A DNA stretch of 64,000 bases from a virus. Of this stretch, positions 1 through 64,000 are shown one piece after another. Where the stretch lies: IMG/VR virus record IMGVR_UViG_3300005836_000012; one strand, 5' to 3'. The notes beneath the pieces are model-generated. The model had not been told where the DNA came from. It saw nothing but the letters and a program-made list of their open reading frames with translations, and did not search any database. Both the position numbers and the translations under genes were made by a program. Position 1 is the first letter of the stretch. The number at the start of each line of letters is the position of its first letter.

Positions 1-694
1 AACGACGATCCAGTGCCGGCCCGGCGACCTCGTGCTCGCTGGTGTTCCCGCAAGCCTCGTCACGACAACCGGCATCGACACGGTTGCGGGCCAGTTGATC
101 CTCGGCGGTGTTGGCGCCCAGGTGCAGGTCGCCGTCACAGTTCGCGCCGGCGTCGGGGCCATGGCGCTGTCCGGCATTCCGGCTGCGGTTCAGCTGGCCA
201 CCGGCATCAACGCGGTCCCTGGCGACCTGCTGCTGCATGGCCATCCGGCGCAGGTGCAGGCGACCGAGGCGACCGTCATCGGCTGCACGGTCGGTGACAT
301 GGCCCTCGCTGGGGTTCCATGCACGGTCAGCCTATTCGTCCCGCCGCCTCCTCCGCCACCCCCGACCGTTGGGCACGGTGGCGGCCCTGGCGGCACAGGA
401 CCGTCGCCGCAGCGGCGCAAGCGCCTGTCGATCGTCGTTGCCGATCGGGCTGTCGTCGTGGCCCGCCTCGCGGTCAGGACCACGGCGATCATCCGCCCGA
501 TGGCCGCGGCCGCGACAGAGGTGGCCGAGTCGGCGCGGCTGGCTGCTCAGGTTGTGCAGCGCGCGCACTGGCCATCGCGCCGCATGAGCGTCGAGGCGGC
601 CGAGACGTGCATCGAGAAGGGCGCCGGCGCGCGGATGGTGTCGGACGACCCGGACCTGCGCGAGTTCTTCGACCTGCTCGCGGAGATTGACTGA
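1..694 (+). CDS. Tandem-repeat (22-aa unit) protein, C-terminal part; 5' end outside window (codon phase starts at nt 2)
   Basis: Frame open from nt 2 to TGA 692-694. About five 22-residue G-x-L-x-L-x-G-V-P-A-type units, a Pro8 tract (nt 341-364), then a charged C-terminal domain. Stop overlaps the next ATG (TGATG). Same repeat family as ORF 63186-64000. Confidence 0.6.
   Translation, partial: TTIQCRPGDLVLAGVPASLVTTTGIDTVAGQLILGGVGAQVQVAVTVRAGVGAMALSGIPAAVQLATGINAVPGDLLLHGHPAQVQATEATVIGCTVGDMALAGVPCTVSLFVPPPPPPPPTVGHGGGPGGTGPSPQRRKRLSIVVADRAVVVARLAVRTTAIIRPMAAAATEVAESARLAAQVVQRAHWPSRRMSVEAAETCIEKGAGARMVSDDPDLREFFDLLAEID
2..334 (+). repeat. In-frame 66-nt (22-codon) tandem repeats, about 5 units
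   Basis: Units read directly: GDLVLAGVPASLVTTTGIDTVA / GQLILGGVGAQVQVAVTVRAGV / GAMALSGIPAAVQLATGINAVP / GDLLLHGHPAQVQATEATVIGCTV / GDMALAGVPCTVSLF. Confidence 0.8.
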
Positions 695-1509
695 TGCGCC
701 TGGAGGGCACCCCGTTCACCTACGCGCGCGTGCGCCTGTGTGGCTGTGACCTGCGCAAGGGCAAGGGCATCGACACGGCAGTGAAGCGCACGGCCGACAA
801 GCGCGGACCGGGGCTGACCAAGCGCATCGGCAAGGTGCTGACGAAGCACGCGAAGGAGGTGGCGCCGAAGATCGCCAAGCGCTACGCGGCGCTGACCAAA
901 GGCAACGAGGACATCATCGCGCGGCTGATGGAGCTGCTCGACCCGCAGTCGATGTCGGAGGCGATCGAGTCGGAACTGGACTACGCCATCCGGCAGGTGT
1001 TCAAGATTCAGGCGATCATCGGCATCACGCAGCTGGGCCTGGAGGTCAGCGCCGACATGGTCACGCAGATGGACAAGGCCGCACGGGCGTGGGCCGCAAC
1101 GCGCGGCGGCGAGCTGATGCGGGACACGGCCGACACCACGATCGAGGCGATGCGGGCGGTGTTCGCCAGAGCGATCGACGAGGGGATGTCAGCCGACAAC
1201 CTGGAAAGCGCCGTGCTCGACGCCGGCTCATTCAGCCTAGCGCGGGCCGCGATGATTGCCCGCACAGAGCTGGCTTTTGCGCACGTAAGCGGGAACGTGG
1301 CCGGCTGGCGCGAGACGGGTCAGGTCGATCGAAAGCGCTGGATTCTCGGCGACAACCACGACATCGACGACGTGTGCGACGACGCGGTGGACGCCGGCGA
1401 TGTCGGCTTGGACGAGGAGTTCGTCGACGGCATCGACTTTCCACCTGCTCACCCCAACTGCGTTTGCGATGTGCTCCCGATCCTGAAAGAATCCGACACC
1501 GGCGACTAG
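694..1509 (+). CDS. Head morphogenesis protein, SPP1 gp7 / Mu F family
   Basis: 271 aa. ARTELAFAH...GW block and C-terminal PPAHPNCVCDV (HPNCRC-type motif) typical of MuF/gp7 minor head proteins. Start overlaps upstream stop. Confidence 0.8.
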   Translation: MRLEGTPFTYARVRLCGCDLRKGKGIDTAVKRTADKRGPGLTKRIGKVLTKHAKEVAPKIAKRYAALTKGNEDIIARLMELLDPQSMSEAIESELDYAIRQVFKIQAIIGITQLGLEVSADMVTQMDKAARAWAATRGGELMRDTADTTIEAMRAVFARAIDEGMSADNLESAVLDAGSFSLARAAMIARTELAFAHVSGNVAGWRETGQVDRKRWILGDNHDIDDVCDDAVDAGDVGLDEEFVDGIDFPPAHPNCVCDVLPILKESDTGD

Positions 1510-1519
1510 GGGTCAAGCG

Positions 1520-1780
1520 ATGGATGTCTGGGTGGTTGGTGAATCGATCAAGGAAACGCCAGAAGGCTGGTGCTGGGACTTCCATGGCGTGTTCACCAGC
1601 GAGGCCCTAGCCGTCGCACGCTGCCTCAAGCCGACGATGTGGATCGGACCGTATCGGATCGACACGCCGATTCCGCTGGAGCGGCAGCCATTCTGGCCTG
1701 GCGCCTACTACCCAAGCGCAGGCAAGGAAACGGCCAACCAGAGCTACGACATCACCGGGCAGCCGCCCAAGAAGGAGTGA
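1520..1780 (+). CDS. Hypothetical protein
   Basis: 86-aa GC3-rich ORF co-directional with head genes. No motif recognised. Confidence 0.45.
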   Translation: MDVWVVGESIKETPEGWCWDFHGVFTSEALAVARCLKPTMWIGPYRIDTPIPLERQPFWPGAYYPSAGKETANQSYDITGQPPKKE

Positions 1781-1784
1781 CGCC

Positions 1785-2105
1785 ATGTTCAAGCCGATCG
1801 GAAACAGCCAGTTCTGCGCCGTGCTGGTCACGGCCGTCCAGTGCAACCTGCCTGGTGGAGGCGACGGGTTGCGCGTCGTCAACCGAGGGGCCGGCGACGT
1901 GGCGCTGCTGCTGCAAAGCGATGCAGCCGCGAACATCAAGGCCGTCCTCCCTGCGGCCGCGGCGAACGGCCCAGCGGCGAACGTCGGCATGCTGATCCTG
2001 GCCAACGCGCCGGCGGAGGTGCTGCAGCTGCCGATCGGCGTGACCGGCGTCAGCCTGATCGGGTCGGCCAACGCGAGCGTCTACCTGACCCGCGGGCACG
2101 TCTGA
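1785..2105 (+). CDS. Hypothetical protein (Ala/Gly/Val-rich)
   Basis: 106 aa. AAGGAG lies 7 nt upstream of the ATG. No motif recognised. Confidence 0.5.
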   Translation: MFKPIGNSQFCAVLVTAVQCNLPGGGDGLRVVNRGAGDVALLLQSDAAANIKAVLPAAAANGPAANVGMLILANAPAEVLQLPIGVTGVSLIGSANASVYLTRGHV

Positions 2106-2112
2106 GGCGGCC

Positions 2113-3624
2113 GTGAACGATAACGGGCTCGGTCGGCGGACCTTCGGCCTTGCCGGCGCGCTGCTCGCGCTGCTCAAGGTCAAGCCGGTGGACAACGCCG
2201 CGCATGACGCTGCCACCAGCCCGCTGAACCTGAAGCGTCCGCCAACGGAGCGCCAGGCCAAGGCCGGGAACTACCCGAAGGGCCACACCAGCGTGGCCGG
2301 CATCCAGATCAGCATCGAGAACCCGGCCGGCAGCCTTCGGAGCGCCAAGTGGGCACCGTTGTCAGCGCACTACGGCTACATCCGCGGCACCGATGGTGCT
2401 GACGGCGATCAGGTCGACGTGTTCGTCCGCCCAGGAACGGCAAACGACTGGGTCGGCGATGTCTACGTCGTCAACCAGCTCGACGCCAGCGGCAGCTTCG
2501 ACGAGCACAAGGCGATGATCGGATGGGCAGACGAGCGCAGCGCTGTGCGTGCGTATGCAGCCAACTACCCGCGCGGGTGGCGCGTCGGGCCGGTCAGCAC
2601 GATGCGTAGCAGCGACTTCCGCAACTGGGTGCGCAATGGCAACCACAAGGCGCCGATCGAAAAGTTGACCGGCGTGCTCGCGCTTCTGAAGTACAGCCCA
2701 GACCAGCCGCGCGACGAACTGGGTCGATGGACTGATGAAGGCGGCGGTGGTGCCGCCGGCGGTGCGGCGGCGATCGAATCGCGCTTTGCCAGCAAGCTGG
2801 GCATGACGGCGATCGGCAAGGACGCGAGCGGCGCGACCCAGTACCACGTCACGGACGAGACGAAGTTCGCAGCCGCCGTGCAGGAATACCACGCGCTGGC
2901 AGAGAAGGATGCGCCTGGGCTCGGCGACCGCATCCTGAACACCGACATCGCGCGCGAGCTATCGAAGGACTACCTGGCGGACCGCAGCCAGTCAGCTGCT
3001 GTGCACGAACCGGCCAGCACGTTCATCAAGGAGCTGTACGCGCGCAGGCTGGCAGCGGAGACGCCAACCGGCCGCGCACCAGTCGTCCTGTTCACGGCTG
3101 GAGGCACAGGCGCCGGCAAGTCGACCGGGATGACCCTGCAAGAAAACAAGGGCATGGTCGCGAAGGCCGATGTCATCTATGACACGAACATGAACACCTA
3201 CGGCAGCGGGGCCAAGAAGATCGACCAGGCGCTGGCCAGCGGGCGCGATGTCCAGGTGCTGTTCGTCCACCGCGATGCCGTCGATGCGCTTGTGTCTGGC
3301 GCGCTGCCGCGAGCAATGCGCCAAGAGAAGCAGTTCGGCAGCGGCCGCACCGTGCCGCTGGCCGAGCACGCCAAGACGCACGAGGGCGCCTATACCACTG
3401 TGAAGGCGATCGGCGAGAATTACGCGGCGACAGGTCGCGTGTCCGTGAACGTCGTGGACAACAGCCGCGGACGAGGCGGCGCGAAGGTGTCCAGCCTGTC
3501 GGAAATCAGTCAACCCAAGGTCAGCATGGAGGCCCTGAAGGGCGCACTCAATGAGCAGTTCAAAGCCGGGAAAATCTCCAGCACCGTCTACACCGGGTTC
3601 GCCGGGCATCCGCCCGGTGGTTAA
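2113..3624 (+). CDS. Two-domain protein: inorganic-pyrophosphatase-like N-domain + zeta-toxin-like P-loop kinase C-domain
   Basis: GTG start with GAGG 6 nt upstream. N-domain GNYPKGH..IENPAGS..YGYIRGTDGADGDQVDVFV (PPase-type DGDxxDV acidic signature). Gly/Ala linker. C-domain Walker A FTAGGTGAGKST with zeta/AAA_33-like layout. Confidence 0.6.
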   Translation: MNDNGLGRRTFGLAGALLALLKVKPVDNAAHDAATSPLNLKRPPTERQAKAGNYPKGHTSVAGIQISIENPAGSLRSAKWAPLSAHYGYIRGTDGADGDQVDVFVRPGTANDWVGDVYVVNQLDASGSFDEHKAMIGWADERSAVRAYAANYPRGWRVGPVSTMRSSDFRNWVRNGNHKAPIEKLTGVLALLKYSPDQPRDELGRWTDEGGGGAAGGAAAIESRFASKLGMTAIGKDASGATQYHVTDETKFAAAVQEYHALAEKDAPGLGDRILNTDIARELSKDYLADRSQSAAVHEPASTFIKELYARRLAAETPTGRAPVVLFTAGGTGAGKSTGMTLQENKGMVAKADVIYDTNMNTYGSGAKKIDQALASGRDVQVLFVHRDAVDALVSGALPRAMRQEKQFGSGRTVPLAEHAKTHEGAYTTVKAIGENYAATGRVSVNVVDNSRGRGGAKVSSLSEISQPKVSMEALKGALNEQFKAGKISSTVYTGFAGHPPGG

Positions 3625-3845
3625 CCTGGAGGCGCGCCGTCGTCCATGGCCTGCTGGGATGTCCCTGCAGCAGTTCGGCCGTGATCTGGCGGAGAGCACT
3701 GCGCGCGGTTTGAGGCGGGTGACGACCGGCCAGAAGTGAGCCGGCGCAGGCCGGCGGCCGTTTGCTCGGCCAGCAGCCTGCCGTATTCAAACAGCGCCGG
3801 CACGCTATGCGGCCATGCCCGCTTGGTCGTTTTCTCGTTCATCAT
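3621..3845 (-). CDS. Hypothetical small protein (weakly supported)
   Basis: ATGATG at 3845 with GGGAG 5 nt upstream, 74 aa. The C-terminal half is low-complexity and the ORF runs through GC hairpins at 3740-3771, so it may be non-coding. Confidence 0.3.
   Translation of the reverse strand: MMNEKTTKRAWPHSVPALFEYGRLLAEQTAAGLRRLTSGRSSPASNRAQCSPPDHGRTAAGTSQQAMDDGAPPG
3740..3771. terminator. Candidate bidirectional terminator between convergent units
   Basis: GCCGGC-gcag-GCCGGC (3740-3755) followed by GGCCG-tttgct-CGGCC (3756-3771). Short T runs on either strand. Sits between the plus-strand head genes and the minus-strand cassette. Confidence 0.35.
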
Positions 3846-3871
3846 TGTCACTCCCGATTGACATTCTACCA

Positions 3872-4768
3872 TCACCCGCGTGGCGCTGGGAGCGCATCCG
3901 GGTGGTACTTCGCAATGATCTTGTTCATGCGGTCGACCAGGTCCAGCCGCTTGAACGTCACGTGCCCGTTGCCGTTTCTGAAGCTGCGCACGCTCAGGTA
4001 ATCGTCGGCCGCATCGGGGTCCGTGGTCTTGTCGCACGCCATCAGCCGGCCGTACCAGCCTTTGCGCGCGCTGTCCGCCTCGGGCTTGCCGTCCAGCACG
4101 GTCATCACGCGCGACAGGTCGTCGAGCATGTCGCCCTTGCTGAAAGTGACGTGGCCCAGCGACGTGCCAGCGCTGCCGTAGCGACCGGCTGAACTGACCT
4201 GACTGCGCACGTACGTCAGCACGATCCGCTTGCCAAACTTCTGCGGGAGGTTCGTCTTGTAGTCCCAGGACAGGGCCTTGAAGCATGCGATCACGCCGCG
4301 GTCGAACATTTCACCGCGCGCGTCGTGGAGCATCCCGAAGGTGCTGCGGACGTTCGACTCGGTGAATTCCGGCACGTCGCCGTTCATGATCGCTTCGTCC
4401 CATTTCTTGCGGGCCGCGGCATCCATGAGCGAGCGCAGGCCTGACTCGTGCATCAGGTACTGCCACGCGTTGCAGTCGATGCCCAGGCGCAGCTTCTTCT
4501 CCAGGTCTGCAGCTGGCGACGCGTCGTGATCCCAGGGCTGGCCGCGGCTGTTCGTGCGGATGCGCGAGGCGGCGATCGACAGGCCGTCTCCGTGGCGGCC
4601 GTATTCGGTGCTGAGAAGCACGCGGGGCATCCCGAGGTGGCCGACTTCCGCGATCGTGGCCGCGTCCTTGATCAGTTCGAACGCTTGGCGCATGCGGTCG
4701 ATCACGGCCGCGCGCTGGTTCACCATGTTGGCGACGCTGACGGATGGGACAAGTTCAGTGGTGCTCAT
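3872..4768 (-). CDS. Hypothetical protein, possibly DUF4942-like
   Basis: 298 aa from ATG 4768, with AGGAGG 8 nt upstream. C-terminal FRNGNGHVTFKRLDLVDRMN resembles the conserved DUF4942 block (recalled from memory, needs an HMM check). Confidence 0.6.
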   Translation of the reverse strand: MSTTELVPSVSVANMVNQRAAVIDRMRQAFELIKDAATIAEVGHLGMPRVLLSTEYGRHGDGLSIAASRIRTNSRGQPWDHDASPAADLEKKLRLGIDCNAWQYLMHESGLRSLMDAAARKKWDEAIMNGDVPEFTESNVRSTFGMLHDARGEMFDRGVIACFKALSWDYKTNLPQKFGKRIVLTYVRSQVSSAGRYGSAGTSLGHVTFSKGDMLDDLSRVMTVLDGKPEADSARKGWYGRLMACDKTTDPDAADDYLSVRSFRNGNGHVTFKRLDLVDRMNKIIAKYHPDALPAPRG

Positions 4769-4953
4769 TCGATCAACCTCCTGGTTGCTGCGATGCGGAT
4801 GCGTTCCCATTGCTGGGCGCGCTGGGTGAAGAACCGCGCGGCGCCGTTGTTGCCGATCTGGGCAGCCTTGATGGCCCGACAGTAGTACGCCACGCGTTCG
4901 GCCGGCGCGCGCTCCATGAGCGACGCGAGCTGGAGTTCACGATGCAGCGTCAT
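4765..4953 (-). CDS. Hypothetical small protein
   Basis: 62 aa. AGGAGA upstream of ATG 4953. Stop overlaps the downstream ATG (ATGA). Confidence 0.5.
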   Translation of the reverse strand: MTLHRELQLASLMERAPAERVAYYCRAIKAAQIGNNGAARFFTQRAQQWERIRIAATRRLIE

Positions 4954-5113
4954 TGAGTCTCCTGATCAGGTCGGCGCGGTGCCGGATGTAGAACGCCAGC
5001 AACTTCGCCACCTCGGGCGGCCGCAGGTCAGCTGACCGCGCACCCTCTTTGGCGATGTAGGCGTTGCACTCGGCAATCGCTTCGCGAATCCTGCGGGCGT
5101 ATTCGGCGGTCAT
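4937..5113 (-). CDS. Hypothetical small protein (58 aa, below ORF-track cutoff)
   Basis: Hand translation MTAEYARRIREAIAECNAYIAKEGARSADLRPPEVAKLLAFYIRHRADLIRRLNDAAS. ATG 5113 overlaps the upstream stop (ATGA). Confidence 0.45.
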   Translation of the reverse strand: MTAEYARRIREAIAECNAYIAKEGARSADLRPPEVAKLLAFYIRHRADLIRRLNDAAS

Positions 5114-5337
5114 GCGTTGCTCCAGTTCCAGTCGATCACGTTGCCGACCACGCAGCCGAGCTGCACGGCCGAATCGCTGCCGGTGGCCAGCGAGCGCCAG
5201 GCCAGCACCTTGCGCCCCATCATCACGTCGACGGTCGGCCGCGAAAACACGGTCGTCGTGGTCCGAAACCGCGGGCTGACCGCGTCGCCGTAATGCTGGC
5301 GGATGATCTGCGCTGCGTTGTTGCGGGTGACGATCAC
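5110..5337 (-). CDS. Hypothetical small protein (GTG start)
   Basis: 75 aa (IVTRNNAAQIIRQHYGD...). GTG 5337 overlaps the upstream TGA (GTGA), preceded by GAAGGGGG. The long ORF-track version (to 5541) has an Arg-rich, implausible N-terminus. Confidence 0.45.
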   Translation of the reverse strand: MIVTRNNAAQIIRQHYGDAVSPRFRTTTTVFSRPTVDVMMGRKVLAWRSLATGSDSAVQLGCVVGNVIDWNWSNA

Positions 5338-5558
5338 GATGCCGCCCCCTTCAAGCCAGCCGGCAGATTCGCCGAGAGCACCGCCGCCAAGACTTCCGCG
5401 CTGGGCGGACCTTCCGGCGCGCCGATCGTGCTGCTGCCGTTCACGGCAACGAACCCAGCCGCCAGCAGTTCTTCGCGCTTCCCGGCATCCGCGCGGAGCC
5501 AGCGCCCGACTTCGGCGCCGCCCTGCCAGAACCAGGTGCAATCGAAACCGAACTTCAT
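5334..5558 (-). CDS. Hypothetical small protein
   Basis: 74 aa from internal ATG 5558 (MKFGFDCTWFWQGG...). The upstream part of the ORF-track ORF is Arg/Gln-rich junk that overlaps the next gene. Confidence 0.5.
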   Translation of the reverse strand: MKFGFDCTWFWQGGAEVGRWLRADAGKREELLAAGFVAVNGSSTIGAPEGPPSAEVLAAVLSANLPAGLKGAAS

Positions 5559-5560
5559 GA

Positions 5561-5671
5561 TCAGCCCTTTCTGGCCTTGACCTTCTTGCAGCCCTTGCAC
5601 ATCACGACGAACCCGCCCAGCATCAGGACGCTGAACCGGCCGCCGCACTTGCACTTCTTGCCCTTCTTCAT
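5561..5671 (-). CDS. 36-aa Cys-rich mini-protein (CxC...CxxC)
   Basis: MKKGKKCKCGGRFSVLMLGGFVVMCKGCKKVKARKG. AAGGAG 5 nt upstream of ATG 5671. ATGA overlap with the upstream gene. Confidence 0.5.
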   Translation of the reverse strand: MKKGKKCKCGGRFSVLMLGGFVVMCKGCKKVKARKG

Positions 5672-5823
5672 GACCGCTCCTTGATCGAGGCCAGGACCAT
5701 CACGCCGCTGTGCACCGCCACGAAGGCGCTGCACACCATCACGGCGACCACCGCAGCAGCACCGGCGAACACCGCCGCCACCACTCCGACCGCCACCACC
5801 GCAACCGCCTCAAAGACCTTCAT
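5668..5823 (-). CDS. Small hydrophobic membrane protein (51 aa)
   Basis: MKVFEAVAVVAVGVVAAVFAGAAAVVAVMVCSAFVAV.... AAGGAG upstream of ATG 5823. First gene downstream of the leftward promoter. Confidence 0.55.
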   Translation of the reverse strand: MKVFEAVAVVAVGVVAAVFAGAAAVVAVMVCSAFVAVHSGVMVLASIKERS

Positions 5824-5848
5824 CGCAAATCTCCTTTTCCACAACGCT

Positions 5849-5877
5849 AGTGTGCGCCAAACACAATTAAATGTCAA
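5849..5877 (-). promoter_or_regulatory. Sigma70-like promoter, leftward (TTGACA-N17-CACACT)
   Basis: Minus strand: TTGACA (5877-5872), 17-nt spacer, CACACT (5854-5849), then leader GTGGAAAAGGAGATTTGCG-ATG. Confidence 0.55.
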
Positions 5878-5883
5878 GCGATA

Positions 5884-5912
5884 TTGACAAATATGTCGAG
5901 CTATGGCACATT
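5884..5912 (+). promoter_or_regulatory. Sigma70-like promoter, rightward (TTGACA-N17-CACATT)
   Basis: TTGACA 5884-5889, 17-nt spacer, CACATT 5907-5912, then leader GTGGAAAGAAAGGAGCTTGCG-ATG (5940). Confidence 0.55.
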
Positions 5913-5939
5913 AGAACTGTGGAAAGAAAGGAGCTTGCG

Positions 5940-6545
5940 ATGAAGATGGGATACCACTGGAGGCCGGAAGGATCGGTGAAGGTGTCCAGCAAGATCAGCG
6001 GCGCTGTCGTCTACTTGAGCCGCGGATCGAAGACCGGGCGCCCCTCAGCGGTCGGATACCGCACTGCGGGCGGCAAGATGATGGCGTTCAACTACTCGTT
6101 CAAAAGCGACGAGAGACGCGCCGAGTACGTGGCCGAATTCCTCAAAGGGTGCGACGCGACCGTGGCTGCCAGGAAGGACAGAGCGGCGGCGCGCAAGGCC
6201 GACATGGCCAAGCCCCACAACCTGAAGGTCGGCGACGTGCTCCACGGTTCTTGGGGCTACGACCAGACCAACGTCGAATTCTGGGAAGTGACCAAGCTGA
6301 TCGGCAAGCGGATGGTCGAGATTCGCGAGAACGTGTGCGAGTCGATCGAGACTGGGTTCATGAGCGGCAACGCGGTCCCCCTGGCTGGCAAGTTCACCAG
6401 CAAGGCAGCCGAGGTGCGCAGAGTCAACGAGAGAAACAGCGTCAAGCTGAAGTCCTTCGGCTGCTACCTGAGCAAGGCTGACGAGGTGACGGTCGATGGC
6501 AAGAAGGTCGGATACAGAGCGATGGGCTGGACGAGCTACGCCTGA
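5940..6545 (+). CDS. Hypothetical protein
   Basis: 201 aa from ATG 5940 (AAAGGAG 6 nt upstream). The ORF-track start at 5871 lies inside the promoter. Confidence 0.6.
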   Translation: MKMGYHWRPEGSVKVSSKISGAVVYLSRGSKTGRPSAVGYRTAGGKMMAFNYSFKSDERRAEYVAEFLKGCDATVAARKDRAAARKADMAKPHNLKVGDVLHGSWGYDQTNVEFWEVTKLIGKRMVEIRENVCESIETGFMSGNAVPLAGKFTSKAAEVRRVNERNSVKLKSFGCYLSKADEVTVDGKKVGYRAMGWTSYA

Positions 6546-6602
6546 CTGGCCGAAAATGAGAGCGCGCGGGGTCATCCCGCGCGCAACAACAAGGAACGCA
6601 AA

Positions 6603-6839
6603 ATGACAACGAGAGCAAAGTTCCGCTGTGACAAGGTCGTCGACTTCGGCGGCGGCCAGCGCGAAATCAGCCTGAGCGTGGTCTATGACCCGAAGGGCAA
6701 CGAGGAAGACCGAAACTTCACGAAGGCCACGCCCAGTGGCACGGTGGTGATGCGCATCGACAACCCGGCAGCCTCGGTGCAGTTCGTGCCAGCGCAGTTC
6801 TACTACGCCGACTTCAGCGACGCGCCCGGCTACAGCTGA
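6603..6839 (+). CDS. Hypothetical small protein
   Basis: 78 aa, MTTRAKFRCDKVVDFGGGQREISLSVVYDP.... Typical small conserved phage ORF shape, family not identified. Confidence 0.55.
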   Translation: MTTRAKFRCDKVVDFGGGQREISLSVVYDPKGNEEDRNFTKATPSGTVVMRIDNPAASVQFVPAQFYYADFSDAPGYS

Positions 6840-6848
6840 TCGTTGAAC

Positions 6849-6870
6849 GGGGGCGCCGGGAGGCGTCCCC
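6849..6870 (+). terminator. GC-rich stem-loop (9 bp incl. one G-U, GGGA loop), weak terminator candidate
   Basis: GGGGGCGCC-ggga-GGCGTCCCC directly after the 6839 stop. No U tract. Confidence 0.3.
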
Positions 6871-6974
6871 AGCGTGGTCGCCATACAGCGATTCGCTGAC
6901 ACCCCGCTGACAATCGTTTGCGGAAATCCCCGCGCGGCGCGAGAATCGCGCCCATCGCAGCGCAGGGGGCCGCC

Positions 6975-8588
6975 ATGTCCATGCAGGTCTTTGCCCAGAT
7001 TCGCAAGGTTGACGAGGCGAAGCGTCTCGTTTTCGGGCAAGCCGCCGCCGAGGTGGTCGACCACGCCGGCGAAATCATGGACTACGCCAGCAGCAAGCCG
7101 AATTTCCAGAAGTGGTCGGCCGATGTTGAGGCCGACAGCGGTGGCAAGTCGCTTGGCAATCTCCGGGCCATGCACGGAAAGGTCGCCGCCGGCAAGCTGG
7201 TCGGGATCGAGTTCCTCGACGACAAGAAGGCGATCGACATCTGCACCAAGGTGGTCGACGACGCCGAGTGGAAGAAGGTGCTGGAAGGCGTCTACACCGG
7301 GTTTTCCATGGGCGGCAGCTATGCCTCCAACCCGACAATCGAGAAGGTCGACGGCAAGGACGTGAAGCGCTACACCGCGATCCCGACCGAAATCAGTCTG
7401 GTCGATCGCCCGTGCATCCCCACGGCCAAGTTCTTCGACATCCAGAAGATGGACGGCAGCGTCGCACAGGTGGCGTTCAAGGAACCGGACCCGCTGGCCA
7501 AGCAAGCCGAGGCAGCCGACGACGGCGAGTCGATCCAGGGCACACCGGAGGAAGTCTCCGCGCTGTGCAAGGTGATGAACGACAAGGGCCTGTCCCTGGC
7601 CGATGTCCTGGCCAACCTGGAGAAGGTGGCGGCGCGCTCCGACGTGAACCCGAAGGAGGGCACCAGCGAATACGGCCAGGTCGCCTTCGCCGACGCGCGG
7701 AACAAGAAGTACCCGATCGACACCGCGGAGCACATCCGCGCGGCGTGGAACTACATCAACAAGGGCAAGAACGCCGGGAAGTACAGCGCCAAGGACGTGG
7801 CCGCGATCAAGTCGCGCATCGTCGGCGCGTGGAAGAAGCACATCGACAAGGAAGGCCCGCCATCCGCCGAGAAGATCGACGAGGCCACCGACCTGGAGAA
7901 GATGGACAAGGTGGAATTCACGACCGACCTGCGCAAGTCCCTGTGCGGGTGCCTGTGCGGCGTCCTGGATCAGCTGATGTACCTGCGCCAATCGGCGGCC
8001 TACGAGGCGTTCCAGGAGGGCGACAACAGCCCGCTGCCGGGCCGGATCGACGCCGTGATCGCTCTCACGGCCACGGTGCTGCAGGAAGCGGTCGGCGAGG
8101 CCGTCGCTGAAATCAAGGCGGGCACCGAAGCCGGCGGCGGAGAAGCTGGGGAAATGGAAATGGCCGAGGTTGCCGGGCTGCTGCGCAAGGCGCACGACGC
8201 TCCGCTGCTCGCCCTGCTGAAGGCGGAGCCCGAGGCCGCGCTGCGCGCCGCTGGCGAGGAAATCGCCAAGCTGCTGGCGCCGAAGGACGCGGCCCTGTCG
8301 GCCGACGCCGCGCTGGCCAAGCTGGTTTCCGACGCGATCGCGCCGCTGCAGAAGCAGCTGGAGGCGGCCGCAAGCAAGATCGATGCGCTGGAGAAGCAGC
8401 CAGCGCCGGCACGTGTCAGCCTGCGAGCGGTGGCCAAGTCCGCCGACACGGTGGCCGAGCACCACGAGGTGACCGGGGCCGAGGTCAAGCCAGTTCTGGA
8501 CGGCATGGGCAAGGCCAACGAGGCGGCGACGCTCATCAAGGCCATTCATCAACAGGGCGGCCGTCCGATGCTTCGGATGACCAAGTAG
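6975..8588 (+). CDS. Prohead protease (HK97/S78-like) fused to scaffolding domain
   Basis: N-terminus VFGQAAAEVVDHAGEIMD..LRAMHG..GVYTGFSMGG..EISLVDRPCIPTAKF (His/Ser protease layout). Mid KYPIDTAEHIRAAWNYI motif. Ala/Glu-rich coiled-coil C-terminus. Sits immediately upstream of the capsid gene. Confidence 0.7.
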   Translation: MSMQVFAQIRKVDEAKRLVFGQAAAEVVDHAGEIMDYASSKPNFQKWSADVEADSGGKSLGNLRAMHGKVAAGKLVGIEFLDDKKAIDICTKVVDDAEWKKVLEGVYTGFSMGGSYASNPTIEKVDGKDVKRYTAIPTEISLVDRPCIPTAKFFDIQKMDGSVAQVAFKEPDPLAKQAEAADDGESIQGTPEEVSALCKVMNDKGLSLADVLANLEKVAARSDVNPKEGTSEYGQVAFADARNKKYPIDTAEHIRAAWNYINKGKNAGKYSAKDVAAIKSRIVGAWKKHIDKEGPPSAEKIDEATDLEKMDKVEFTTDLRKSLCGCLCGVLDQLMYLRQSAAYEAFQEGDNSPLPGRIDAVIALTATVLQEAVGEAVAEIKAGTEAGGGEAGEMEMAEVAGLLRKAHDAPLLALLKAEPEAALRAAGEEIAKLLAPKDAALSADAALAKLVSDAIAPLQKQLEAAASKIDALEKQPAPARVSLRAVAKSADTVAEHHEVTGAEVKPVLDGMGKANEAATLIKAIHQQGGRPMLRMTK

Positions 8589-8630
8589 CAACCACCCAAC
8601 ACACCTTCCCCCCTCATCGAGGAGAGAGTC

Positions 8631-10157
8631 ATGAACGACAAAGTCTCTGCCGAAACGCTGAACCTGATCAAGGCGGCCCAGCTGTCCGGCACCAGCGAGG
8701 TCCCGCCCGAACTGATGAAGGCCTGGACCCAACCAGGCAGTGCGGTCAGCGGCATCAATGCCTACGACCTGGAAGCGCCAGCCAAGCAGCTCTATCCGGT
8801 CATCACGCCGCTGCGCAACGAGCTTCCGCGCGTCTCTGGCAAGGGCGGCATTCAGGCCAACTGGCGAGCGATCACCGGCATCAACACCACGAACCTCGCG
8901 CTGTACCTTGCGACCGGCAAGCGTGGTGGCGTGATGACGACCACGACCCAGGACTACACGGCGGCCTACAAAGGCATCGGCCTGGAGGATTCGGTCGAGT
9001 TCGAAGCCGACTATGCGGCGGAGTTCTTTCAGGACCTGAAAGCCACCGCAGTCGAGGGCCTGCTTCGCGCCACGATGATCGGCGAGGAGAAGATCATTCT
9101 GGGCGGCAACAACGGGCTGTCGCTGGCCAACACGGGGTCGATCACCCTGACCACGGCCAACACGGGCGGCACGCTGAACAACCAGTCCTACGGAGTCGGC
9201 TGCGTCGCGCTCACGTTCGAGGGCTTCCAACTCGCAAGCCTGACGACCGGCATTGTCCAGTCCTACACCCGGACGAACGCCGACAGTTCCACCGACCTGA
9301 TCAACGGCGGCACCAACCTGAAGGCCACCCAGGCCAACGTGACGGTGAACACCCAGGCCGGCACGATCAGCGCATCGGTGACCCCGATCGCAGGCGCTGT
9401 GGCGTACGCGTGGTTCTGGGGCGCCGCCGCCGCCAACTTGACGCTCGGAGCGATTACCACGATCAGCAGCGCACTGATCACGGCCAACGCGACCGGCACC
9501 GGGGCTGGCAACGGCACGGCGAACTACGCCGCGCTCGGCGCGACGAACAACAGCACGAACTCGCTGGCGTTCGACGGCTTTCTGACCATCGCGAGCCAGT
9601 CCGCGCTCGGTTCGTACCAGGGCACGCTGGCCGTTGGCGTCCCGGGCACGGGAACCGCACTGACCAGCGACGGCGCGGGCGGCGTCGCAGAAATCGAGAC
9701 GGCGCTGAAGTCCTTCTGGGACAACTACCGCTTGTCCCCCGATACGCTCTGGGTGTCGGCGCAGGAAATGAAGAACATTTCCGCCAAGGTGGTGTCAGCA
9801 TCCGCGTCCAACCCGCTGGCGCTGCGCTTCACGGTGAACGCCGACCAGAGCATGATGGCCGGCGGCATCATCGTGCGCGAGTACCTGAATCGCTACGCGA
9901 TGGACGGCAACACGGTGCTGAAGATCAGGCTGCACCCGAACATGCCGGCTGGCACGATGCTGTTCACCACGAGTCGGCTGCCCTACCCGCTGTCGAACGT
10001 GACGAACGTGGCGCAGATCAGGACGCGGCGCGACTACTACCAGATCGAATGGCCGCTGCGCACTCGGAAGTACGAATACGGCGTCTACGCCGACGAGGTG
10101 CTGCAGCACTACTTCCCGCCGGCGATCGGGGTGGTCACCAACATCGCCAACGGCTGA
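8631..10157 (+). CDS. Major capsid protein (HK97-fold type)
   Basis: 508 aa after protease-scaffold, strong RBS GAGGAGAG. LYPVITPLRNELPRV..ANW block typical of capsid proteins. Followed by a terminator-like hairpin. Confidence 0.75.
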   Translation: MNDKVSAETLNLIKAAQLSGTSEVPPELMKAWTQPGSAVSGINAYDLEAPAKQLYPVITPLRNELPRVSGKGGIQANWRAITGINTTNLALYLATGKRGGVMTTTTQDYTAAYKGIGLEDSVEFEADYAAEFFQDLKATAVEGLLRATMIGEEKIILGGNNGLSLANTGSITLTTANTGGTLNNQSYGVGCVALTFEGFQLASLTTGIVQSYTRTNADSSTDLINGGTNLKATQANVTVNTQAGTISASVTPIAGAVAYAWFWGAAAANLTLGAITTISSALITANATGTGAGNGTANYAALGATNNSTNSLAFDGFLTIASQSALGSYQGTLAVGVPGTGTALTSDGAGGVAEIETALKSFWDNYRLSPDTLWVSAQEMKNISAKVVSASASNPLALRFTVNADQSMMAGGIIVREYLNRYAMDGNTVLKIRLHPNMPAGTMLFTTSRLPYPLSNVTNVAQIRTRRDYYQIEWPLRTRKYEYGVYADEVLQHYFPPAIGVVTNIANG

Positions 10158-10223
10158 TTGTCTCCTAGCGTCCGTTCCCGGCCCATCCATGGCCCGGGTT
10201 CCTGACCCAGCGGACGCGTTTTG

Positions 10224-10258
10224 GCCCCCAGCTCCAGCAATGAGGCTGGGGGCGTTTC
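10224..10258 (+). terminator. Rho-independent terminator candidate after capsid gene
   Basis: GCCCCCAGC-(12-nt loop)-GCTGGGGGC followed by GTTTCC. Confidence 0.5.
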
Positions 10259-10300
10259 CAGAAGGACCGCAGTGAATCGACACCGGAAAGAGAGCAAGCG

Positions 10301-10537
10301 ATGAATGGCGCGAATGTCTTTGAACGTCCGAACCCGTTCCTTCAGCAGATGAAGGTGCTGAAGTGCCCGCCTGGCATGGCTGAAATCAGCATCGACGGCT
10401 TCCAACTGCAGCCGGACGAAAACGGGCACGTGATGGTGCCGGCCGACAAGGCCCTCCGCCTGCGCGACCACGGCTGCATGATCCTGAGCGACGCCGACGT
10501 GGCTGCCATGCAGGCCGCCGCGGCGAAGAAGAAGTAA
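10301..10537 (+). CDS. Hypothetical small protein
   Basis: 78-aa GC3-rich ORF between capsid and connector genes. Confidence 0.5.
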   Translation: MNGANVFERPNPFLQQMKVLKCPPGMAEISIDGFQLQPDENGHVMVPADKALRLRDHGCMILSDADVAAMQAAAAKKK

Positions 10538-10555
10538 GGGTGACGGGGTGCGAGG

Positions 10556-11362
10556 GTGGCCGACCTGACCAGCATCGCGCGCGTCAAGACGTACGCGCCA
10601 CTCGCCAACACCTCGAACATGGACGCGCGGATCGCCTCGCTCGTCAGCAGCGAGTCGGCGACGCTGGTCAACTACCTCAACATTTCCGTCCCGTTCGAGA
10701 CAGCGACCGACGTGCTGCTCGACGGGCGCGGGGAGCGCCGCCTATCCCTGCCGGTACAACCGGTGCTGGAGGTCAGCGCCCTGGCGATCAACGGGGTCGA
10801 CGTGCCCATCGTGGCCAACATGCGCCAGAGTGGCGCCGTGCTGGATCAACGCACCGGCACGCTCGTGCTGACCAACGGCCAGCGCTTCCCGATGTCTCCG
10901 CTGTCGATCGAGGCATCATGGGACGCCGGCTTTCGCTTCACCATGACGGCCAACGTCCCGGCAACCACCGGCAACGCGACCACGTCCACCTACACCCCGA
11001 GCGGCAACGTCGTGGACGGCGGATTCATGGCTGTCGTCGGGCAGATCGACAACGGCACCGTGACCTTCACGGAGGCGGCGAACGCGTCGAACCCGCAGCC
11101 GAACGAGTACGCCGCGAGCGACGGCACCCTGACGTTCAACGTGGCGAATTCCAACGCGCCGGTGAACATCATGGGCTACTACGTGCCCGGGCCGCTCCTC
11201 CAGGCGTGCAACCAGATGATCGCGCTGGCCCTGCAGCAGTCGGTCACGGTCGGCGTCAAGGGCAAGAACATCCTCGGCGAGGCCGTCAGCTACGACACCA
11301 CCCAGATGAACGACGACATCAAGGCGATCGTCGCCCCGTACCGAAAGATGGCCCCGGGATGA
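10556..11362 (+). CDS. Head-tail connector (gp6-like) protein with inserted Thr/Asn-rich domain
   Basis: GTG start. N-terminus LTSIARVKTYAPLANTSNMDARIASLVSSESATLVNYL resembles Phage_connect_1-type adaptors. Position fits. Confidence 0.5.
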   Translation: MADLTSIARVKTYAPLANTSNMDARIASLVSSESATLVNYLNISVPFETATDVLLDGRGERRLSLPVQPVLEVSALAINGVDVPIVANMRQSGAVLDQRTGTLVLTNGQRFPMSPLSIEASWDAGFRFTMTANVPATTGNATTSTYTPSGNVVDGGFMAVVGQIDNGTVTFTEAANASNPQPNEYAASDGTLTFNVANSNAPVNIMGYYVPGPLLQACNQMIALALQQSVTVGVKGKNILGEAVSYDTTQMNDDIKAIVAPYRKMAPG

Positions 11363-11829
11363 CCAGCCTGCTGACCGTCGACGTGCGCGCCGAGCAGTTG
11401 CTGGCGCAGTTGGCCGGCGTCGACCGACAGATGACGGCCGACGTGAAGACGGCCGTCGATCGCCTGACGATCGAGGTGCAGTCGCACGTCAAGGACAGGA
11501 AACTGTCCGGCCAGGTGCTGCACGTCCAGACCGGCACGCTGCGCCGAAGCATCAACCGAGCGACGATCGAGCAGGGCGGCACGGTGACGGGCCAGGTGGG
11601 CACGAACGTGCGCTATGCAGCGATCCACGAATACGGGTTCCAGGGCACGGTCGGCGTGCGCAGCTATGTTCGCAGCCTGCCAGGAGGCGGCGCAGCCACG
11701 GTGCGGGCGCACTCGCGCCGCATGAACATGCCGGTTCGCAGCTTCCTGCGCAGCACGCTGGCCGACGATGCCGACCACATCCGCATGACGCTGCGCGAGG
11801 CGGCGGTGCGCGCGCTGAAGGCGTTCTGA
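11359..11829 (+). CDS. HK97 gp10-family head-tail joining / tail completion protein
   Basis: ATGA overlap. VRYAAIHEYG motif and 156-aa size typical of the gp10 family. Confidence 0.55.
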   Translation: MTSLLTVDVRAEQLLAQLAGVDRQMTADVKTAVDRLTIEVQSHVKDRKLSGQVLHVQTGTLRRSINRATIEQGGTVTGQVGTNVRYAAIHEYGFQGTVGVRSYVRSLPGGGAATVRAHSRRMNMPVRSFLRSTLADDADHIRMTLREAAVRALKAF

Positions 11830-11832
11830 TGT

Positions 11833-12303
11833 ATGGACAGCCCATCGATCAATCGACAGGCCATCTGGGACTCGGTGGCCGACTTCTTCCGTGCCATCAC
11901 GAACCACGACGGGTCGCTGGTGTTCAAGTCGTTCTTCACCAACGCCCGGCACTGGATCGATGTCCAACCGCCGGACCAGCCCGCGGCGACGCTGGACCCG
12001 ACCACGGAGAAGCGCAAGGTTCGCCGTGGCATGCCTCCGATCATCGAAATGACGGCGCTGCTGCGCGTCTATGTCTTCACCAACGCCGAAATCGACACGA
12101 ACGTCGATGCGAACGGCATGCTGAATCCGATCATCGATGCGGTGGAGCGGTCGATCGTCATCGACGACGTGATCAACGAATGCGCGACGCTCGGCGGCAG
12201 GGTGAGTCACTGCGCGATCGACGGCAAGGTGGAACGATTCAGCGGGTCACTCGGCAACGAGGCGGTCGTCGTGATCCCCATCATCATCATCGTCTCGCCA
12301 TGA
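11833..12303 (+). CDS. Hypothetical neck/tail-terminator candidate
   Basis: 156 aa between the gp10-like gene and the tube gene. Function inferred from position only. Confidence 0.4.
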   Translation: MDSPSINRQAIWDSVADFFRAITNHDGSLVFKSFFTNARHWIDVQPPDQPAATLDPTTEKRKVRRGMPPIIEMTALLRVYVFTNAEIDTNVDANGMLNPIIDAVERSIVIDDVINECATLGGRVSHCAIDGKVERFSGSLGNEAVVVIPIIIIVSP

Positions 12304-12322
12304 GGCACCGAAGGAGCACACC

Positions 12323-13060
12323 ATGACTCAATACGCTTTCGGCTCGGGCGTTCTGTTCGGCCGCAGCAACGACAACTCCCCGCCCACCCCGGTCCGCTTC
12401 GGCGGTTTGCAGGGCTGCAACATCGACTTCGCCTTCACGGTCAAGGAGCTGTACGGCCAGTACCAGTTCCCGATCGCGCTCGGCCGCGGCACCGGCAAGA
12501 TCACCGGCAAGGCGGACTTCGCGCAGCTGAACGCTCAGGTCTACAACGACCTGTTCTTCGGCTACTCGAACCCGGCATCCGGGAGCAAGCCAATCGCCGT
12601 CAGCGAGGCCCAGACGGTCACGGCGAACGCAGTGACGGTCACCAACGCCGCGAACTACGTGCGCGACCTGGGCGTGGTCCTGGCCAGCGACAACAGCCTC
12701 TACACGCGGGTCACGGCCAACATGGTCGGGCAGCAGTACAGCTGCAACGAAACGACCGGCGTCTACACGTTCAACGCGTCGCAGAACGCGGCCGCGGTGC
12801 TCGTGAGCTACGAGTACAACGCATCGGCCAACGGCAAGACGATCAGCCTGACCAACCAACTGCTGGGCAACGCGCCGACGTTCCTGGCGGCCTTCCAGAC
12901 CACGTTCCGCACCAAGACGCTGACCATGGTGCTGAACGCGTGCATGTCGTCGAAGCTGTCCTTCCCGACCAAGCTGGAGGACTTCACGATCCCGAGCTTC
13001 GACTTCCAGGCGTTCGCCGACGACAGCGGCAACCTGGGCACGATGTACCTGGCCGAGTGA
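12323..13060 (+). CDS. Major tail (tube) protein
   Basis: 245 aa, RBS GAAGGAG, immediately upstream of the G/GT chaperone pair. Beta-rich Thr/Asn composition. Confidence 0.65.
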   Translation: MTQYAFGSGVLFGRSNDNSPPTPVRFGGLQGCNIDFAFTVKELYGQYQFPIALGRGTGKITGKADFAQLNAQVYNDLFFGYSNPASGSKPIAVSEAQTVTANAVTVTNAANYVRDLGVVLASDNSLYTRVTANMVGQQYSCNETTGVYTFNASQNAAAVLVSYEYNASANGKTISLTNQLLGNAPTFLAAFQTTFRTKTLTMVLNACMSSKLSFPTKLEDFTIPSFDFQAFADDSGNLGTMYLAE

Positions 13061-13067
13061 GGGAAGC

Positions 13068-13460
13068 ATGTCGCTCGACACCATCAAGTTCACCGAGTAC
13101 CAGGTCGGAGAAGGCCAGGATCAGGACACCATCCGCCGCTACACGCCGGACACGCGACGTGGCGGCGCGTGGGTTCGCTTCGGTCTGGACGAGTTCCGGC
13201 TCCCCGCCCTTGGCCTGGCCGAGGTGCAGGAGCTGGAGCCCGACGTGCACGCGCTGGAGGGCTTGCAGAGCGGGGCATCGCCGAGCGCGGAGCAGTGGAA
13301 GTCGGCGCACCGCATCATCTGGGCGTCCATGCGGCGCAACTACACGACGCTGGAGCTGAACGACGTGATCGGGCTCGTGGACCTGAGCAACGTCAAGCAG
13401 GTCCTGGAGGCGATTTTCGGCACCAGCGGCTACAAGAAGGTGGCCCCGGGGGAGGCGTAG
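13068..13460 (+). CDS. Tail assembly chaperone (gpG-like)
   Basis: 130 aa between tube and tape measure. Slippery CCCGGGG lies 3 codons before its stop. Confidence 0.7.
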   Translation: MSLDTIKFTEYQVGEGQDQDTIRRYTPDTRRGGAWVRFGLDEFRLPALGLAEVQELEPDVHALEGLQSGASPSAEQWKSAHRIIWASMRRNYTTLELNDVIGLVDLSNVKQVLEAIFGTSGYKKVAPGEA

Positions 13461-13780
13461 CCGGGCCGGTTGACTGGCCCGCAATCTATGCGGCGCTGAT
13501 CACCGAGTTCGGCTGGACGTGGGAGTACATCGACGAAGAAATGACGCTGCCGCGGCTGCTGGCGATCCAGATGCAGTGGCAGCGCGTTCCCCCGCTCGGG
13601 CAGTGCGTCCAGGCGCTCGCCGTGTGGGCCGGCGCGATCCACCGGCCGATGGATGACGGCTCGCGGTCCACAGCGCAGGCGGCCAACGACGCCGACATGG
13701 GCGAGCTGGTGATGATGATGGGCGGCGTGACTGAGGAGCTTCCGGCATGGCTGCAACAGGGTCTGACGAATCAGTCCTGA
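13068..13780 (+). CDS. Tail assembly chaperone G-T fusion (-1 programmed frameshift at 13445-13451)
   Basis: The -1 frame after the slip reads PGGGVAGPVDWPAIYAALITEFGWTWEYIDEEMTLPRLL... to 13780, overlapping the tape-measure start. Confidence 0.6.
13445..13451 (+). promoter_or_regulatory. X XXY YYZ slippery heptamer C CCG GGG
   Basis: In the gpG frame: gcC CCG GGG gag gcg tag. The -1 frame stays open for a further 110 codons. Confidence 0.6.
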
Positions 13781-16605
13781 TCCGCTTCGGCGCGAGCATC
13801 GATGACGCCAAGGCGAATATCGGCGCGCTTGCGAGTTTCATTCGCGGATTCGCGGAAGGCGTCACCGCCGAACTGAAGGATGCCGGCGGTCCTATCGCCG
13901 ACCTGGGCAAGCGATTCAAAGACCTTGGCGAGGAGTTCACGAAGGCCGGCACTAAGGCCCTCGGCAGCTTCGGCCCTGTCCTGGAGTCAGCGCTCAACGT
14001 CTTCGGGAAGTCCGCCACCCTCATCGGGCTTTCTGCTGTCGGCGCAGCGGTCGGGGTCGAGAAACTGTCGGCCGCCAACGCGGAAATGGTCCAGTCCACG
14101 CGCGATTTGGCGCGCGCGCTCGGCATCACGACCAACGAGGCCAGCGTGATGCAGGCCGTGTTCGGCGAGGTTGGCGCGAGTCAGAGCGAGTACCTGGGGC
14201 TCTCAAAAGGCCTGTCGAACCAGCTGCGAACCAACGAAGCTGCAATGGTCAGCCTCGGGCTCGTGACGCGGGACGCCGTCACCGGCAATCTGCGCCCGTT
14301 GAACGAGTTGACGATTGATGCGATAGCCCTGCTCCGCGAGTACAAGGAGGGAACGGATCGGTCGGTAGCGGCTCGTGAACTGTTCGGCCGTGGACTATCT
14401 GCGTCGTCGCGCCTGCTGCAGGTCAACAACGAGATGGTCGAAAAGAACCGAACCCTCGTCGAGGAGCTGGGGCTGACGGTCGGCGAAAGCGCCGTCAACG
14501 CGTGGAAGGATTACGACGAGGCGTCACACAAAGCAGAACTGACGCAGCACGCATTCGCGAAGGCGATCCAGGAGTCCGTGCTTCCTGTCGGCACCGAACT
14601 GCTCGAATGGTTCAACAACCTGGCTCCAGCAGCGATCGAGGTGCTGCGCGGCGCCATCGGTGGGCTATCGACCGCGTTCCTTGGCCTGACCAACGGCGTG
14701 CGCGTCGTGTGGGAGGTCATCAACGCGATGGTGATCAGCGCCGCGGAGCCGATCCGCGCGCTCGGCGCAGCCATCGGCAAGGCCCTTGTTGGCGATTTCG
14801 AAGGTGCGGCCCAGGAAATCAAGGGCGTCGGCTCAACGATCGGCGGTGCATGGGAGGGCGCGCTCAAGAAGATCGACGCATCCTCGCAAGAGACGCACGA
14901 CCGCATCGCCAGCATCTGGGCATTCACGGGAGGGCCGCAGGGGGCTGGTGATAGCGGATCGCCAAAGGGATCGAAGAACGCACCTGACATCGCAGGAGAC
15001 AAGGAAAGGCTGAAGGCCGAGGAGCAGGCCCGCAAGGAAGCCGAGAGAGAGGCCGCAAGAGCGGAGAGGGAGCGCCAGCGGGCAGCGAAAGAGCAGGAAC
15101 GCCTCGCCAAGGCTGCGGCGCAGGAAAGGGCGCGGATCGCAGTCGCCGAATACGGCCTCGCCAAAGCGCAGAACGAGGCGTCGCTCGGCGAGCAGCAGGA
15201 GTACCTACGCGAGTCGATGTCGATCACCGACGACGCCTACAAGAACAACCTGATCAGCACGAAGGAGTACTACGACGCAAAGCTGGCGATCGAAACCAGG
15301 GCAATCGACCTGTCCATCGAGGCGAAGAAGCGCGAGACAGAGGAGGTTCGCACGCAGGCGAAGTCGCCAGACCTGAAAGAACCAGAGAAGCTGAAATTCC
15401 AGGCGCAGGAGGCCAAACTAGCCGGCGAAATCAACGTCCTGGAGCAAAAGCGCATAGACCTCGTGCGCTCCAACGCGTCCGAGTACAACGCCGAAGAACA
15501 GCGCCGCGCCGATGCGATGGAAGGCATCAGGATCAACGCGGCGAAGGCTAGCGGGCAGGCTGAGATAGCGGCAATGCAGGAGTCCACGTCACAACGTCGG
15601 GCGCTGCTGCAGATCGACGCCGAGCAAGAGGTGATCGAGCGCGCGCAGGCTGAACGCAGGGCCTACGAGGTGGAGCGTGCCGGGCTGAGTGCGCGCCTGG
15701 AGTTGGCCCACGGCGACGCGACCAAGCGAGCGGAAATCTTCGCCCAGATGGCAGACCTCGATCAGCAGCACGAGAACCGGCTGACCCAGATCAGCAACGC
15801 CGGCATCCGCGAGCGCCAGAAGTACATGCTGCAGGCCAACCAGCAGATTCGCGGCAGCTTCGAAGGCTTCCTGAACGACATCATGTCGGGCACCAAGAAG
15901 CTGTCGACGGCGTTTCACGAGTTCGTGACGGCAACGATCCTGGCGGTGCAGAACATGATCGCCAAGAAGCTGGGCGACAAGATTTTCGACAGCCTCGGTG
16001 GCAACAAGGTGGTCGAAATGCTGGTCAAGCCGTTCGACATGGCGATCGACTGGCTGGTCGGCCTGTTCGCGAAGAAGGAGGCCATCCAGACGGCTGCCAC
16101 GGCGGCTGGCACGGCCGAGCGTACGGCCATCGAGGGCGCAGCCGAGGAAGAATCCCTGCTGGCGATGGCGGCGGGCGCGGTGAAGCGCATCGCCATTTCC
16201 GCGTGGGAGGCAGCGGCATCGGTCTATGCGTCGATCGCCGCGATCCCTTACGTCGGTCCATTCCTGGCCCCTGCGATGGCCATCGGCGCGGCCGCGCTCG
16301 TGCTCGGGTTCGCCAAGAACATTGCGAGCGCCGAGGGCGGCTGGTGGCAGGTGCCGGGCGACCAGATGGCGCAGCTGCACAAGAACGAAATGGTGCTGCC
16401 ATCGACCGAGGCTCAGGGCGTGCGCACGCTGATCGCCAACGCCCAACGCGGCATGAAGCCGACCGGCGGGGGTGGCGGGGATACGTTCGTCGTGCACGCT
16501 ACCGACGCGAAATCGTTCAAGGCACTGCTGATGGACAATGCGGGCGCCGTCGCCGGTGCCGTTCGAGAGCACGCGCGTAACGGCGGCATCCAGGCACGCT
16601 CATGA
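13747..16605 (+). CDS. Tape measure protein
   Basis: 952 aa after G/GT. Central charged coiled coil (AEEQARKEAEREAARAERERQRAAKEQERLAKAAAQERAR). C-terminal Gly/Ala hydrophobic segments. Confidence 0.85.
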   Translation: MAATGSDESVLIRFGASIDDAKANIGALASFIRGFAEGVTAELKDAGGPIADLGKRFKDLGEEFTKAGTKALGSFGPVLESALNVFGKSATLIGLSAVGAAVGVEKLSAANAEMVQSTRDLARALGITTNEASVMQAVFGEVGASQSEYLGLSKGLSNQLRTNEAAMVSLGLVTRDAVTGNLRPLNELTIDAIALLREYKEGTDRSVAARELFGRGLSASSRLLQVNNEMVEKNRTLVEELGLTVGESAVNAWKDYDEASHKAELTQHAFAKAIQESVLPVGTELLEWFNNLAPAAIEVLRGAIGGLSTAFLGLTNGVRVVWEVINAMVISAAEPIRALGAAIGKALVGDFEGAAQEIKGVGSTIGGAWEGALKKIDASSQETHDRIASIWAFTGGPQGAGDSGSPKGSKNAPDIAGDKERLKAEEQARKEAEREAARAERERQRAAKEQERLAKAAAQERARIAVAEYGLAKAQNEASLGEQQEYLRESMSITDDAYKNNLISTKEYYDAKLAIETRAIDLSIEAKKRETEEVRTQAKSPDLKEPEKLKFQAQEAKLAGEINVLEQKRIDLVRSNASEYNAEEQRRADAMEGIRINAAKASGQAEIAAMQESTSQRRALLQIDAEQEVIERAQAERRAYEVERAGLSARLELAHGDATKRAEIFAQMADLDQQHENRLTQISNAGIRERQKYMLQANQQIRGSFEGFLNDIMSGTKKLSTAFHEFVTATILAVQNMIAKKLGDKIFDSLGGNKVVEMLVKPFDMAIDWLVGLFAKKEAIQTAATAAGTAERTAIEGAAEEESLLAMAAGAVKRIAISAWEAAASVYASIAAIPYVGPFLAPAMAIGAAALVLGFAKNIASAEGGWWQVPGDQMAQLHKNEMVLPSTEAQGVRTLIANAQRGMKPTGGGGGDTFVVHATDAKSFKALLMDNAGAVAGAVREHARNGGIQARS

Positions 16606-17192
16606 GCAACGACGTTTTCCCGGCGCTGGCAGGCATCACGTGGCCCGTGATCCGCGCGCCGATGTTCAGCACGATCATCCAGACAGGCAGCGACCTATCG
16701 GAGCTGCGAGGCACCTTCGCGCCGCAGCCGGTGTACGACTTCACGCTGACGTACGACATCCTGCGCAGCGACTCGCACGCCGAGTTTCAGACACTGTGCG
16801 GGTTCTTCGAAAACCACGGCGGATCGTTCGACTCGTTCCTGTTCACCGACGTGAGCGACGCGAACGTCAGCAATCAGGTCTTCGGCACCGGCAACGGCGT
16901 GGCGACGGTCTTTCAGCTGATCCGCGGGATGGGTTCCTCCAACGTCGCCGTGAAGAACATCGCCAACGCGGCCGTCACGATCAACAACTCCCCGGTGGCG
17001 AACTTCACCACGAGCAACGGTGTGCTGACCTTCACCCCAGCGCCTGCAGCGAACGACGTGCTGCGCTGGACTGGCAGCTACTATTTCCGCTGCCGCTTTG
17101 GCGAGGATTCGCAGGAGTTCGAGCAGTTCATGCGCCTGTTCTGGCAGGTCGGGCAGATCAAGCTGCGGGGCGCCTTGGGGCTGCAGATATGA
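16602..17192 (+). CDS. Distal tail protein, DUF2460 / RcGTA g12-like
   Basis: FPALAGITWPVIRAPMFSTIIQTGS..EFQTLCGFFENHGGSFDSFLFTD, as in the TIGR02217-type family. ATGA overlaps on both sides. Confidence 0.65.
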   Translation: MSNDVFPALAGITWPVIRAPMFSTIIQTGSDLSELRGTFAPQPVYDFTLTYDILRSDSHAEFQTLCGFFENHGGSFDSFLFTDVSDANVSNQVFGTGNGVATVFQLIRGMGSSNVAVKNIANAAVTINNSPVANFTTSNGVLTFTPAPAANDVLRWTGSYYFRCRFGEDSQEFEQFMRLFWQVGQIKLRGALGLQI

Positions 17193-18034
17193 AGGCGGCC
17201 ACCGCCAACCTCGTGACGCTGCTGGCCACCGTGCGGCAGTATTTCATGGAGGACGTGGCCGTCGTCTCGCTGTCCAACGGCAACACCGTCACCCTGAGCA
17301 CGAATCGGGCGAACGCGCCGGCGACGCAGCCGATCTTCAAACGCGGAGGGGTCCGCACGCAGATCGGCGTCGAGGTCAGCCAGATGTCGGTCGACCTGCT
17401 GTGCAACAACCAAAGCCTGATCGATGGTCACTTGGCGATCGACTTCACCGTCAACGGCGGGCTGGATGGCGCGAACATGGTCTGCACGCGCTACTTCTCG
17501 GCCAACGCGAGCGAGGCGGCCGCTGGCCGCGTAGCAGGCAATCTGCACGTCTTCCAGGGCGGCTTCGGCGACATCGGCATGGATGCGAAGGGCATCCACT
17601 TCAGCGTGATGTCCGACATGGAACTGCTGAACATCCAGCTCCCGAGAAATATGTACCAGGCCGGCTGCATCCACGACCTCTACGACGCAGGCTGCACGCT
17701 CAACCGCAACGCGATGTCGGTAGGGGGAACGGTTCAGGCGAACGCGACCGTCTACAGCGTGCCAACCTCGCTGACCAACCCGGACGACTACTTCGCGCTC
17801 GGGATCATTTCCTTCGCCAATGGACCCCTGGCCGGCGTGTCGCGCACCATCAAGGGCTACGCCAACGGAGTCATCACACCAGTGCTTCCACTGCCTTCAG
17901 CCCCAAACTCGGGCGACGGCTTCGTGGCGGCGCCTGGCTGCGACAAGACGTTCATCACGTGCAACACGATCCTGCTGAACGGCAATAACTTTCGGGGCTA
18001 CGAGTTCATCCCGACACCTGAAACGTCGTACTGA
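17189..18034 (+). CDS. Tail tip protein, DUF2163 + BR0599-like C-terminus (RcGTA g13-like)
   Basis: Internal ATG 17189 overlaps the upstream TGA. C-terminus GCDKTFITCNTILLNGNNFRGYEFIP matches the BR0599 motif. Confidence 0.65.
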   Translation: MKAATANLVTLLATVRQYFMEDVAVVSLSNGNTVTLSTNRANAPATQPIFKRGGVRTQIGVEVSQMSVDLLCNNQSLIDGHLAIDFTVNGGLDGANMVCTRYFSANASEAAAGRVAGNLHVFQGGFGDIGMDAKGIHFSVMSDMELLNIQLPRNMYQAGCIHDLYDAGCTLNRNAMSVGGTVQANATVYSVPTSLTNPDDYFALGIISFANGPLAGVSRTIKGYANGVITPVLPLPSAPNSGDGFVAAPGCDKTFITCNTILLNGNNFRGYEFIPTPETSY

Positions 18035-18459
18035 TGGATCAACGCCAGGCAGTAATCGCTGAAGCGCACCGGTGGATCGGCACGCCGTGGCACCACGGGG
18101 CCGAACTGATCGGGGCGGGGGTCGACTGCGCCCGGATGTTGAAGTGCGTCTATGTCGGCGCCGGCCTCGTTGTTGACTTTCCGATCGACCAGTACCCGCA
18201 CGACTGGATGCTGCACCGCGACGAGGAACGTTTCATCGCGATCGTCGCCAAGTACGCGACACAAGTTCAACGCCCGCTCCCTGGTGATATGGCGCTGTGG
18301 CGCTACTTCCGCACGTTCAGCCACGGCGGGATCGTCGTCGAGTGGCCGATGGTGATCCACGCGCATCGGCCGGTCGGCAAGGTCACGATGTCGAACGCCT
18401 ACGAGCGCCCGCTGGCTGGTCGTCCGGTGCAGTTCTGGCGCCCGCGGGGGCTCGAATGA
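18034..18459 (+). CDS. NlpC/P60-family tail peptidase (RcGTA g14-like)
   Basis: AHRWIGTPWHHGAELIGAGVDCARML contains the catalytic-Cys context of NlpC/P60. 141 aa. Confidence 0.7.
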   Translation: MDQRQAVIAEAHRWIGTPWHHGAELIGAGVDCARMLKCVYVGAGLVVDFPIDQYPHDWMLHRDEERFIAIVAKYATQVQRPLPGDMALWRYFRTFSHGGIVVEWPMVIHAHRPVGKVTMSNAYERPLAGRPVQFWRPRGLE

Positions 18460-21194
18460 GCGGCCTGTTCGGCAAGAAGACGACGATCAACAACGACGCG
18501 CCGCGCATCGGCGCGGTTCGCGTTCAGAGCAGCACGCAGGGCATCCCGATCGCGATCGTCTACGGGATGACGCGGGTGTCGCCGAACCTGCTGCAGTACA
18601 CGGACTTTCTGGCCACCCCGCAGACGACGAGCCAGAAGTCAGGCAAGGGCGGCGGTGGCGTGACGACGGTCACCACCACCTACAGCTACCAGGCTGCCGT
18701 CATGCTGGGCTTGAGCGAGGGGCCGCTGCCGAACAACGGCACGACCGACATGATCGGCACGGCATGGGTCGACAAGCAGGTCACCAGCGGTGCGAATCTG
18801 GCGCTGACGGAGTTCCGCGGCACCTACGCTCAGGCCGGCTGGTCATTCATGGCGGCACAGCACCCAGCCGATGGCAGGAGCCTGCGCGGGCAGGCCTACG
18901 TCGCGCGCAGCGACTTCCCGTTGAGCACTAATGCCGGTCTTCCCAACCTGTCATTCGAGCTTCGCGGCTTGCTGTGGCAGGACGACTGCGAACCAGACAT
19001 CAACGTTGGCCGCCTCCTTCCAGACCTGCTCTCGAACGTGAACTACGGGGCGCTGTACAACCACATCGGCGCGCTGACCGACATGGTCGCCTACTGCGAG
19101 GCGGCCGGGTTCAAGGTCAGCCCCAACTACAACGAGCAACGGCCGGCGAGCGAAATGGTCGCCGAGCTGTGCAAGATCGCGAACAGCGCGCCCTTCTGGA
19201 GCGAGGGGGTACTGAAGGCGTCGCCCTACGCTGACCAGATCGTCACGCGCACTCCGTTTGCCCCGCTTCCAGGCACCGACTCCTACACGGAGGACCTGAA
19301 CCCGGCCAACTTCTCGGTCATCAGCGGCAACTCGTCCCTGTTCACATACGACAGCGGAACCTACGGCAATCAGGTGACGATCGCGAGCCAGAACAGCGCA
19401 AACATCGCGCTGATGCGGCACACCGTCAGTTCGCACGCGATCGAAACCTTCACGGTCAAGTTCATCCGCAACAACTCCAACACGGACGACGCGGCGTCGA
19501 TGGTCCTGAAGGCGTCAGGCAACGCGGCCCTCGGAATCGTCCCGCAGCGCGAGCAAGGAATCGACACCTTCAAGCGGCCGTATCTTTCGCTGCCAGAAGG
19601 GCTGGTTCTGATCGGCACCACGGAATTGCCGCTGCACGTCTGGTTCACGCTCAACGTGAACATCCTGCCAGGGGTCGATGCCAGTACCTACGCGCTGATC
19701 TACACCGCGAACGGCGTGTCGTTCAACTCCGGGACGATCCACACCGACTATGCGGGCCTGAACTACAACCAGGTCGACCTGACCGCCGACAGCTCCGGGC
19801 TCACGTCGTCTGTCACCTACGCATGCATCGCGACAACGGCTGGCATAGGGGCTTGCGCGCTTGGCAATACGCCGGTGACCTACACGCCGAACCTGACGAT
19901 TCAGTACGACCTGAGCACCGCAAACGCCACATCCGGTGGCAGCGACTTCATCAGCGCCCACGGCGATCCCCCGATCAAGGTCAAGCGCACACGTCAGGCG
20001 GACGCCTACAACGTGATCCAGGTGTCGTGTCTTGACCGCAGCGACGCGTACAACAAGGCGGTCGTCGAGGCGAGCGATCTGGACCTCGTGCAGCGCTTCG
20101 GGCGCCGCGTAGCGCCGGTCATCCAAGCCGAAATGATCTGCAGCACGGACACCGCGCGCGCCGTCGCGCAAACCGCCTTGCAGCGCTCGGTCTACCTGCG
20201 CAACACGTACGAGTTCACGGTCGGCTGGCGCTACTCGCGGCTGGAGCCGATGGACCTCGTGACGCTGACGGACGCGCAGACCCAGCTGGCAGCCAAGCCG
20301 GTACGCATCACCGCAGTGCAGGAGAACGACAGCGGCGCGCTCGACATGGAGGCCGAGGACTTGTTCATCGGCGTCTCGACACCTGGCGCCTACCAGCAGC
20401 AAAGCGGTTCAGGCTACACCACGAACACCGGTATCGATCCAGGCAACGCGAATGCGACGGTGGTCTTTCAGCCGCCCACGGAGTTGAGCGGCACGCCGCA
20501 AATCTGGATCGGCGCGTCCGGTGGCCCCGACTGGGGTGGCGCTGAAATCTGGGGCAGCGACGACGGCACCACGTTCGCGCGCGTCGGGATCATCACGGCG
20601 CCGGCGCGCTACGGCGTGGTCACCGCGAACTGGCCGGCGAGCGCAGACCCGGACACGACGGGGAATCTTGCGGTAAGCCTGGCAAACAGCGGCGGCGATC
20701 TGACGAGCGCCACCCAGTTGCAGGCGAACGGTGGGGACACGCTCTCATATGTCGGTGCGAACGGATCGGGCGAGCTGATCGCCTACACCACGGCCAACCT
20801 CACCGGGACGCACAACTACTCGCTGACCAGCTACATCCGCCGCGGCCTCTACTGCAGCTTCTCGACGGCGCACCTGGTCGGCGAGTCGTTCATGCGGCTG
20901 GACGGGGCCGTCGCCAAGGTCGACATCGATGCGGGCCGCGTCGGGCACACGCTGCACTACAAGCTGCGCAGCTTCAACCAAGTCGGCGGTGGTCTTCAGG
21001 ACCTGTCGACGGCGATCGAGTTCAGCTACGTCGTCCAGCCGCTCGGCATTGTCGTGACCAACGGCGTGGTCCCGTCCACAATCCAGGCCGGGGAGCTGCT
21101 TTGCGTGCCCGAGGGGACGCAGTATCAGGTGCTCGGTCGAATGAAGGACTACGGGCGGATCAACCTGCACGGGCGACTGATCGTCGGCGCCTAG
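18456..21194 (+). CDS. Host-specificity / central tail fibre protein (gpJ / RcGTA g15-like)
   Basis: 912 aa from ATG 18456 (ATGA overlap). N-terminus MSGLFGKKTTINNDAPRIGAVRVQSSTQGIPIAIVYG typical of Phage-tail_3 proteins. Confidence 0.7.
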   Translation: MSGLFGKKTTINNDAPRIGAVRVQSSTQGIPIAIVYGMTRVSPNLLQYTDFLATPQTTSQKSGKGGGGVTTVTTTYSYQAAVMLGLSEGPLPNNGTTDMIGTAWVDKQVTSGANLALTEFRGTYAQAGWSFMAAQHPADGRSLRGQAYVARSDFPLSTNAGLPNLSFELRGLLWQDDCEPDINVGRLLPDLLSNVNYGALYNHIGALTDMVAYCEAAGFKVSPNYNEQRPASEMVAELCKIANSAPFWSEGVLKASPYADQIVTRTPFAPLPGTDSYTEDLNPANFSVISGNSSLFTYDSGTYGNQVTIASQNSANIALMRHTVSSHAIETFTVKFIRNNSNTDDAASMVLKASGNAALGIVPQREQGIDTFKRPYLSLPEGLVLIGTTELPLHVWFTLNVNILPGVDASTYALIYTANGVSFNSGTIHTDYAGLNYNQVDLTADSSGLTSSVTYACIATTAGIGACALGNTPVTYTPNLTIQYDLSTANATSGGSDFISAHGDPPIKVKRTRQADAYNVIQVSCLDRSDAYNKAVVEASDLDLVQRFGRRVAPVIQAEMICSTDTARAVAQTALQRSVYLRNTYEFTVGWRYSRLEPMDLVTLTDAQTQLAAKPVRITAVQENDSGALDMEAEDLFIGVSTPGAYQQQSGSGYTTNTGIDPGNANATVVFQPPTELSGTPQIWIGASGGPDWGGAEIWGSDDGTTFARVGIITAPARYGVVTANWPASADPDTTGNLAVSLANSGGDLTSATQLQANGGDTLSYVGANGSGELIAYTTANLTGTHNYSLTSYIRRGLYCSFSTAHLVGESFMRLDGAVAKVDIDAGRVGHTLHYKLRSFNQVGGGLQDLSTAIEFSYVVQPLGIVVTNGVVPSTIQAGELLCVPEGTQYQVLGRMKDYGRINLHGRLIVGA

Positions 21195-21204
21195 GGAGCA
21201 TCGA

Positions 21205-21726
21205 ATGTCTGAAATCGTCCTGCAGAACGAAGCCAGTCCGGGAGCGCTCGGCGCCAATCTCGTGGCGATCTTCATCGATGCGAACGGCGTGCTGTCCTAC
21301 GTCGGGAATGACGCAATAGTCAAGCAGCCGCTGACGAGTGCCAGCTTCGCCAACGTGGCCTATGCCAACCAGGTGAACACATTCACCAAGGCGCAGGCGG
21401 TCACGCCCGGGACGTTCGCCAACACGGGTAACACGACGCTGGACGCCAACGCGTCAAACATCTTCCGCCCGGTAGGAGGCCAGTTGACTGGCAATGTCGG
21501 CCTGCCCAACCCGTCGAACCTCCGCGATGGGCAGACGTTCACGTTCTTCCTGCAGCAAGGATCGGGCGGCAACCTGACGATGACCTACGGAAGCCTGTTC
21601 AAGTTCGCCACCGCGAACGAGCGGACGCTGACGGCAGCGGCGAGCGCCCGCGATGTCGTGAGCTGCGTCTACGACGCGACGGCAAACCTGATCTTCTGCG
21701 GTGCGCGGCAGAACGTGGCCAGCTGA
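21205..21726 (+). CDS. Hypothetical tail-fibre-associated protein
   Basis: 173 aa, Asn/Thr/Gly-rich, directly after the host-specificity gene. Confidence 0.5.
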   Translation: MSEIVLQNEASPGALGANLVAIFIDANGVLSYVGNDAIVKQPLTSASFANVAYANQVNTFTKAQAVTPGTFANTGNTTLDANASNIFRPVGGQLTGNVGLPNPSNLRDGQTFTFFLQQGSGGNLTMTYGSLFKFATANERTLTAAASARDVVSCVYDATANLIFCGARQNVAS

Positions 21727-22565
21727 TGTACACCGTCCCCATCGGGCTGTTCACGTCCGCTTTAGGGTCGGCCGGCAACGATCCGAACGCGCAAGCGATC
21801 TATGGAAACCTCGTTGCGTGGTGGACGCTCAACGACAGCGCCAACACGCCCACCTACATCGACAGCTTTGCCAGCCACAACATGACGCTGCGAAGCAGCA
21901 GCGGCACGCTCAACACCAGCACGCTGTCGGTCGGCGGCGGGATCGGCGGATCAAATGCCTCTGGCATGGGCGGGTCGCCGACGCGCACTGCCTACGTGCC
22001 GCGAGCAGATACCGTGCTGGACCTGGGGGACTTCGACTTCACGTTCGGAGGCTGGTTCAAGACCCAGGCGGCTGCTGCGACGACAGCGTTTCTGATGGGG
22101 CGCGTCGGCGGCCACGCGAACGGGGTGTTCAATCAGTTGCGCGCGTGGATTTTCATCGACAACGACACCTTCATCAAAGCGCGCTACAGCTCGGATGGCA
22201 GCAACCTGACTGCGACGGCCAACTCTGGCATCGCCTTCAGCAACAGCATCAACAACCTCTGCGTGATGACGTACGACAAGACCGGGGGCAGGCTGCACCT
22301 GCGCATCGGGAACCAGAACGGCAGCATCACGCACGCCAACGTGGCGCTAGGGGCCGCTATCGCCACGGCCAACGTCGACACCAACTTCACGATCGGGGCC
22401 GGCCTTCAGAACGACAGCGTCACCGACCTCACGACCAACCGCGAGGGCGTATTCACCGCAGACGAGTGCTTCGTGGCCAACCTGGCAATGACGGACGCCC
22501 AGTTCACCTACATGACGAACAGCGGTTCAGGCAAGACGTTCACACAACTGGTTGCCGATCAGTAG
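21726..22565 (+). CDS. Concanavalin-A-like lectin/LamG-domain tail protein
   Basis: LDLGDFDFTFGGWFK...NNLCVMTYDKTGGRLHLRIGN pattern typical of LamG/laminin-G jelly rolls. Confidence 0.5.
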   Translation: MYTVPIGLFTSALGSAGNDPNAQAIYGNLVAWWTLNDSANTPTYIDSFASHNMTLRSSSGTLNTSTLSVGGGIGGSNASGMGGSPTRTAYVPRADTVLDLGDFDFTFGGWFKTQAAAATTAFLMGRVGGHANGVFNQLRAWIFIDNDTFIKARYSSDGSNLTATANSGIAFSNSINNLCVMTYDKTGGRLHLRIGNQNGSITHANVALGAAIATANVDTNFTIGAGLQNDSVTDLTTNREGVFTADECFVANLAMTDAQFTYMTNSGSGKTFTQLVADQ

Positions 22566-22608
22566 CATGGCGCTACACTGCGACCCGCAGACAAGGAAAG
22601 GACGATAG

Positions 22609-22806
22609 ATGGCAAACATCGCACCGACCCGAAAAGTCTCAGCCGGCATCCTCGCTGGCGCCATCGTCGCCGTGGCAGCGTGGGCGTCGAAGTCCTACGC
22701 GCAGGTCGAGATTCCGACCGAAATCGGCATGGCCATCACGACAATTGTCACCTTCGTCGTGCAGTGGACAGTGCCGGACGCCGAAGACGAACCAGCACCG
22801 CAGTGA
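22609..22806 (+). CDS. Small membrane protein, holin candidate
   Basis: 65 aa with two hydrophobic helices and an acidic C-terminus. First gene of the lysis block. Confidence 0.45.
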   Translation: MANIAPTRKVSAGILAGAIVAVAAWASKSYAQVEIPTEIGMAITTIVTFVVQWTVPDAEDEPAPQ

Positions 22807-22820
22807 GCCGTTCAGCGCGC

Positions 22821-23135
22821 ATGCCGATCGACCTTGACCCGGAGACAGTCAAGCAGACCGCCCCGGGCCTGTTCGGGGCTCTCGGCGCGATCTGGTTTCT
22901 CCGCGGGTCATGGCCGGTTCGCGTCGGTCTAGCGGTTCCCGGTTGTGCGTTGAGCTACTTCGCGGCCGACGAGATATCGCGGGTCAGCGGGATGCCTCCG
23001 GGCCTGAGTGGGTTCCTGGTCGGCTTGCTTGGCATGGTGTTCGTCGCCAAGGTGGTCGAAACGTGGCAGGGGTTGGACCTGAGCGCGATCATCAAGCGAT
23101 GGCTGCAAAAACGCCTTGGAGTCGACAGTGACTGA
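22821..23135 (+). CDS. Membrane protein, holin/antiholin candidate
   Basis: 104 aa from internal ATG 22821, with 3 hydrophobic segments. The upstream part of the ORF-track ORF is Arg-rich. Confidence 0.45.
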   Translation: MPIDLDPETVKQTAPGLFGALGAIWFLRGSWPVRVGLAVPGCALSYFAADEISRVSGMPPGLSGFLVGLLGMVFVAKVVETWQGLDLSAIIKRWLQKRLGVDSD

Positions 23136-23415
23136 CTTCCCGGTCCCGGCGATCCTGAGTGTGGCCTGCCTGTGGCTGATCGGTCTGCTGTCCATCGCCG
23201 GAATCCTATCGAGCGGCTTCCGAGAGAACTGGCTGCAATGGACTGGCATGGCGGGTCTTGCGGTGTGGTCGTTCGGACGTGCCTCGGTCCTTGAGGACCG
23301 TGAGACGGTGAATCTGTACCAGTTCGTCGTGCACCTATCGCTTGTGGTCTACGGTCTCGGCACCGCGCTAGAGGTCTGGCGCCGGCGGAGGCGAGCATGG
23401 AGAGATACCGAATGA
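23116..23415 (+). CDS. Membrane protein (3 TM)
   Basis: TTG 23116 or GTG 23128 start. Hydrophobic helices and an Arg-rich C-terminus. Confidence 0.45.
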   Translation: MESTVTDFPVPAILSVACLWLIGLLSIAGILSSGFRENWLQWTGMAGLAVWSFGRASVLEDRETVNLYQFVVHLSLVVYGLGTALEVWRRRRRAWRDTE

Positions 23416-24182
23416 CCCATATCGTCCAGGTGTGCGGCCGGCTGCTGTGGGTGGCATGGGTCGCTGCGTTGATCGTGACCGCGCTCACGGCGCACGCCGT
23501 CGATGACGGTCTTCTCACCAGCGATGGCAACGTGAACCTGACCTGCGGAACGACCCCGCGGCCGATTCCGCTGCCGGTCCCGACGAAGATGATCCCGCCG
23601 CAGATCGACATGCCGGCGCAGCTCAAGGGCACGGGCACCGCGGCGATCACCGAAGCGAACGGCCGAGGGATGGCTGTCGGGTGGTGGGTGCCGCACGTCG
23701 AGGGGGCGACGCTCTACCTCTACGCGGTGACGTGGCGGTACCTGACGGACCACCCGGGCCTGGCTGCGAAGATCGCGCTGCTGGCCGTCGTTCCTGGGTC
23801 CGATGCGGCATCCGTCGCCGCGATCGGGGCGGCCTACGACCCGGTGTTCGACATCCGCGATATGTGCGACGTGTGGTTCCCAATGGTGGCCGCCCTGAAC
23901 GCCTCGCGACCGCCGCCACTGCCGGCCAACCCACCACCGCCGCCAGCTGCCGTCTACGAGGTGACGCCGGACGGATCGAAACCCGATCGGCAATACTTCC
24001 CGGCGACGCAGAAGACGGACGGCGCATGGACGCGCAGCGTCACGTCACCGGGACGCATCGCCAAACTGACGGTGGCGGACTGCGCACGCATCCAGATCAT
24101 CGAGTACGGCATCACGCGCTACTGCGCCGTGCTCCCACCAGGCAACTTCGTGGCCGCTGTTCGGCTTCGGGTGACGCAATGA
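23412..24182 (+). CDS. Secreted protein with signal peptide and Pro-rich linker
   Basis: ATG 23412 (ATGA overlap, GGAGAG upstream). LLWVAWVAALIVTALTAHA signal-like N-terminus. PPPLPANPPPPP tract. Confidence 0.5.
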   Translation: MTHIVQVCGRLLWVAWVAALIVTALTAHAVDDGLLTSDGNVNLTCGTTPRPIPLPVPTKMIPPQIDMPAQLKGTGTAAITEANGRGMAVGWWVPHVEGATLYLYAVTWRYLTDHPGLAAKIALLAVVPGSDAASVAAIGAAYDPVFDIRDMCDVWFPMVAALNASRPPPLPANPPPPPAAVYEVTPDGSKPDRQYFPATQKTDGAWTRSVTSPGRIAKLTVADCARIQIIEYGITRYCAVLPPGNFVAAVRLRVTQ

Positions 24183-24556
24183 CGCCGCACGTGACGGATG
24201 GCGACTGCGAGGGCACAATGTCGCCTGCCGAACTATTTCACCTGGTCCTGCGCCTGCAACACCAGCAGGCCGCAGACCTTGCCGACATAAACCGGAGGTT
24301 GCAAACCATGTCCACCGAATCGCAAGCACTGCTCGCCAAGACTGGCGAGGTCGCAACTGGCAGCGCCGCGCTGCAGGGCCTGACGCAATCGCTCAAGGCA
24401 GCTGTGGACGCCGGCGGCGGCGCAGTCGCAGCGCTGGCGGCCGAGCAGGCGGCGCATGCGGCGACGAACGCCGACGTGGTGGCGGCCACCGATCAGATGG
24501 AGGCCGTGCGCGCCGCCGAGGCCGACACGGTGGCGAACAACACGCCAACGCCCTGA
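24179..24556 (+). CDS. Hypothetical Ala-rich coiled-coil protein
   Basis: 125 aa from ATG 24179 (ATGA overlap). Confidence 0.45.
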   Translation: MTPHVTDGDCEGTMSPAELFHLVLRLQHQQAADLADINRRLQTMSTESQALLAKTGEVATGSAALQGLTQSLKAAVDAGGGAVAALAAEQAAHAATNADVVAATDQMEAVRAAEADTVANNTPTP

Positions 24557-24568
24557 ACGGGGCGACCT

Positions 24569-25108
24569 GTGAGCACGCCAGAGGTCATCAAGGCGGTCAT
24601 CGACACCGCCATCAATCCGGCCCTGGCATTCCTGCCTGCTCACATGGACAGCCCGGCAGCCCGCGTGCTGCTGGTGGCGATCGGGCTGCAGGAGTCAGGG
24701 CTGGTCAACCGCTTCCAGCTGACCGACACGCGCGGCGGCAAGGGGCCGGCCAGGGGCCTGTGGCAGAACGAGCGCGGCGGCGGTGTGCGGGGCGTGTGCA
24801 ACTCCAGTGCCACGACTGAGCAGGCCAGGCTACTCTGCCACGAGCGCGGCGTCTCGTTCGATCCTGGGGCCATCTGGGCACGCCTGGAGTACGACGACGT
24901 GCTCGCTGCCGGCTTCGCCCGCCTGATTCTCTGGGCCGATCCGTTGCCCCTGCCAAACCTGTTCGATGCCGACGCCGGCTGGTTGTGCTACCTGCGCAAC
25001 TGGCGGCCCGGCAAGCCCCGTCCTGAGCCCTGGGCGGGGTATCACATGGCCGCCGTCGCGGCCGTCGTCCCACCAGCTCCCAAGACACCACCGGAGAATG
25101 ACCTATGA
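24569..25108 (+). CDS. Lytic transglycosylase-like endolysin
   Basis: GTG start. LVAIGLQESGL (catalytic Glu context) and GLWQ motif of the SLT/goose-lysozyme-type fold. Confidence 0.55.
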   Translation: MSTPEVIKAVIDTAINPALAFLPAHMDSPAARVLLVAIGLQESGLVNRFQLTDTRGGKGPARGLWQNERGGGVRGVCNSSATTEQARLLCHERGVSFDPGAIWARLEYDDVLAAGFARLILWADPLPLPNLFDADAGWLCYLRNWRPGKPRPEPWAGYHMAAVAAVVPPAPKTPPENDL

Positions 25109-25464
25109 AACGACTCGCTGACCGCTGGCTGCTGCCGCTGTTCCTCGCCTGTGCCATGTTCGCTGCCGGCTGTGCCCAGCTCGGCGTGCCGACGCCGGAA
25201 ACACTGAACCAGAAGATCGCTGTCGCCGTGGCAAGCGTCACGACCGTCCGACAATCGACCGTCACACTGCTGATGGCCGGCAAGATCAGCGCTGCCGATG
25301 CGCAGAACATCCAAGCGCAGGCCGACAACGTGATCGCGGGGGCGCAGATCGCGCGCACAATCGCGCCCACGGACCCCGCGGCGGCTGATGCGAAGCTGCA
25401 GGCCACGATCCAAGTGCTGACGGCTCTCCAGAGCTATCTGGCGGCGAAGCAAGGAGGCAAGTAA
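25105..25464 (+). CDS. Lipoprotein, possible spanin component
   Basis: N-terminal LLPLFLACAMFAAGC lipobox-like signal. 119 aa, directly after the endolysin. Confidence 0.5.
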   Translation: MKRLADRWLLPLFLACAMFAAGCAQLGVPTPETLNQKIAVAVASVTTVRQSTVTLLMAGKISAADAQNIQAQADNVIAGAQIARTIAPTDPAAADAKLQATIQVLTALQSYLAAKQGGK

Positions 25465-25652
25465 TGGGAAACGCACTCGCACTCGTGACGCTGCTGCTGC
25501 AGTTCACCCAGCAGGCATCCGCCATCGCGGCGCTGCTGCAGAAGGCCCACACCGAAGGGCGTGACGTGACGACCGAAGAACTCGACGGCCTGTTCGCAGG
25601 TGATGCGGCCGCACGCGCAGCGCTCCAGGCTGCCATCGACGCAGCGCATTGA
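25464..25652 (+). CDS. Hypothetical small protein
   Basis: 62 aa. ATG overlaps the upstream TAA by 1 nt. Confidence 0.4.
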   Translation: MGNALALVTLLLQFTQQASAIAALLQKAHTEGRDVTTEELDGLFAGDAAARAALQAAIDAAH

Positions 25653-25694
25653 AGGCCGCCACCGGTAGCGGTGGCAACGACAGAGGCCTAACGG

Positions 25695-25949
25695 ATGATG
25701 CGCGGCAGACGGCGCGCGGAGCTGACCGACGATCAGCTGCTTTTGCCTGCCAGCAAGCTGCCGAACATGACGTTCAGCGAGCGCGAGAGGCGCGAACGGC
25801 TAATGCGAGCGCGCCACAATTCCCCGCTGACGGCAGCCGAGAGACTGAGCAACGCGGATCGGCAACTGCGTGTGATCCGCGGCGAGCTGGAAGCAGTGGA
25901 GCGCGAGATAGCCTCGCGAGAGCGCGCTATCGCAAGGTTGCGACGATAG
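25695..25949 (+). CDS. Hypothetical Arg/Glu-rich small protein
   Basis: 84 aa, last plus-strand ORF before the convergent junction. Confidence 0.4.
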   Translation: MMRGRRRAELTDDQLLLPASKLPNMTFSERERRERLMRARHNSPLTAAERLSNADRQLRVIRGELEAVEREIASRERAIARLRR

Positions 25950-25983
25950 CTGCTGGTGGTGTTTCCGGCGCCGGCAACTGGCT

Positions 25984-26117
25984 CATGTCGGCTCCGTCTT
26001 GTTGGCGCGGCCCCAAATCGATCAGGCGGTCGCTGGCGCGGGTGTTTGAAACCGGCTGCCTATGGGTTGCCCTGCGGTCGATTGGGGCCACATTCACGTC
26101 TGCTCCGTCTTGTTGGC
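25984..26117. repeat. Direct 23-mer repeat (2 mismatches) 111 bp apart, flanking a GGCCCCAAATCGA / TCGATTGGGGCC inverted repeat
   Basis: CATGTCGGCTCCGTCTTGTTGGC (25984-26006) vs CACGTCTGCTCCGTCTTGTTGGC (26095-26117). Inverted arms at 26009-26022 and 26078-26089. Confidence 0.7.
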
Positions 26118-26594
26118 AGCACGCGCGGCGACTTGGTGCCGTGCCCAGTTTGCTGTCTGCTCTTCGGTCATTTCATCCGGGCAGTATTCCAACATCAGCG
26201 CATCAATCTTCGCCTCCGCTGCGGCCAGAGCGGCGCGCAGTTCGGCTATCTCTGCGTCTTGGTTTGCAAACTGCCAGCGAGCGCGTCGCGCGGCATCCAA
26301 CATCGTCTTTGCCGCCAGCCTGATTTCTTGGACGGTGCGCAGGCGATCAACGATGTCGCTGCTGTCAATCAGGTATTCAGGAAACGCATCGCTCGCGTCA
26401 TCAGGCATCTGAAGCGCTGCGATTGCTGCGGCCCAGGAGAGAGGCTTGCGGCGGCGGTAGTCTGCATACACAGGCCCAAGTTCTCGATGATTCTCTATCT
26501 CCATCAACTGCCAGTCATCTGGGATCGAATCAATCAGCGCCTTGCACGCCACCAGTTCCCGTAGCGCTGCCTCAATCTCGCTTGAACGGCTCAT
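26094..26594 (-). CDS. Hypothetical protein
   Basis: 166 aa from ATG 26594 (ATGA overlap), coiled-coil C-terminus. Last gene of the leftward operon. Confidence 0.5.
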   Translation of the reverse strand: MSRSSEIEAALRELVACKALIDSIPDDWQLMEIENHRELGPVYADYRRRKPLSWAAAIAALQMPDDASDAFPEYLIDSSDIVDRLRTVQEIRLAAKTMLDAARRARWQFANQDAEIAELRAALAAAEAKIDALMLEYCPDEMTEEQTANWARHQVAARAANKTEQT

Positions 26595-26920
26595 CGTTGC
26601 TCTCCGGTGGGTGGCTCTGCTGTGAACTCCACACCAGACATCATTCGACCGTTCACCATCACCATTGACGGAGCCCAACCTGGGCCATTGATGAAGCGAA
26701 GCCACGTTTCGTATGGCACTGGGCTATCTATCTCTGAGCCCCATGGGTGGTCTGCGCACCAGCAGGCAAGTTCTTCGGCTGTCTCAAAAGCCGGTGTATA
26801 TGGCTTGTCGCTGACCGTCTGGAACATCTGGTACCACTTGCCTTTGCGTGGCTTAAATCCCTCTTTACAGCCGTCGTCCCAGCGTGATCCGGGCTGCACT
26901 CGCATTACTTCACGTCCCAT
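26591..26920 (-). CDS. Hypothetical protein
   Basis: 109 aa from ATG 26920 (GGAGA 5 nt upstream). Trp-rich. Visibly lower GC than the genome average. Confidence 0.45.
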   Translation of the reverse strand: MGREVMRVQPGSRWDDGCKEGFKPRKGKWYQMFQTVSDKPYTPAFETAEELACWCADHPWGSEIDSPVPYETWLRFINGPGWAPSMVMVNGRMMSGVEFTAEPPTGEQR

Positions 26921-27353
26921 GTTTGTCTCCGGTAGGTGTCGTCTTCCACGGCCACGCCGCCATAGGGCTGATCCCGCGCTTGGCTTCGTCGCTGGGTTCG
27001 GGGGAGACTGCGAATATGGTTGCCAATTCTCGCGCTCGCGTTGCAGCCGAATCATCTAGGTGCGCGCTGTAGACCTCATAGCCTTTCTCGCGATGGTCTT
27101 GGTGTATGTCAACACCCTGCTGCATGATTTTGCGCACCCACGACCAAAGCTCGCCATCTGTCGGCTGCGCAACCGGCTCTGCCTTGGAGTCGCGGGCCGC
27201 TAGCTTCTCGGCTTCAATTTTTCCTACAGCACGGATAGCGGATGCTATGTACGCACCACATTGATGATCTGGTCGGTCTCCAATCTTCTGCCAATGCTCG
27301 GCCTCTGACGCAGCTAGTTCAATGCCGGCAAGGAATGCATCACGCTCGGTCAT
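26910..27353 (-). CDS. Hypothetical protein
   Basis: 147 aa from ATG 27353 (GGAGAG upstream). Confidence 0.5.
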   Translation of the reverse strand: MTERDAFLAGIELAASEAEHWQKIGDRPDHQCGAYIASAIRAVGKIEAEKLAARDSKAEPVAQPTDGELWSWVRKIMQQGVDIHQDHREKGYEVYSAHLDDSAATRARELATIFAVSPEPSDEAKRGISPMAAWPWKTTPTGDKHGT

Positions 27354-27621
27354 TCTTCTCTCCTGCATCGGTTGATGGGGCGAATTTGCGCCTGAAGGTG
27401 ACGTGCACGGAGTAGCCAAGCGCGTCAGCAATGGCGGTGATGGTGCTAGTCTTCAATTCCTGCTGCCCGAGTTCGATGTTCGTGATGCTCGTGCGTTCCA
27501 GGCCGCAGCGCGAAGCGAGTTCCTTCTGCGTGAGCCTAGCCATCTTGCGCATGATGCGTATCGATCTACCGAGGCCGACCGCATCATTGGTCAATGGCAC
27601 CACCGCGATTAGGACTTCCAC
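27340..27621 (-). CDS. XRE-family helix-turn-helix transcriptional regulator
   Basis: LGRSIRIMRKMARLTQKELASRCGLERTSITNIELGQQ is a classic Cro/CI-type HTH. Start ambiguous (GTG 27621/27603, TTG 27594). Confidence 0.75.
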   Translation of the reverse strand: MEVLIAVVPLTNDAVGLGRSIRIMRKMARLTQKELASRCGLERTSITNIELGQQELKTSTITAIADALGYSVHVTFRRKFAPSTDAGEKNDRA

Positions 27622-27817
27622 CGAGGTTCCTGAAATTCACGCTGCAAAACGGGCAAGGCTCTGGCGCTACTGGTGCTGCGGACAAGCGGTCGATGGCGGC
27701 TTCAATCGCGCGACGCATAGCCTCTTGCAGCCCGCAACCGCGCTTGCCAGCTTGCACGTAGGCCCGCACGGCTTCATTCACCGCGTCATCGCTGACTGGT
27801 GCTGCTCTGGTGGTCAT
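27584..27817 (-). CDS. Hypothetical small protein
   Basis: 77 aa from ATG 27817 (ATGA overlap with the Lar-like stop, AAAGGA upstream). Confidence 0.4.
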   Translation of the reverse strand: MTTRAAPVSDDAVNEAVRAYVQAGKRGCGLQEAMRRAIEAAIDRLSAAPVAPEPCPFCSVNFRNLGGSPNRGGAIDQ

Positions 27818-28035
27818 GCGGAATCCTTTCTGCGATTCCAACGAGTAATAGCTAGCCTGATATAGGCCGCCGAGCCACGATCATCTGCCACGTCAGATCC
27901 ATCACGCACTATCGGCTGCGCTGGGCATCGATTGTTGACACACGCCACCCATCCCCAGGCGTTGCCTTCGCGCTCTGGGTCTTTGGGTCCAGTCCTTGGG
28001 GCTTTCCCACAAAACGGGCACGGCTTCGGGCTCAT
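27814..28035 (-). CDS. Lar-family restriction-alleviation-like protein
   Basis: MSPKPCPFCGK...CVNNRCPAQ...AAYIRLAITRWNRR matches the Lar layout (CPFCG, second Cys pair, AI..WNRR). Confidence 0.55.
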   Translation of the reverse strand: MSPKPCPFCGKAPRTGPKDPEREGNAWGWVACVNNRCPAQPIVRDGSDVADDRGSAAYIRLAITRWNRRKDSA

Positions 28036-28051
28036 GTGCGCTCCTGCGTGG

Positions 28052-28438
28052 TCACGGCAGAACCAGCGTCCCGCCGTTGAACAACCAAATCTGCCGGTAC
28101 GTGTGCAGGCGCCCGGAGTTGATCTGCTTGCTCGTGTGCGTGAACGTACCCGTGAACAGCGCCTGATTCATGTCGGCGTCGTACAGCCAGATGCCAGCGC
28201 TGAAGTCGAGTTGTTGGACTGGAAGCGGACCAGAGAACCATTCGACGCCATCCACGACTGCTCGGACTCCGTTCTGGGCCAGGTAGCTCGTTGAAAGGTC
28301 CACCGTGGGTTCATCCGAGACTCCGCTGCAGGCCGGCATCGAGCCGCAGTTGATGGGATTCAAGGTGACCGTCGCAGCTTGCGCGTTGACGATGATGCCG
28401 GCGAGGATGGCTGAGACGTAGAGGGGTAACTTGTTCAT
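28052..28438 (-). CDS. Secreted protein (signal peptide), function unknown
   Basis: ATG 28438. MNKLPLYVSAILAGIIVNAQA then mature domain. GGAG upstream. Confidence 0.5.
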   Translation of the reverse strand: MNKLPLYVSAILAGIIVNAQAATVTLNPINCGSMPACSGVSDEPTVDLSTSYLAQNGVRAVVDGVEWFSGPLPVQQLDFSAGIWLYDADMNQALFTGTFTHTSKQINSGRLHTYRQIWLFNGGTLVLP

Positions 28439-28498
28439 TGCATTAGCTCCGTCGATGCGCTTTGGAAAGAGCGAAAGCGCTGCGCTCATTTGAGACAG

Positions 28499-28693
28499 TC
28501 AGGCGTCGCGCGGTCCGGTGGTGCTCGGATTCTCGTCACGCTGCCAGGCCACGAGGACGAGAGCGCCGCCGCATGTGGCCAGCGACAGCCAGCCCCACCA
28601 GCTCGTTGCGTAGAAAGCCCAGCCACCGACAACGACGGCCAGAACGCCAAGCCAGAACAATGTCGCGCTGCGTTGATTGAACGTCATGGGCAT
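28499..28693 (-). CDS. Small membrane protein (2 TM, Trp-rich)
   Basis: 64 aa, LFWLGVLAVVVGGWAFYATSWWGWLSLATCGGALVLVAW. Confidence 0.45.
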   Translation of the reverse strand: MPMTFNQRSATLFWLGVLAVVVGGWAFYATSWWGWLSLATCGGALVLVAWQRDENPSTTGPRDA

Positions 28694-28707
28694 GGCACGT
28701 CTCCTTT

Positions 28708-28896
28708 TCAGAACAGCCGCGGTCGTTGCTCGTCGCGGATGCGCTCCAGCGTTTCGAGCACCGATTGCAAGATGGTGATGCGCTCGTCGGCCTGCGCCTG
28801 CGTGATGCGCTTCTGTTCGATGAAGCGAGGATAGACCCGCTCGCGCATTCCTATCTCGCGCTTCACTTCTGCGATCTGCTGGTCGATGGTGATCAT
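28708..28896 (-). CDS. Hypothetical small protein
   Basis: 62 aa from ATG 28896 (ATGA overlap). MITIDQQIAEVKREIGMRERVYPRFI... looks like a conserved small phage protein. Confidence 0.5.
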   Translation of the reverse strand: MITIDQQIAEVKREIGMRERVYPRFIEQKRITQAQADERITILQSVLETLERIRDEQRPRLF

Positions 28897-29087
28897 GGGT
28901 GCTGCCATAGCGTCATCGCTCGCACCGCTTCGTTGATCGCAGATTGGGCTTCCTTGAAAGCGTCCAACTCGCGCAGCAGTGGAGCGTCCATCGTGTCGCG
29001 GTTGCCGTCGCGCAGCGCACGCTCCCATGTCTGCAGCAGGATGCGTGCGCTGCGTAACCTGGTAATGAGCGGCCGTTGCTTTTTCAT
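28893..29087 (-). CDS. Hypothetical small protein
   Basis: 64 aa from ATG 29087 (alternative 29096). The rest of the 188-aa ORF-track frame is Arg/Ala junk overlapping the RusA-like gene. Confidence 0.4.
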   Translation of the reverse strand: MKKQRPLITRLRSARILLQTWERALRDGNRDTMDAPLLRELDAFKEAQSAINEAVRAMTLWQHP

Positions 29088-29128
29088 GGATGGCATCTTC
29101 CGTTTTTGTGCTGACGCGCTGCTGACGG

Positions 29129-29620
29129 TCATGCGAACGGGTCGTCTTCGTCGACGACGGCCGGCAGCGCCAGCGCTTGTTGATCGGCCACCAGCAGTTG
29201 CCAAATCGTCACTTCGGCCCGCGGGTTGCCGGCGTCGAAGCGTTTGTACGTGTGGCGCTCCACCACCTGCCGATCGTTGCGGTAGACGCCGGACTGCAGC
29301 AGTACGCGCTGCGACGGTACGATCGGATTCGATGGCTTCGTGCGGCTCCAGCGATCCTGCAGGATGTCCAGCAGCAGCTGCTCGTCCATGTCGGGGCGCT
29401 GCGATCGGTAGTAGAGGACCAGCCGCATGCGCAGCGGCCCCTCCAGGCGCAGGCGGCACCGCGGCGGGACCTGGCGCAGCGCGTCCTTCTCGTAGGCCAG
29501 CGCCTCGGGCGACTTGATGAACAGCCGGCGCTCGGTGTCCTGGCCTTTGTCGACCGTGACGAGCTGGCGCCGGTTCTTCATCGACGGCACCTGGCCCAGG
29601 ATGGTGAAGGACAGACGCAT
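29129..29620 (-). CDS. rusA: RusA-like Holliday junction resolvase
   Basis: ATG 29620 (GAGG 8 nt upstream). GQVPSMKNRRQ and RPDMDEQLLLDILQ...GVYRNDRQVV parallel the RusA PSxNxR and DxDN...DD blocks. Confidence 0.5.
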   Translation of the reverse strand: MRLSFTILGQVPSMKNRRQLVTVDKGQDTERRLFIKSPEALAYEKDALRQVPPRCRLRLEGPLRMRLVLYYRSQRPDMDEQLLLDILQDRWSRTKPSNPIVPSQRVLLQSGVYRNDRQVVERHTYKRFDAGNPRAEVTIWQLLVADQQALALPAVVDEDDPFA

Positions 29621-29735
29621 CAGGCGCGCCTCGTGAGCCGCAGCCACACCCAATGCAGAAACGCCGTGAGTTCTGTCCGGTGCTGGCGGCGGCAGGACCA
29701 GCAGCACGTCCAGAAGATGCGGATGCGCCGGCGCT

Positions 29736-29939
29736 TCACCGCATCACCCCTCTGGTTGGAACGGTGTTGCGAAGTGGCGTGAGCACCGGAGTCAGCCACG
29801 CGCCAAACGATCCGGTGAGCGGGTGCGGCCGCTCGCGGCGCGGCTCGCACACACGATCCACCAGCCTGCCGGCCTGAGCCTCAACGTACAGCGCGCATTC
29901 CTCGCGCACCGGGCACCAGCCGCCCATGCACTGCAGCAT
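29736..29939 (-). CDS. Hypothetical small Cys-containing protein
   Basis: 67 aa from ATG 29939, directly after the upstream stop. Confidence 0.35.
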   Translation of the reverse strand: MLQCMGGWCPVREECALYVEAQAGRLVDRVCEPRRERPHPLTGSFGAWLTPVLTPLRNTVPTRGVMR

Positions 29940-29940
29940 G

Positions 29941-30351
29941 TCAGTCGTCCTGCGATGGTGGCTCGGGGCGGCCATCTGGCTCCGGGCCTGCACCCGGAAA
30001 CACCGGCTCGCCATGCTGCGAGCGCCATGCGCGATCTTGTGCCATCCCGTCGCCGATGCCCATCTGGTCGGCCCACTCGCGCACCGTATCCCGAGCTGGC
30101 TTCATCGCCTGGGCGATCTGCTTCAGCCCTTCGATGCGTCCTGGCTGCCGCGGCAATGCTCGCTTCGGCTCGTGTTCCTTGCGCCAGGCGTTGAACTGAG
30201 CGACCGACATGGTGCGGTAGTGCTCGTAGCAGCTCTCGCACCACGGCATGTCCGATCTGGCTGGATGCCCCTTGCACCACGTGCACCAGCGCGGCCGTGT
30301 TTCCGTGGTCGCGCCCTGATCCTTGCTGCCGTCGAATTTAGCCCGCGTCAT
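29941..30351 (-). CDS. Hypothetical protein with CxxC...CxxC zinc-ribbon
   Basis: ATG 30351 (GAGGGGA 7 nt upstream). RWCTWCKGHPARSDMPWCESCYEHY. Confidence 0.5.
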   Translation of the reverse strand: MTRAKFDGSKDQGATTETRPRWCTWCKGHPARSDMPWCESCYEHYRTMSVAQFNAWRKEHEPKRALPRQPGRIEGLKQIAQAMKPARDTVREWADQMGIGDGMAQDRAWRSQHGEPVFPGAGPEPDGRPEPPSQDD

Positions 30352-31225
30352 GGTATTTCCCCTCAATGATCTTTGCCCAGTTGAGCGGTTTCACGACCCA
30401 CTCCAACTCCACGATGAACGGCCTGCGCCCTGGCGTGTGGGTCTGCCCGGTCAGGTAGGTCGACTTGCCGATGTAGGTGAACAGGCGACGCATGTGCAGC
30501 AGGCCAGCGTCGGCGTTCGGCCACTGCTTCAGCACCGCAGTTTCCCGCCAGCGTGCGCGCAAACCATCCGCTCGCGCTCCGATCCACTGCTCCGGATCGT
30601 GCTGCGGAAGCGCAGGTAGCACCTCTTGCCAGAGTTCCAGCACCTTCAGGTGTGGGCAATCGGGTGGCTTGTAGGTGGTCTGCGGCTTCGACGCGGACGA
30701 ACCAGCCGTAGGCTGGTGTATTTCTCCTGATCCTGGTCCTGTTCCTGATCCAGTACCAGTGATGGAATCCGGCGGAGTCCCGGTCATGTCCGGCGGTGTC
30801 ACGCGTGACGGGGGTGGGACATTGGAGCGTTGGCGCTGCTTTCGCTCCCTGTCAGATCGGCGGCCGTCGCGCATGCGTTCGACGATTTCGGCGATCACGT
30901 GGTGGTACAGCCGGCCGTCGCTGGCCACGTACCAGCCGCGCATCAGCGCCTCACGGTTGGCCGTGAAAACCCGAATGTCCATTCCGATGTGCGCCGCGAT
31001 CAGGTCGTCGTTCGCATCCAGGCTGCCGCATGGGGTCTGCGTCCATGCGGTCGACCAGAGCATCAGCAGCCACGGCCGCATGTCTGGCGGCGCCAGCACC
31101 CAGGTGGTCGAGGCCCGGATGCGCTCCAGGTCCATCTCAAACTTCCACCCCCGCGCACGCACGTCGTGCGGATAAGGTGGGTCCGGCGTTGTCGTCGGCA
31201 CCGCAGCGAGCCGCGGCGCGTTCAC
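30338..31225 (-). CDS. Replication-associated protein, DUF1376/YdaU-like N-domain
   Basis: RGWKFEMDLERIRASTTW..RPWLLMLWSTAWTQTPCGSLDANDDLIAAHIGM..GRLYHHVIAE. Gly/Ser/Thr/Pro linker. Second gene after the Cro-like gene. Confidence 0.5.
   Translation of the reverse strand: MNAPRLAAVPTTTPDPPYPHDVRARGWKFEMDLERIRASTTWVLAPPDMRPWLLMLWSTAWTQTPCGSLDANDDLIAAHIGMDIRVFTANREALMRGWYVASDGRLYHHVIAEIVERMRDGRRSDRERKQRQRSNVPPPSRVTPPDMTGTPPDSITGTGSGTGPGSGEIHQPTAGSSASKPQTTYKPPDCPHLKVLELWQEVLPALPQHDPEQWIGARADGLRARWRETAVLKQWPNADAGLLHMRRLFTYIGKSTYLTGQTHTPGRRPFIVELEWVVKPLNWAKIIEGKYHDAG
30728..30763. repeat. Hexanucleotide tandem repeat in the linker-coding part of the replication gene
   Basis: TGATCC TGGTCC TGTTCC TGATCC AGTACC AGTGAT, followed by TCCGGCGG-GTC twice (30768, 30789). 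Confidence 0.6.
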
Positions 31226-31464
31226 GTCTGAAGCGGCTGATCAGCGAACCAGGCTGGCCGCACGTCCTTCAGTCGCCGCGCGTACAGCTCGGGCAGTTCC
31301 TTGTCGAGCGGCAAGATGTAGATCGCCTGGCGTGCAACTCCGATGAGGTGGGCAACGCCTGCGGCAGCGCCGCGCGTGTGTCCCCACTCCCGGGCATACC
31401 TGTCCAGGGCATCCGCCTTTGTGATCCGGGGCGGTTCCGGTCGATCCATATTGACTGGTGGCAT
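31222..31464 (-). CDS. Cro/YdaS-like HTH regulator
   Basis: GAAAGVAHLIGVARQAIYILPLDKELPELYARRLKDVRPAWF resembles the YdaS/Cro-type HTH. First gene of the leftward early operon. ATG 31464 or 31449. Confidence 0.45.
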   Translation of the reverse strand: MPPVNMDRPEPPRITKADALDRYAREWGHTRGAAAGVAHLIGVARQAIYILPLDKELPELYARRLKDVRPAWFADQPLQT

Positions 31465-31470
31465 GGTGCT

Positions 31471-31499
31471 ACTGTAGGGCATAGAGCACACGTTTGCAA
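31471..31499 (-). promoter_or_regulatory. Leftward early promoter candidate (TTGCAA-N17-TACAGT)
   Basis: Minus strand: TTGCAA (31499-31494), 17 nt, TACAGT (31476-31471), then only 6 nt before ATG 31464. Confidence 0.45.
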
Positions 31500-31518
31500 G
31501 AGATTTCGACATACATGC

Positions 31519-31547
31519 TTGACAAGGCACGGGGCAGGCCCCAAACT
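31519..31547 (+). promoter_or_regulatory. Rightward early promoter candidate (TTGACA-N17-CAAACT)
   Basis: TTGACA 31519-31524, 17-nt spacer, CAAACT 31542-31547. GGAG RBS and ATG 31585 downstream. Confidence 0.4.
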
Positions 31548-31584
31548 GCCTACATCGAATCAACCATGACACCGGAGCGAATCG

Positions 31585-31821
31585 ATGACTACCCAGCAAG
31601 TCCAGTTCTTCAAGGCCCGCTACGGCCGCCGCCGCTCGTTCCTGAGCCAGCGCGATGCGGATGCCTACGATGAAGGCTGGCACGACACGGAGGTGGACTG
31701 GGCGCGCCGGGGGCCGTACATGGACGGCGTGATGGATCACGAGGCGGCGGATGACGCGCGCCGGGATTTCCGCGAGGAACAGGCCGACATCGGTTGCGAA
31801 TTCGACGCGGAGGACGCATGA
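31585..31821 (+). CDS. Hypothetical small acidic protein
   Basis: 78 aa, GGAG 7 nt upstream. First gene of the rightward early operon. Confidence 0.55.
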   Translation: MTTQQVQFFKARYGRRRSFLSQRDADAYDEGWHDTEVDWARRGPYMDGVMDHEAADDARRDFREEQADIGCEFDAEDA

Positions 31822-32207
31822 ACCAGACCCAAGCAATCGCCAAGCTGCGCAAGGTCATCGGCTCCAAGATGGCCTATCGGGTCGACCCGAAGGCGCCGGA
31901 CGCCGAAGAACGCGAGGCATCCCGTGCCGCCGCCGCCATCGTGCGCGATGAACTGAAGGTGGCCGAAGAAGCGCGAGACGCACGCCGCGCGGCGGTGCTG
32001 GCCGGCGATCTGGAGTATCAGGCGCTGAAGATGGCCGCGAATGACCTGCTGGCCCAGCGCGACAAGTTGCACAGCCGGTGCTACCGCAAGCGCGTCACGG
32101 TCGGACGCCTGAGCGGCGTCGCCGGGGTCAGTTTCTTCCACCAGGTCGCGGACGGCGACAACTGGGCCGAGGTGGTCGAAAAGGTCACGGCCAAGGTGGC
32201 CGCATGA
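31818..32207 (+). CDS. Hypothetical protein
   Basis: 129 aa from ATG 31818 (ATGA overlap). Confidence 0.5.
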   Translation: MNQTQAIAKLRKVIGSKMAYRVDPKAPDAEEREASRAAAAIVRDELKVAEEARDARRAAVLAGDLEYQALKMAANDLLAQRDKLHSRCYRKRVTVGRLSGVAGVSFFHQVADGDNWAEVVEKVTAKVAA

Positions 32208-32385
32208 AGATCACCACCGAGTACGTCTACCCACCGATCCCGTGCCGGCAGTACGACTGGTCGGCTGTCGACTCCGACACGTACGACTGGGCGCCGGATG
32301 GCCAGGGCCAGGCCGCGGACCAACCGAGCAGGCGGCAATCGATGACCTGTTGGAACAGATCGCTGAACGCAACGCTGGAGACTGA
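32204..32385 (+). CDS. Small conserved-looking protein needing a -1 shift within 32300-32314
   Basis: Frame A: MKITTEYVYPPIPCRQYDWSAVDSDTYDWAPDGQG. The -1 frame continues PGRGPTEQAAIDDLLEQIAERNAGD-stop at 32383-32385. The unshifted frame turns Arg/Ser/Cys-rich. Confidence 0.4.
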
Positions 32386-32386
32386 A

Positions 32387-32539
32387 ATGAAGATTTCCCC
32401 GTACTACATGACCCCGACTGGCCTCGCCACCGTGCGCGCCGCCGCTGCGCTGATGGGCGCCCGCCTGCGCGCGATGCGGCTGGAGCGCCAGGCTTCCGTG
32501 GTCCTGACGCGGCCCGAGCCGCAGCTGGTGATCCGGTGA
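32387..32539 (+). CDS. Hypothetical small protein (50 aa)
   Basis: ATG lies 1 nt after the shifted-frame stop. MKISPYYMTPTGLATVRAAAALMG.... Confidence 0.4.
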   Translation: MKISPYYMTPTGLATVRAAAALMGARLRAMRLERQASVVLTRPEPQLVIR

Positions 32540-32820
32540 TTGCCGAAGGCGGCACATTCAAGCTGTCGGGGCAGCCGCCGCGGGTGGCGCATTCGGACGC
32601 ATCGCCGAGCGAGCACTACTGGAACCCGGCGAGCACGCACGGCAGCGCGATGGTCAAGGCGGCATGGCACCGCCGCCGCGATGGGTTCCTGCACCGCGCG
32701 GAACCGTGGGCGGTCTTCTACTGGCTGGACCTGCCAGGCGCCGACTGCGGATCGATGGCGATGGCCTACGCGGTGGTCGACGACTTCGGGACGCTGCAGA
32801 TCATCGGGGGGCTGTCATGA
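32536..32820 (+). CDS. Hypothetical protein
   Basis: 94 aa, GTG start overlapping the upstream TGA (GTGA). Confidence 0.45.
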   Translation: MIAEGGTFKLSGQPPRVAHSDASPSEHYWNPASTHGSAMVKAAWHRRRDGFLHRAEPWAVFYWLDLPGADCGSMAMAYAVVDDFGTLQIIGGLS

Positions 32821-32830
32821 GGGCGGCGCC

Positions 32831-33007
32831 GTGACCGACGCCAAGGTCAGGCTTGGCGCCGAAACGCAGAACCGAATCGCGCTCACGATCGTCCTGCTCG
32901 GCGAGGCGTCCGTGTCCACGGAGCAAGCGCACAAGTTGCTGATGCTTCTCTGCGAAATGGCCTACACCGAAGGCGTGCTGGCCGCCCTGAAGGAAATGAA
33001 GCGATGA
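32831..33007 (+). CDS. Hypothetical small protein (58 aa)
   Basis: GTG 32831 with GAGGG 7 nt upstream. The remainder of the ORF-track frame is Arg-rich. Confidence 0.4.
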   Translation: MTDAKVRLGAETQNRIALTIVLLGEASVSTEQAHKLLMLLCEMAYTEGVLAALKEMKR

Positions 33008-33162
33008 CCACCACCGAGCGCATCCTGGTCCGCCTGATCCGCCGCCTGATGCTGATCCTGGCATCCGTGGCCACCGTCAGCAAGCCGTCAGTTGCGCGCG
33101 GCATCCTGCGCACCGTCACCGAAACAAGGCGGGTCATTGACCTGATGGAGCGCGCGAAGTGA
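33004..33162 (+). CDS. Hypothetical small protein (52 aa, below ORF-track cutoff)
   Basis: Hand translation MTTTERILVRLIRRLMLILASVATVSKPSVARGILRTVTETRRVIDLMERAK. ATGA and GTGA overlaps at its two ends. Confidence 0.4.
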   Translation: MTTTERILVRLIRRLMLILASVATVSKPSVARGILRTVTETRRVIDLMERAK

Positions 33163-33500
33163 ACACGTGCAAGACCTGCAAACACTGGAAGGATGAAGAA
33201 GCGGACACCCAGATGTGCCATCCGCTTGATCAAGACACTTGTAAGCCGATGGAGCGCGGCTTTGAGGTGCGCATCTGCAAGCATCCTGCGCAGACGTTCT
33301 GCGAGTCGCCGATCGAGGCCAACGGTTTCGGGGTTGCTGATGGCTCCGAATACCGCGCGGTCCTTGCAACGGGGCAGGACTTCGGCTGCGTGCGACACGA
33401 ACCGATCGACTGGTGCGAGCTGGGCTGGCGCGTCGTTCCATACGCCTGCGCGGTGGCTGCGGCCGTGTGGCTGTGGGCCATGGGGCAGCCGGCGCCATGA
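33159..33500 (+). CDS. Cys-rich protein with C-terminal hydrophobic helix
   Basis: 113 aa. CKTCKHW..C..C..C..C pattern, then YACAVAAAVWLWAMG. Confidence 0.5.
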   Translation: MNTCKTCKHWKDEEADTQMCHPLDQDTCKPMERGFEVRICKHPAQTFCESPIEANGFGVADGSEYRAVLATGQDFGCVRHEPIDWCELGWRVVPYACAVAAAVWLWAMGQPAP

Positions 33501-33691
33501 GCGCCGCCATCATCATCCCGACCCGCCAGCGCTGGTGGCTCGGCCAGCAGTTCGCAGCGTGGCGCCTGCGTCGTCTGCGTCGTGAGCTGGCCGGCATGGA
33601 GCAGTACACCGCCCAGGTCGAGCGCGCGCTGCGCGAGTGCCGCTATCGGGAGCAGCAGCTGCGGGTGCGGTTGGCGCTGCTGGAGCCATGA
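33497..33691 (+). CDS. Hypothetical small Arg-rich coiled-coil protein
   Basis: 64 aa from ATG 33497 (ATGA overlap). Confidence 0.4.
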   Translation: MSAAIIIPTRQRWWLGQQFAAWRLRRLRRELAGMEQYTAQVERALRECRYREQQLRVRLALLEP

Positions 33692-34185
33692 GCGACGACA
33701 TCGAGCGCGGCGCGCTGTTCAGCCCCTGCGGGAAGTTCCGCTATCACCTCCGCCGCGGCTGGTCGCGCGACGCGGCGCTGATGTTCGTGATGCTCAACCC
33801 ATCGACGGCCGACTCGTCGACCGACGACCACACGATCCGGCGCTGCATGGGCTTCGCGCGCAGCTACGGCTTCGGCGGCATTCAGGTGGTGAACCTCTAC
33901 GCCTATCGAGCCACGAGTCCGCTGGACCTGGACCGCGCGGGTTACCCGGTCGGCCCGGAGAACGACAGCTGGATCGAGGCGGCGACGCGCGAGGCAGTCG
34001 AGACTGGGGGCGACATCTGCGTGGCATGGGGATCGAACGCAAACCGGAAAGCGCGACCGGCCGAGGTGCTGCGGATCATCCGCGCCGCCGGCGGCCGCAC
34101 GATGTGCCTGGGCCGCACGCATTGGGGGCAGCCGATCCATCCGCTCTACGTGCCGTCGTCGCGCCGATTGCAGGAGTTCAAGTGA
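33688..34185 (+). CDS. DUF1643-family protein
   Basis: FVMLNPSTADSSTDDHTIRRCMGFARSYGFGGIQVVNLYAYRAT...ICVAWGSN...GQPIHPLY matches the conserved DUF1643 blocks. Confidence 0.65.
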   Translation: MSDDIERGALFSPCGKFRYHLRRGWSRDAALMFVMLNPSTADSSTDDHTIRRCMGFARSYGFGGIQVVNLYAYRATSPLDLDRAGYPVGPENDSWIEAATREAVETGGDICVAWGSNANRKARPAEVLRIIRAAGGRTMCLGRTHWGQPIHPLYVPSSRRLQEFK

Positions 34186-34415
34186 TGCAGTGGCTGCTGA
34201 TCGGTGGCACGAACCACGGACAGGTGGTCGGCCCGGTGCCTGACGGAAACCACCCGCGATCAGCCGGCTCGTTTCCTTCCGACTACTCGCCCAACAACGT
34301 GATGTGGCACGGCAAGCTGTACCGCCTTGGCGTGTGCGGCCGCGCCGCAGATCGCATGACGATCGCCGCCATTGGGGCGCTGATCGATTCCACCAAACTG
34401 GAGCCAATAGGATGA
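34185..34415 (+). CDS. Hypothetical small protein
   Basis: 76 aa. ATG 34185 abuts the upstream TGA. Confidence 0.4.
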   Translation: MQWLLIGGTNHGQVVGPVPDGNHPRSAGSFPSDYSPNNVMWHGKLYRLGVCGRAADRMTIAAIGALIDSTKLEPIG

Positions 34416-34612
34416 CGAAGCACCAGGAACAGATTCTTCTCGTCGCGACCCTGCGCAGCGACCTGCGAGAAGCGAAGCAAACGCAGGAATTCCTGGCTGC
34501 GGAGCGCGACCGATTCAGGACCGAGACGGTCGCGCTGACCGCCCAACTGAGCAGGCTTGAGCAGGTGGTGAACGTGATGCGCGCGACGCTGCAGATCGAC
34601 TACCGTGGGTGA
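34412..34612 (+). CDS. Hypothetical small coiled-coil protein
   Basis: 66 aa, ATGA overlap. Confidence 0.45.
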   Translation: MTKHQEQILLVATLRSDLREAKQTQEFLAAERDRFRTETVALTAQLSRLEQVVNVMRATLQIDYRG

Positions 34613-34784
34613 CCTGGCCGACGACTTCCGAGCGCTGCGCGACGACCGCAAGGAGCGCCGCGCGCGCCTGGGCGTGAACTGCCCGCGCTGCGTCGCGGAG
34701 CACCCGAAGCGCAACCCGACCACCCTACTGCCAGGCCAGCGCTGCAGGTGGTGCAACTATCGGGACAGAAGGCCGAAGCAATGA
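34605..34784 (+). CDS. Zinc-ribbon mini-protein (59 aa, below ORF-track cutoff)
   Basis: GTG start. ...NCPRCVAEHPKRNPTTLLPGQRCRWCNY.... Stop overlaps the next ATG (ATGA). Confidence 0.4.
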   Translation: MGDLADDFRALRDDRKERRARLGVNCPRCVAEHPKRNPTTLLPGQRCRWCNYRDRRPKQ

Positions 34785-35011
34785 GGTTCAACCTGCAGCG
34801 GATGCGCGACCCGGTAACGGCCGTCGATGTCATCAAGTTCGACGGAGAGGTGCATGCCTTTGACCTGGTGAAGTTGTCACTTGATAACTTTGACCGAGCG
34901 CTGCTCGACGACGTGAACAACGATACATCGGCGACCGCAGCGGACTACCTCCTGGTCCTGGAAATGCTTTTTCGACGGCTGCAGGAACAGGACGCGCGGA
35001 GCAAGCCGTAA
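34781..35011 (+). CDS. Hypothetical small protein
   Basis: 76 aa from ATG 34781. Confidence 0.45.
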   Translation: MRFNLQRMRDPVTAVDVIKFDGEVHAFDLVKLSLDNFDRALLDDVNNDTSATAADYLLVLEMLFRRLQEQDARSKP

Positions 35012-35069
35012 GGGCCGCGTCAGAGGCGCGGCGCATCATCGACTCCATCGACACCGGAGGATTGAAAGC

Positions 35070-35807
35070 ATGGATACCGAAGCGTTAGGCATGGTGCCAC
35101 CGAACACCACGGGCACCTATCAACAGGTCGCCGAGCTGTTCGCGGCGCTGGCCAAGGCACAGGGCAAATTCAGCCCGATCGTGCGCAACCAGACGGCGAA
35201 GATCAAACCGGGCGCCAACGCGCAAGACCGAACGCCATACACATTCGCCTATGCCGACATGGCGGAAATCATCAGCGCCACGCGCCCGGCGCTCGCGGAG
35301 AACGGCCTGGCGCTCGTCCAGCCCATGGTGCCGCTCGGCGGCATGCTGACGCTGCGCACGATTCTGTGCCACGCCGGCGGCGCCACGATGTGGACCGAGT
35401 GCCAGGCGCCGAACATGAACGACATGGACATCAAGATTTTCGGCGGCCGTCTGTCCTACCTGCGCCGATACCAAATGTCTGGTTTGCTGTCCGTCCATGC
35501 CGAAGACGACATCGACAGCGACGGTCGCGATGCTGGCGACGGAGGCGGCACGGCCGGCGAGTACGGTGACGAGCACGGCCAGCCGCCAGCGCAACCGATG
35601 CAGCGCGCAGCGTCAGCTCCTGGAGCGAAGATCGATGCCGGATCGTTGGCCTGGATCGGGCGCAAAACCAAGTCGCTGTCGATGGATCAGACGATGATCG
35701 ACGCGACAGCCAAGCGGCTGAACCTGCCGTCCGACTTCGCCCAGCTGACGCAGGAGCAGTTCGTGATCCTGCGCGCCGACCTGAACAAAGCCGGCAGGCC
35801 AGCGTGA
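35070..35807 (+). CDS. erf: ERF-family single-strand annealing protein
   Basis: YTFAYADMAEIISATRPALAENGLALVQ..TILCHAGG..FGGRLSYLRRYQMSGLLSVHAEDDIDSDG follows the ERF conserved blocks. Confidence 0.7.
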   Translation: MDTEALGMVPPNTTGTYQQVAELFAALAKAQGKFSPIVRNQTAKIKPGANAQDRTPYTFAYADMAEIISATRPALAENGLALVQPMVPLGGMLTLRTILCHAGGATMWTECQAPNMNDMDIKIFGGRLSYLRRYQMSGLLSVHAEDDIDSDGRDAGDGGGTAGEYGDEHGQPPAQPMQRAASAPGAKIDAGSLAWIGRKTKSLSMDQTMIDATAKRLNLPSDFAQLTQEQFVILRADLNKAGRPA

Positions 35808-36406
35808 TCGACCTGTCTCCCCTGCACCTGGACGAAACCTCCCACACCTACACGTGGAACGGCTCGGTGGTGCCTGGGGTGACCGGGCTGCTGGACAAGA
35901 TGGGCTACCTGGCCGGTGTGCCGCGCAGCATCCTGGATTCCGCGCTGCACCGCGGCACGCGCGTACACACCGCGTGCGAGCTGGACGACGAAGGAAACCT
36001 GGACGAAGAAACGGCAGCCGACGTGATGGGCTACGTCAAGTCGTGGCGCAACTTCAGCGACGCGCACCAGGTGCGATGGATTCACATCGAGCAGCCCATG
36101 TACCACTCGGTGCTGCGCTATGCCGGCAAGCCTGACCGCATCGGTCTGGTCGCCACGAATGGAGCATCGCGCACCCTGGTCGACATCAAGTCTGGGCCGT
36201 GGCACCCGATCATCGCCGCGCAGCTGGCGGCATACAGCCGGCTGTCGGATGCGTGCGGTGTCCGCAGCGATTGTGCGATGTCCGTGCACCTGTCAGCGGA
36301 CGGTCAGCCGCGCGTGCGTGAATTGAGCATTGCCGAGCTGAACGAGGGCTGGGCGCTATTCACCGGGCTGCTGAACGCCCACAACTGGAAGGCAAAGTAC
36401 CTATGA
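35804..36406 (+). CDS. PD-(D/E)xK (Cas4/RecB-like) nuclease
   Basis: GTGA overlap. GKPDRIG...TLVDIKSG gives the D...(D/E)xK signature. Partner position next to ERF. Confidence 0.6.
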   Translation: MIDLSPLHLDETSHTYTWNGSVVPGVTGLLDKMGYLAGVPRSILDSALHRGTRVHTACELDDEGNLDEETAADVMGYVKSWRNFSDAHQVRWIHIEQPMYHSVLRYAGKPDRIGLVATNGASRTLVDIKSGPWHPIIAAQLAAYSRLSDACGVRSDCAMSVHLSADGQPRVRELSIAELNEGWALFTGLLNAHNWKAKYL

Positions 36407-37146
36407 CTACGAAGGAACAGATCACCACCGCGCTGGCGCTCCCGAGCCCGGATGTCCTGGCCGCGCAGGCGAAGCAGGCCAGCGTGATGCTGGTTGACGT
36501 TGTGGTCAGCAGCGACGCCGAGCTGCAACTGATGACCGACGAACTTCGGCAGGCCAAGGCAAAGCGCGACGCGATCGAGGATCGCCGGCTGCAGATCACG
36601 CGTCCGCTGGATCAGTCGAAGGCCTCCGTGATGGACCTGTTCCGCGCCCCGCTGGCGATCATGGATGCCGCGATCGAGGCCGGCAAGCGCGCCTGCCTCA
36701 CCTACACGCGCGAGCGCGACGCGCGCATCGCCCGCGAGCAACGGGAAGCGCAGGAGAAAGCCGACGCGGAACGCCGCCGGCTGCAGGCCGAGGCCGACGC
36801 GTTGGCGCTGAAGGCGCGGCAGGAGGCGATGGCCGGCAACGCTGCGGTCGCCGAAGCCACGGCAGCCGTGGCCACGCAGAAGATGCAGGAGGCGCTGACC
36901 ACCGTCGCCCCGATCTACACCGCACCCGCGCGCACGGCCGGCGCGCACCAGGCCAGGCGCTGGACCGTGCGCATCACCGACAAGCGGTCGCTGGTGTACT
37001 ACTTGCTCGACAAAGACCCGCAACTATTCGATGCTGCCGTGAATGTCGACGAAGCGAAGCTGCGCAGCTGGGCCACGCTGCACAACGGCCAGCGCACAAT
37101 GCCAGGCATGGAAGTGATCGAGGCCACGTCGATGGTGCTGCGGTGA
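36403..37146 (+). CDS. Hypothetical coiled-coil protein
   Basis: 247 aa, Ala/Glu/Arg-rich centre, ATGA overlap. Confidence 0.5.
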   Translation: MTTKEQITTALALPSPDVLAAQAKQASVMLVDVVVSSDAELQLMTDELRQAKAKRDAIEDRRLQITRPLDQSKASVMDLFRAPLAIMDAAIEAGKRACLTYTRERDARIAREQREAQEKADAERRRLQAEADALALKARQEAMAGNAAVAEATAAVATQKMQEALTTVAPIYTAPARTAGAHQARRWTVRITDKRSLVYYLLDKDPQLFDAAVNVDEAKLRSWATLHNGQRTMPGMEVIEATSMVLR

Positions 37147-37460
37147 ATTGGCTGCGCATGACCGTCTGGCACTGGTTGGGCTACGCCAACGGGCTTCCTC
37201 CGAATCAGGAGGACATGCGGCGCATCGTTTCCAAACTCTACGGAGAAGTCAGCGCGCAGATCAACGCCCAACTCTCAAGCCAATTCAATGACATGCGCGC
37301 GAGCCTGCATGAACCCCACCGTCAACGATTGGATGTCGCCGCGAAAATTCTTGGTGGTGCCTGCGCCGGCCGGATGTTCGCGAGCGAAGGCGAGGCGCGC
37401 GCTGCGGTAGGAGACGCCATCAAAATGGCGGACTGGCTGATTCAGGACGCGTTGCGGTGA
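37143..37460 (+). CDS. Hypothetical protein
   Basis: 105 aa, GTGA overlap. Confidence 0.45.
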   Translation: MNWLRMTVWHWLGYANGLPPNQEDMRRIVSKLYGEVSAQINAQLSSQFNDMRASLHEPHRQRLDVAAKILGGACAGRMFASEGEARAAVGDAIKMADWLIQDALR

Positions 37461-37822
37461 GTGAAACCGTCGCCCAGGGCGACCTATTCGCCGAGTGGGC
37501 AGACCTGGCCCGCCGCGCGCGCGACCTCGGCATGAAGCGCGCCGCCATCCACGCAGACGAGGTGCAGGCCGGATGGACGAACCAAGCCTACGCTGCGCTG
37601 CGCTGCTTCCTCGCCACCAAGGCGCTCGGGGCCACGTTCATCAGCGAGGAGGTGCGCGCCTACGCCACGGAGCATGGAATGCCTGACCCGCCGGACGACA
37701 GGGCATGGGGCAGCGTGATGACGCGCGGGGCGAAGGCCGGGCTGTATCGGCGGCATGGGTTCACAACCTCGATCAACCCGGCTGCGCACTGTCGGCCAGT
37801 GACGCAGTGGGTGAAGCAGTGA
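37457..37822 (+). CDS. Hypothetical protein
   Basis: 121 aa, GTGA overlap. Confidence 0.5.
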   Translation: MSETVAQGDLFAEWADLARRARDLGMKRAAIHADEVQAGWTNQAYAALRCFLATKALGATFISEEVRAYATEHGMPDPPDDRAWGSVMTRGAKAGLYRRHGFTTSINPAAHCRPVTQWVKQ

Positions 37823-38325
37823 TGCTCATGCGGAGGACGCCGCTGCGATCGAAGTGGCGATTCCCGGAGCGCCCGGACAGGAGCGCAGAATTCGCCAGCA
37901 TCGAGCCCTACCGACCCCACGCAGTCATGGCCAGCGACGTAGGCGGCGAAATGCCGGCGCCAACCCCCAAGGATCAGCCGCTGCGCAGCGAACTGTACCG
38001 GCGCTATGTGGCCATGCTCCCGTGCTACTGCTGCGGTGTGGTGGGCTACAGCCAGGCCGCGCATGCCGATCAAGGCAAAGGGCTTGCGCTGAAGTCTGAC
38101 GATCGCACGTGCTACCCGTTATGCGGGCCGCATCCGTCAGGCAGCCACTTCGGGACCGTGCCTGGCTGCCATCACCGCATTGGCAGCGCTGGACACTTCA
38201 CGCGCGATGTGCGCCGCTCGTTTGAACTGGATGCGCTGACGAACACGCAGGCGGTCCTTTGCGCGCTGGCGCCCACGGACACGGTGCTGCGCCAGCTGCT
38301 GCAGCGGATCGGGCTGCTGCCGTGA
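37819..38325 (+). CDS. HNH-like nuclease (DUF968-type Cys/His layout)
   Basis: LPCYCCGVVGYSQAAHADQGKGLALKSDDRTCYPLCG....GCHHRIG. Start GTG 37819 or ATG 37822. Confidence 0.5.
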   Translation: MMLMRRTPLRSKWRFPERPDRSAEFASIEPYRPHAVMASDVGGEMPAPTPKDQPLRSELYRRYVAMLPCYCCGVVGYSQAAHADQGKGLALKSDDRTCYPLCGPHPSGSHFGTVPGCHHRIGSAGHFTRDVRRSFELDALTNTQAVLCALAPTDTVLRQLLQRIGLLP

Positions 38326-38492
38326 CCGAAGAACAGCAGCAAATGATGGAGGACTGCGAGGCCAGGGAGTCAAAGCTGACCGACTGGGAGCGCGGGTTCA
38401 TAGACAGCATGACCCGGCGCCGGCCGGACCTTCCGTTGTCGCAGTCGCAAGCCGAGACGCTGGACCGCATCTGGGATCGGGTGACGGCGTGA
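38322..38492 (+). CDS. Hypothetical small protein (56 aa)
   Basis: GTG 38322 overlaps the upstream TGA. TEEQQQMMEDCEARESKLTDWERGFIDSM.... Confidence 0.4.
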   Translation: MTEEQQQMMEDCEARESKLTDWERGFIDSMTRRRPDLPLSQSQAETLDRIWDRVTA

Positions 38493-38929
38493 CCGTCGAG
38501 CGATTCCTGCTGACCGATGACACGGCAGCGCACCGCCTGTTCACCTACCTGAAGGCCGAGCGCCGGCGCGCCGCCGCCGCTGGCCAGCCGCTGATGATCA
38601 CGGTGGCCCACTACCGGATGCCCCGCACCGACGTGCAGAATCGGGAAATGTGGGCAATCCTGGAGCAGATCGCCGAGCAGGTGACGACCACCGATGGCCA
38701 CCACTCTCGCGAGACGTGGAACCGCTACGCGAAGGAACACCTGCTGCCCGAGACGAACAGTCGCGGGCTGGAGAAGTGGCGCAGCCTGCCCAACGGCGAG
38801 CGCGAGCTGGTGATGTCCACCAGCGACCTGGACGAAGCCGAAATGCACCTGTATCTGCAGCAGTTGAAGGCATACGCGCAGGCCGAGCTGGGGGTGGAGT
38901 TGTCAGCGCAGCGTCAGCAGTCCGCATGA
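38489..38929 (+). CDS. ninB: NinB/Orf-family recombination mediator
   Basis: 146 aa like lambda NinB. RTDVQNREMWAILEQIAEQV parallels lambda RSLDQNRKLWACLGDVSRQV. The C-terminal block also aligns by eye. Confidence 0.65.
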   Translation: MTVERFLLTDDTAAHRLFTYLKAERRRAAAAGQPLMITVAHYRMPRTDVQNREMWAILEQIAEQVTTTDGHHSRETWNRYAKEHLLPETNSRGLEKWRSLPNGERELVMSTSDLDEAEMHLYLQQLKAYAQAELGVELSAQRQQSA

Positions 38930-39318
38930 AGATGCCGGCCATGCTGGTCCCCATCACCGCCAACCAGGCGCACGTCCTGCGCATGCTGGTCGAGACGATG
39001 ACGCCGCAGACCCACCCCGGGCTGGAGGTGGTCGACTTCGAGGATGCCTGGGCCATCCACGCAGCCCTAGCAACAGCCAAACCCATGACATCGGAGCACG
39101 AAATGACAGACCCCCGCGGGTACAAGCTGACCCCGAAACAGCCCGGCTTGCCGGTTCGGTACTTCGCCGCCACGCATCGATCGCAGCCCATGGCTCGCAT
39201 CGCTGAATCCCTCTACGAGTGCGAGGTGATGGGCCACGCGGACTACATGAAGGCCATCGCTGACGGCGTGAAGATCGAGGACGTGAAGACGAATGGACCC
39301 GGGCCAGTACAACCTTGA
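38926..39318 (+). CDS. Hypothetical protein
   Basis: 130 aa from ATG 38926 (ATGA overlap). Confidence 0.45.
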   Translation: MKMPAMLVPITANQAHVLRMLVETMTPQTHPGLEVVDFEDAWAIHAALATAKPMTSEHEMTDPRGYKLTPKQPGLPVRYFAATHRSQPMARIAESLYECEVMGHADYMKAIADGVKIEDVKTNGPGPVQP

Positions 39319-39874
39319 CATCAGGGCTGCGGCCCTCCTGTCGCTGATCGATGACGGCAGGCCAATGGTCGGCGTCGAGGTGGGCGTCTACCGAGGCGAC
39401 CTGTCAGCCGCGCTGCTACACGCGCGCCCGCAGTTGTGCATGCTCTTGGTCGATTCCTGGGGCGATCCAGATCGGGGCAGCCCCTACTATCAAACCGGCG
39501 ACCATCACGCATCGATGACCACAGCAGAGCAAGAGGCGGCGCGCCAGCTCTGCATGTCCAACATCGAACGATTCGGCTACCGCGCTGTGACCCGCCACAT
39601 GAAATCGGCAGAGGCAGCGCTTCGGCTATCTGATCGAAGCGTGGACTTCGTCTTCCTCGACGCGGATCATTCGTTCGAGGGCGTGACGGAAGACCTGAAC
39701 CTGTGGCTGCCGAAGATCAAAGACGGCGGCTGGATCGGAGGCCACGACTACGCGAACCCGGCACTGCCTGACACCAAAGTCAAGGAAGCGGTGGATGCGT
39801 TCTTCGGTGAACCGCCACGGCTGCTAGACGACATGGTGTGGGTGATGCCCGCCCCATTCTTTGCTGCAAAGTAG
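39293..39874 (+). CDS. Class I SAM-dependent methyltransferase (Methyltransf_24-like)
   Basis: VGVEVGVYRGDLS (motif I) and DFVFLDADHSFEGV...GGWIGGHDY. Confidence 0.6.
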   Translation: MDPGQYNLDIRAAALLSLIDDGRPMVGVEVGVYRGDLSAALLHARPQLCMLLVDSWGDPDRGSPYYQTGDHHASMTTAEQEAARQLCMSNIERFGYRAVTRHMKSAEAALRLSDRSVDFVFLDADHSFEGVTEDLNLWLPKIKDGGWIGGHDYANPALPDTKVKEAVDAFFGEPPRLLDDMVWVMPAPFFAAK

Positions 39875-39903
39875 CAGCAAACAATCCACCACCGGAGCCC
39901 ACC

Positions 39904-40428
39904 ATGCAATTCAGCATTGACGAGCCGCGCACGATGACCCTGCGCAACTTCCAACCACGCAGCGAGCACCACGGGCAAGACCTGGTGCCGGCCTTCAGCA
40001 TGCACCTGAAGATGGTCGCCGCCTTCGGCATCCTGGATTCGCTGGACCCGGAACTGCGGCCGATGCTGTGGGATGGTTCAAAGGCCCGCGACCACAAGCT
40101 GCAGGGTCCGTTCAAGCTGAAGGACATCGAGCTGGTGGGCTGGCAGCTGATCGTGCGCCGCGCCACGTCCGACATCACGATCGACGGCTGCACCGTCACC
40201 GGCTTCATCATCGAGCCGAAGGATGACGGCATCGTGCAGATGCTGCTGAAGGTCAACGGTACCTGCGACGACCCGATGACCCGCGGCACCCTGGACGGCC
40301 TGATCGGTCACGAGGTGGACGTGGCCCTGATCGCGCCGCAGGCCGACATGATCGGAGACGGTAAGACGGCCACCGATCTGTTCGTGGCCGGGTCCGATGG
40401 CGGCGAACCTGCCGCCGCCACCTCCTGA
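39904..40428 (+). CDS. Hypothetical protein
   Basis: 174 aa from ATG 39904 (GGAG 7 nt upstream). Last gene of the rightward early operon. Confidence 0.55.
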   Translation: MQFSIDEPRTMTLRNFQPRSEHHGQDLVPAFSMHLKMVAAFGILDSLDPELRPMLWDGSKARDHKLQGPFKLKDIELVGWQLIVRRATSDITIDGCTVTGFIIEPKDDGIVQMLLKVNGTCDDPMTRGTLDGLIGHEVDVALIAPQADMIGDGKTATDLFVAGSDGGEPAAATS

Positions 40429-40430
40429 CA

Positions 40431-41984
40431 CTACAGGTCCAGCGTGCGCTTTCCGGCCGTCACGGCGTCCGGTGCACTCGCCATCCTGGCCCGGCCCACC
40501 GCCCATTGGCGCAGCGCCGTGATGCGATCCGAGGCCGTCTTGGCCAGGGGAACTGTGGCCTGCGCCGCCATCACCAGGTCAGCTGTCGTGACAGGCCTGG
40601 CGCCGTCCGCGAAGGCCGCGAACATTGCATCAGGGACCAGGGCCGCCAGTTCCGCGCCGGTGAATTCCGGCGTAACTTCAGCGACTGCCGCCACGTTGAT
40701 CGAGGCCACGTCCCGGCCGTTGTCCTTCAGGGCCGCTTTCAGGATCGACTGGCGCTCGCTCGCGCTGGGCAGGTCGACAAAGAACACCTCGTCGAAACGT
40801 CCCTTGCGCATCAGCTCGGGGGGCAACTTCGACACATCGTTCGCCGTGGCCACCACGAACACGCTACCGGCCCGGTCCTGCATCCACTGCAGGATCACAC
40901 CGAGCGCATCCGAGCTGACCCCGCCGTCCGCCGCTCCCTGGGTTGCCCCGCCAAGCGCCTTCTCCATTTCGTCCAGCCAGAGGACCGCGGGCGCCACCGT
41001 TTCGGCCACCTTGAGGGCCTTGCGGATGTTCGCCTCGCTGTCACCGACCCACTTGGATTTCAACGCGCCCATGTCCAACCTGAGCAGCGGCATCCCCCAG
41101 GCGGCCGCGATCGCCTTTGCGCTGAGTGACTTGCCGCAACCCGGCACGCCTGCCAGGAGCACGCCCTTCGGCGCCTTCAGGCCATACGCGCGAGCCTTGG
41201 CCGTGAACGCCGACCGGCGCTGCATCAGCCAGCCCTTGAGAACTTCCAGCCCGCCCACCCCATCCAGGCCGCTGGCCAAGGGGGTGCACCACTCCAGCAC
41301 ACGCTCGCGGGCGATCACCCGTTGCTTTTCGCTGGCCACGGTCGCCGGATCGATCTTCCGGGTGGCGATCAGGGAGCGCGCGAACGTGCTCTGCGCTTCT
41401 TCAGCTGACAGGCCGACCGCCGCATCGATCGCCGCCTCGCGCGTGCCGTTCGGCGCTGCCTCGGGCTGCATCGCCTTCGGGAGCGCTTCCACTGCCGCAT
41501 CCAGCAACTGGGCGATTTCCTCACGGTCAGGGAGCGGCACATCGACCACGATGGCGTGTCCGGCCAGCTCGGGCGGGACTTCAGCGCTGGGGGTCAGCAC
41601 GATCACGGCGCGGGCCTGGTCGCGCGGTGCCTGGGGCAACGAGCGGCACAGCGAGCGCAACGCACGCTTCACAGTCGGATCGCCCAGCCACTTGTCAGCC
41701 AGGTCGCGCATCACCCAGACCTGGCGCGCCTTGCTGTCGCGCACCTGGGCCAGCGCTTCCGCCGGATCGGTGCAGCGGCCGTCGACCACCGTGCCGTCCA
41801 GCTTGGTGACCCCGTTGGCGCAATCCCAGGAAACCGGGGCGTATTGGGCAGACGCGGCCGCATCCATGACGATGCGTTCGGCGCGTGCTTCTTCACGCGT
41901 CACCAGCCAGATCAGCGGGTTTCGCGCGCGCAGCAGGGCCGCAACGTCAGCGGCGCAGCGGGCGCCGGCCGTGGTGTAGGTCAT
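40431..41984 (-). CDS. AAA+ ATPase (classic CDC48/FtsH-type module)
   Basis: Walker A GVPGCGKS, Walker B VLWLDEMEK, second region of homology ATANDVSKLPPELMRKGRFD. ATG 41984 with AGGAGA upstream (alternative ATG 42008). Confidence 0.85.
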   Translation of the reverse strand: MTYTTAGARCAADVAALLRARNPLIWLVTREEARAERIVMDAAASAQYAPVSWDCANGVTKLDGTVVDGRCTDPAEALAQVRDSKARQVWVMRDLADKWLGDPTVKRALRSLCRSLPQAPRDQARAVIVLTPSAEVPPELAGHAIVVDVPLPDREEIAQLLDAAVEALPKAMQPEAAPNGTREAAIDAAVGLSAEEAQSTFARSLIATRKIDPATVASEKQRVIARERVLEWCTPLASGLDGVGGLEVLKGWLMQRRSAFTAKARAYGLKAPKGVLLAGVPGCGKSLSAKAIAAAWGMPLLRLDMGALKSKWVGDSEANIRKALKVAETVAPAVLWLDEMEKALGGATQGAADGGVSSDALGVILQWMQDRAGSVFVVATANDVSKLPPELMRKGRFDEVFFVDLPSASERQSILKAALKDNGRDVASINVAAVAEVTPEFTGAELAALVPDAMFAAFADGARPVTTADLVMAAQATVPLAKTASDRITALRQWAVGRARMASAPDAVTAGKRTLDL

Positions 41985-42014
41985 CGACTTCTCCTGTTGG
42001 TTTTCCATGTGCGT

Positions 42015-42043
42015 ATTGTGTGCCCGCACAGATTAATTGTCAA
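42015..42043 (-). promoter_or_regulatory. Leftward promoter (TTGACA-N17-CACAAT) for the AAA+ gene
   Basis: Minus strand: TTGACA (42043-42038), 17 nt, CACAAT (42020-42015), then 6 nt before ATG 42008. Confidence 0.5.
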
Positions 42044-42049
42044 TAGGGC

Positions 42050-42079
42050 TTGACAAAGTAATCATGCAAACCTCACAAT
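42050..42079 (+). promoter_or_regulatory. Rightward promoter (TTGACA-N17/18-(T)CACAAT)
   Basis: TTGACA 42050-42055. TCACAA/CACAAT at 42073-42079. AAGGAG RBS and ATG 42119 downstream. Confidence 0.5.
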
Positions 42080-42118
42080 AGGGGCGTTGAAAGATCAACC
42101 ACCAGAAGGAGCGAAACG

Positions 42119-42979
42119 ATGGATTCGACACTGATTCGACCGGGGCTGTTGGTCAGCCTCAAGAGCGCCATTCGCGGCGGGGTGAGCTACCAGACCCGCA
42201 CGATCGACGCCGATCACGCTCAGGGTGATGCCCGCGTGGCGAAGTGGGAAACCACCCGCGAAATCGCCAACGCGGCTGAGCACGAAGCCGGCCTGAAGGC
42301 GCGCAGTCTGGCCCGCACCGCGGTGACCCGTGCCTGCTGCTGGTCGTCGTTCGGGCTACTGTGCCCGATCGCCAAAGAGGACGCGCTGGCCGAAGGGATC
42401 GCGGAGGCCCGCAAGATCGCTGACGCCTTCAACGCCGTGGCCCAGTGCTCGCGGCTTGAAGTGTTCGTGATCACGGGGCGGATCGCTGACAACGACATGG
42501 AAGCGGCAAAGGCGATCGGCAGCGAGGTGCGCGAACTGCTCGCGGCCATGGAAAAGGGCGTGAAGGCGGCCGATCCGAAGGCGATCCGTGAGGCAGCCGA
42601 TCGCGCCAGGGCTGTCAGCGGGATGCTCTCGGATGACGCGAAGGCGAAGGTGGGCAAGGCGATTGCCGAAGTTCGCAGCATCGCCCGCGACATCGTGCGC
42701 CGGGTGGAGAAGGACAGCGAGTCGGCGGCCAGCGTGGTCGAGAACTGCAAGCTGGAAGCGCTCGCGGCGGCGCGCTTCGCGGTGCTGGACATGGAAGACG
42801 AGCCCAGCGAGGCGGCACAGATCGCGCTGCCGATGCTCGCGATCGACCTGGAGTCAGCCGATGAAGTGAAGGTGGCCGACGTTGTCTTGCCGGCGATCGA
42901 CTTCGACCCTGCCGCCACCGGCGTGACGTTCGAATCGAAGCAGCCGGCGCCCTACGTCCCCGCCTTCGACATCGGGTGA
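42119..42979 (+). CDS. Hypothetical protein
   Basis: 286 aa, AAGGAG 7 nt upstream. Ala/Glu-rich helical protein, family not recognised. Confidence 0.6.
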   Translation: MDSTLIRPGLLVSLKSAIRGGVSYQTRTIDADHAQGDARVAKWETTREIANAAEHEAGLKARSLARTAVTRACCWSSFGLLCPIAKEDALAEGIAEARKIADAFNAVAQCSRLEVFVITGRIADNDMEAAKAIGSEVRELLAAMEKGVKAADPKAIREAADRARAVSGMLSDDAKAKVGKAIAEVRSIARDIVRRVEKDSESAASVVENCKLEALAAARFAVLDMEDEPSEAAQIALPMLAIDLESADEVKVADVVLPAIDFDPAATGVTFESKQPAPYVPAFDIG

Positions 42980-42983
42980 AACC

Positions 42984-43301
42984 ATGCCCTGCATGACGCA
43001 ACCGAACTTGACGCCGATCCAGAAGCAAAGGCAGCGCACCGCTGTCGAGCGCCTGGCGGCGGCGATCGGCGAAGGCACCGTCAAGGTGGTGGTCGGCCGG
43101 ACCGGGGGCATCGCCTTCACCGGCTGGACCGACCGGGAGGGCGTCAGCGACCTGTGCGCCTACAGGGCAATCGCCAACAGCCCAGCCATGCGCCGCGCGC
43201 TGATCCGCGCGGAGGCAATGAGCGGGAACAAGATGGACCCCCGGACCCTTGCGTCCGGGGTGCACTCTCACGATGGCGGCGCCACGTGGGGAAGGGACTG
43301 A
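42984..43301 (+). CDS. Hypothetical protein
   Basis: 105 aa GC3-rich ORF. Confidence 0.5.
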   Translation: MPCMTQPNLTPIQKQRQRTAVERLAAAIGEGTVKVVVGRTGGIAFTGWTDREGVSDLCAYRAIANSPAMRRALIRAEAMSGNKMDPRTLASGVHSHDGGATWGRD

Positions 43302-43302
43302 C

Positions 43303-43584
43303 ATGACCTGCGTTATCCACATCGTCGGCGCTGCAACTGGCGTGACCACCAAGCACGATGGCGCATACCTTGTCGACTGCGACGTGGACTGGGAAGGCGG
43401 TATTGGCGCCGTCATCAGCACGAAACTACGTGGCTGTGCAATGCGCTTCGACGATGTTGGCGAAGCGATGGAGTTCTGGCGCCGCCAGAGCACGGTGATG
43501 CCATTCCGACCGGACGGCAAACCGAACCGACCGCTCACCGCCTTCACCATCGAAATCTTGCGCGACGGCGCGGAGCCGCTATGA
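43303..43584 (+). CDS. Hypothetical protein
   Basis: 93 aa from ATG 43303 (GGGGAAGGGA upstream). Confidence 0.5.
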   Translation: MTCVIHIVGAATGVTTKHDGAYLVDCDVDWEGGIGAVISTKLRGCAMRFDDVGEAMEFWRRQSTVMPFRPDGKPNRPLTAFTIEILRDGAEPL

Positions 43585-44321
43585 CACGCGAAACGAAGAA
43601 CCCGGTGCGCCGGGCAGCTCCAGGCAGGCACACGGACGACGCCTGGGACCATCCGGCATTCGGCGTGATCGAACTGAACAGCAGCAGCTGGTCGATCGGC
43701 GGCACGCGGCTGGCCGGCAGCGACCTGGCCCACACACACACGATGTCGATCAAGATTTACCGAGGCTACATGGAACGCAGTTTCGGGGTGAACGCGATCC
43801 GCCACGATGGGCGCATACCGATCGCCGAAGTGGAGCTGTCTGAGGCTCAGTGGGCGCGGTTCGTCAGTAGTCAGGGCTGGGGCGGCGGCACGCCCTGCAC
43901 GATCCGCTGCGCGCGTGACCCGGAAGCCGCCATTGACGAACCGCCAATGATCGGCCACATCGAGGCGCCGCAGGAGACAGCCATGCGCGAGGCCCGCGAC
44001 AAGGCGGCGAAGGTGATCGAGCAGGTCGACGCCGCGTGCAAGTCGCTTCGCGCCATCCTGGATCGCCCGGGCAGCCCGCGCAAGGGAGACATCGAAGCGG
44101 CGGTGCATGGCCTGGAGATTTCAGCCGGACACTTCGCCGGGAACGCCGAGTTCTATCTGAAGCAATTCGCCGACGTGATCGACAAGACGGTCCAGGACGG
44201 CAAAACCGAGCTGGAGGCGTTCGTCAACCACGTGGCGGTCAACACCGGGTTGGAAGCGCTGCGAAGCGGCGCGTCGCCGGTGATGATCGAGTCGACGGTC
44301 AACAGCGCGGAACCGCTGTGA
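43581..44321 (+). CDS. Hypothetical protein
   Basis: 246 aa, ATGA overlap. Confidence 0.55.
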   Translation: MTRETKNPVRRAAPGRHTDDAWDHPAFGVIELNSSSWSIGGTRLAGSDLAHTHTMSIKIYRGYMERSFGVNAIRHDGRIPIAEVELSEAQWARFVSSQGWGGGTPCTIRCARDPEAAIDEPPMIGHIEAPQETAMREARDKAAKVIEQVDAACKSLRAILDRPGSPRKGDIEAAVHGLEISAGHFAGNAEFYLKQFADVIDKTVQDGKTELEAFVNHVAVNTGLEALRSGASPVMIESTVNSAEPL

Positions 44322-44509
44322 TCCGCGAACTTGCTTGGGCCATCGTTACCATGTCAGTCATCGCCTACTGGCTGCTGGTGCTCGACCCGGAGTGGATGGA
44401 GCGCCGGCCACCGGACCGCGGCACATGCGATTGCGCACAGCAGGCGCAAGGTTTGTGTCAGGATCGCAACCGATACTGCCCGACAGACACCATACGAGGC
44501 ACCGAATGA
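44318..44509 (+). CDS. Small membrane protein
   Basis: 63 aa, GTGA overlap. LAWAIVTMSVIAYWLLVL helix plus a Cys-rich tail. Confidence 0.4.
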   Translation: MIRELAWAIVTMSVIAYWLLVLDPEWMERRPPDRGTCDCAQQAQGLCQDRNRYCPTDTIRGTE

Positions 44510-44592
44510 AGCTGCGACACCGGCTGTGGATCATCCTGGCTTTGGTTGAGGGCGCCGCTGGCGTATTCTTCTTTCTGCGCGTGTTCCTGTGA
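44506..44592 (+). CDS. 28-aa single-helix peptide
   Basis: MKLRHRLWIILALVEGAAGVFFFLRVFL. ATGA and GTGA overlaps at both ends. Confidence 0.35.
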   Translation: MKLRHRLWIILALVEGAAGVFFFLRVFL

Positions 44593-45191
44593 GAGTCACG
44601 CTGCTGGGCGCCGGCGCACTCGGGCGCGAGTTCTACGAGTGGATTCGCTGCAATCCGGTGGTCGAGGTGCGGTTCGCCGATGACGTGCTGAAGGGCAGTC
44701 GCATCATCACGAGCGACGGTCCGACGACGGTGCTCGACCCTGCCGAGATTCCAGCGACCGAGCTGATGCTGGTCACGATCGCCGACCCGGTGAAGCGGGC
44801 GGCTGCGGTTGCTGCGCGTCCGACGCAGTCCTGGGCCACCTCGACCACATCCCCGAGCGTTCACGCATTTGACAGCCGCTGGGACGACGGCACGATGCAG
44901 GCCCCCTTCACTCTCGTGAGCGTCAACGCGAAGATCGGGAAGCACTGCATCATCGGCGCGTACAGCAGCGTCGGGCACGATGTCGTCATCGGCGACTTCT
45001 GCACGCTGTCCAGCCATGTCGATCTGTGCGGCCGCGTGAAGCTCGGCCAGCGCGTGTTCCTCGGGAGCGGCGCGCGCGTGCTGCCTGGGGTGGCGGTCGC
45101 TGATGACTGCTACATCGGCGCCGGCAGCGTGGTGGTGGTCGATGCCATGGTGCGCGGCACCTACTTCGGCGTGCCAGCGAGGCGCATGTGA
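44589..45191 (+). CDS. NeuD/PglD-family sugar N-acyltransferase (left-handed beta-helix)
   Basis: N-terminal Rossmann-like VTLLGAGALGRE. C-terminal hexapeptide repeats IGKHCIIGAYSSVGHDVVIGDFCTLSSHVDLCGRVKLGQRVFLGSGARVLPGVAV. Confidence 0.7.
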   Translation: MRVTLLGAGALGREFYEWIRCNPVVEVRFADDVLKGSRIITSDGPTTVLDPAEIPATELMLVTIADPVKRAAAVAARPTQSWATSTTSPSVHAFDSRWDDGTMQAPFTLVSVNAKIGKHCIIGAYSSVGHDVVIGDFCTLSSHVDLCGRVKLGQRVFLGSGARVLPGVAVADDCYIGAGSVVVVDAMVRGTYFGVPARRM

Positions 45192-45346
45192 ACCGCTGGC
45201 ATTTCTGGTTGTTCTGTAGCGGCAGCGGGTGTGCGGCTTACACCGTTGCCTGGCTGCTGAACCACATCGGCGCGCCGCCCAGCGTAGTGTTAGAGGGCGC
45301 CTGGGCTGTCGTCGTTCTTCTAGCGCTCTGGGAGAACAAGCAATGA
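45188..45346 (+). CDS. 52-aa two-helix membrane peptide (unlisted, weak)
   Basis: GTG 45188 overlaps the NeuD-like stop, and TGA 45344-45346 overlaps the Rieske ATG (ATGA). However GC3 is low. Confidence 0.3.
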   Translation: MNRWHFWLFCSGSGCAAYTVAWLLNHIGAPPSVVLEGAWAVVVLLALWENKQ

Positions 45347-46242
45347 TCCACCAAGGTCGACCTGCCATGATCCACCTGATCGGCAACGCCAGCGAGCTGG
45401 CCAACGAGGGCGACTACATCCGCCTGCCCATCGGAATCGATGACGTGGTGGTGATGCGCGAGGCCGGCGAACTGGTCGCCTTCGACAACGTTTGCACGCA
45501 CCGCGGCGCCCGCATCCATGAAGGGCTTGTCGGCAACCGCGAGCCGGTGTGCCGATACCACGGGCGCCGCGCGCGCGCCGACTGCGTGAACCGATACCAG
45601 ATCATCGTGGCCGGCTACTGGCTGTTCGTGAAGGTCGGCGGCGAGCCGGACGACGACACCGAGTTCATCGGCGACCCGACGCGAGCGATAGACGCGCTGC
45701 TGAACATCGGCCCGCTGGAGCGCGTGGCGATGCACACCCAGTTCTACGGCTCGCCGTGGACGATCGCTGTCGAGAACGCGCTCGACTGGACCCACGTCAG
45801 CACCGTTCACCCCGGAAGCCTCGGGCGCATGGGCATCAAGCCAATCGGGGGATGCCCAGGGCCGTCCGGCAGCAGCGTCGAGTTGTTCCGCGCCGATAAT
45901 CGCGCGCTGGCCAGACTGGCGCCAGACAACCCGCTGCCCTGTGACTACGTGCACCTCTACCTTGCCCCATACGCCTGCGTCAGCAGCACCCGAGGGCTCA
46001 CGGTGAGCGTGCAGCACTACCTACCAGCCGGCCCGCACCTGACGCGCTTCGTGACCCGCCTGTATGCCAAGCCGGGCACTCCGCGTGGCCTGGCAACCCA
46101 GGTGCACAAGCTGAACACCCAGGTATTCGACGAAGACGCGGCCGTGTGCGCGAGCGTGCACCCCGAGTTCATCGGCAAAGGCCCGCTGTCGGCTCAGGAG
46201 TGGCGCATCCAGGCGTTCCGCAACGTGTGGACGCCCCGGTGA
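45343..46242 (+). CDS. Rieske [2Fe-2S] non-haem-iron oxygenase (alpha-subunit-like)
   Basis: CTHRGARI...CRYHG Rieske ligands. ENALDWTHVSTVH gives the D-x2-H-x4-H mononuclear iron site. GGGAGA upstream of ATG 45343. Confidence 0.75.
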   Translation: MIHQGRPAMIHLIGNASELANEGDYIRLPIGIDDVVVMREAGELVAFDNVCTHRGARIHEGLVGNREPVCRYHGRRARADCVNRYQIIVAGYWLFVKVGGEPDDDTEFIGDPTRAIDALLNIGPLERVAMHTQFYGSPWTIAVENALDWTHVSTVHPGSLGRMGIKPIGGCPGPSGSSVELFRADNRALARLAPDNPLPCDYVHLYLAPYACVSSTRGLTVSVQHYLPAGPHLTRFVTRLYAKPGTPRGLATQVHKLNTQVFDEDAAVCASVHPEFIGKGPLSAQEWRIQAFRNVWTPR

Positions 46243-46571
46243 GGCTGATCGCCCCGCTCCACGACCTGGTGGTGACGGCCCCGCGCCGCGCCGACAAGCC
46301 GAACAGCCCGCACCGCGCCAGCACCGTGATGTCCGGCAGCGCCTGGGTGTGGCTGGAGGATCAAACGGTGGACGACCTGATCCGTGTGCACGGCCGAAAG
46401 TCGCTGTGCGACGTGACGCCAAACTACGTGTCGATGGTCTGGGGCAGCCCGCCGCCGCAGCGAATCTCCACGCTTCGGATCATCGACTGCCCGACCTGCC
46501 AAGCGGGCCAGGCCAAACGGATGACAACCTGCCCCATGTGCGGGGGCGCGACCAGGGTGCTGAACATATGA
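46239..46571 (+). CDS. Hypothetical protein with C-terminal CxxC-x12-CxxCGG zinc ribbon
   Basis: 110 aa, GTGA overlap. IIDCPTCQAGQAKRMTTCPMCGGATRV. Confidence 0.45.
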   Translation: MRLIAPLHDLVVTAPRRADKPNSPHRASTVMSGSAWVWLEDQTVDDLIRVHGRKSLCDVTPNYVSMVWGSPPPQRISTLRIIDCPTCQAGQAKRMTTCPMCGGATRVLNI

Positions 46572-47647
46572 CGATCCGCGTGCTGATCCCGAAGATGCCC
46601 AGCCCGGACGAGCTGCACCACTACTTATCGCGCATGCACGCCCGCCGCGTCTACGTGAACGGCGGGCCGCTCGTCAGCGAGTTGGAGGAGCGCATCCGAT
46701 CGATCATCGGCGTCGAGTGCCGCATGGTGTCAACCGGCACCTCGGCGATTCAGCTGGCGCTCCAGGCGCTGCACCTGCCGCCGAACAGCCGCGTCGCCGT
46801 CCCCGCGGCCACCTTCTCAGGCACCGGGCTGGCGATCAGGGCCGCAGGCCACCTTCCGGTGCTGTGCGACGTTGATGCCCAGAGCTGGCACCTGCAGCCC
46901 AGCGACGTACCTGCCGCCTGCGCGGCCGCGGTTCCTGTCGCGGCATTCGGCATGCCGGTGAACATCGGGCCGTGGGTGGCCTGGGCTGATGCGATGAACA
47001 AGCCGGTCGTGGTTGATGCCGCTGGAGCGCTCCTGGATCAACCTACCTGCGACAGCCCGCTGGTGCTGTTCGCCTTCAGCCTGCATGCCACCAAGTTCAT
47101 CGGAGCCGGCGAGGGGGGATGCGTCGCGGGGGCCTCGCGCTGGCTGCTGGATCGAGTCGCGGACCTGTCGCGCTTCGGCATGGTCGGCGGGACGAATGCC
47201 AAGATGTCGGAGTACCACGCGGCCGTAGCCCACGCCAGCCTGGACAGCGCCGACACGCGCTGCGAGCACATGCGGATGACGCGGCATCGGTATCACAGCC
47301 GGCTGCTCAAGCGGATTCCAGGCATCCAGTTCCAGCGCCCACCGATCGAACTGCTGTGGCGAGGGGCGGCGTCCCTGATGCCGATCCTGCTGCCAGAGGA
47401 CCGCCCGGCCATGCCCACGATGCACGCGCTGGAGCGCGTCGGGGTCGAGACGCGGCAGTGGTACAGGCCGTTCCTGAATGAGCGGCCAGACATGCCAGTG
47501 AGCCCGAGCGCGCGCCGTTTCGGCGACGACATGCCGGTCACCATGACGCTGATCGAGCGCCTGATCGGCCTGCCGTTCCACTACTTCCTGACGCTCGACG
47601 ACATCGACGCCGTCTGTCATCACCTGGAAACGATATGCGCATCCTGA
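46568..47647 (+). CDS. DegT/DnrJ/EryC1/StrS-family PLP sugar aminotransferase
   Basis: 359 aa from ATG 46568 (ATGA overlap). FAFSLHATKFIGAGEGG carries the PLP-lysine context. Fold-type I layout. Confidence 0.75.
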   Translation: MTIRVLIPKMPSPDELHHYLSRMHARRVYVNGGPLVSELEERIRSIIGVECRMVSTGTSAIQLALQALHLPPNSRVAVPAATFSGTGLAIRAAGHLPVLCDVDAQSWHLQPSDVPAACAAAVPVAAFGMPVNIGPWVAWADAMNKPVVVDAAGALLDQPTCDSPLVLFAFSLHATKFIGAGEGGCVAGASRWLLDRVADLSRFGMVGGTNAKMSEYHAAVAHASLDSADTRCEHMRMTRHRYHSRLLKRIPGIQFQRPPIELLWRGAASLMPILLPEDRPAMPTMHALERVGVETRQWYRPFLNERPDMPVSPSARRFGDDMPVTMTLIERLIGLPFHYFLTLDDIDAVCHHLETICAS

Positions 47648-48624
47648 TCACGGGTGGCTGTGGCTTCCTAGGGGGCCATCTGATCGAGGCCGCGATCGCC
47701 GCGGGGCACTACGTCGAGACGATCGACAGCATCACCTACGCCGGCAACATGCAGAACCTGCCATGGAGGTTTCAGGGCTACCGCAACGCCGACGTGTGCG
47801 ATCGCACGCTGATCGATGCCACGCTCCAGCGGGTTCGGCCGGACTGGGTGATCCACGCCGCGGCGGAGACGCACGTCGGGAGAGCGGTCAATGATGCGGA
47901 GGTCTTCCTGCAGACCAACGTCATCGGCACGCACGTGATGCTGGAGGCCTCGCTGTCGTACTGGCGGGAGATTGAGCACAGCCCCACGTTCCGCTTCCTG
48001 TACGTCAGCACGGACGAGGTGCACGGGAGCCTGGGGTTCAACGACCCGCGCTGGACCGAGGATAGTCCGATCGCCCCGAACAACCAGTACAGCGCGAGCA
48101 AGGCGGCCGGGGATCATCTGTGCCGCGCCTACTGGGTGACGCAGCGGCTTCCAGTGATCGTGACGCACTGCGGCAACAACTACGGCACCCGCCAGCACCC
48201 GGAGAAGCTGATCCCGACGCTGATCGGTCAGTGCCTCGCAGGTCGGCCGATGACGCTGCACGGGGATGGACAGCACGTCCGAGACTGGATCGCCGTCGAG
48301 GACCACTGCTCTGGCCTGCTGGCCGCCTGCGAGCGCGGGAATCCTGGCGAAACCTACGCGTTCAGCGCCGGCCAGGAACTGCGCAACGTGGAGGTGGCGA
48401 AGACCATCGGCGGCGTGTTCGGGGCGGCGACGATCGAGCTGATCGCGGAGCGCGCGGGGAACGATCGCCGCTACGCACTGGACTGCAGCGCGACGCGGGC
48501 AGCGCTCGGCTGGCATCCCCGGCGCAACCTGCTGCTGGAAGTCAATCGGCTGGTGCAATGGCACAGGGCGGTGGGCGAGAAGTTCGCCGCCGACTACGGG
48601 GTAGGTGCGCGGAGGTTTGGATGA
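47635..48624 (+). CDS. rfbB: dTDP-glucose 4,6-dehydratase-like NDP-sugar dehydratase
   Basis: ILITGGCGFLGGH, YVSTDEVHGS, YSASKAAGDHL (YxxxK), NNYGTRQHPEKLIP, GDGQHVRDWIAVEDHC. Confidence 0.8.
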   Translation: MRILITGGCGFLGGHLIEAAIAAGHYVETIDSITYAGNMQNLPWRFQGYRNADVCDRTLIDATLQRVRPDWVIHAAAETHVGRAVNDAEVFLQTNVIGTHVMLEASLSYWREIEHSPTFRFLYVSTDEVHGSLGFNDPRWTEDSPIAPNNQYSASKAAGDHLCRAYWVTQRLPVIVTHCGNNYGTRQHPEKLIPTLIGQCLAGRPMTLHGDGQHVRDWIAVEDHCSGLLAACERGNPGETYAFSAGQELRNVEVAKTIGGVFGAATIELIAERAGNDRRYALDCSATRAALGWHPRRNLLLEVNRLVQWHRAVGEKFAADYGVGARRFG

Positions 48625-50576
48625 CCGAGACGGTGGTGCCAGCGAAGGAGGCCGCGAACCGGCCGACCTTGCCGCAGATTCAAATCCAGAACATCGACCT
48701 GCCGGAAATCGAGCGAGCCGTCTACGGAAGACAGCACGAGGAGGCCTGCAAGCTGTTCGTCGCGGCGCTGCAGCGGCTGAAGATGGGGGCCGGCTTCACC
48801 ACGCTGCCGATGACAGTCGAGGCGCTGAAGATAGGCTACACCCGCATGGCGTCGGCCATGGTTGCCATGCTGGCGGACCCGAACATGGGCTTGGGCTCTG
48901 AGGGCTTCGACATCTTCGGAGCCGAGCACGCGATCACGGACACCATGTTCCGGGCCAGCGCCTACGGCACCAGCGACTTCCTGCTCGCGATCCTTGGGAA
49001 CCGGCTCGACGCGCAGCAGAGCGGCAACAACCAGCCGGGATTCAGGGCCGCAGCTCAACAGGCGGTGAAGTTCATGGTCACGCACAGCCTGGCCAGTGCG
49101 CTGGACCTGGATCACGAACAGATTTTCAAGCAAGACCCCAAGTCGTTCTTCGGCCTGTGGTGCGGCATGCTCGCCCCGCTGCTGGTGCTGACCGAGGCAG
49201 CGACGGCGCGGCGCGAAAAGTTGCTCGGGCTGGGCTACGTCTTCGAAGGCGTCGCCGTCCGCCAGCTGATGCTGCCCAGCGTCAGCGACGCGTTCATGTA
49301 CGCCAGCTACGCCACCAGACCCGACAAGCACAAGGCGAAGGCCGCGATCATCGCGGCGATGCGCCGCGGGATGCTTGGCGCCGGCGTCGAGGAACCGAAG
49401 CCGGAAGTCATCGCCGCGCGCCGCCTGGTGCGCCACCACCGTCCGACGATCCTGGTGTGCGTCGAGTGGTTCGGCGGGCAGCATGCCATGTATCGCTGCT
49501 ACTGCCTGATCATCCGCCAACTCCGCAAGCGCTACCGCCTCGTGGCGATGTCCAGGGCGATCGACATCGACGAAATCGGCAAGGCGGAGTTCGACGAGTG
49601 GCACGAGGTGCCGGCGGAAAACCTGGCCCTCGGCGACCTGGTCAAGCGCGTGGCCGACATCGCCCCGGACATGATCTATCACCCGTCGCTGGGGATGGCG
49701 ATGTGGTGGGTGGCGCTTTCCTCGCTTCGGCTGGCCCCGATCCAGTTCGCCACGCTCGGGCACCCGGCCTCGTCGATGTCTCCGACCATGGACTACATCC
49801 TGTGCGACGAGGGAGCGTTCGGCGATCCAACCCTCGCGGTCGAGCGGATCGTCACCTATCCGAACGGCAGCGCCCGCTACGTCCTGCGGACTGACGAGGA
49901 CGTGCCGCCGCCTTTGCCAGTCAGCGAGGTGTCAGCCGACCCGATCAACATCGCGATCCCGGCCATGATGTGCAAGGTCACCGTTCCATTCCTCAAGGCT
50001 TGCAAGCTGGTCAGCGAGCAGGCTGGGCGCTCCGTGCGTTGGCACTTCTTCATCAACATGCTCGGCCTGAACCTGATCGCTGCCGCGGCGGAATTGAGGG
50101 CGTGGCTGCCGGACTGCCTCACCTACGAGCGGAACACGTACAAAGGCTACATGGACGCCCTGCGGCATTGCCACATCGTCGCGAGCACGTTTCCATTCGG
50201 GGGGACCAACTCCATCATCGACAGCATGATGGTCGGCGTCCCGCCGGTGTGCATCGAGGGCCAGGAACCGCACGAGCGCTTCGACGCAGCCATCATCCGC
50301 AGGGCGCAGCTTCCTGACTGGCTGATCGCCAACGATGTCGAGGGCTGGATCGCGGCCATGGTCCGGCTGATCAAGGAGGACGGCACGCGCAACGCGATCC
50401 GCGATCACCTCCTGACCTTCGACCTGAAGGGCGAGTTCTATGGTCCATCCGAGCACGGCGACGCCTTCGCGCGCGCGGTGGACCTGATCTTCGACAACCA
50501 CGAGGCGATCCAGGCGTTGCCGGATCGCGCGCCGATCGATAGCACCATGTGGAGCGCGCCATGTTCGTCAAGCTGA
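48621..50576 (+). CDS. GT41-family (OGT / HMW1C-like) glycosyltransferase
   Basis: 651 aa, GGAGG RBS. Helical N-domain. APDMIYHPSLGM..LRLAPIQFATLGHPASSMSPTMDYILCDE and CHIVASTFPFGGTNSIIDSMMVGVPPVCIEG match GT41 catalytic blocks. Confidence 0.65.
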   Translation: MTETVVPAKEAANRPTLPQIQIQNIDLPEIERAVYGRQHEEACKLFVAALQRLKMGAGFTTLPMTVEALKIGYTRMASAMVAMLADPNMGLGSEGFDIFGAEHAITDTMFRASAYGTSDFLLAILGNRLDAQQSGNNQPGFRAAAQQAVKFMVTHSLASALDLDHEQIFKQDPKSFFGLWCGMLAPLLVLTEAATARREKLLGLGYVFEGVAVRQLMLPSVSDAFMYASYATRPDKHKAKAAIIAAMRRGMLGAGVEEPKPEVIAARRLVRHHRPTILVCVEWFGGQHAMYRCYCLIIRQLRKRYRLVAMSRAIDIDEIGKAEFDEWHEVPAENLALGDLVKRVADIAPDMIYHPSLGMAMWWVALSSLRLAPIQFATLGHPASSMSPTMDYILCDEGAFGDPTLAVERIVTYPNGSARYVLRTDEDVPPPLPVSEVSADPINIAIPAMMCKVTVPFLKACKLVSEQAGRSVRWHFFINMLGLNLIAAAAELRAWLPDCLTYERNTYKGYMDALRHCHIVASTFPFGGTNSIIDSMMVGVPPVCIEGQEPHERFDAAIIRRAQLPDWLIANDVEGWIAAMVRLIKEDGTRNAIRDHLLTFDLKGEFYGPSEHGDAFARAVDLIFDNHEAIQALPDRAPIDSTMWSAPCSSS

Positions 50577-50815
50577 CTTCTGTGCCAGTCAAGAACCTTG
50601 ACGATGGCGCCTTGCATGCGATGTACGTCGAGGCTGCCGATGTGGCGGCGATCAGTCGCGGCATCCTAAACACTGTCCCGGCAGAGGGTTGCACGATGGT
50701 GCTGATCATGCGGGACGGCGGCGTGGCAACGCTTGCCGTCAGCGAATCGCCAGGCGTTGTGGCCAAGATGGTGGAGGACGCGCTGGCGCGCGCCGTCCAG
50801 ATGCCGCGGCCATGA
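50561..50815 (+). CDS. Hypothetical small protein
   Basis: 84 aa (ATG 50561, alternative GTG 50549). Confidence 0.45.
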   Translation: MFVKLTSVPVKNLDDGALHAMYVEAADVAAISRGILNTVPAEGCTMVLIMRDGGVATLAVSESPGVVAKMVEDALARAVQMPRP

Positions 50816-51303
50816 TCTACGAACTGGAGCTATACCGCCGGACGCGCACCGCCGCGCCCGACCTGCCGACCGACATCCCGGCATCGACGCTGCTGCGCAA
50901 GGAAATGCGCGAGGCCAGCGATGGGCTGATGTTCTTCGCCCTGCACCGCCAGTCGGTTGTCGCCGTTGCAACGCACGCTGCGAACGTCATCCTGCAGATG
51001 GCCCGCACGCTTGACGCCACGGGAGAAACACCAGGGGTTCCTGATCTGGTCAACGGAGCCTGCACGCTGATCCAGGAGGTGCGCGACCGCATGGACCGCG
51101 CCCTGCTGCTGAACGACGGCGAGCAGCTGCGCTGGTCGACCTGCATGCTGGAAATCCAGGTGCGCGGCATCCTGGCCATCCTGGTCGGCACCGTGCCCTA
51201 CACCACCCTGATGGAGACGATCGCCGAGCGCGGCGACCTTCACGCCATCCTGACCGCCTGCGGCGCGCTGCCGCCAACCCAAACCACCGAGACACCCCAA
51301 TGA
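50812..51303 (+). CDS. Hypothetical helical protein
   Basis: 163 aa, ATGA overlap. Confidence 0.5.
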   Translation: MIYELELYRRTRTAAPDLPTDIPASTLLRKEMREASDGLMFFALHRQSVVAVATHAANVILQMARTLDATGETPGVPDLVNGACTLIQEVRDRMDRALLLNDGEQLRWSTCMLEIQVRGILAILVGTVPYTTLMETIAERGDLHAILTACGALPPTQTTETPQ

Positions 51304-51518
51304 TGGACCGCGAGAAGTTCCTGCACACCCTGTCGGCGATCGTGGAGCACGCGCCGCTGACAGCCGAAACCCAACTGGCATCCACCGGCCTATGGGATTC
51401 CATGGCCTGGGTGCAGGTGATCGGAATGCTCGATGACTGCGGCATCGAGGCGAACGGCGAGCAGGTCAGCAAATGCGAGACGGCCGCCGACGTGCTGAAG
51501 CTGGCGAGGCTGGGATGA
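51300..51518 (+). CDS. Acyl/peptidyl carrier protein (phosphopantetheine-binding)
   Basis: 72 aa. LASTGLWDSMAWVQVIGMLDD has the carrier-protein DS(L/M) Ser context in helix II. Confidence 0.6.
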   Translation: MMDREKFLHTLSAIVEHAPLTAETQLASTGLWDSMAWVQVIGMLDDCGIEANGEQVSKCETAADVLKLARLG

Positions 51519-51856
51519 AGCGCCTGCGAGCCGTCGCGCTGTGGCTGTTCTGGCGCTTCGGGTTTGGCCTGCTGCTCTACATGGCCTTGGCTCACGGTAG
51601 CGATGGCGCGGCGAACTTCGCCAAGTTCTACGTCTGGATGGTCGCCGTCCTTCTGTTGCTGGTCGCCATCGGCATGCTTGCTGACATCGATTTGTCGAAC
51701 AAGCCGTCCGTCATACCGCTGTGGCTGAATGTCGCAGTCGACACGGTTGCCTTCTGCGTCATGCTGTGGTTCGGCTGGATCGCCACGGCTGCGGCGTACC
51801 TGTTTTCAATAGTGATCGCTGCGGCCGCGCAGCGCCGCATGGGAGCGAAAGAATGA
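51515..51856 (+). CDS. Integral membrane protein (about 4 TM)
   Basis: 113 aa from ATG 51515 (ATGA overlap). Long hydrophobic segments. Confidence 0.55.
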   Translation: MKRLRAVALWLFWRFGFGLLLYMALAHGSDGAANFAKFYVWMVAVLLLLVAIGMLADIDLSNKPSVIPLWLNVAVDTVAFCVMLWFGWIATAAAYLFSIVIAAAAQRRMGAKE

Positions 51857-52824
51857 ACCGCCGCGAACGTCTGAACGCCACCATCCGCGGCGTGGTCGCG
51901 GTGATCCCTCCGAACGGCGTGAACAACGAGGAACTGGACGCGCTGCACGGCAACGACTTCGCCACGAAGTCAGCCGGGATCACCGGCGTGCTGCGGCGCC
52001 ACAGAACCGCTCCCGAGGCCTCGATGCCGACCGAGTTCGCCTGCGCGGCCGCGGCGCGCCGGCTGATGGTGAACCTCGGATGGGACGCGAGCAGCATCAA
52101 CGCGCTGGTGTTCGTCACGCAGACCCCGGGGGTGGAAATGCCCAGCGGCGCACACGCGATCCACGAGGCGCTCGGGCTTCCCGCCAACTGCGTCCCGGTG
52201 CAGGTGAACTGGGCCTGCGCAGGTTTCGTCTATGGCCTGTGGCTCGGCGCCCTGCTGGGCGGCGGGGACCGCACGCAGCGCATCCTGGTGCTGGCCGGCG
52301 ACACGATCACGCGGCGCTGCGACCCGAACGACAGGGCTACCTCGGCTGTCTTCGGGGACGCCGCGAGCGCCACGGCGATCGAGGTCGGATCGAATCAGGG
52401 CGCCATGCGCTTCGTCCTGGGCACCGACCCGGAGGGATGGCACAAGCTGTCCATGGCTGACGGCAAGCCGATGACGATGGACGGGACGGCCGTCTTCAAC
52501 TTCACGCTGCGCCGCGTTCCTGCCCTGCTCTCGGACGTGCGCGAGGCCGGCGTGCCGGACCTGTGGCTGTTCCACCAGGCCAACGCCTTCATGCTCGACC
52601 ACATCGTGCGCAAGGCCGGGATTCACCCCTCCGTGGCCCCCACGAACCTACAGGTGCGCGGCAACACCAGCAGCGCATCCATCCCCCTCCTGATGTGCGA
52701 CATGGGCCGTCAGGCGCTGCGCGGCAAGCGCGTGGCCATGGTCGGCTTCGGCGCCGGCTGGACCTGGGGGGCTGTCAACGTCGAATTGCACGGCCTGGAC
52801 TGTGCGGAGGTGATCGAGCTATGA
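51853..52824 (+). CDS. KAS III (FabH)-family 3-oxoacyl-ACP synthase / acyltransferase
   Basis: Cys-His-Asn triad contexts NWACAGFVYG, LFHQANAFM, RGNTSSASIP. 323 aa, ATGA overlap. Confidence 0.75.
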   Translation: MNRRERLNATIRGVVAVIPPNGVNNEELDALHGNDFATKSAGITGVLRRHRTAPEASMPTEFACAAAARRLMVNLGWDASSINALVFVTQTPGVEMPSGAHAIHEALGLPANCVPVQVNWACAGFVYGLWLGALLGGGDRTQRILVLAGDTITRRCDPNDRATSAVFGDAASATAIEVGSNQGAMRFVLGTDPEGWHKLSMADGKPMTMDGTAVFNFTLRRVPALLSDVREAGVPDLWLFHQANAFMLDHIVRKAGIHPSVAPTNLQVRGNTSSASIPLLMCDMGRQALRGKRVAMVGFGAGWTWGAVNVELHGLDCAEVIEL

Positions 52825-53525
52825 CGGCCAGGTATCTGGTGACCGGCGCCTACGGTGGGCTGGGCGCGGAGGTCTGCAAGCGGCTGCGCGCGCAGGGCGC
52901 GGAGGTTCACGGCATGGTGCGCGCTGTCGGCGGGCCTGATGTCGATCTGTACGGCTACCACCAGATGGACTTCAGCCACGCCACGCCATCCCAAGTGGCG
53001 ACCGCCGTTCTGAAGATCGCATCCGCCTTCGACGGTGTGGTTCACACTGCTGGCTCCGAGGTGGTGCACCCGCTGGTCGGGCATCAAGACGCCCAATACA
53101 ACCGCGCCATGGCCGCAGCGCACAGCGCCTTCGGCATCCTCATGGCTGCAGCTGAAGGCGCCGTGATGAAGGGCGGCAGCATCGTCATGATGTCCAGCGT
53201 GGCCGCGCATCGCGGGGTGGCCGGCATGGTGGCCTACAGCGCCGGCAAGGCGGCGATCGAGGCCATGGTGCGGAGCGGCGCGCTGGAGCTGAAGCGCCGC
53301 AGCATCCGGGTCAACTGCGTGGCCGCTGGCGCCTTCCGCAGTCCGATGCACGACCGCATCACCCGCGGCATGAACGAGGCCAGCCAGGACGCCTACGCCC
53401 AGAAGCACCCGATGGGCATCGGCGCCCTGTCGCACGTGGCCGACGCCGTGATGAACCTGCTTCAAGGCGCGAGCTGGCAGACCGGCAGCACGGTGGTGGT
53501 CGATGGCGGATTCTTGGCGGGATGA
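52821..53525 (+). CDS. Short-chain dehydrogenase/reductase (FabG-like)
   Basis: VTGAYGGLGAEV (TGxxxGxG), SSVAA...YSAGKAA (S...YxxxK). 234 aa. Confidence 0.75.
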   Translation: MTARYLVTGAYGGLGAEVCKRLRAQGAEVHGMVRAVGGPDVDLYGYHQMDFSHATPSQVATAVLKIASAFDGVVHTAGSEVVHPLVGHQDAQYNRAMAAAHSAFGILMAAAEGAVMKGGSIVMMSSVAAHRGVAGMVAYSAGKAAIEAMVRSGALELKRRSIRVNCVAAGAFRSPMHDRITRGMNEASQDAYAQKHPMGIGALSHVADAVMNLLQGASWQTGSTVVVDGGFLAG

Positions 53526-53880
53526 GGCATGATCCTGAACGCTTGCGGAAATGATGTGACTGTTCCCGTGGTCATCTGCGCCACATTGGCAGTCGCTGCG
53601 GTTGCGGTCTGGTGCCGGCTATTTTGGATGATGCACTGCGACGTTCGAGCGTACGAGTCTAGAATGCGCTCGACGCCAACCTCGCAGTTGCCACGTCCCC
53701 GAAAACCCCCCGCAGGTCGGATGGTCCTGCCTCCGGTGTCGCCTGCGGGGTGTCTAGGGTCCAGTTACATCGAGAGGGGCCAACCCCGACACGTTTTGAA
53801 TGCAGAGCCGGTTACTCCGGTCGACGCAACGGACCGTGGGGCGGCCCCATACGCGCAGCCCGCAAGGGCAACAGTGAGCC

Positions 53881-53909
53881 GCCCCCAGGCAGAGCAAGGG
53901 CCTGGGGGC
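53881..53909 (+). terminator. 10-bp GC stem-loop (GCCCCCAGGC/GCCTGGGGGC), terminator or RBS-occluding hairpin
   Basis: Loop AGAGCAAGG. Ends 5 nt before ATG 53915. Arm sequence resembles the 10224 hairpin. Confidence 0.4.
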
Positions 53910-53914
53910 TGACC

Positions 53915-54121
53915 ATGACGCTGGACGAAGCGCTGCGCCGCCCAGGCTTCTGGGTCGCTTGGACCGGAGTCTGGGGCTGCCCGTTTGAAGTGGCAGCCGA
54001 CCTGACCGTCTACCAGCTGAACCAGAGGAACGTGCGCGATGGCGTGCTGCGCCGCGACCGCTGGAACGAATCCGCCATCACCTTGGTCGAGCCGCTGAAC
54101 ATGGGGCCGCCCGGCGGCTGA
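53915..54121 (+). CDS. Hypothetical small protein
   Basis: 68 aa from internal ATG 53915. MTLDEALRRPGFWVAWTGVWGCPFE.... Confidence 0.45.
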   Translation: MTLDEALRRPGFWVAWTGVWGCPFEVAADLTVYQLNQRNVRDGVLRRDRWNESAITLVEPLNMGPPGG

Positions 54122-54229
54122 TCGTTCAAAAACGGAACACCTGAGCCCCAACGGCTCCCCTGTGCAGCGCGGAACAATTGCGCCAGAATTGCACACCTGT
54201 TCCGAACCCCCCAAGACACGGGGTAAACC

Positions 54230-54778
54230 ATGGCACACCACAACTGGCATGACGCCAAGCGCACCTACGTCGAAGGCACCGAGCAACCGGACGGCACCCG
54301 GGTGTGGCAGAGCCTGGAGCAGGTCGGCCTGCTCTACGCCATCAGCGACTCCAGCATCCGCAAGCGGGCAGCCAGGTCAGCCGAGGACTGGGGCACCCAG
54401 CGGGACATCTATCGCACCAAGATTGCACAGGCCAAGCAAGCCAAGCGAATCGACGTTCTAGCAGCGCGCGGCGCGGAGTTCGACGGCAAGGCTTTGCGGG
54501 CTGCCGAGCAGGTGCTGGATCAGGTGCTGCTGCGCATGCTCCAGGCCGGGCAGGGCAACAAGCTGGTCGCGGCTGCCGAACTCCAGCGCTTGGCGGCCTG
54601 CATCCGCACCGCTCACGTGGCCGGGCGCCTGGCCATGGGCGACACCACCGAAATCGTCAAGCAGGTCGACACCCTCACCCGGGAATTCGACCTGTCCACG
54701 CTGACCGACGAGGAATTGGCCAAGCTGGACGAACTGCGGGCAAAAATGCACGGCACGGCACCGGATGTTCGTCACTGA
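54230..54778 (+). CDS. terS: Terminase small subunit
   Basis: 182 aa immediately upstream of TerL. N-terminal HTH-like LEQVGLLYAISDSSIRKRAARSAEDW and coiled-coil C-terminus. Confidence 0.6.
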   Translation: MAHHNWHDAKRTYVEGTEQPDGTRVWQSLEQVGLLYAISDSSIRKRAARSAEDWGTQRDIYRTKIAQAKQAKRIDVLAARGAEFDGKALRAAEQVLDQVLLRMLQAGQGNKLVAAAELQRLAACIRTAHVAGRLAMGDTTEIVKQVDTLTREFDLSTLTDEELAKLDELRAKMHGTAPDVRH

Positions 54779-54780
54779 TC

Positions 54781-55029
54781 ATGCGTATTTACCCGATGGA
54801 CGATTGCCACGACTGGGATGTCTGGCACTGCCGCCGATGCGTCGAGCCGCGCGACATCCTGTGGATTGACAGCGAGTCGTGCCGCTGGGCGCAGTTCCAA
54901 CACGCCGAGTACGACGGGGTCGAGCTGGTGGTGCACCAGGCGGACCGCATCCACATCTTCGACCAGCGTCGGCTGGTGCTGATCGACCCGGTGGCCACAG
55001 CCGAACCATCCCGTGTCAGTCGTCGCTGA
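54781..55029 (+). CDS. Hypothetical small protein between TerS and TerL
   Basis: 82 aa from ATG 54781. Cys/His/Trp-rich N-terminus. Confidence 0.45.
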   Translation: MRIYPMDDCHDWDVWHCRRCVEPRDILWIDSESCRWAQFQHAEYDGVELVVHQADRIHIFDQRRLVLIDPVATAEPSRVSRR

Positions 55030-56518
55030 CCAGCGCGTCCCGTCCGAGCTGGCAAGCCGGGGGGAGTGGGGGCGCCGGTCGTTCCGCTACTTCTTCCGCC
55101 ACTTCGCGTGGCCCGTGCTGTACCCAGGGGTGGAGTTCGTCGACGGCTGGCACATCGACGCGGTGTGCGAGCACCTGGAGGCACTGAAGCGGGGGCAGAT
55201 AAGGCGGCTGGCCATCAACATGCCGGGCCGGCACCTCAAGTCATCCCTTGTCAGCCAGGCCTTCAACGCCTGGGACTGGATCGCCGACCCGCAGCTGACG
55301 CACCTGACGGCCAGCTACGTCACGGCGCTGGCGGTGCGCGACGCGGTGGGAACGCGGCGCATCATCCAGTCGAAGCTGTACCAGGACTGCTACGGCGGCC
55401 GATTCGCGCTCCAGCCCGACCAGAACGAGAAGACGATGTACGCCAACACCCGCGGCGGCTACCGGCGCCCGGTCGGGGTCGACGCCGGCATCATGGGCTA
55501 CGGGGGCAACCGGCGGACGGTCGACGACCCGGTGGACCCAGCTGCTGTATCCAACGCCGGCGCGATCGAGCGCGGTGTGGAGTGGTGGAAGGGCACGTTC
55601 AGCACGCGGGGGAACGATCCGCTGAACGACACGATCATCCTGGCCCAGCAGCGCCTGAGCGACGGCGACACCACCGGCTACGTGATGAAGAACGAGCGCG
55701 GCTGGGAGTACCTGGTGATCCCGGCGCGCTACGAGCACGAGCACCGCCGCCCGCCGACCATCATCGGATGGGTGGACCCGCGCAAGAAGGAACGCGAGGT
55801 GATACAGCCATCCCGGCTGCCCGACAGCGCGGTCGCGGAACTGGAAGCCAACCTTGGCGAGTACCACCGGCTCGCCCAGCTCCAGCAGCGCCCGACGAAC
55901 CGCGGCGGGATCATCTTCCCGCGCAGCCACTACCGCTTCTGGACGAAGGCGACGCTGCCCAAGATCGACTACGTGGCGCTGTCGGTCGACTGCACCTTCA
56001 AGGACGGCCCCACCAACGACCATGTGGCGATCCAGGCGTGGGGCTTCGCGCTCTCGCACAGCCAGAACATCCTGCTGCACCGCGTCAAGGAGCGCATGTC
56101 CTTCGCGGCGACCTGCGATTCCGTCAAGTCGGTCTATGCACTGTTCGAGCAGCTGTGCATAGCGGTGCTGATCGAGGACAAGGCCAACGGCAGCGCGGTG
56201 GTCGAAACCCTCGCGGGGACGGTTCCTGGTGTGGTTGCGGTCAACCCGGAGGGCGGCAAGGCGGCCCGGGCCTTCGCCATGCAGGCCGACCACGAGGCGC
56301 ACTGCATCGTCCTCCCGGCCCCGGAGGAAGACCCGAAGATCGAGGTCTTCCTGGTCGCCAGTTCGGCGTTCACCGGCCTGGAAGGCGGCGACGATGACGA
56401 GGTGGACGCCATGACGCAGTTCGTGAACTGGAAGCGCGTGCGGTTCAAGACCACCGGCCTGCAGCAGCTGATGAAGGCGCAGTACGAGGCGGCGCAGGCA
56501 GCGAAGGCGGCCGCCTGA
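55013..56518 (+). CDS. terL: Terminase large subunit
   Basis: RRLAINMPGRHLKSSL (PxRxGKS-type Walker A variant). C-terminal nuclease block ALSVDCTFKDGPTNDHVAIQAWGF. 501 aa. Confidence 0.8.
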   Translation: MSVVADQRVPSELASRGEWGRRSFRYFFRHFAWPVLYPGVEFVDGWHIDAVCEHLEALKRGQIRRLAINMPGRHLKSSLVSQAFNAWDWIADPQLTHLTASYVTALAVRDAVGTRRIIQSKLYQDCYGGRFALQPDQNEKTMYANTRGGYRRPVGVDAGIMGYGGNRRTVDDPVDPAAVSNAGAIERGVEWWKGTFSTRGNDPLNDTIILAQQRLSDGDTTGYVMKNERGWEYLVIPARYEHEHRRPPTIIGWVDPRKKEREVIQPSRLPDSAVAELEANLGEYHRLAQLQQRPTNRGGIIFPRSHYRFWTKATLPKIDYVALSVDCTFKDGPTNDHVAIQAWGFALSHSQNILLHRVKERMSFAATCDSVKSVYALFEQLCIAVLIEDKANGSAVVETLAGTVPGVVAVNPEGGKAARAFAMQADHEAHCIVLPAPEEDPKIEVFLVASSAFTGLEGGDDDEVDAMTQFVNWKRVRFKTTGLQQLMKAQYEAAQAAKAAA

Positions 56519-56733
56519 AGGGTTCCACGCGGAAGCAAGGGGGGGTGTTGTCGCGGGCCGGTCGCTACTCCGACTGGCGGTTTCTGCAGGTAGCGCGAAG
56601 CCTTGCCTCGCGATCAATGCCGCCACCATTCCGCATAGGATGCGTGTCTGCTTTCCACGCCGCCGCGACCCGATGATTTTACGGGAAGCGTGACACGTGA
56701 AACAATGCAACCCCATCGAACATCGGGGGGCTG

Positions 56734-58473
56734 ATGGCCGCGCGCGAGGATATGGGTCAACAGGTCGCGCCAGGGGTCATCCAGCGGGTGAGCCAGGGGC
56801 TGTCGTACATCGTCAGCGGCGTCACCCCTGCCAGCTGGTTCGGCCCGAGCCAGCCGCTGCGCCCGCTCGTACAGGACCAGACCGAAGGCCGGCAGTTCGA
56901 CTACCCGGTCGGCTACAACCTGCGGATCACGCCGCGCGAGGGGGAGATTCCATTCTCCATGCTGCGCAGCTTCGCCGATGGATACGACCTGCTCCGTCTT
57001 GCCATCGAGACGCGCAAGGACCAGATCGAGGCCTACGACTGGGAAATCGTCCCCGCTGACCCGAAGGCCCCGAAAGGGGCGATGAAGGACGAAATCAAGG
57101 CGGTCACCGACTTCCTGCAGAAGCCGGACAAGGAACTGCTATGGCCGCAATGGCTGCGCCGGATGATGGAGGAGCTGTTCGTCATCGACGCGATGGCGTT
57201 CTACCCGCGCGCCGACATGGGGGGCCACCTCTACGCGCTGGAGGTGCTGGACGGCGCATCGCTCAAGCGCGTGCTGGACCTGGAAGGCCGCACTCCCATG
57301 CCGCCATCGCCGGCCTATCAGCAAATCCTGCACGGCATCCCGGCCAACGACCTGACCACGGACGACATCACCTACATCATGCGCAACCCGCGCGTGAATC
57401 GGGTCTATGGACTGTCGCCCGTAGAGCAAATTTTGATGACCGTGAACATCGCGATCCGCCGCCAGTTGACCCAGTTGTCGAGTTACACCGAGGGCACGAT
57501 GCCCGAGGCGCTGGCCCAGGTTCCAGAGTCGTGGACCAGCAAGATGATCGCGGATTTCCAGACGTGGTTCGACGGGTTGCTGGCCGGCAACATCGCGCTG
57601 CGCCGGCGAATCACGTTCATCCCGAAGCTCGACAACATCTACATGCCGCGCGCCGAGGTGATGAAGGACGAATACGACGACTGGCTGGCCCGCATCGTCT
57701 GCTTCGCCTTCAGCATCAGCCCGACAGCCCTGATTAAGAACCCGAACCGCGCGACGAGTCAGTCGATGTCCGACACGGCGAAGGAGGAGGGCCTGCAGCC
57801 GCTGCTGAAGTTCATCGGCGCCGTGATGACGCAGCTGATCACGCAGTACATGGTGCCGGGCCTGCGCTTCCAATTCGCGACGGTCAACCAGACGAATCCG
57901 CTGGAACAAGCCCAAATCGACGACCTCTACATCAAGGACAAGGTGCTGACGCCGGACGAGGTTCGGGAGGGCCTGGGGCGCGAGCCACTGACCCCGGAAC
58001 AGCGCGCAGAGGCGTTTCCAGCTCCCCCGCCGATGCTGGCGCCGGGACAGGAGAAACCAGAGGACTCGGCGATCAACCTGCCGAACCCGGACAAGCCATC
58101 AGCGACGGCCGTGCCGCGGACGAACACGGCGACGGACATCGAAAAGGCGCTGGGCGGCCTGCAGTTGCATGTCCACGCCTCCCCGGTGACCGTGGACGCC
58201 CCGGTCCAGATGGGCGACACGCACGTGCACGTTCCGAAGCAGACGGCCCCGGCGGTCACGGTCGGGGCTCCGATCGTCAAGGTCTACGGCGACACGAAGG
58301 TCCAAGCGCCACCGATGCCGATGAAGAAGGTGGTCCGAGCGCGCCGCGATCCGCACAGCGGCGAGTTGTTCGGCGAGGTGACGAGCGAGGTGGTCGACAG
58401 CGCCGCGGTCACGCAGTCGCTGGCCAAGGCGCTGCAGCAACACAGGGGGGCCGACGATGCCGAAACTGACTAA
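56734..58473 (+). CDS. Portal protein
   Basis: 579 aa after TerL. Conserved-looking core (FSMLRSFADGYDLLRLAIETRKDQI, VYGLSPVEQILMTVNIAIRRQ). Pro/Ala-rich C-terminal tail. Confidence 0.75.
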   Translation: MAAREDMGQQVAPGVIQRVSQGLSYIVSGVTPASWFGPSQPLRPLVQDQTEGRQFDYPVGYNLRITPREGEIPFSMLRSFADGYDLLRLAIETRKDQIEAYDWEIVPADPKAPKGAMKDEIKAVTDFLQKPDKELLWPQWLRRMMEELFVIDAMAFYPRADMGGHLYALEVLDGASLKRVLDLEGRTPMPPSPAYQQILHGIPANDLTTDDITYIMRNPRVNRVYGLSPVEQILMTVNIAIRRQLTQLSSYTEGTMPEALAQVPESWTSKMIADFQTWFDGLLAGNIALRRRITFIPKLDNIYMPRAEVMKDEYDDWLARIVCFAFSISPTALIKNPNRATSQSMSDTAKEEGLQPLLKFIGAVMTQLITQYMVPGLRFQFATVNQTNPLEQAQIDDLYIKDKVLTPDEVREGLGREPLTPEQRAEAFPAPPPMLAPGQEKPEDSAINLPNPDKPSATAVPRTNTATDIEKALGGLQLHVHASPVTVDAPVQMGDTHVHVPKQTAPAVTVGAPIVKVYGDTKVQAPPMPMKKVVRARRDPHSGELFGEVTSEVVDSAAVTQSLAKALQQHRGADDAETD

Positions 58474-58846
58474 GGCCGGCCGCACCCTGATCCGTGACAC
58501 GGTGGCTGACAAGCTGCGAGGCGGCCGGCATGTCACCTATGACGGCGACGGGCGCGAGCTGGTCGAGTGCGCGATCCCGGCGACGTGGGAGCCCTACGGC
58601 GACGGCGACTGCAGCTTCATCTTCAAGGGCCTGGCGCAGGGCAAGTGCTCGCGCATGGGCATGGCGACGGCCTGGGCCGCGTTTCCGCCAGGCGACATTC
58701 ACAAGACGCAGGCGCTGATCGGTGGAACAATCGGGCGCACGCTGTCGAAGTGGGTGGACGTTGCGCTGGAGGATCAGCAGCTGTACGTCGGCATGCTGGT
58801 CGACATCGACCAACTTGCCTACACAATCGAGTTCCCGAAGGAGTGA
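58457..58846 (+). CDS. Hypothetical protein
   Basis: 129 aa, overlaps the portal 3' end by 17 nt. Confidence 0.5.
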   Translation: MPKLTKAGRTLIRDTVADKLRGGRHVTYDGDGRELVECAIPATWEPYGDGDCSFIFKGLAQGKCSRMGMATAWAAFPPGDIHKTQALIGGTIGRTLSKWVDVALEDQQLYVGMLVDIDQLAYTIEFPKE

Positions 58847-58849
58847 CGT

Positions 58850-59323
58850 ATGGCACGAGGCGACATTCACTGGTTCAATTCGGCTGGCCTTCAGGGCTTC
58901 AAGAAGTTCTACGACCTGTCGAGCGAGACGCTGAAGCTGGGCATCGTCAACGGGGCGAACGTCCCAACGGTCAACACGCCGAATCCGGCCTGGGGCGCGA
59001 ACGGCACGATCAACTTCAGCGCCGACCAGGTCACGACGAACGCCGGCGGCTACAGCGGGCCGATCACGCTGGCATCGGTCACATTCACCCAAGTGGCCAA
59101 CCTCGCCACTCTCGCGGCGAACAGCGTGGTGATCGCGCAGGACAGCGGCAACGGCTTCTCCAACGCCAACTTCGGGATCATGTACGACGACACGCACGCG
59201 AACAAACCCGCCTTCGCGTTCGTCGACCTAGGCGGCCCGATCGGCAACGCGAACGGGCCGGTGAACATCAACTTCAACAGCAGCGCTGTCAGCGGCCCGA
59301 TCCTCACGACGACCGCCCCCTGA
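58850..59323 (+). CDS. Hypothetical Asn/Gly/Thr-rich (structural-looking) protein
   Basis: 157 aa, GGAG upstream. Confidence 0.5.
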   Translation: MARGDIHWFNSAGLQGFKKFYDLSSETLKLGIVNGANVPTVNTPNPAWGANGTINFSADQVTTNAGGYSGPITLASVTFTQVANLATLAANSVVIAQDSGNGFSNANFGIMYDDTHANKPAFAFVDLGGPIGNANGPVNINFNSSAVSGPILTTTAP

Positions 59324-59347
59324 GGCTGAAAGGGCGGCGGTGATTCG

Positions 59348-60784
59348 GTGGGCTACTCAGACGAGCTGTTCGCGCGAAAGCTGCAGCACAGCGGGATAGC
59401 CCCAACGCCGTCCCCGGACCCTGTGTTTCCGCTCTCGGCTGATGCCGGGGGCCGGTATCTGAAGCAGAACGACGGCACGCCGTTTCCGATCCTCGGCCGC
59501 ACATCGTGGGCGATCGTGTCGCTCTCGGCAGCGAACTACCGCGCCTATATCGACGACACGGCAGAGCGCGGATACAACACGATCGAGTGCGCGATCCCAC
59601 ATCACTGGCCGACCACAAACCAGCCGCCATTCGGCGGAGACGGAACGCTTCTTCCTTTTACGCATCGTCTTGATGGGTCGGATTACGCAGGGTCGCTGAC
59701 GTACTCAAACATCAACAACGAGGCGGCAGATTTCACCACGCTGAGCGAGCCATACTGGTCGTTCGTCGATGCCTTGCTGGACTACGCACGCGGCAAGGGC
59801 ATCCTGGTTCTGCTGTTCCTTTGCTACAACGGCAGCGTTGACACCCAAGGATGGATGGCTGAAATGGTCGCCAACGGAGCGACCAAGATGCAGGCATACG
59901 GCGCTGCGCTAGGCGCTCGATGGGCTGCGAAGACCAACATCGTATGGATGCTCGCTGGTGACTTCGGGGGCCCGAGCGCTCCGTATAGCGGCCCGCAGGA
60001 CACAGTGGAAAGCGCGTTCGTCACCGGCCTGACCGGCGTGACGAAGGTCTGCAACTTCTACAGCGCCGAACTCAGCGACGAGTCATCGTCAAGCGACGCG
60101 TCAACCACGAACCTGCAGGCAGCCATCAACTTGAATGGTGGGTACTCTCACGGCGGCGCCAGCGCGTTTTGGTGCAGACATGCATGGGACGCAAACCAGG
60201 GGCCGTCGTTCCTGCTCGAAGCTATCTACGATGAGGAGGGGCCTGACGGAAGCGATGAGAACAGCAACGCCACACAGCCGGTGCGTCGCGCGAACTGGTG
60301 GGGATGGCTGAAGTCGATCGGCGGGCACGTTCTAGGTAATGGGTATGTGTGGAAGTTCCTGCCAAGCGGCACGCCTCCCGGAACCGACAACTACGCGAGC
60401 CACCTAAACACGGCCTCGACGCAGCAGATGACGCTGATGGCTGCGTTCATTAAAAGCATCGAATGGTGGCGGCTGGTCCCGTCAGAGACAGTCGTGACCT
60501 CTGGCGGCGGGAATATCACCGATGTGCCGGCAGCCGACTACGTTCCTGCTGCGTACACCAGTCTCGGTGATCTACTGGTGGCATACATGCCGACCGGATG
60601 GGGAGGCAGCACCGGCATCGACATGACCGTGATGAGGGGAACAGCGACCGCGCAATGGTTCGATCCATCGGACGGCACGTACCACTCGATCGGATCGATC
60701 GCAAACACCGGATCGCACACGTTCACATCCCCAGGCAATAACGCGGCCGGTCAAGCTGACTGGGTTCTGAGGCTCGACGCATGA
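59348..60784 (+). CDS. Glycoside-hydrolase-like protein (DUF4038/GH140-type TIM barrel + collagen-binding-like C-domain)
   Basis: GTG start. RYLKQNDGTPFPILGRTSWAI, GYNTIE, NIVWMLAGDFGG. C-terminal WWRLVP...AQWFDPSDGTY...ADWVLRLDA as in DUF4038 plus Collagen_bind_2 proteins. Confidence 0.6.
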   Translation: MGYSDELFARKLQHSGIAPTPSPDPVFPLSADAGGRYLKQNDGTPFPILGRTSWAIVSLSAANYRAYIDDTAERGYNTIECAIPHHWPTTNQPPFGGDGTLLPFTHRLDGSDYAGSLTYSNINNEAADFTTLSEPYWSFVDALLDYARGKGILVLLFLCYNGSVDTQGWMAEMVANGATKMQAYGAALGARWAAKTNIVWMLAGDFGGPSAPYSGPQDTVESAFVTGLTGVTKVCNFYSAELSDESSSSDASTTNLQAAINLNGGYSHGGASAFWCRHAWDANQGPSFLLEAIYDEEGPDGSDENSNATQPVRRANWWGWLKSIGGHVLGNGYVWKFLPSGTPPGTDNYASHLNTASTQQMTLMAAFIKSIEWWRLVPSETVVTSGGGNITDVPAADYVPAAYTSLGDLLVAYMPTGWGGSTGIDMTVMRGTATAQWFDPSDGTYHSIGSIANTGSHTFTSPGNNAAGQADWVLRLDA

Positions 60785-61518
60785 GCATTGCATTCGTCCA
60801 ATCCGTGACTGGTGCCGGGGCAACGCTCGCGATCAACGGCGTGGTCCAGGGACACCTTCTGGTGATTCAGGACACTTTCTTCAAGGCGGGCTCAAGCTCC
60901 TATACGGAAACCAAGCCGAGCGACGCCAACGGAACGGTACAGGATGCTGTGCGTGTGGGCAGCGCATTGTTCAACCTCGATTCGGTCGGCACGTCCATCT
61001 GCTTCGTCGAGAATGCGTCGGCAGGAACGCATACGGTGACACCTGATGCGACGACCGGATCGCGGCACCTCACGATCACCGAGTTCAGCGGAATCCTGCA
61101 TAGCGGATCGCTGGATCAATCGAATCATGGGGAGTCGAACACTGCTGACATCACGTCAAGAAGCACGAACAGCACCGCGAACACGACGCAGAACGACGAG
61201 CTACTGATCGCTGGACTCGCGCTTGCTGCGTTCACAGGATCAGCGAACGTCGGCTACACAGACCCTCCCACAGGCGGATGGACGAAGCTGCAGTCATTCG
61301 TGAATGACTCGTCGGACGTGGCTGGATTCCACGCCTATCAGATCGTCGCCGCAACTGGCCCGCAAAGCTGCACGTTCAACTGGACAGCGCACGAGGCAGC
61401 AATGGGAGCGCAGGCAGTCATTGCCACGTTCAAGGCCGGCGACGACAGCACGGCCGACACCAAACTCGTCAAGCAGGGAACGCGTCCACGGGCCTTCGGC
61501 CCAGGCATCGCACGTTGA
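60781..61518 (+). CDS. Hypothetical protein
   Basis: 245 aa, ATGA overlap. Visibly lower GC3 than the genome average. Confidence 0.5.
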   Translation: MSIAFVQSVTGAGATLAINGVVQGHLLVIQDTFFKAGSSSYTETKPSDANGTVQDAVRVGSALFNLDSVGTSICFVENASAGTHTVTPDATTGSRHLTITEFSGILHSGSLDQSNHGESNTADITSRSTNSTANTTQNDELLIAGLALAAFTGSANVGYTDPPTGGWTKLQSFVNDSSDVAGFHAYQIVAATGPQSCTFNWTAHEAAMGAQAVIATFKAGDDSTADTKLVKQGTRPRAFGPGIAR

Positions 61519-61531
61519 AAAGGAGCACCAC

Positions 61532-62089
61532 ATGTCACGCCAATTCTGGGCCGAACTGATCGCATGGGCGACAGCCGATGGCACTGCCATCGCGAGCAGC
61601 ACGTCGGAGACGATCGTCTTTCCGAACGTCACCATCCCCGGCAACTACATGGCGGACGGCCGCGTGCTGCGGCTCACCGCGACGGGGCGCCTCGGCACCA
61701 CCGGCACGCCCACGATGCGCTTCCGACTGCGATGGGGCGGCGTTGCTGGGACGCTGATCTGGGACACCAACACGATCACCTGCGGCAGCGGGGTCACGGC
61801 CTCGCAGTGGCGCGTGATGATCGAGATTCAGACGCGCTCGAACGGCGCCAGCGGCACGCTGTTCGCCATGGGGGAGGGCATCATCGGCAGCGCCCTTGCG
61901 ACCACCGTTGGCAGCGCAACCGGGGCGCCAGCGTCAGGCGTCTACAGCTCTGGCGGGAACAACACGCCGGCCGCTGTGACGTGCGACCTGACGGCAGACA
62001 CGGCCCTGTCCTTCACAGCCGCATGGGGCACGTCGAACGCGTCGAACACGCTGACCGGCCACAACTACTTCCTGGAGTCGATGAACTGA
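61532..62089 (+). CDS. Hypothetical beta-rich protein
   Basis: 185 aa from ATG 61532 (AAAGGAG 7 nt upstream). Confidence 0.55.
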   Translation: MSRQFWAELIAWATADGTAIASSTSETIVFPNVTIPGNYMADGRVLRLTATGRLGTTGTPTMRFRLRWGGVAGTLIWDTNTITCGSGVTASQWRVMIEIQTRSNGASGTLFAMGEGIIGSALATTVGSATGAPASGVYSSGGNNTPAAVTCDLTADTALSFTAAWGTSNASNTLTGHNYFLESMN

Positions 62090-62265
62090 TGGACGACATC
62101 GAGCGACTGAAGCAAGAGGCAGCGGAGCAAAGCAAGGCGGGCCGCGAGGTGAGCGGCATGGCGACGGCGTTCCCGAAAAATCCCCCGCCGCCCGGCATGT
62201 CCTACTCGCGCAACCTCGCGCGCTTTCTCCAGCAGGGCGCCTTCGCGGTCCAGACCAAAGGCTGA
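62089..62265 (+). CDS. Hypothetical small protein (58 aa)
   Basis: ATG 62089 abuts the upstream TGA. MDDIERLKQEAAEQSKAGRE.... Confidence 0.4.
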   Translation: MDDIERLKQEAAEQSKAGREVSGMATAFPKNPPPPGMSYSRNLARFLQQGAFAVQTKG

Positions 62266-62267
62266 AC

Positions 62268-62477
62268 ATGAGCGACGATGCCGAACGCGCGAAGATGGCA
62301 ATGCTGCAGTACGCGCGGGCCAACAACATCGATAGCGCTCCGTTCGTGGCAGCGCTTGCGGAGGTGGTCGGCATGATCGCCGCGGTACTCGACCGCGAGG
62401 CGGGCTATCAGCGCTTCGACGAGCGCATGGCCGAGTTCACGGAAATGGCCCGCGCCTCGTATCTGAGGCCACGGTGA
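62268..62477 (+). CDS. Hypothetical small protein
   Basis: 69-aa GC3-rich ORF. Confidence 0.45.
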   Translation: MSDDAERAKMAMLQYARANNIDSAPFVAALAEVVGMIAAVLDREAGYQRFDERMAEFTEMARASYLRPR

Positions 62478-62481
62478 TGCG

Positions 62482-63189
62482 ATGCCCACGCGCTTCTACC
62501 TGCAGGCCAGCGGATCGATAAAGGCGCCGAACAACCCGGCGTTCGATGCAGGGTGGGAGCAGACCGGACAAGCCGGCCGGCTGCCGATGACGCTGAAGAA
62601 GCTACTGAAAGCGCCAACGGCTCTCGCGAACTGGACCGCGATCACCGTCCCGATCACGACGACGCAGCAGATTCTCGGCAATCAGTTCGTCTCGGATCAG
62701 GTCTTCGATCCGGTCCGCCTGGATGCCTCTGTGCTGTTTTCGATGGTCCTGCGCGGGCTCGAAAACGCGACCACGAACAACGTCTTCCTGGCCTATGTGC
62801 TCCGGGCCTTCACGGCAGACGGGCTCACCTCGCTTGGCACGCTTGCATCGAGCATGACGAATGCCGGCACCGAGTTCGTGGCAACGGCAGCTACCCGCAT
62901 CTTCGGAAACGGCACGACAACCATTGCGCTGACAGCCACGACCATCAGCCAGCCATGGCGGCTGGTGATCGACATCGGCGGGCATGCTCAAGCGCCGACC
63001 GTGGCGGGTTCGTACACTTATCGAACCGGGTCCAGCGCCGCCACCGATTTCGCCCTCACTTCAGCGCTGACGACTGACCTGAATCCGTGGATCGAGCTAT
63101 CGACTAACCTGAACGCACTGGTGATGAACAACTACCAGTCGATCAAGGCAGACAGCGGAATCAGCACCTCACTCGGGGCTGTGCGATGA
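62482..63189 (+). CDS. Hypothetical beta-rich (jelly-roll-looking) protein
   Basis: 235 aa, Thr/Ala/Asn-rich. Stop overlaps the next ATG. Confidence 0.5.
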   Translation: MPTRFYLQASGSIKAPNNPAFDAGWEQTGQAGRLPMTLKKLLKAPTALANWTAITVPITTTQQILGNQFVSDQVFDPVRLDASVLFSMVLRGLENATTNNVFLAYVLRAFTADGLTSLGTLASSMTNAGTEFVATAATRIFGNGTTTIALTATTISQPWRLVIDIGGHAQAPTVAGSYTYRTGSSAATDFALTSALTTDLNPWIELSTNLNALVMNNYQSIKADSGISTSLGAVR

Positions 63190-64000
63190 GCTTCCCGCAG
63201 CGGCGAGTTCCCAACTTCAGCTTCGCGCGCGTCGAGCCGGCGCCGCCGAGCGGAGCCACGGATGTCTTCTGCAGCGTCGGGAACCTGATTCTCGGGCGCG
63301 TCAACGCCACCATTGCCGTCCCGCTGACCATCAACGCGAGCATCGGCAACCTCGCTCTCGGTTCGGTCAATGCCGCGGTGAAGATTGCCACGGCCGTCAA
63401 TGCGACCCCAGGGCAGTTGACGCTCGGCGCCAAGAACGCCAGCGTGGCCATCGCCACGGCCATCAACTGCGGCGTCGGCAACCTCGTGCTCGGCAGCGTG
63501 GCGGCCAGCGTCAGCACAAGCGCGGCCACCACGATCGCGGCGACGGTCGGCGACCTCACGCTCGGCGCGGTGCAGGCCGCTGTCGTCACTCAAACGACGG
63601 TCGGCGCTTCTCCGGGTTCGCTGGTGCTTGGGGGAGTTCCGGCCTCGGTGGCGATCCAAACCACGATCGCGGCCACGGTTGGCCAGCTGGTGCTTGGCGC
63701 AAAACAGGCCGCGGTGGTCCTTCCGACCGTTGTGCCGGCTGCACCCGGCGCGCTGGTGCTGGGTGGGACTCATGCGGCGGTCGCATCGCAGACTACCGTG
63801 GACGCGTCTACGGGCAGCCTCGTGCTCGGTGGCGTCCCGGCCGCGCTCGTGCTGCCTACCGTCGTTCAGGCATCCAGCGGCGTGCTGCTGCTTGGCGGCG
63901 TGCCGGCATCCGTGTCGCTGCCGACCGTCATCGCCTGCTCGGTCGGCCAGCTCGTGCTGGGCTCCGTTGCCGCCGACGTAGCGCTGGGCAGCGAAACGAC
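63186..64000 (+). CDS. Tandem-repeat (22-aa unit) protein, N-terminal part; open at the window edge
   Basis: Not in the ORF track (no stop in the window). ATG 63186 overlaps the upstream TGA. MSFPQRRVPNFSFARVEPAPP... then 11 repeat units to nt 64000. Confidence 0.65.
   Translation, partial: MSFPQRRVPNFSFARVEPAPPSGATDVFCSVGNLILGRVNATIAVPLTINASIGNLALGSVNAAVKIATAVNATPGQLTLGAKNASVAIATAINCGVGNLVLGSVAASVSTSAATTIAATVGDLTLGAVQAAVVTQTTVGASPGSLVLGGVPASVAIQTTIAATVGQLVLGAKQAAVVLPTVVPAAPGALVLGGTHAAVASQTTVDASTGSLVLGGVPAALVLPTVVQASSGVLLLGGVPASVSLPTVIACSVGQLVLGSVAADVALGSET
63270..64000 (+). repeat. In-frame 66-nt tandem repeats, about 11 units
   Basis: Examples: GNLILGRVNATIAVPLTINASI / GNLALGSVNAAVKIATAVNATP / GQLTLGAKNASVAIATAINCGV / GNLVLGSVAASVSTSAATTIAATV .... 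Confidence 0.8.

Follow-up and report, generated by a model that had tools for sequence, protein, structure and literature searches.

A phage operon predicted to couple an N-acylated amino-dideoxy sugar pathway to an HMW1C-type asparagine glycosyltransferase

A single operon, carried within a 64-kb stretch of viral DNA (hereafter the window, meaning the whole stretch that was analysed), is read here with moderate confidence, from its predicted proteins, as a phage-borne and self-contained cytoplasmic N-glycosylation module for which virion proteins would be the most likely acceptors. If true, the phage particle would bear a glycan coat. The sugar made by the operon is probably of a known kind, since five of its genes match the viosamine island of Pseudomonas syringae and an RmlB-type enzyme would give the 4-keto precursor; the novel part of the operon is the transferase rather than the sugar.

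The preliminary description of this DNA had reported a co-directional, mostly overlapping set of ORFs at 44589-53525, and checking of the coordinates confirms 13 ORFs on the plus strand that fill this interval, with 4-nt start/stop overlaps at nine of the junctions. GC3 in the operon is 0.75-0.87, compared to about 0.5 at codon position 2, and both its GC content and its GC3 match the remainder of the genome. Directly downstream, and in the same direction, lie the terminase, portal and head genes. The ORFs are as follows.

44589..45191, plus strand: hexapeptide N-acyltransferase of NeuD/PglD/VioB type, 200 aa (Pfam Hexapep, 3.5e-17)
45188..45346, plus strand: doubtful 52-aa ORF with one hydrophobic segment and 4-nt overlaps on both sides
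45343..46242, plus strand: Rieske non-haem-iron oxygenase, alpha-type subunit, 299 aa (Pfam Rieske, 8e-12)
46329..46571, plus strand: small Zn-ribbon protein, by motif (CPxC...CPxC)
46568..47647, plus strand: PLP-dependent sugar 4-aminotransferase of DegT/DesI/VioA type, 359 aa (Pfam DegT_DnrJ_EryC1, 2e-41)
47635..48624, plus strand: NDP-glucose 4,6-dehydratase of RmlB type, 329 aa (Pfam GDP_Man_Dehyd, 5e-56)
48621..50576, plus strand: HMW1C-like (GT41) cytoplasmic Asn N-glycosyltransferase (NGT) with a variant donor pocket, 651 aa
50561..50815, plus strand: window-specific ORF of 84-88 aa
50812..51303, plus strand: 163-aa helical protein, remote MazG-like relative of all-alpha NTP-pyrophosphohydrolases
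51300..51518, plus strand: dedicated acyl carrier protein (ACP), 72 aa, with WDS34M (profile match to ACPs)
51515..51856, plus strand: 113-aa protein with four hydrophobic segments (hydropathy scan), accessory candidate
51853..52824, plus strand: KAS III (FabH-like) condensing enzyme, VioS analogue, 323 aa (Pfam ACP_syn_III domains)
52821..53525, plus strand: FabG-like short-chain 3-oxoacyl reductase, VioR analogue, 234 aa (adh_short_C2, 4e-30)

All family calls previously made for these ORFs survive profile searches against Pfam, NCBIfam and PDB, and the quoted motifs (SLHATK, STDEV, YSASK, YSAGK, WDSM and the KAS III Cys-His-Asn triad) are present. The acyltransferase matches VioB (7txp) over its full length at 3e-17 and PglD at 6e-17, scores 136 bits against the NeuD/PglB/VioB model TIGR03570 (cutoff 161), and aligns its His130 with the PglD histidine that we take to be the active-site residue. 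For the aminotransferase, whose PLP lysine lies within SLHATK176, the top PDB match is DesI (2po3, 2e-22) and the top NCBIfam match is TIGR04427, dTDP-4-dehydro-6-deoxyglucose aminotransferase. The dehydratase matches RmlB (1bxk) at 3e-73 and carries GGCGFLG, STDEV and YSASK, scoring 314 bits against TIGR01181 (cutoff 365). Among the acyl-supply genes, the KAS III protein matches ACP_syn_III and ACP_syn_III_C at 1e-15 to 1e-19 and 4efi at 1e-59, with Cys122, His241 and Asn271 in place, and the reductase, with motifs TGAYGGLG and Y139SAGK, additionally matches KR (1.5e-11) and, below cutoff, the 3-oxoacyl-ACP reductase model TIGR01830 (1e-24). The carrier protein alone has no Pfam match; when it is combined with seven phage homologues, the resulting profile matches only ACPs in PDB (best 6e-5), with its invariant serine aligned to the DSL serine, and the earlier carrier call is borne out through this eight-sequence profile.

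These families support the chemistry proposed before, in which a 4,6-dehydratase, a C4 aminotransferase and NeuD/VioB-type N-acylation are joined to KAS III, ACP and ketoreductase for a 3-hydroxyacyl unit. The RmlB-type protein would convert host NDP-glucose, its presumed substrate, to NDP-4-keto-6-deoxyglucose, on a nucleotide carrier that by homology would be dTDP; UDP is also possible, because the Mimivirus counterparts accept both UDP- and dTDP-sugars (PMC9614988). The DesI/VioA-type aminotransferase would then yield NDP-4-amino-4,6-dideoxyglucose (viosamine), C4 being the default amino position since the operon has no 3,4-ketoisomerase. Meanwhile, KAS III may condense acetyl-CoA with malonyl-ACP on the phage-encoded ACP, primed by a host PPTase and malonylated by host FabD, after which the FabG-like reductase would yield the 3-hydroxybutanoyl form; acyl transfer to N4 by the VioB-type enzyme could come before or after this reduction. 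Such a route would parallel the dTDP-mVio pathway of P. syringae, which has been characterised genetically. In crude six-frame motif scans the window showed no motif of an RmlA-type nucleotidyltransferase, a PPTase or FabD, in line with the earlier claim. By its co-occurrence, the Rieske oxygenase may, with a host reductase, further oxidise the acyl side chain. The structure of the custom sugar is in this way more strongly supported than was thought, and its novelty is reduced, the gene set being that of the known P. syringae island.

The transferase is, by its sequence, an HMW1C-type Asn N-glycosyltransferase that retains the peptide-sequon residues. Over residues 27-613 it matches the solved NGT 8p0o at 2e-62 and ApNGT (3q3e) at 5e-56. 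It scores 28.9 bits against Pfam HMW1C_N (1e-6, cutoff 27), and against the NCBIfam NGT equivalog it reaches only 250 bits (cutoff 1000). Experiments on ApNGT assign reading of the +2 Ser/Thr to D215 and M218, and activation of Asn to Y222 and H371 (PMC10466321); equivalents of all four are kept in the window NGT and across the entire phage clade. The window protein retains D223-A-F-M226, Y230, H381, K452, N530 and D534, and its N479-M480 occupy the positions of ApNGT G468-Q469; throughout the phage NGTs, a clade-specific N-M takes the place of the donor-pocket Q469. The original call of a GT41/HMW1C-like transferase is sharpened, and the retained sequon residues favour protein targets over the envelope glycans that had also been suggested. 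No NGT homologue was found among 50,697 deposited phage genomes and no phage system combining these parts in the searched literature, in agreement with the preliminary description. The NGT would accept the acylated amino-sugar NDP donor, rather than UDP-glucose, and glycosylate Asn of N-x-S/T sequons in the cytoplasm.

Many related phage contigs share this gene order, which supports coupling of the NGT to amino-sugar genes. The cassette, in full or minimal form, recurs across dozens of related siphophages from metagenomes, and some bacterial chromosomes have it too; the minimal form, syntenic in the siphophage contigs, consists of the acyltransferase, DegT, RmlB, NGT and 163-aa protein genes. 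At loci with enough flank, the acyltransferase is found in 14 of 16 and DegT in 13 of 16, and 39 of 66 loci in bacterial genomes have DegT no more than 8 kb from the NGT homologue. Many cassettes lack RmlB, which leaves some latitude as to the substrate of the aminotransferase. The NGT is the sole glycosyltransferase in each variant seen. In every phage seen, the cassette has late or structural genes as its neighbours, and in related phages it adjoins the tail-tip gene.

The accessory ORFs vary in their conservation. The Rieske protein, with weak VanA_C and Ring_hydroxyl_A matches, carries C51-x-H...C70-x-x-H and E144-x3-D-x2-H-x4-H; its gene invariably follows the acyltransferase, and KAS III is also present at all six such loci. 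The Zn-ribbon protein has no significant Pfam match, and the ribbon ORF ends exactly at the DegT start at five related loci (L001, L004, L072, L074 and L091), with or without Rieske. Of two proteins formerly listed as unknowns, the 84-88-aa one has no Pfam or PHROG match and no homologue at related loci. The other, of 163 aa, appears from profile and model to be a remote MazG-like protein: a 52-sequence profile of its family matches DR2231 at 4e-5, its model is a helical bundle (pLDDT 82) and Foldseek gives weak matches to MazG/HisE. This family comprises about 125 clusters, all stand-alone, and its gene adjoins NGT at 9 of 16 well-covered loci; it may be a nucleotide-handling or NGT-associated helper. 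The four hydrophobic segments of the 113-aa protein agree with the earlier 4-TM call. This protein and the 52-aa ORF have no sequence homologue at related loci. By hydropathy scan, L001 and L003 have soluble ORFs at the 4-TM position, and in L004 the place of the 52-aa ORF is taken by a hydrophobic one of 48 aa. Both the 4-TM and the 52-aa ORF are non-conserved and probably lie outside the core cassette.

The likeliest acceptors would be exposed, co-produced virion proteins (capsid, connector, tail tube and tail tip), with the capsid protein as the main candidate.

8631..10157, plus strand: major capsid protein, candidate acceptor with candidate sites N269-L-T and N456-V-T (phrog_13692, 8e-128)

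It has 10 N-x-S/T sequons, compared to 3 in the 53%-identical capsids of NGT-less Brevundimonas phages. Capsids of NGT-bearing phages hold 8-10 (n = 9), against 3-7 in NGT-less long contigs and complete genomes (n = 8), and the means are 8.8 for the former and 4.6 for NGT-less long contigs. N269-L-T occurs in 17 of 17 proteins of the NGT-bearing clade and N456-V-T/S in 16 of 17 (15 NVT, one NVS; NVA in L114), both positions being variable outside it; the NGT-bearing phage L128/L088 has neither. Relative to the NGT-less phage Strzyga, sequons number 10 vs 3 in the capsid, 5 vs 0 in the connector, 3 vs 0 in the tube and 7 vs 2 in the tail tip, with no gain in the portal, protease and head-morphogenesis proteins. 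However, this enrichment is confounded by phylogeny and composition. Shared ancestry may explain the fixed sequons, given that the NGT-bearing capsids also group together phylogenetically. Nor is the enrichment motif-specific, since [ST]-x-N, the motif in reverse, increases equally, and no window protein is significantly enriched over shuffles after multiple testing.

This confounding leaves room for the same chemistry acting on host proteins (flagellin, pilins, adhesins, outer-membrane or cytoplasmic proteins), for superinfection block, receptor change or host takeover as in lysogenic conversion, a reading we consider unlikely. It draws on the known viosamine pathway, which decorates flagellin (PMC3927599), on an integrase encoded by the relative L001, and on bacterial chromosomal homologues: DegT-NGT-acyltransferase triads without phage genes in two betaproteobacterial MAGs (L007, L019), and a full set in Roseateles (L049), where pseudopilin-like genes lie alongside, as does the gene of a secreted protein that contains 12 sequons. 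Against host targets, the window ORFs examined include no integrase, the operon is grouped with late and structural genes, and the sequon gains fall in exposed virion proteins. In the HMW1C paradigm, moreover, enzyme and acceptor are paired in one genetic element. More doubtful still is an NGT that works as a conventional UDP-glucose:Asn glucosyltransferase, with the amino-sugar extending Asn-glucose or feeding host LPS or capsule glycosyltransferases. The canonical nucleotide-binding and catalytic residues are all conserved, a second NGT activity could extend glucose just as HMW1C makes hexose-hexose bonds, and the cassettes lacking RmlB fit this reading, as do dTDP-sugars, which are typical O-antigen precursors. 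Yet the Q469-equivalent residue is altered clade-wide, no variant has a second glycosyltransferase, Gtr-type or membrane glycosyltransferases and a flippase are absent, and the linkage of DegT and acyltransferase to NGT is kept even in minimal three-gene bacterial islets.

Hypermodification of DNA, with the cassette supplying or attaching the amino-sugar to 5-hydroxymethyl-pyrimidines, seems very improbable. Its basis is a module of 5-hmdU DNA kinase (HMUDK_hel), thymidylate-synthase-like and YfbR-like nucleotidase genes directly upstream of DegT-RmlB-NGT, in the same direction, in L178 and L077, together with the MazG-like fold of the conserved 163-aa partner, common in phage nucleotide metabolism, and known DNA-glycosylating phage glycosyltransferases (bioRxiv 10.1101/2023.12.21.572611). 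That source, however, names no GT41, aminotransferase or dehydratase; HMUDK and thymidylate-synthase genes occur at only 2 of 16 well-covered loci and have no homologue in the window by tblastn; the bacterial chromosomal loci have no DNA-modification genes; and the residues that read the peptide sequon and activate Asn are strictly retained. Finally, it is hardly credible that a bacterial glycosylation island entered the phage contig by mis-assembly, or rides in it as a passive passenger, and plays no part in the phage: the contig is metagenomic and all genes have bacterial homologues, but the base composition equals that of the remaining genome, the ORFs are intact and overlapping, and the cassette recurs, with homologous phage genes flanking it, on numerous phage contigs that are independent and come from different samples.

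Compared with the HMW1C, ApNGT, Kingella and Aggregatibacter NGTs (3q3e, 8j30, 8p0o), the phage enzyme shares over its full length the all-alpha domain and GT-B fold, and also the DxxM sequon motif, the Asn-activating Tyr/His and the nucleotide-site Lys/Asn/Asp. It differs in its identity of about 25-30%, far under the equivalog cutoff, in a donor pocket reading FHFF-x-N-M instead of FHFALGQ, and in being tied to amino-sugar genes, not to an adhesin/TPS operon. Known enzymes use UDP-Glc or UDP-Gal; to our knowledge all characterised NGTs use UDP-hexoses, and we know of none that accepts a dTDP-sugar or an N-acyl-amino-dideoxy sugar.

In mycobacteriophages, glycosylation reportedly also modifies tail-tube proteins, and the virion glycans are, as far as we know, not Asn-linked. 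Virion glycosylation in Che8 and Rita (Freeman et al. 2023, cited in PMC11256854) resembles the module proposed here in that phage-encoded glycosyltransferases modify capsid proteins to form a glycan shield; that system belongs to actinobacteriophages and to unrelated glycosyltransferase families, and is not known to include a sugar operon of this type or an NGT. Mimivirus decorates its capsid fibrils through the viosamine pathway R141/L136/N-L142 (PMC9614988), a viral 4,6-dehydratase, 4-aminotransferase and N-acyltransferase likewise producing N-acyl-viosamine for its own particle, whereas it is a eukaryote-infecting giant virus with an acetyl-only acyl group and other transferase families.

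The closest enzyme set is the viosamine island of P. syringae pv. tabaci (vioA, vioB, vioS, vioR, acp, vioM, vioT), which supplies the flagellin glycan dTDP-N-(3-hydroxy-1-oxobutyl)-2-O-methylviosamine; vioA, vioB, vioS, vioR and acp make dTDP-N-(3-hydroxy-1-oxobutyl)viosamine, as mass spectrometry of mutants supports (PMC3927599). The orfA-E genes of P. aeruginosa PAK are related to this island. Compared at the level of their enzyme sets, both have a DegT-type 4-aminotransferase, a VioB/PglD-type N-acyltransferase of ~200 aa, KAS III, a 3-oxoacyl reductase and an ACP of ~70 aa, acting on the RmlB product. The operon described here is phage-borne, has no methyltransferase, and adds the Rieske oxygenase, Zn-ribbon and MazG-like proteins. 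Above all, an HMW1C-type Asn N-glycosyltransferase stands in place of VioT/OrfN, so that the linkage would be N-, not O-.

The window, which takes up almost the whole of a metagenomic contig of 64,114 bp, is a tailed-phage genome with a GC content of ~65%, and its head genes continue past the window end, round to its start.

Principal features of the window and ORFs of the sugar cassette
2113-3624, 503-aa protein with N-terminal InPase (polyvalent-protein type) and C-terminal Zeta-toxin kinase, adjoining the head-morphogenesis gene
3872-4810 and 40431-42029, both - strand and opposite to their neighbours, DUF4942 protein and AAA+ ATPase
6918-8588, protease/scaffold
8631-10157, capsid
10556-11362, connector
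12323-13060, tube
13747-16605, tape measure
16602-21194, RcGTA-like tail genes and tail-tip gene, the latter at 18297-21194
27340-27621, - strand, HTH_3 Cro/CI-type regulator
44589-45191, + strand, N-acyltransferase
45343-46242, + strand, Rieske oxygenase
46329-46571, + strand, small Zn-ribbon protein
46568-47647, + strand, DegT aminotransferase
47635-48624, + strand, RmlB-type 4,6-dehydratase
48621-50576, + strand, 651-aa HMW1C-like transferase
50812-51303, + strand, 163-aa protein
51300-51518, + strand, carrier protein
51853-52824, + strand, KAS III
52821-53525, + strand, SDR
55013-56518, terminase
56734-58473, portal
59348-60784, Apiosidase-like glycoside hydrolase with a Collagen_bind_2 domain, one of four genes in 58850-63189

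The cassette at 44589-53525 consists of 13 co-directional ORFs with a 4-nt overlap at nine start/stop junctions and a coding-type GC3 of 0.75-0.87; it ends ~0.7 kb upstream of a small-terminase candidate and runs the same way as the late genes. On re-reading of this stretch, every ORF, coordinate and motif quoted in the preliminary description proved right. Its statement that nucleotidyltransferase, PPTase and malonyl transferase genes are missing agrees with motif scans of the window, which were negative for the first two and for FabD, and the operon holds no cognate reductase for the oxygenase, again as described, nor a ferredoxin. Cassette ORFs of unknown family gave no match in PHROGs. Three ORFs, of 52 aa, of 84 aa and with 4 TM segments, lack conservation in related loci, and for that reason the 4-TM and 52-aa ORFs were rejected as core parts.

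The enzymes assigned to sugar synthesis were recovered by profile and structure searches in the families first proposed for them. The acyltransferase belongs to Hexapep (3.5e-17), with VioB (7txp) as its best PDB match over the full length (3e-17) and PglD also matched, and it scores 136 bits against TIGR03570 (NeuD/PglB/VioB), just below the cutoff of 161. The aminotransferase matches DegT at 2e-41; its best characterised relatives are DesI (2po3, 2e-22) and the DesI NCBIfam model TIGR04427, and it has the character of a VioA-type C4 aminotransferase that would act on the product of RmlB, whose gene adjoins it and matches 1bxk at 3e-73. No ketoisomerase was found among the operon ORFs. The KAS III (4efi, 1e-59) has its Cys, His and Asn intact, and the SDR is FabG-like (adh_short_C2, 4e-30). 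As a single query the carrier protein gave no match; a profile that joins it to seven phage homologues matches only ACPs (6e-5), the invariant WDS serine aligning on the DSL serine of ACPs. By homology the nucleotide carrier would be dTDP.

The 651-aa protein had been called a GT41-type transferase, and here the family stands while the assignment can be refined, as the protein is not merely GT41-like and aligns with the cytoplasmic Asn N-glycosyltransferases (NGTs). Residues 27-613 align with the solved NGTs 8p0o (1.8e-62), 3q3e (ApNGT, 4.9e-56) and 8j30 (3e-55), the homology spanning the all-alpha domain and the GT-B part, and the score of 28.9 bits for Pfam HMW1C_N exceeds the cutoff of 27. 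With 250.6 bits against the NCBIfam equivalog NF049992, far below the trusted cutoff of 1000, it is a homologue and not an equivalog. In the DVYM motif of ApNGT, D215 and M218 read the +2 Ser/Thr, while Y222 and H371 activate Asn and K441 is a nucleotide-site residue (PMC10466321). The window counterparts are D223-A-F-M226, Y230 and H381, and the phage-clade homologues all read DA[YF]M...SY and GHP. Kawai and colleagues are said to have assigned N521, D525 and H277 of ApNGT to the nucleotide site in 2011. K452, N530, D534 and H288 of the window enzyme align with the nucleotide-site residues and are invariant across 90+ homologous loci, and D223, M226, Y230, H381, K452, N530 and D534 show little or no variation among 36 close homologues. 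In more distant bacterial homologues the catalytic residues persist, the sequon-reading Asp being replaced. Transfer to the Asn of N-x-S/T sequons is predicted from these residues. The donor pocket departs from the glucose-specific one, having N479-M480 where ApNGT has G468-Q469, and FHFF-x-N-M replaces FHFALGQ throughout the phage clade as a clade-specific feature. Q469 of ApNGT is the position where mutation widens the donor range. The implied donor of the window NGT is a non-hexose one.

Virion N-glycosylation is the reading that we tentatively prefer. Its boldest form, possible rather than probable in our judgement, is that this would be the first phage-encoded Asn-linked (N-) protein glycosylation, carried out by a new NGT subfamily whose donor would be an NDP-4-(hydroxyacyl)amido-4,6-dideoxyhexose and not UDP-glucose, that capsid and tail would receive a coat of an unusual acylated amino-sugar, and that the subfamily, as yet uncharacterised and with DegT and acyltransferase genes linked to it, would be common across Proteobacteria and other phyla. 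Whatever is said here of function past family membership is what we infer.

The distribution of the cassette bears on its coherence as a unit. The nearest NGT homologues are betaproteobacterial. Close homologues of the NGT number ~69 at 40-63% identity, most of them on 40-68-kb contigs with homologous RcGTA-like tail genes; the homologue set comprised 23 IMG/VR loci and 66 genome loci, those of IMG/VR being recovered by an alignment-based scan after a single-protein scan had given none. The conserved order is acyltransferase, [Rieske], small Zn-ribbon, DegT, [RmlB], NGT, small ORFs, 163-aa protein and [ACP, small ORF, KAS III, SDR], bracketed genes being variable, and its minimal variant (L004) has acyltransferase, DegT, RmlB, NGT and a 161-aa protein. 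RmlB is lacking from the cassettes of L006, L072, L073, L081 and L177. Among 16 loci with enough flank, the acyltransferase occurs in 14, DegT in 13, the 163-aa family in nine, RmlB and KAS/SDR in seven each, and Rieske in six. The cassette adjoins the tail-tip gene in most relatives and precedes the packaging genes in the window and in L072, and because its position thus differs it behaves as a mobile module. In L177 the cassette has an Acb2_Tad1_hairpin gene (anti-CBASS/Thoeris sponge-like; 6828-7055) inserted between KAS III and SDR. In 39 of the 66 genome loci, the NGT homologue has a DegT gene no more than 8 kb away. DegT-NGT-acyltransferase triads with 41-42% NGT identity were found in two betaproteobacterial MAGs (L007, 8810-12500; L019, 8824-12750), between tol-pal/queC and spoT-rpoZ-gmk and with no phage genes nearby, and a chromosomal cluster of Roseateles asaccharophilus (L049, 8081-17982) reads NGT-DegT-KAS-KAS-SDR-AT-Rieske, AT being the acyltransferase. 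Next to this last cluster lie pseudopilin-like genes and the gene of a ~470-aa protein that has a signal peptide and 12 N-x-S/T sequons and is a possible natural acceptor.

Evidence on the acceptor in the phage was sought in the sequons themselves. Sequon enrichment against shuffles was significant for none of the window proteins after multiple testing, and the reversed motif is as frequent in them as the forward sequon; since no protein stands out, we claim no statistically proven acceptor. Among cultured phages, the closest relatives by capsid infect Brevundimonas. The window capsid has 10 N-x-S/T sequons against three in the 53%-identical capsids of Strzyga and Polewnik, two Brevundimonas phages that lack an NGT. 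IMG/VR capsids on NGT-bearing contigs have 8-10 (mean 8.8, n=9) against 3-7 (mean 4.6, n=8) on NGT-less long contigs or complete genomes, a comparison in which the NGT-bearing set is a phylogenetic clade and Asn/Ser/Thr richness also rises generally. N269-L-T is invariant in a 17-member capsid clade containing eight of the nine NGT-associated capsids, and N456-V-T/S is kept in 16 of its members (one as NVS; that of L114 has NVA). Outside the clade both sites vary, the +2 position of N456 being G/A/S/N/Q/P; the NGT-bearing phage L128 is without both fixed sequons. Relative to Strzyga, sequons are gained in the connector (5 vs 0), tube (3 vs 0) and tail tip (7 vs 2), and not in the portal, protease or head-morphogenesis proteins. 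These signals are suggestive of a virion acceptor, not conclusive.

The alternative that the NGT glycosylates host proteins we regard as unlikely, though it deserves attention. That the enzyme is a plain glucosyltransferase and the amino-sugar is used elsewhere seems to us decidedly unlikely, given the changed donor pocket and the lack of a second transferase, the NGT being the sole glycosyltransferase in every cassette variant seen. DNA hypermodification as the purpose of the cassette finds its argument in two relatives (L178, 3441-6970; L077, 4159-7529), where DegT-RmlB-NGT is directly preceded, in the same direction, by a 5-hmdU module that consists of HMUDK_hel, a YfbR-like HD nucleotidase and a thymidylate-synthase-like gene. 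The window nevertheless lacks this module, as do 14 of 16 well-covered loci, tblastn for dUMP hydroxymethylase and 5-HMUDK found no homologue in the window and located them only in L077 and L178, and the peptide-reading residues of the NGT are conserved, making this reading very improbable. Mis-assembly is graded unlikely, and of all these explanations we give it the least weight.

Turning to the remaining members of the cassette, the Rieske/mononuclear-iron oxygenase first described is upheld by Pfam (Rieske, 8e-12) and by two intact motifs, C51-T-H53...C70-R-Y-H73 for the 2Fe-2S ligands and E144-NAL-D-WT-H-VSTV-H for the mononuclear iron. It is present only alongside KAS III (six of six loci), which suggests that it works on the acyl chain. 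In L003 a PhyH-family Fe/2OG dioxygenase directly follows the NGT (3983-4663) and the locus shows no Rieske gene, a hint that the sugar or acyl group is tailored by oxygenases that can stand in for one another; this contig breaks off just before DegT, leaving the acyltransferase/Rieske position outside coverage. The small Zn-ribbon ORF repeatedly occupies the place just before DegT, in cassettes that have Rieske and in others that lack it; because of the latter, its role as redox partner of the oxygenase was rejected as a strict rule. The 163-aa family (~125 clusters, all stand-alone) is modelled from an alignment as a helical bundle with pLDDT 82, a single-sequence AlphaFold model having been discarded at pLDDT 55. 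Foldseek gave no significant match, with weak resemblance to MazG/HisE (E >= 0.36, TM-scores 0.35-0.6), and a 52-sequence profile matches the MazG-like NTP pyrophosphohydrolase DR2231 over ~75 residues (4e-5), the first acidic motif (R-E-x-x-D) being kept and the second (E-x-x-D) lost. The protein may act as a helper, either in nucleotide handling or in association with the NGT; as a glycan acceptor it was rejected, its family having no conserved N-x-S/T.

Several features elsewhere in the window may be recorded here. Four genes at 58850-63189 separate the portal from the head-morphogenesis gene; besides the Apiosidase-like hydrolase, they comprise three Asn/Ser/Thr-rich ORFs with no family match, one of which (60781-61518) has six sequons against 2.6 expected, and the group is a possible module for head decoration or of depolymerase type. 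A gene homologous to the AAA+ ATPase is present in Strzyga. GC falls to 0.586 at 26000-28000, and an integrase sought among the low-GC ORFs of 26-31 kb was not found, only the HTH regulator, RusA and a DUF1376 protein; the relative L001 carries a tyrosine integrase.

Should the preferred reading of virion N-glycosylation be true, phages of Gram-negative hosts would be able to use rare sugars of bacterial type to shield their particles or to retarget them, and a soluble single-enzyme N-glycosylation system would travel with its own sugar factory. This would matter for receptor binding, for phage therapy and for resistance to antibodies and to proteases of host or environment. NGTs are prized glycoengineering tools limited to glucose, and a natural clade of them in which the donor pocket is rebuilt and amino-sugar genes are linked would enlarge the choice of sugars installable on cytoplasmic Asn. 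The survey also flags an uncharacterised NGT-DegT pair in bacteria. To our knowledge, virion glycosylation is documented only in a few actinobacteriophages and giant viruses, in none via an NGT. The preliminary description knew of no phage system combining these parts, and the searches bear it out: among 50,697 deposited phage genomes there was neither near-identical DNA nor a tblastn match to the NGT, and the literature on phage NGTs, NGT-aminotransferase clusters and Rieske enzymes in glycosylation islands yielded nothing relevant.

Taken singly, neither the sugar pathway nor the enzyme family is new, and the kind of sugar proposed is known too; we could find no precedent for the combination of pathway and NGT, for its carriage by a phage or for the implied non-hexose donor of an NGT. 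4-(3-Hydroxybutanoylamino)-4,6-dideoxyglucose is borne by the flagellin of Burkholderia cenocepacia, with FlmQ as flagellin glycosyltransferase. The same moiety occurs in Pseudomonas syringae pv. tabaci, where mutant mass spectrometry of the viosamine island supports dTDP-N-(3-hydroxy-1-oxobutyl)-2-O-methylviosamine for the flagellin glycan (PMC3927599). That island has the same five genes as the window (aminotransferase, VioB-type acyltransferase, KAS III, 3-oxoacyl reductase and small ACP), the last three encoding 323, 234 and 72 aa in the window and 338, 253 and 69 aa in Pta 6605, whereas its VioM 2-O-methyltransferase and VioT/OrfN transferase have no counterpart in the window operon. An unlinked Methyltransf_24 methyltransferase lies 5 kb upstream of the cassette (39293-39874) and could be a sugar O-methyltransferase analogous to VioM or unrelated. 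In Mimivirus, a dehydratase, an aminotransferase and an acetyltransferase make Vio4NAc for the fibrils, accepting both UDP- and dTDP-sugars (PMC9614988). From the parallels with the viosamine island and Mimivirus, the N-(hydroxy)acyl 4-amino-4,6-dideoxyhexose originally proposed as the product is well founded.

Follow-up and report, generated by a model that had tools for sequence, protein, structure and literature searches.

A phage-encoded HMW1C/NGT-type glycosyltransferase within a predicted amino-sugar operon

Soluble N-glycosyltransferases (NGTs) are, to our knowledge, the only enzymes that form asparagine N-glycosidic bonds with a sugar nucleotide as the direct donor, which makes them key tools of cytoplasmic glycoengineering. 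The characterized NGTs that we know of all come from bacteria, take UDP-hexoses as donors, and have adhesins as substrates. Viruses also glycosylate their virions, including O-glycosylation of actinobacteriophage capsid and tail proteins and N-glycans on chlorovirus capsids; as far as we know, these systems rely on enzymes of GT-A/GT2 or other types and not on GT41 proteins related to HMW1C. The functional residues of NGTs are defined (PMC10507012, PMC10466321), and the known enzymes use UDP-hexoses and are sensitive to the C4 configuration, with UDP-Gal being ∼40-fold poorer than UDP-Glc (PMC10507012). In ApNGT, residues 215-DVYM-218 read the +2 Ser/Thr and Y222/H371 activate the Asn (PMC10466321). 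A different sugar is made by the vioA, vioB, vioS, vioR, and acp genes of Pseudomonas syringae, whose product is dTDP-N-(3-hydroxybutanoyl)viosamine (PMC3927599).

The window, the whole 64,000-nucleotide stretch of DNA analyzed, represents a ∼64-kb siphophage with an RcGTA-like tail, which probably infects a betaproteobacterium (Burkholderiales). The phage comes from metagenomes only. It codes for a full-length NGT relative inside an amino-sugar operon, a combination that is not described for any virus, and the operon context is the more novel aspect of the finding. The glycosyltransferase (GT) gene (48621 to 50576, forward strand) is an intact open reading frame coding for 651 amino acids, with an ATG start codon that overlaps the dehydratase stop codon upstream (ATGA), a GGAGG motif 5 nt 5′ of the start, a TGA stop codon, and a GC3 of 0.80, a level expected of coding sequence.

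The GT has an all-alpha domain (residues ∼1 to 270) and a GT-B catalytic domain (∼275 to 610), and there is strong support from sequence and modeling for its assignment as a genuine HMW1C/NGT-type GT41 enzyme. A phmmer search of PDB matches it to AaNGT (1.8e-62) and ApNGT (4.9e-56; residues 27 to 613), the NCBIfam NGTferase family matches at an E value of 3e-74, and Pfam HMW1C_N matches above its gathering score (28.9 versus 27 bits). The AF2 model (pLDDT, 92.6) aligns by Foldseek to the NGT structures 8p0o, 3q3e, and 8p0q with TM scores of 0.84 to 0.89, and NGT structures fill all of its 10 best PDB matches (0.81 to 0.89), in contrast to OGT and SPINDLY at ∼0.5 (0.45 to 0.55). The sequence-only reading had proposed a phage-encoded HMW1C/GT41 protein closer to HMW1C-type enzymes than to OGTs, and had asked whether non-GT41 folds would be the better structural matches; the full-length match and the fold bear out the proposal, and the three catalytic blocks that it quoted are all present in the translation, on the NGT catalytic core. 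Its all-helical N-terminal domain stands as described, although in the AF2 model this extends over ∼270 residues and not ∼330. An O-GlcNAc transferase-type GT41 identity (OGT, SPINDLY, or XcOGT) was considered and rejected on the low TM scores, the lack of any Pfam TPR match, and a PF13844 (Glyco_transf_41) score of 15 bits, below the gathering score of 25. By its score against the NCBIfam equivalog NF049992 (UDP-glucose:protein N-beta-glucosyltransferase; 250.6 bits versus a cutoff of 1000), the GT is a homolog of that family and not an equivalog. No metal-binding motif is present, and we predict that the product is soluble, metal independent, and inverting, as part of an overall explanation that we judge to be, on balance, the probable one.

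The catalytic residues are well conserved. The LGHP, MMCK, and FPFGGTNS blocks place G380-H381-P382, K452, and T529-N530, respectively, and H288, R292, G380-H381-P382, K452, Y510, N530, and D534 do not vary among 65 family members; when AaNGT is included (66 aligned sequences), H288, R292, K452, N530, D534, Y510, and G380-H381 are invariant in all 66. The AaNGT catalytic and pyrophosphate-binding residues H276, R280, K440, N520, D524, Y500, and G369-H370 are thus all retained. At the acceptor site, 223-DAFM-226 aligns with ApNGT 215-DVYM-218, and Y230 and H381 align with Y222/H371; alignment A2 shows no variation at M226, Y230, or H381 and at least 90% conservation at D223. Conservation of this NGT-specific D-x-x-M/Tyr/His motif favors N- over O-glycosylation. 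Two AaNGT peptide-backbone contacts are not kept, in a helical region where the alignment is less certain: R177 is replaced by L187 (Leu in 49/66 aligned sequences), and H214 is opposite a gap. Clade-wide substitutions at donor and acceptor contacts include S277A, T437M, Q468M, H494R, and G521S. H494 is the uracil stacker of NGTs and forms the uracil recognition pair with S495; the phage GT has R504/N505 at these positions, together with A289 for S277, M449 for T437, and S531 for G521, and the uracil and sugar/phosphate contacts of the UDP-Glc type are thus not kept, with changes common to the clade.

The GT gene lies within a translationally coupled operon of ∼9 kb (44589 to 53525, all genes on the forward strand) with start/stop overlaps from 45367 to 53525; its ∼14% share of the genome implies strong selection. 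The first gene (44589 to 45191) codes for a VioB/PglD-like hexapeptide-repeat sugar N-acyltransferase of the NeuD/PglB/VioB family (Pfam Hexapep, 4e-17; NCBIfam TIGR03570, 9.5e-40, under the family cutoff). Next are a Rieske [2Fe-2S] nonheme-iron oxygenase (45367 to 46242; Pfam Rieske, 8e-12, with Ring_hydroxyl_A/VanA_C), which probably hydroxylates the sugar or its acyl group as a tailoring step, and a small Cys4 zinc-ribbon open reading frame (46329 to 46571; start uncertain, 46227 or 46329) with weak zinc-ribbon Pfam matches only and a homolog, 54% identical, in the same position in locus L001. The PLP aminotransferase (46568 to 47647; Pfam DegT_DnrJ_EryC1, 2e-41) is DegT/DesI/VioA-like; in NCBIfam it comes closest to DesI, a dTDP-4-dehydro-6-deoxyglucose aminotransferase, and if the overall explanation is right, as it probably is, it would aminate C4 of a 4-keto-6-deoxy sugar. 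It is followed by an RmlB-like dTDP-glucose 4,6-dehydratase (47635 to 48624; NCBIfam TIGR01181, 7e-94 and 314 bits versus a cutoff of 365; Pfam GDP_Man_Dehyd/Epimerase) and by the GT.

Downstream of the GT are a high-GC3 open reading frame of 84 to 88 amino acids without a family match in profile searches (50561 to 50815), and a ∼160-residue all-helical protein that is conserved after the GT in phages (50812 to 51303). The latter has no match in Pfam, PDB, or PHROG, a poor AF2 model (pLDDT, 57), and 79 representatives among 1.84 billion proteins; its orthologs (32 to 35% identical) lie directly 3′ of the GT in L001, L003, L005, and L007, and no tblastn match (E ≤ 1e-5) is seen in the seven bacterial loci compared. 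A 72-residue probable acyl carrier protein (ACP) with a GLWDSM motif (51300 to 51518) has a subthreshold PP-binding match (E = 0.032; 15 to 65 of 67 profile positions) and a weak PDB match to the ACP 1x3o, and resembles acp of the P. syringae viosamine island in size and position. A small, 113-residue, membrane-like protein with many hydrophobic stretches and no significant family match (51515 to 51856) precedes a FabH/VioS-like KAS III beta-ketoacyl-ACP synthase (51853 to 52824; Pfam ACP_syn_III and ACP_syn_III_C; NCBIfam PRK09352, 8e-52) and a VioR-like short-chain dehydrogenase/reductase (SDR) resembling 3-oxoacyl-ACP reductases (52821 to 53525; Pfam adh_short_C2, 4e-30; NCBIfam 3oxo_ACP_reduc, 1e-24). 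The operon therefore contains genes of all five viosamine types, vioA, vioB, vioS, vioR, and acp, by family assignment, with the ACP being subthreshold.

At least 22 IMG/VR viral contigs carry the GT-amino-sugar module, which also recurs in ∼60 metagenomic protein clusters, with the GT accompanied by DegT, acyltransferase, and dehydratase genes in L001, L003, L005, L007, and 22 IMG/VR contigs. DegT adjoins the GT at 17/26 viral and 50/75 bacterial loci; VioB-like homologs are in the cluster at 12/26 viral loci, the ACP candidate is kept at 7/26, and the Rieske oxygenase is at 7/26 and in a Roseateles island, with a PhyH dioxygenase taking its place in L005. The module was not found in GenBank phages (50,697 records), PHROGs, or BFVD (best structural match of the GT, TM 0.38), and we found no published description of a phage NGT with an amino-sugar module. 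Related GT+DegT cassettes are on Burkholderiales chromosomes. In a neighbor-joining tree, the viral GTs form their own clade, and the Pasteurellaceae enzymes fall outside the entire environmental clade as a long-branch outgroup.

Because the operon corresponds to the viosamine-island gene set, the donor is likely to be a dTDP-N-acyl-4-amino-4,6-dideoxyhexose and not UDP-glucose. The sequence-only reading had overlooked the amino-sugar genes and implied UDP- or dTDP-hexose chemistry; the operon changes the likely donor. In the pathway that we propose, the phage would take dTDP-glucose from the host, the RmlB-like enzyme would dehydrate it to dTDP-4-keto-6-deoxyglucose, the DesI/VioA-like aminotransferase would aminate C4, and the VioB-like transferase would N-acylate the amine with a short 3-hydroxyacyl chain that the KAS III and the ketoreductase assemble on the probable ACP; the product could then be hydroxylated by the Rieske oxygenase. 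The GT would transfer the N-acyl-4-amino-4,6-dideoxyhexose from its nucleotide to the Asn side-chain amide of N-x-S/T proteins in the infected cytoplasm. We regard this explanation, that the operon makes an acylated amino sugar that the GT places on Asn of N-x-S/T, as somewhat better than an even prospect. Since the known NGTs use UDP-hexoses and are C4 sensitive, a donor with a bulky C4 N-acyl group would be unprecedented, and the GT might instead use host UDP-glucose as do ApNGT and HMW1C, with the amino-sugar genes serving elsewhere, for example with host glycosyltransferases. K452, N530, D534, and Y510 (the catalytic core and ribose/phosphate contacts) are kept and UDP-hexose is the donor of all known family members, but we consider this improbable given the tight coupling of the GT and dehydratase genes through the ATGA overlap, GT-DegT co-occurrence at both viral and bacterial loci, and the clade-specific donor-contact changes, including Arg for the uracil-stacking His. 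There is also no second GT family match in the cluster for the sugar to serve, and the ∼160-, 84-, and 113-residue proteins have no family.

The acceptor is less readily assigned from the sequon content. The sequence-only reading had pointed to the capsid protein (8631 to 10157), with 10 N-x-S/T sites, and a repeat protein at 63186 that starts with four N-A-[TS]; both descriptions are accurate, with 7 of the 10 capsid sites lying within residues 184 to 307. Shuffling predicts 6.3 ± 2.2 sequons for the capsid against the 10 observed (P = 0.09), and S/T-x-N, the reverse motif, is likewise found 10 times; the repeat protein has 5 compared with 1.7 expected (P = 0.01, uncorrected for 86 genes). 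The 32 structural proteins pooled have 75 forward and 90 reverse sequons, with 63 ± 7 expected. Virion sequon counts do not rise above what composition predicts, and the reverse motif equals or exceeds them in frequency, in accord with the earlier caveat that no excess over expectation could be claimed. These two proteins are accordingly not supported as acceptors, and the repeat protein is absent from at least one GT-carrying phage. We note that capsid N269-L-T and N456-V-T are in 7/8 capsids of GT-carrying phages and in 1/8 and 0/8 capsids, respectively, of phages without the GT, a contrast confounded with phylogeny. We infer an N-linkage, and tentatively place virion proteins first among acceptors, as a real possibility that falls short of probable, and host envelope or secreted proteins second, as a fainter one.

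It is plausible, though we think rather unlikely, that the operon is a host-conversion module in which the GT modifies host proteins such as flagellin, pilins, secreted adhesins, or a phage receptor and not virion proteins, changing the cell surface for superinfection exclusion or lysogenic conversion. The characterized NGTs all modify secreted adhesins of their own cell, the same sugar type is present on Pseudomonas flagellin, and a paper exists on the flagellin glycan of Acidovorax (Burkholderiales). The L001 cassette is in a classical moron position, between tail-fiber genes and the lysis/integrase region, and cassette position varies between phage genomes, the pattern of a mobile accessory element; related cassettes are chromosomal in Burkholderiales, and the Roseateles island adjoins a gene for a secreted ∼470-residue protein with a forward-biased excess of sequons (91 forward and 56 reverse, with 73 expected). 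However, the window phage has no recognizable integrase, no host target can be named, and the operon runs in the direction of the terminase and head genes and ends just 5′ of them, an arrangement suggestive of late expression.

Decoration of a nonprotein acceptor, namely phage DNA (hypermodified bases), lipid, or polysaccharide, is very improbable. Some phages have GT-B enzymes that attach exotic sugars to DNA, and DNA glycosyltransferases are linked to thymidylate-synthase or C5-MT/5mYOX genes (bioRxiv 10.1101/2023.12.21.572611), and the window does code for a Methyltransf_24 and a DUF4942 protein, but no thymidylate-synthase or C5-MT/5mYOX genes were detected in the window parts scanned (Pfam, PHROGs, and NCBIfam). 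Moreover, in its fold, all-alpha peptide-binding domain, and sequon-reading motif the GT is of the protein NGT type, and the same cassette is among housekeeping genes of bacterial chromosomes. The parts of the window scanned (all but ∼9 small open reading frames) have no other GT family match and no flippase, polyprenyl-phosphate transferase, thymidylate-synthase-like, or TET-like gene, and the lack of flippase, lipid-carrier, second-GT, and TET-like genes fits a cytoplasmic protein acceptor.

If transfer of a phage-made amino sugar to Asn is correct, bacterial viruses would join the organisms that perform N-linked protein glycosylation with their own machinery, and NGT donor chemistry would widen to acylated amino-deoxy sugars, offering a one-enzyme route to N-linked amino sugars for which engineers currently have only ApNGT mutants. 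It would also reveal a large environmental GT41+DegT clade (50/75 bacterial loci and at least 22 viral contigs). The phage could gain a shielded or more stable virion, a masked receptor, or a converted host surface. A bolder version, which we consider speculative, is that a one-step NGT places phage-made N-(3-hydroxyacyl)-4-amino-4,6-dideoxyhexose on Asn residues of its own virion (e.g., capsid N269 and N456), as the first viral cytoplasmic N-glycosylation system and within a large amino-sugar-dependent NGT clade of bacteria and phages, with the Pasteurellaceae UDP-glucose enzymes as its atypical outgroup. Because one operon codes for all of the components, recombinant proteins would allow a direct test of the hypothesis.

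The closest enzymes are Haemophilus influenzae HMW1C, ApNGT (A. pleuropneumoniae), and AaNGT (A. aphrophilus) (3q3e, 8p0o, and 8j30), which have the same all-alpha plus GT-B architecture, catalytic Lys, N/D/Y nucleotide contacts, G-H-P loop, D-x-x-M motif, and Tyr/His pair; the phage GT is just ∼23 to 25% identical to them, with changed donor-pocket and uracil contacts and without R177 and H214. HMW1C and EtpC, although not all NGTs, are linked to an HMW1A/B-type adhesin and two-partner secretion, whereas the phage GT is linked to an amino-sugar pathway, and haemagglutinin/TPS-type and autotransporter domains were absent from the window proteins scanned, which cover most of the genome. The operon shares with the P. 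syringae and P. aeruginosa viosamine island the C4 aminotransferase, VioB-type N-acyltransferase, KAS III, 3-oxoacyl-ACP reductase, and ∼70-residue ACP, and dTDP-N-(3-hydroxyacyl)-4-amino-4,6-dideoxyglucose is therefore predicted. That island (vioA, vioB, vioS, vioR, acp, vioM, and vioT; PMC3927599) uses the 1173-residue VioT to extend an O-linked rhamnan; in contrast, the phage operon has an HMW1C-like NGT and not a VioT/OrfN type, no methyltransferase (VioM), an additional Rieske oxygenase and its own RmlB-like dehydratase, and is in a phage and not a flagellar locus. As in the actinobacteriophages and chloroviruses, the virus brings its own GT and possibly sugar-nucleotide enzymes, which would act in the cytoplasm. 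Also close are the bacterial cassettes: in the Burkholderiales metagenome-assembled genomes (L008, L021, L009, and L033) the GT is 41 to 42% identical, and in the Roseateles island (L055), which also has KAS III, SDR, and Rieske oxygenase genes, 27 to 29%, both with the same clade-specific residues. These cassettes have an adjacent DegT, with or without the acyltransferase, as in the phage, but are chromosomal, among housekeeping or type II secretion genes.

The HMW1C-like glycosyltransferase (GT) gene at 48621..50576 on the plus strand is an intact ORF of 651 codons, with an ATG start, a TGA stop at 50574-50576, a GGAGG sequence 5 nt before the start codon, and an ATGA overlap with the TGA of the upstream gene; its third-position GC is 0.80 in a genome of 66% GC. 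A sequence-only reading had assigned the product to the HMW1C type of GT41 enzymes, and the three sequence blocks that it quoted are all present in the translation. When searched against all PDB chains with phmmer, the protein matches AaNGT (8p0o/8p0q) with an E value of 1.8e-62, spanning GT residues 27-613, and ApNGT/HMW1C-like chains (3q3e and 8j30) at ~1e-55, with TPR-type OGTs reaching merely 1e-6 to 1e-2. HMW1C_N scores above its Pfam gathering score, Glyco_transf_41 is sub-threshold, and the sole NCBIfam match is NGTferase (3e-74), which at 250 bits is far under the 1000-bit equivalog cut-off. Non-GT41 folds among the best structural matches had been set in advance as grounds for abandoning the assignment; the 10 best PDB matches to an AlphaFold2 model built from an alignment of 43 homologs (pLDDT 92.6, pTM 0.91) are all NGT structures, with TM scores of 0.81 to 0.89 over ~625 to 640 aligned columns, and OGT, SPINDLY, and XcOGT rank next at ~0.5. 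We assign the enzyme with high confidence to the protein glycosyltransferases of the NGT superfamily.

Functional residues of AaNGT (PMC10507012) and ApNGT (PMC10466321) were mapped onto the phage enzyme and 65 relatives, and the catalytic and nucleotide-binding residues H288, R292, G380-H381-P382, K452, Y510, N530, and D534 are invariant throughout. The ApNGT segment 215-DVYM-218 reads the Ser/Thr at the +2 position of the sequon (N-x-S/T) (PMC10466321), and its counterpart, 223-DAFM-226, is retained in the phage GT, as is the proposed acceptor-Asn-activating Tyr/His pair (Y230/H381, both invariant). Because both elements are retained, the sequence favors N-glycosylation at Asn-x-Ser/Thr over OGT-like O-glycosylation. 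Relative to AaNGT there are also clade-wide contact changes (S277A, T437M, Q468M, G521S, and H494R, the last replacing the uracil-stacking His with Arg throughout the clade), and in the GT alignment the AaNGT peptide-site residue R177 is Leu and H214 is deleted. The conserved core combined with the clade-wide contact changes thus describes an NGT-superfamily enzyme whose pocket is, judging from these residues, remodeled relative to known NGTs.

The GT gene is one of 12 ORFs transcribed in one direction from 44589 to 53525 on the plus strand, most of whose starts and stops overlap, forming an apparent operon, a setting that the sequence-only reading had overlooked; a promoter and terminator scan of window positions 42 to 56 kb gave no informative signal inside it. 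These code for a NeuD/PglB/VioB-family N-acyltransferase (44589-45191), a Rieske oxygenase (45367-46242), a small Cys4 zinc-ribbon protein (46329-46571; 54% identity to its homolog in the related viral locus L001), a DegT aminotransferase (46568-47647) whose best match is a DesI-type dTDP-4-keto-6-deoxyglucose aminotransferase, an RmlB-type dTDP-glucose 4,6-dehydratase (47635-48624; 314 bits, against a cut-off of 365), the GT, a product without an assigned family (50561-50815), a conserved ~160-aa helical protein (50812-51303), a probable 72-aa acyl carrier protein (ACP; 51300-51518) with a sub-threshold PP-binding match and a GLWDSM motif, a small hydrophobic protein (51515-51856), a KAS III (51853-52824), and a 3-oxoacyl-ACP-reductase-like SDR (52821-53525). 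We speculate that the zinc-ribbon protein, encoded between the Rieske oxygenase and aminotransferase genes, is a rubredoxin-like electron carrier for the oxygenase. The GT is the sole protein of the cluster with a glycosyltransferase family match that could use the predicted sugar, and no flippase, polyprenyl-phosphate transferase, or second GT was found in the scanned parts of the window. DNA was considered as the acceptor, as phage DNA glycosyltransferases are accompanied by ThyS or C5-MT/TET genes (bioRxiv 10.1101/2023.12.21.572611), and was rejected because the scanned parts of the window contain no homologs of cytosine-C5 methyltransferases, TET/JBP, or thymidylate synthase.

The replicon carrying this operon is a phage, coding for a large terminase (55013-56518), a portal (56734-58473), a prohead protease (6918-8588), and a major capsid protein (8631-10157; phrog_13692). 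It also has genes for a Mu-F-like head protein, a tape-measure protein, an adaptor, tail-fiber proteins (18456-21194 and 21726-22565), and a tail module; in related phages, orthologs of the tail module bear DUF2460, phiJL001-Gp84, and Rcc01698_C domains. Its nearest cultured relatives are the Brevundimonas phages Strzyga and Polewnik, with capsid identities of 50 to 52%, and neither a tRNA nor an integrase was found in the window. The window comprises 64,000 of the 64,114 bp of the metagenomic contig, and an ORF open at the 3' end (63186-) and one open from base 2 have frames that fit one gene across a circular junction. The resulting ~541-aa protein (63186-63998 plus 2-694) appears to span circularly permuted contig ends, the frames agreeing once the 114 nt outside the window are added, and consists of ~19-aa [V/L]xLG...A.V repeats and, after them, a poly-Pro stretch.

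Several other features of these genomes deserve mention. Between the portal and head genes, a 478-aa protein (59348-60784) without a PHROG match pairs an Apiosidase-like glycoside-hydrolase domain (4e-37) with a collagen-binding-like C-terminal domain, and may be a virion-associated glycan depolymerase. A 503-aa polyvalent protein (2113-3624) joins an InPase domain (9e-39) to a Zeta-toxin-like P-loop domain (1e-10), and the PHROGs relatives of its N-terminal part are DarB-like, minor-head, and endolysin-annotated giant proteins; in the related loci L085 and L086 the InPase part is a separate, shorter gene. A block at 25464-28052 has a GC content of 0.586 versus ~0.65. Its short genes on the minus strand include those for an XRE-type HTH regulator (27340-27621) and, at 27814-28035, a CxxC zinc-ribbon protein; no integrase lies inside it, and GC3-based gene calling called no genes there. 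A DUF4942 protein (5e-49) is encoded at 3872-4768 on the minus strand and a Methyltransf_24 protein at 39293-39874 on the plus strand. L087, a relative with the GT gene, has GIY-YIG and HNH homing-endonuclease genes at 11534-12508 and 14217-14723, directly downstream of the capsid gene and among those for the head-tail connector; these insertions have no counterparts in the window.

The GT recurs among uncultivated viruses: a search with the protein returned 70 clusters, many of them 40 to 63% identical and on contigs of 59 to 68 kb, and a profile-based scan of IMG/VR placed it on 22 viral contigs. All four contexts retrieved (L001/2, L003/4, L005, and L007) have the GT inside the same cassette, adjoining RcGTA-like tail genes. 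In L003 the cassette is reduced to a minimum of the acyltransferase, DegT, the dehydratase, the GT, and the 160-aa ORF, L005 has a PhyH dioxygenase in place of the Rieske enzyme, and L007 is without its own dehydratase. Of the 26 viral loci analyzed, 17 have DegT, 12 the acyltransferase, 10 the dehydratase, and 9 KAS III/SDR. A tblastn search of 50,697 GenBank phage records gave no match to the GT, and when the region was compared with GenBank phages at the nucleotide and protein levels, one weak DegT match was the only result. No PHROGs family matches the GT, no structural equivalent is present in BFVD (best TM 0.38, to a generic GT-B), and full-text literature searches returned no paper tying HMW1C, NGT, or GT41 to phages.

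The ~160-aa all-helical ORF lies directly 3' of the GT in every related phage examined (L001:12192-12692, L003:12013-12498, and L005:4831-5316), and none of the bacterial cassettes compared has a detectable counterpart. An exhaustive HMM search of 1.84 billion proteins found 79 representatives, profile searches of Pfam, PHROGs, and the PDB assigned no known family, and the AlphaFold2 model (pLDDT 57) is too poor for a fold search. This protein may be a phage-specific accessory factor.

The sequence-only reading had raised the capsid and the repeat protein as acceptors on account of their sequons, an idea that shuffling statistics do not bear out. We applied these to every window protein, to the flanking proteins of L001, L003, and L005, and to structural versus non-structural pools, and none has a sequon-specific excess, the reverse motif (S/T-x-N) being equal or higher. 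For the capsid, 6.3 ± 2.2 sequons are expected and 10 are observed (P = 0.09), alongside 10 reverse motifs; for the repeat protein, 1.7 are expected and 5 observed (P = 0.01, uncorrected). The whole window proteome has 99 versus 86.5 expected with 110 reverse, and the pooled structural proteins have 75 forward and 90 reverse with 63 expected. A homolog of the repeat protein is encoded in L085 but not in the GT-carrying phage L087, and we therefore reject this protein as a general acceptor. An initial comparison of capsids from phages with and without the GT was set aside, as one contig supposed to be without it (65,089 bp, L086) carries the gene (L090). A second comparison used IMG/VR contigs scanned for both genes together with two complete GenBank Brevundimonas phages; capsids accompanied by the GT have 8 to 10 sequons (mean, 8.75; ~6 expected) and those without it have 3 to 6 (mean, 4.5; 4.4 expected), with N269-L-T and N456-V-T present in seven of eight of the former and in one and none, respectively, of eight of the latter. 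Forward and reverse motifs are, however, equally raised in the GT-associated capsids (63 versus 63), and the same general N/S/T richness is seen in the adaptor and tail-tube proteins. These capsids form one phylogenetic clade, so that GT presence coincides with kinship, and the contrast at N269 and N456, being confounded by capsid clade, is at most suggestive and no evidence of modification, which makes these two residues no more than candidate sites. The GT may modify virion proteins, in keeping with its late-operon position upstream of the terminase, or it may modify host surface proteins, for which there is precedent in the NGT family and with which the cassette's moron-like mobility and its location adjoining the integrase region in L001 are consistent.

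Bacterial relatives of the GT were found at 78 loci (one genome per species), and DegT is beside the GT in 50 of 75. The closest, at 41 to 42% identity, are in chromosomal DegT-GT(-acyltransferase) cassettes of two or three genes in Burkholderiales MAGs (L008, L009, L021, and L033), with the GT at ~10001-11900 amid tol-pal, queC, spoT, rpoZ, and gmk, and these GTs share all of the clade-specific active-site substitutions with the viral GT. The phage host is probably a betaproteobacterium, given that the GT has its nearest genomic relatives in MAGs of Betaproteobacteria/Burkholderiales. A larger chromosomal island in Roseateles asaccharophilus BE316 (L055:426-19989) codes for an HMW1C-like GT, DegT, two KAS III proteins, an SDR, a Rieske oxygenase, and an FAD-binding protein; it adjoins type II secretion genes (secretin/T2SS-M/pseudopilin) and is flanked by a divergently transcribed gene for a secreted ~470-aa protein, 10 orthologs of which have 91 N-x-S/T motifs versus 73 expected and 56 reverse motifs. 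These counts hint that Roseateles-type islands (L055, and also L037, L039, L040, L047, L053, L057, L060, L062, and L063) modify the neighboring secreted protein, which is a candidate natural bacterial acceptor.

In a neighbor-joining tree, the viral GTs group in a clade of their own next to the Burkholderiales cassette, with AaNGT as a long-branch outgroup, and the characterized UDP-glucose NGTs thus look like atypical members of a much larger amino-sugar-linked family. A parallel for the donor is the viosamine island of Pseudomonas syringae, the source of dTDP-N-(3-hydroxybutanoyl)-viosamine in flagellin glycosylation, in which vioA, vioB, vioS, vioR, and acp correspond to the phage aminotransferase, N-acyltransferase, KAS III, ketoreductase, and ACP (PMC3927599). 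From this match in gene content we infer that the phage product would be a dTDP-N-acyl-4-amino-4,6-dideoxyhexose, possibly hydroxylated further. We lean somewhat toward the view that the GT N-glycosylates sequons using this acylated amino-sugar, which would join a known enzyme chemistry to a new predicted class of donor, in a viral carrier.
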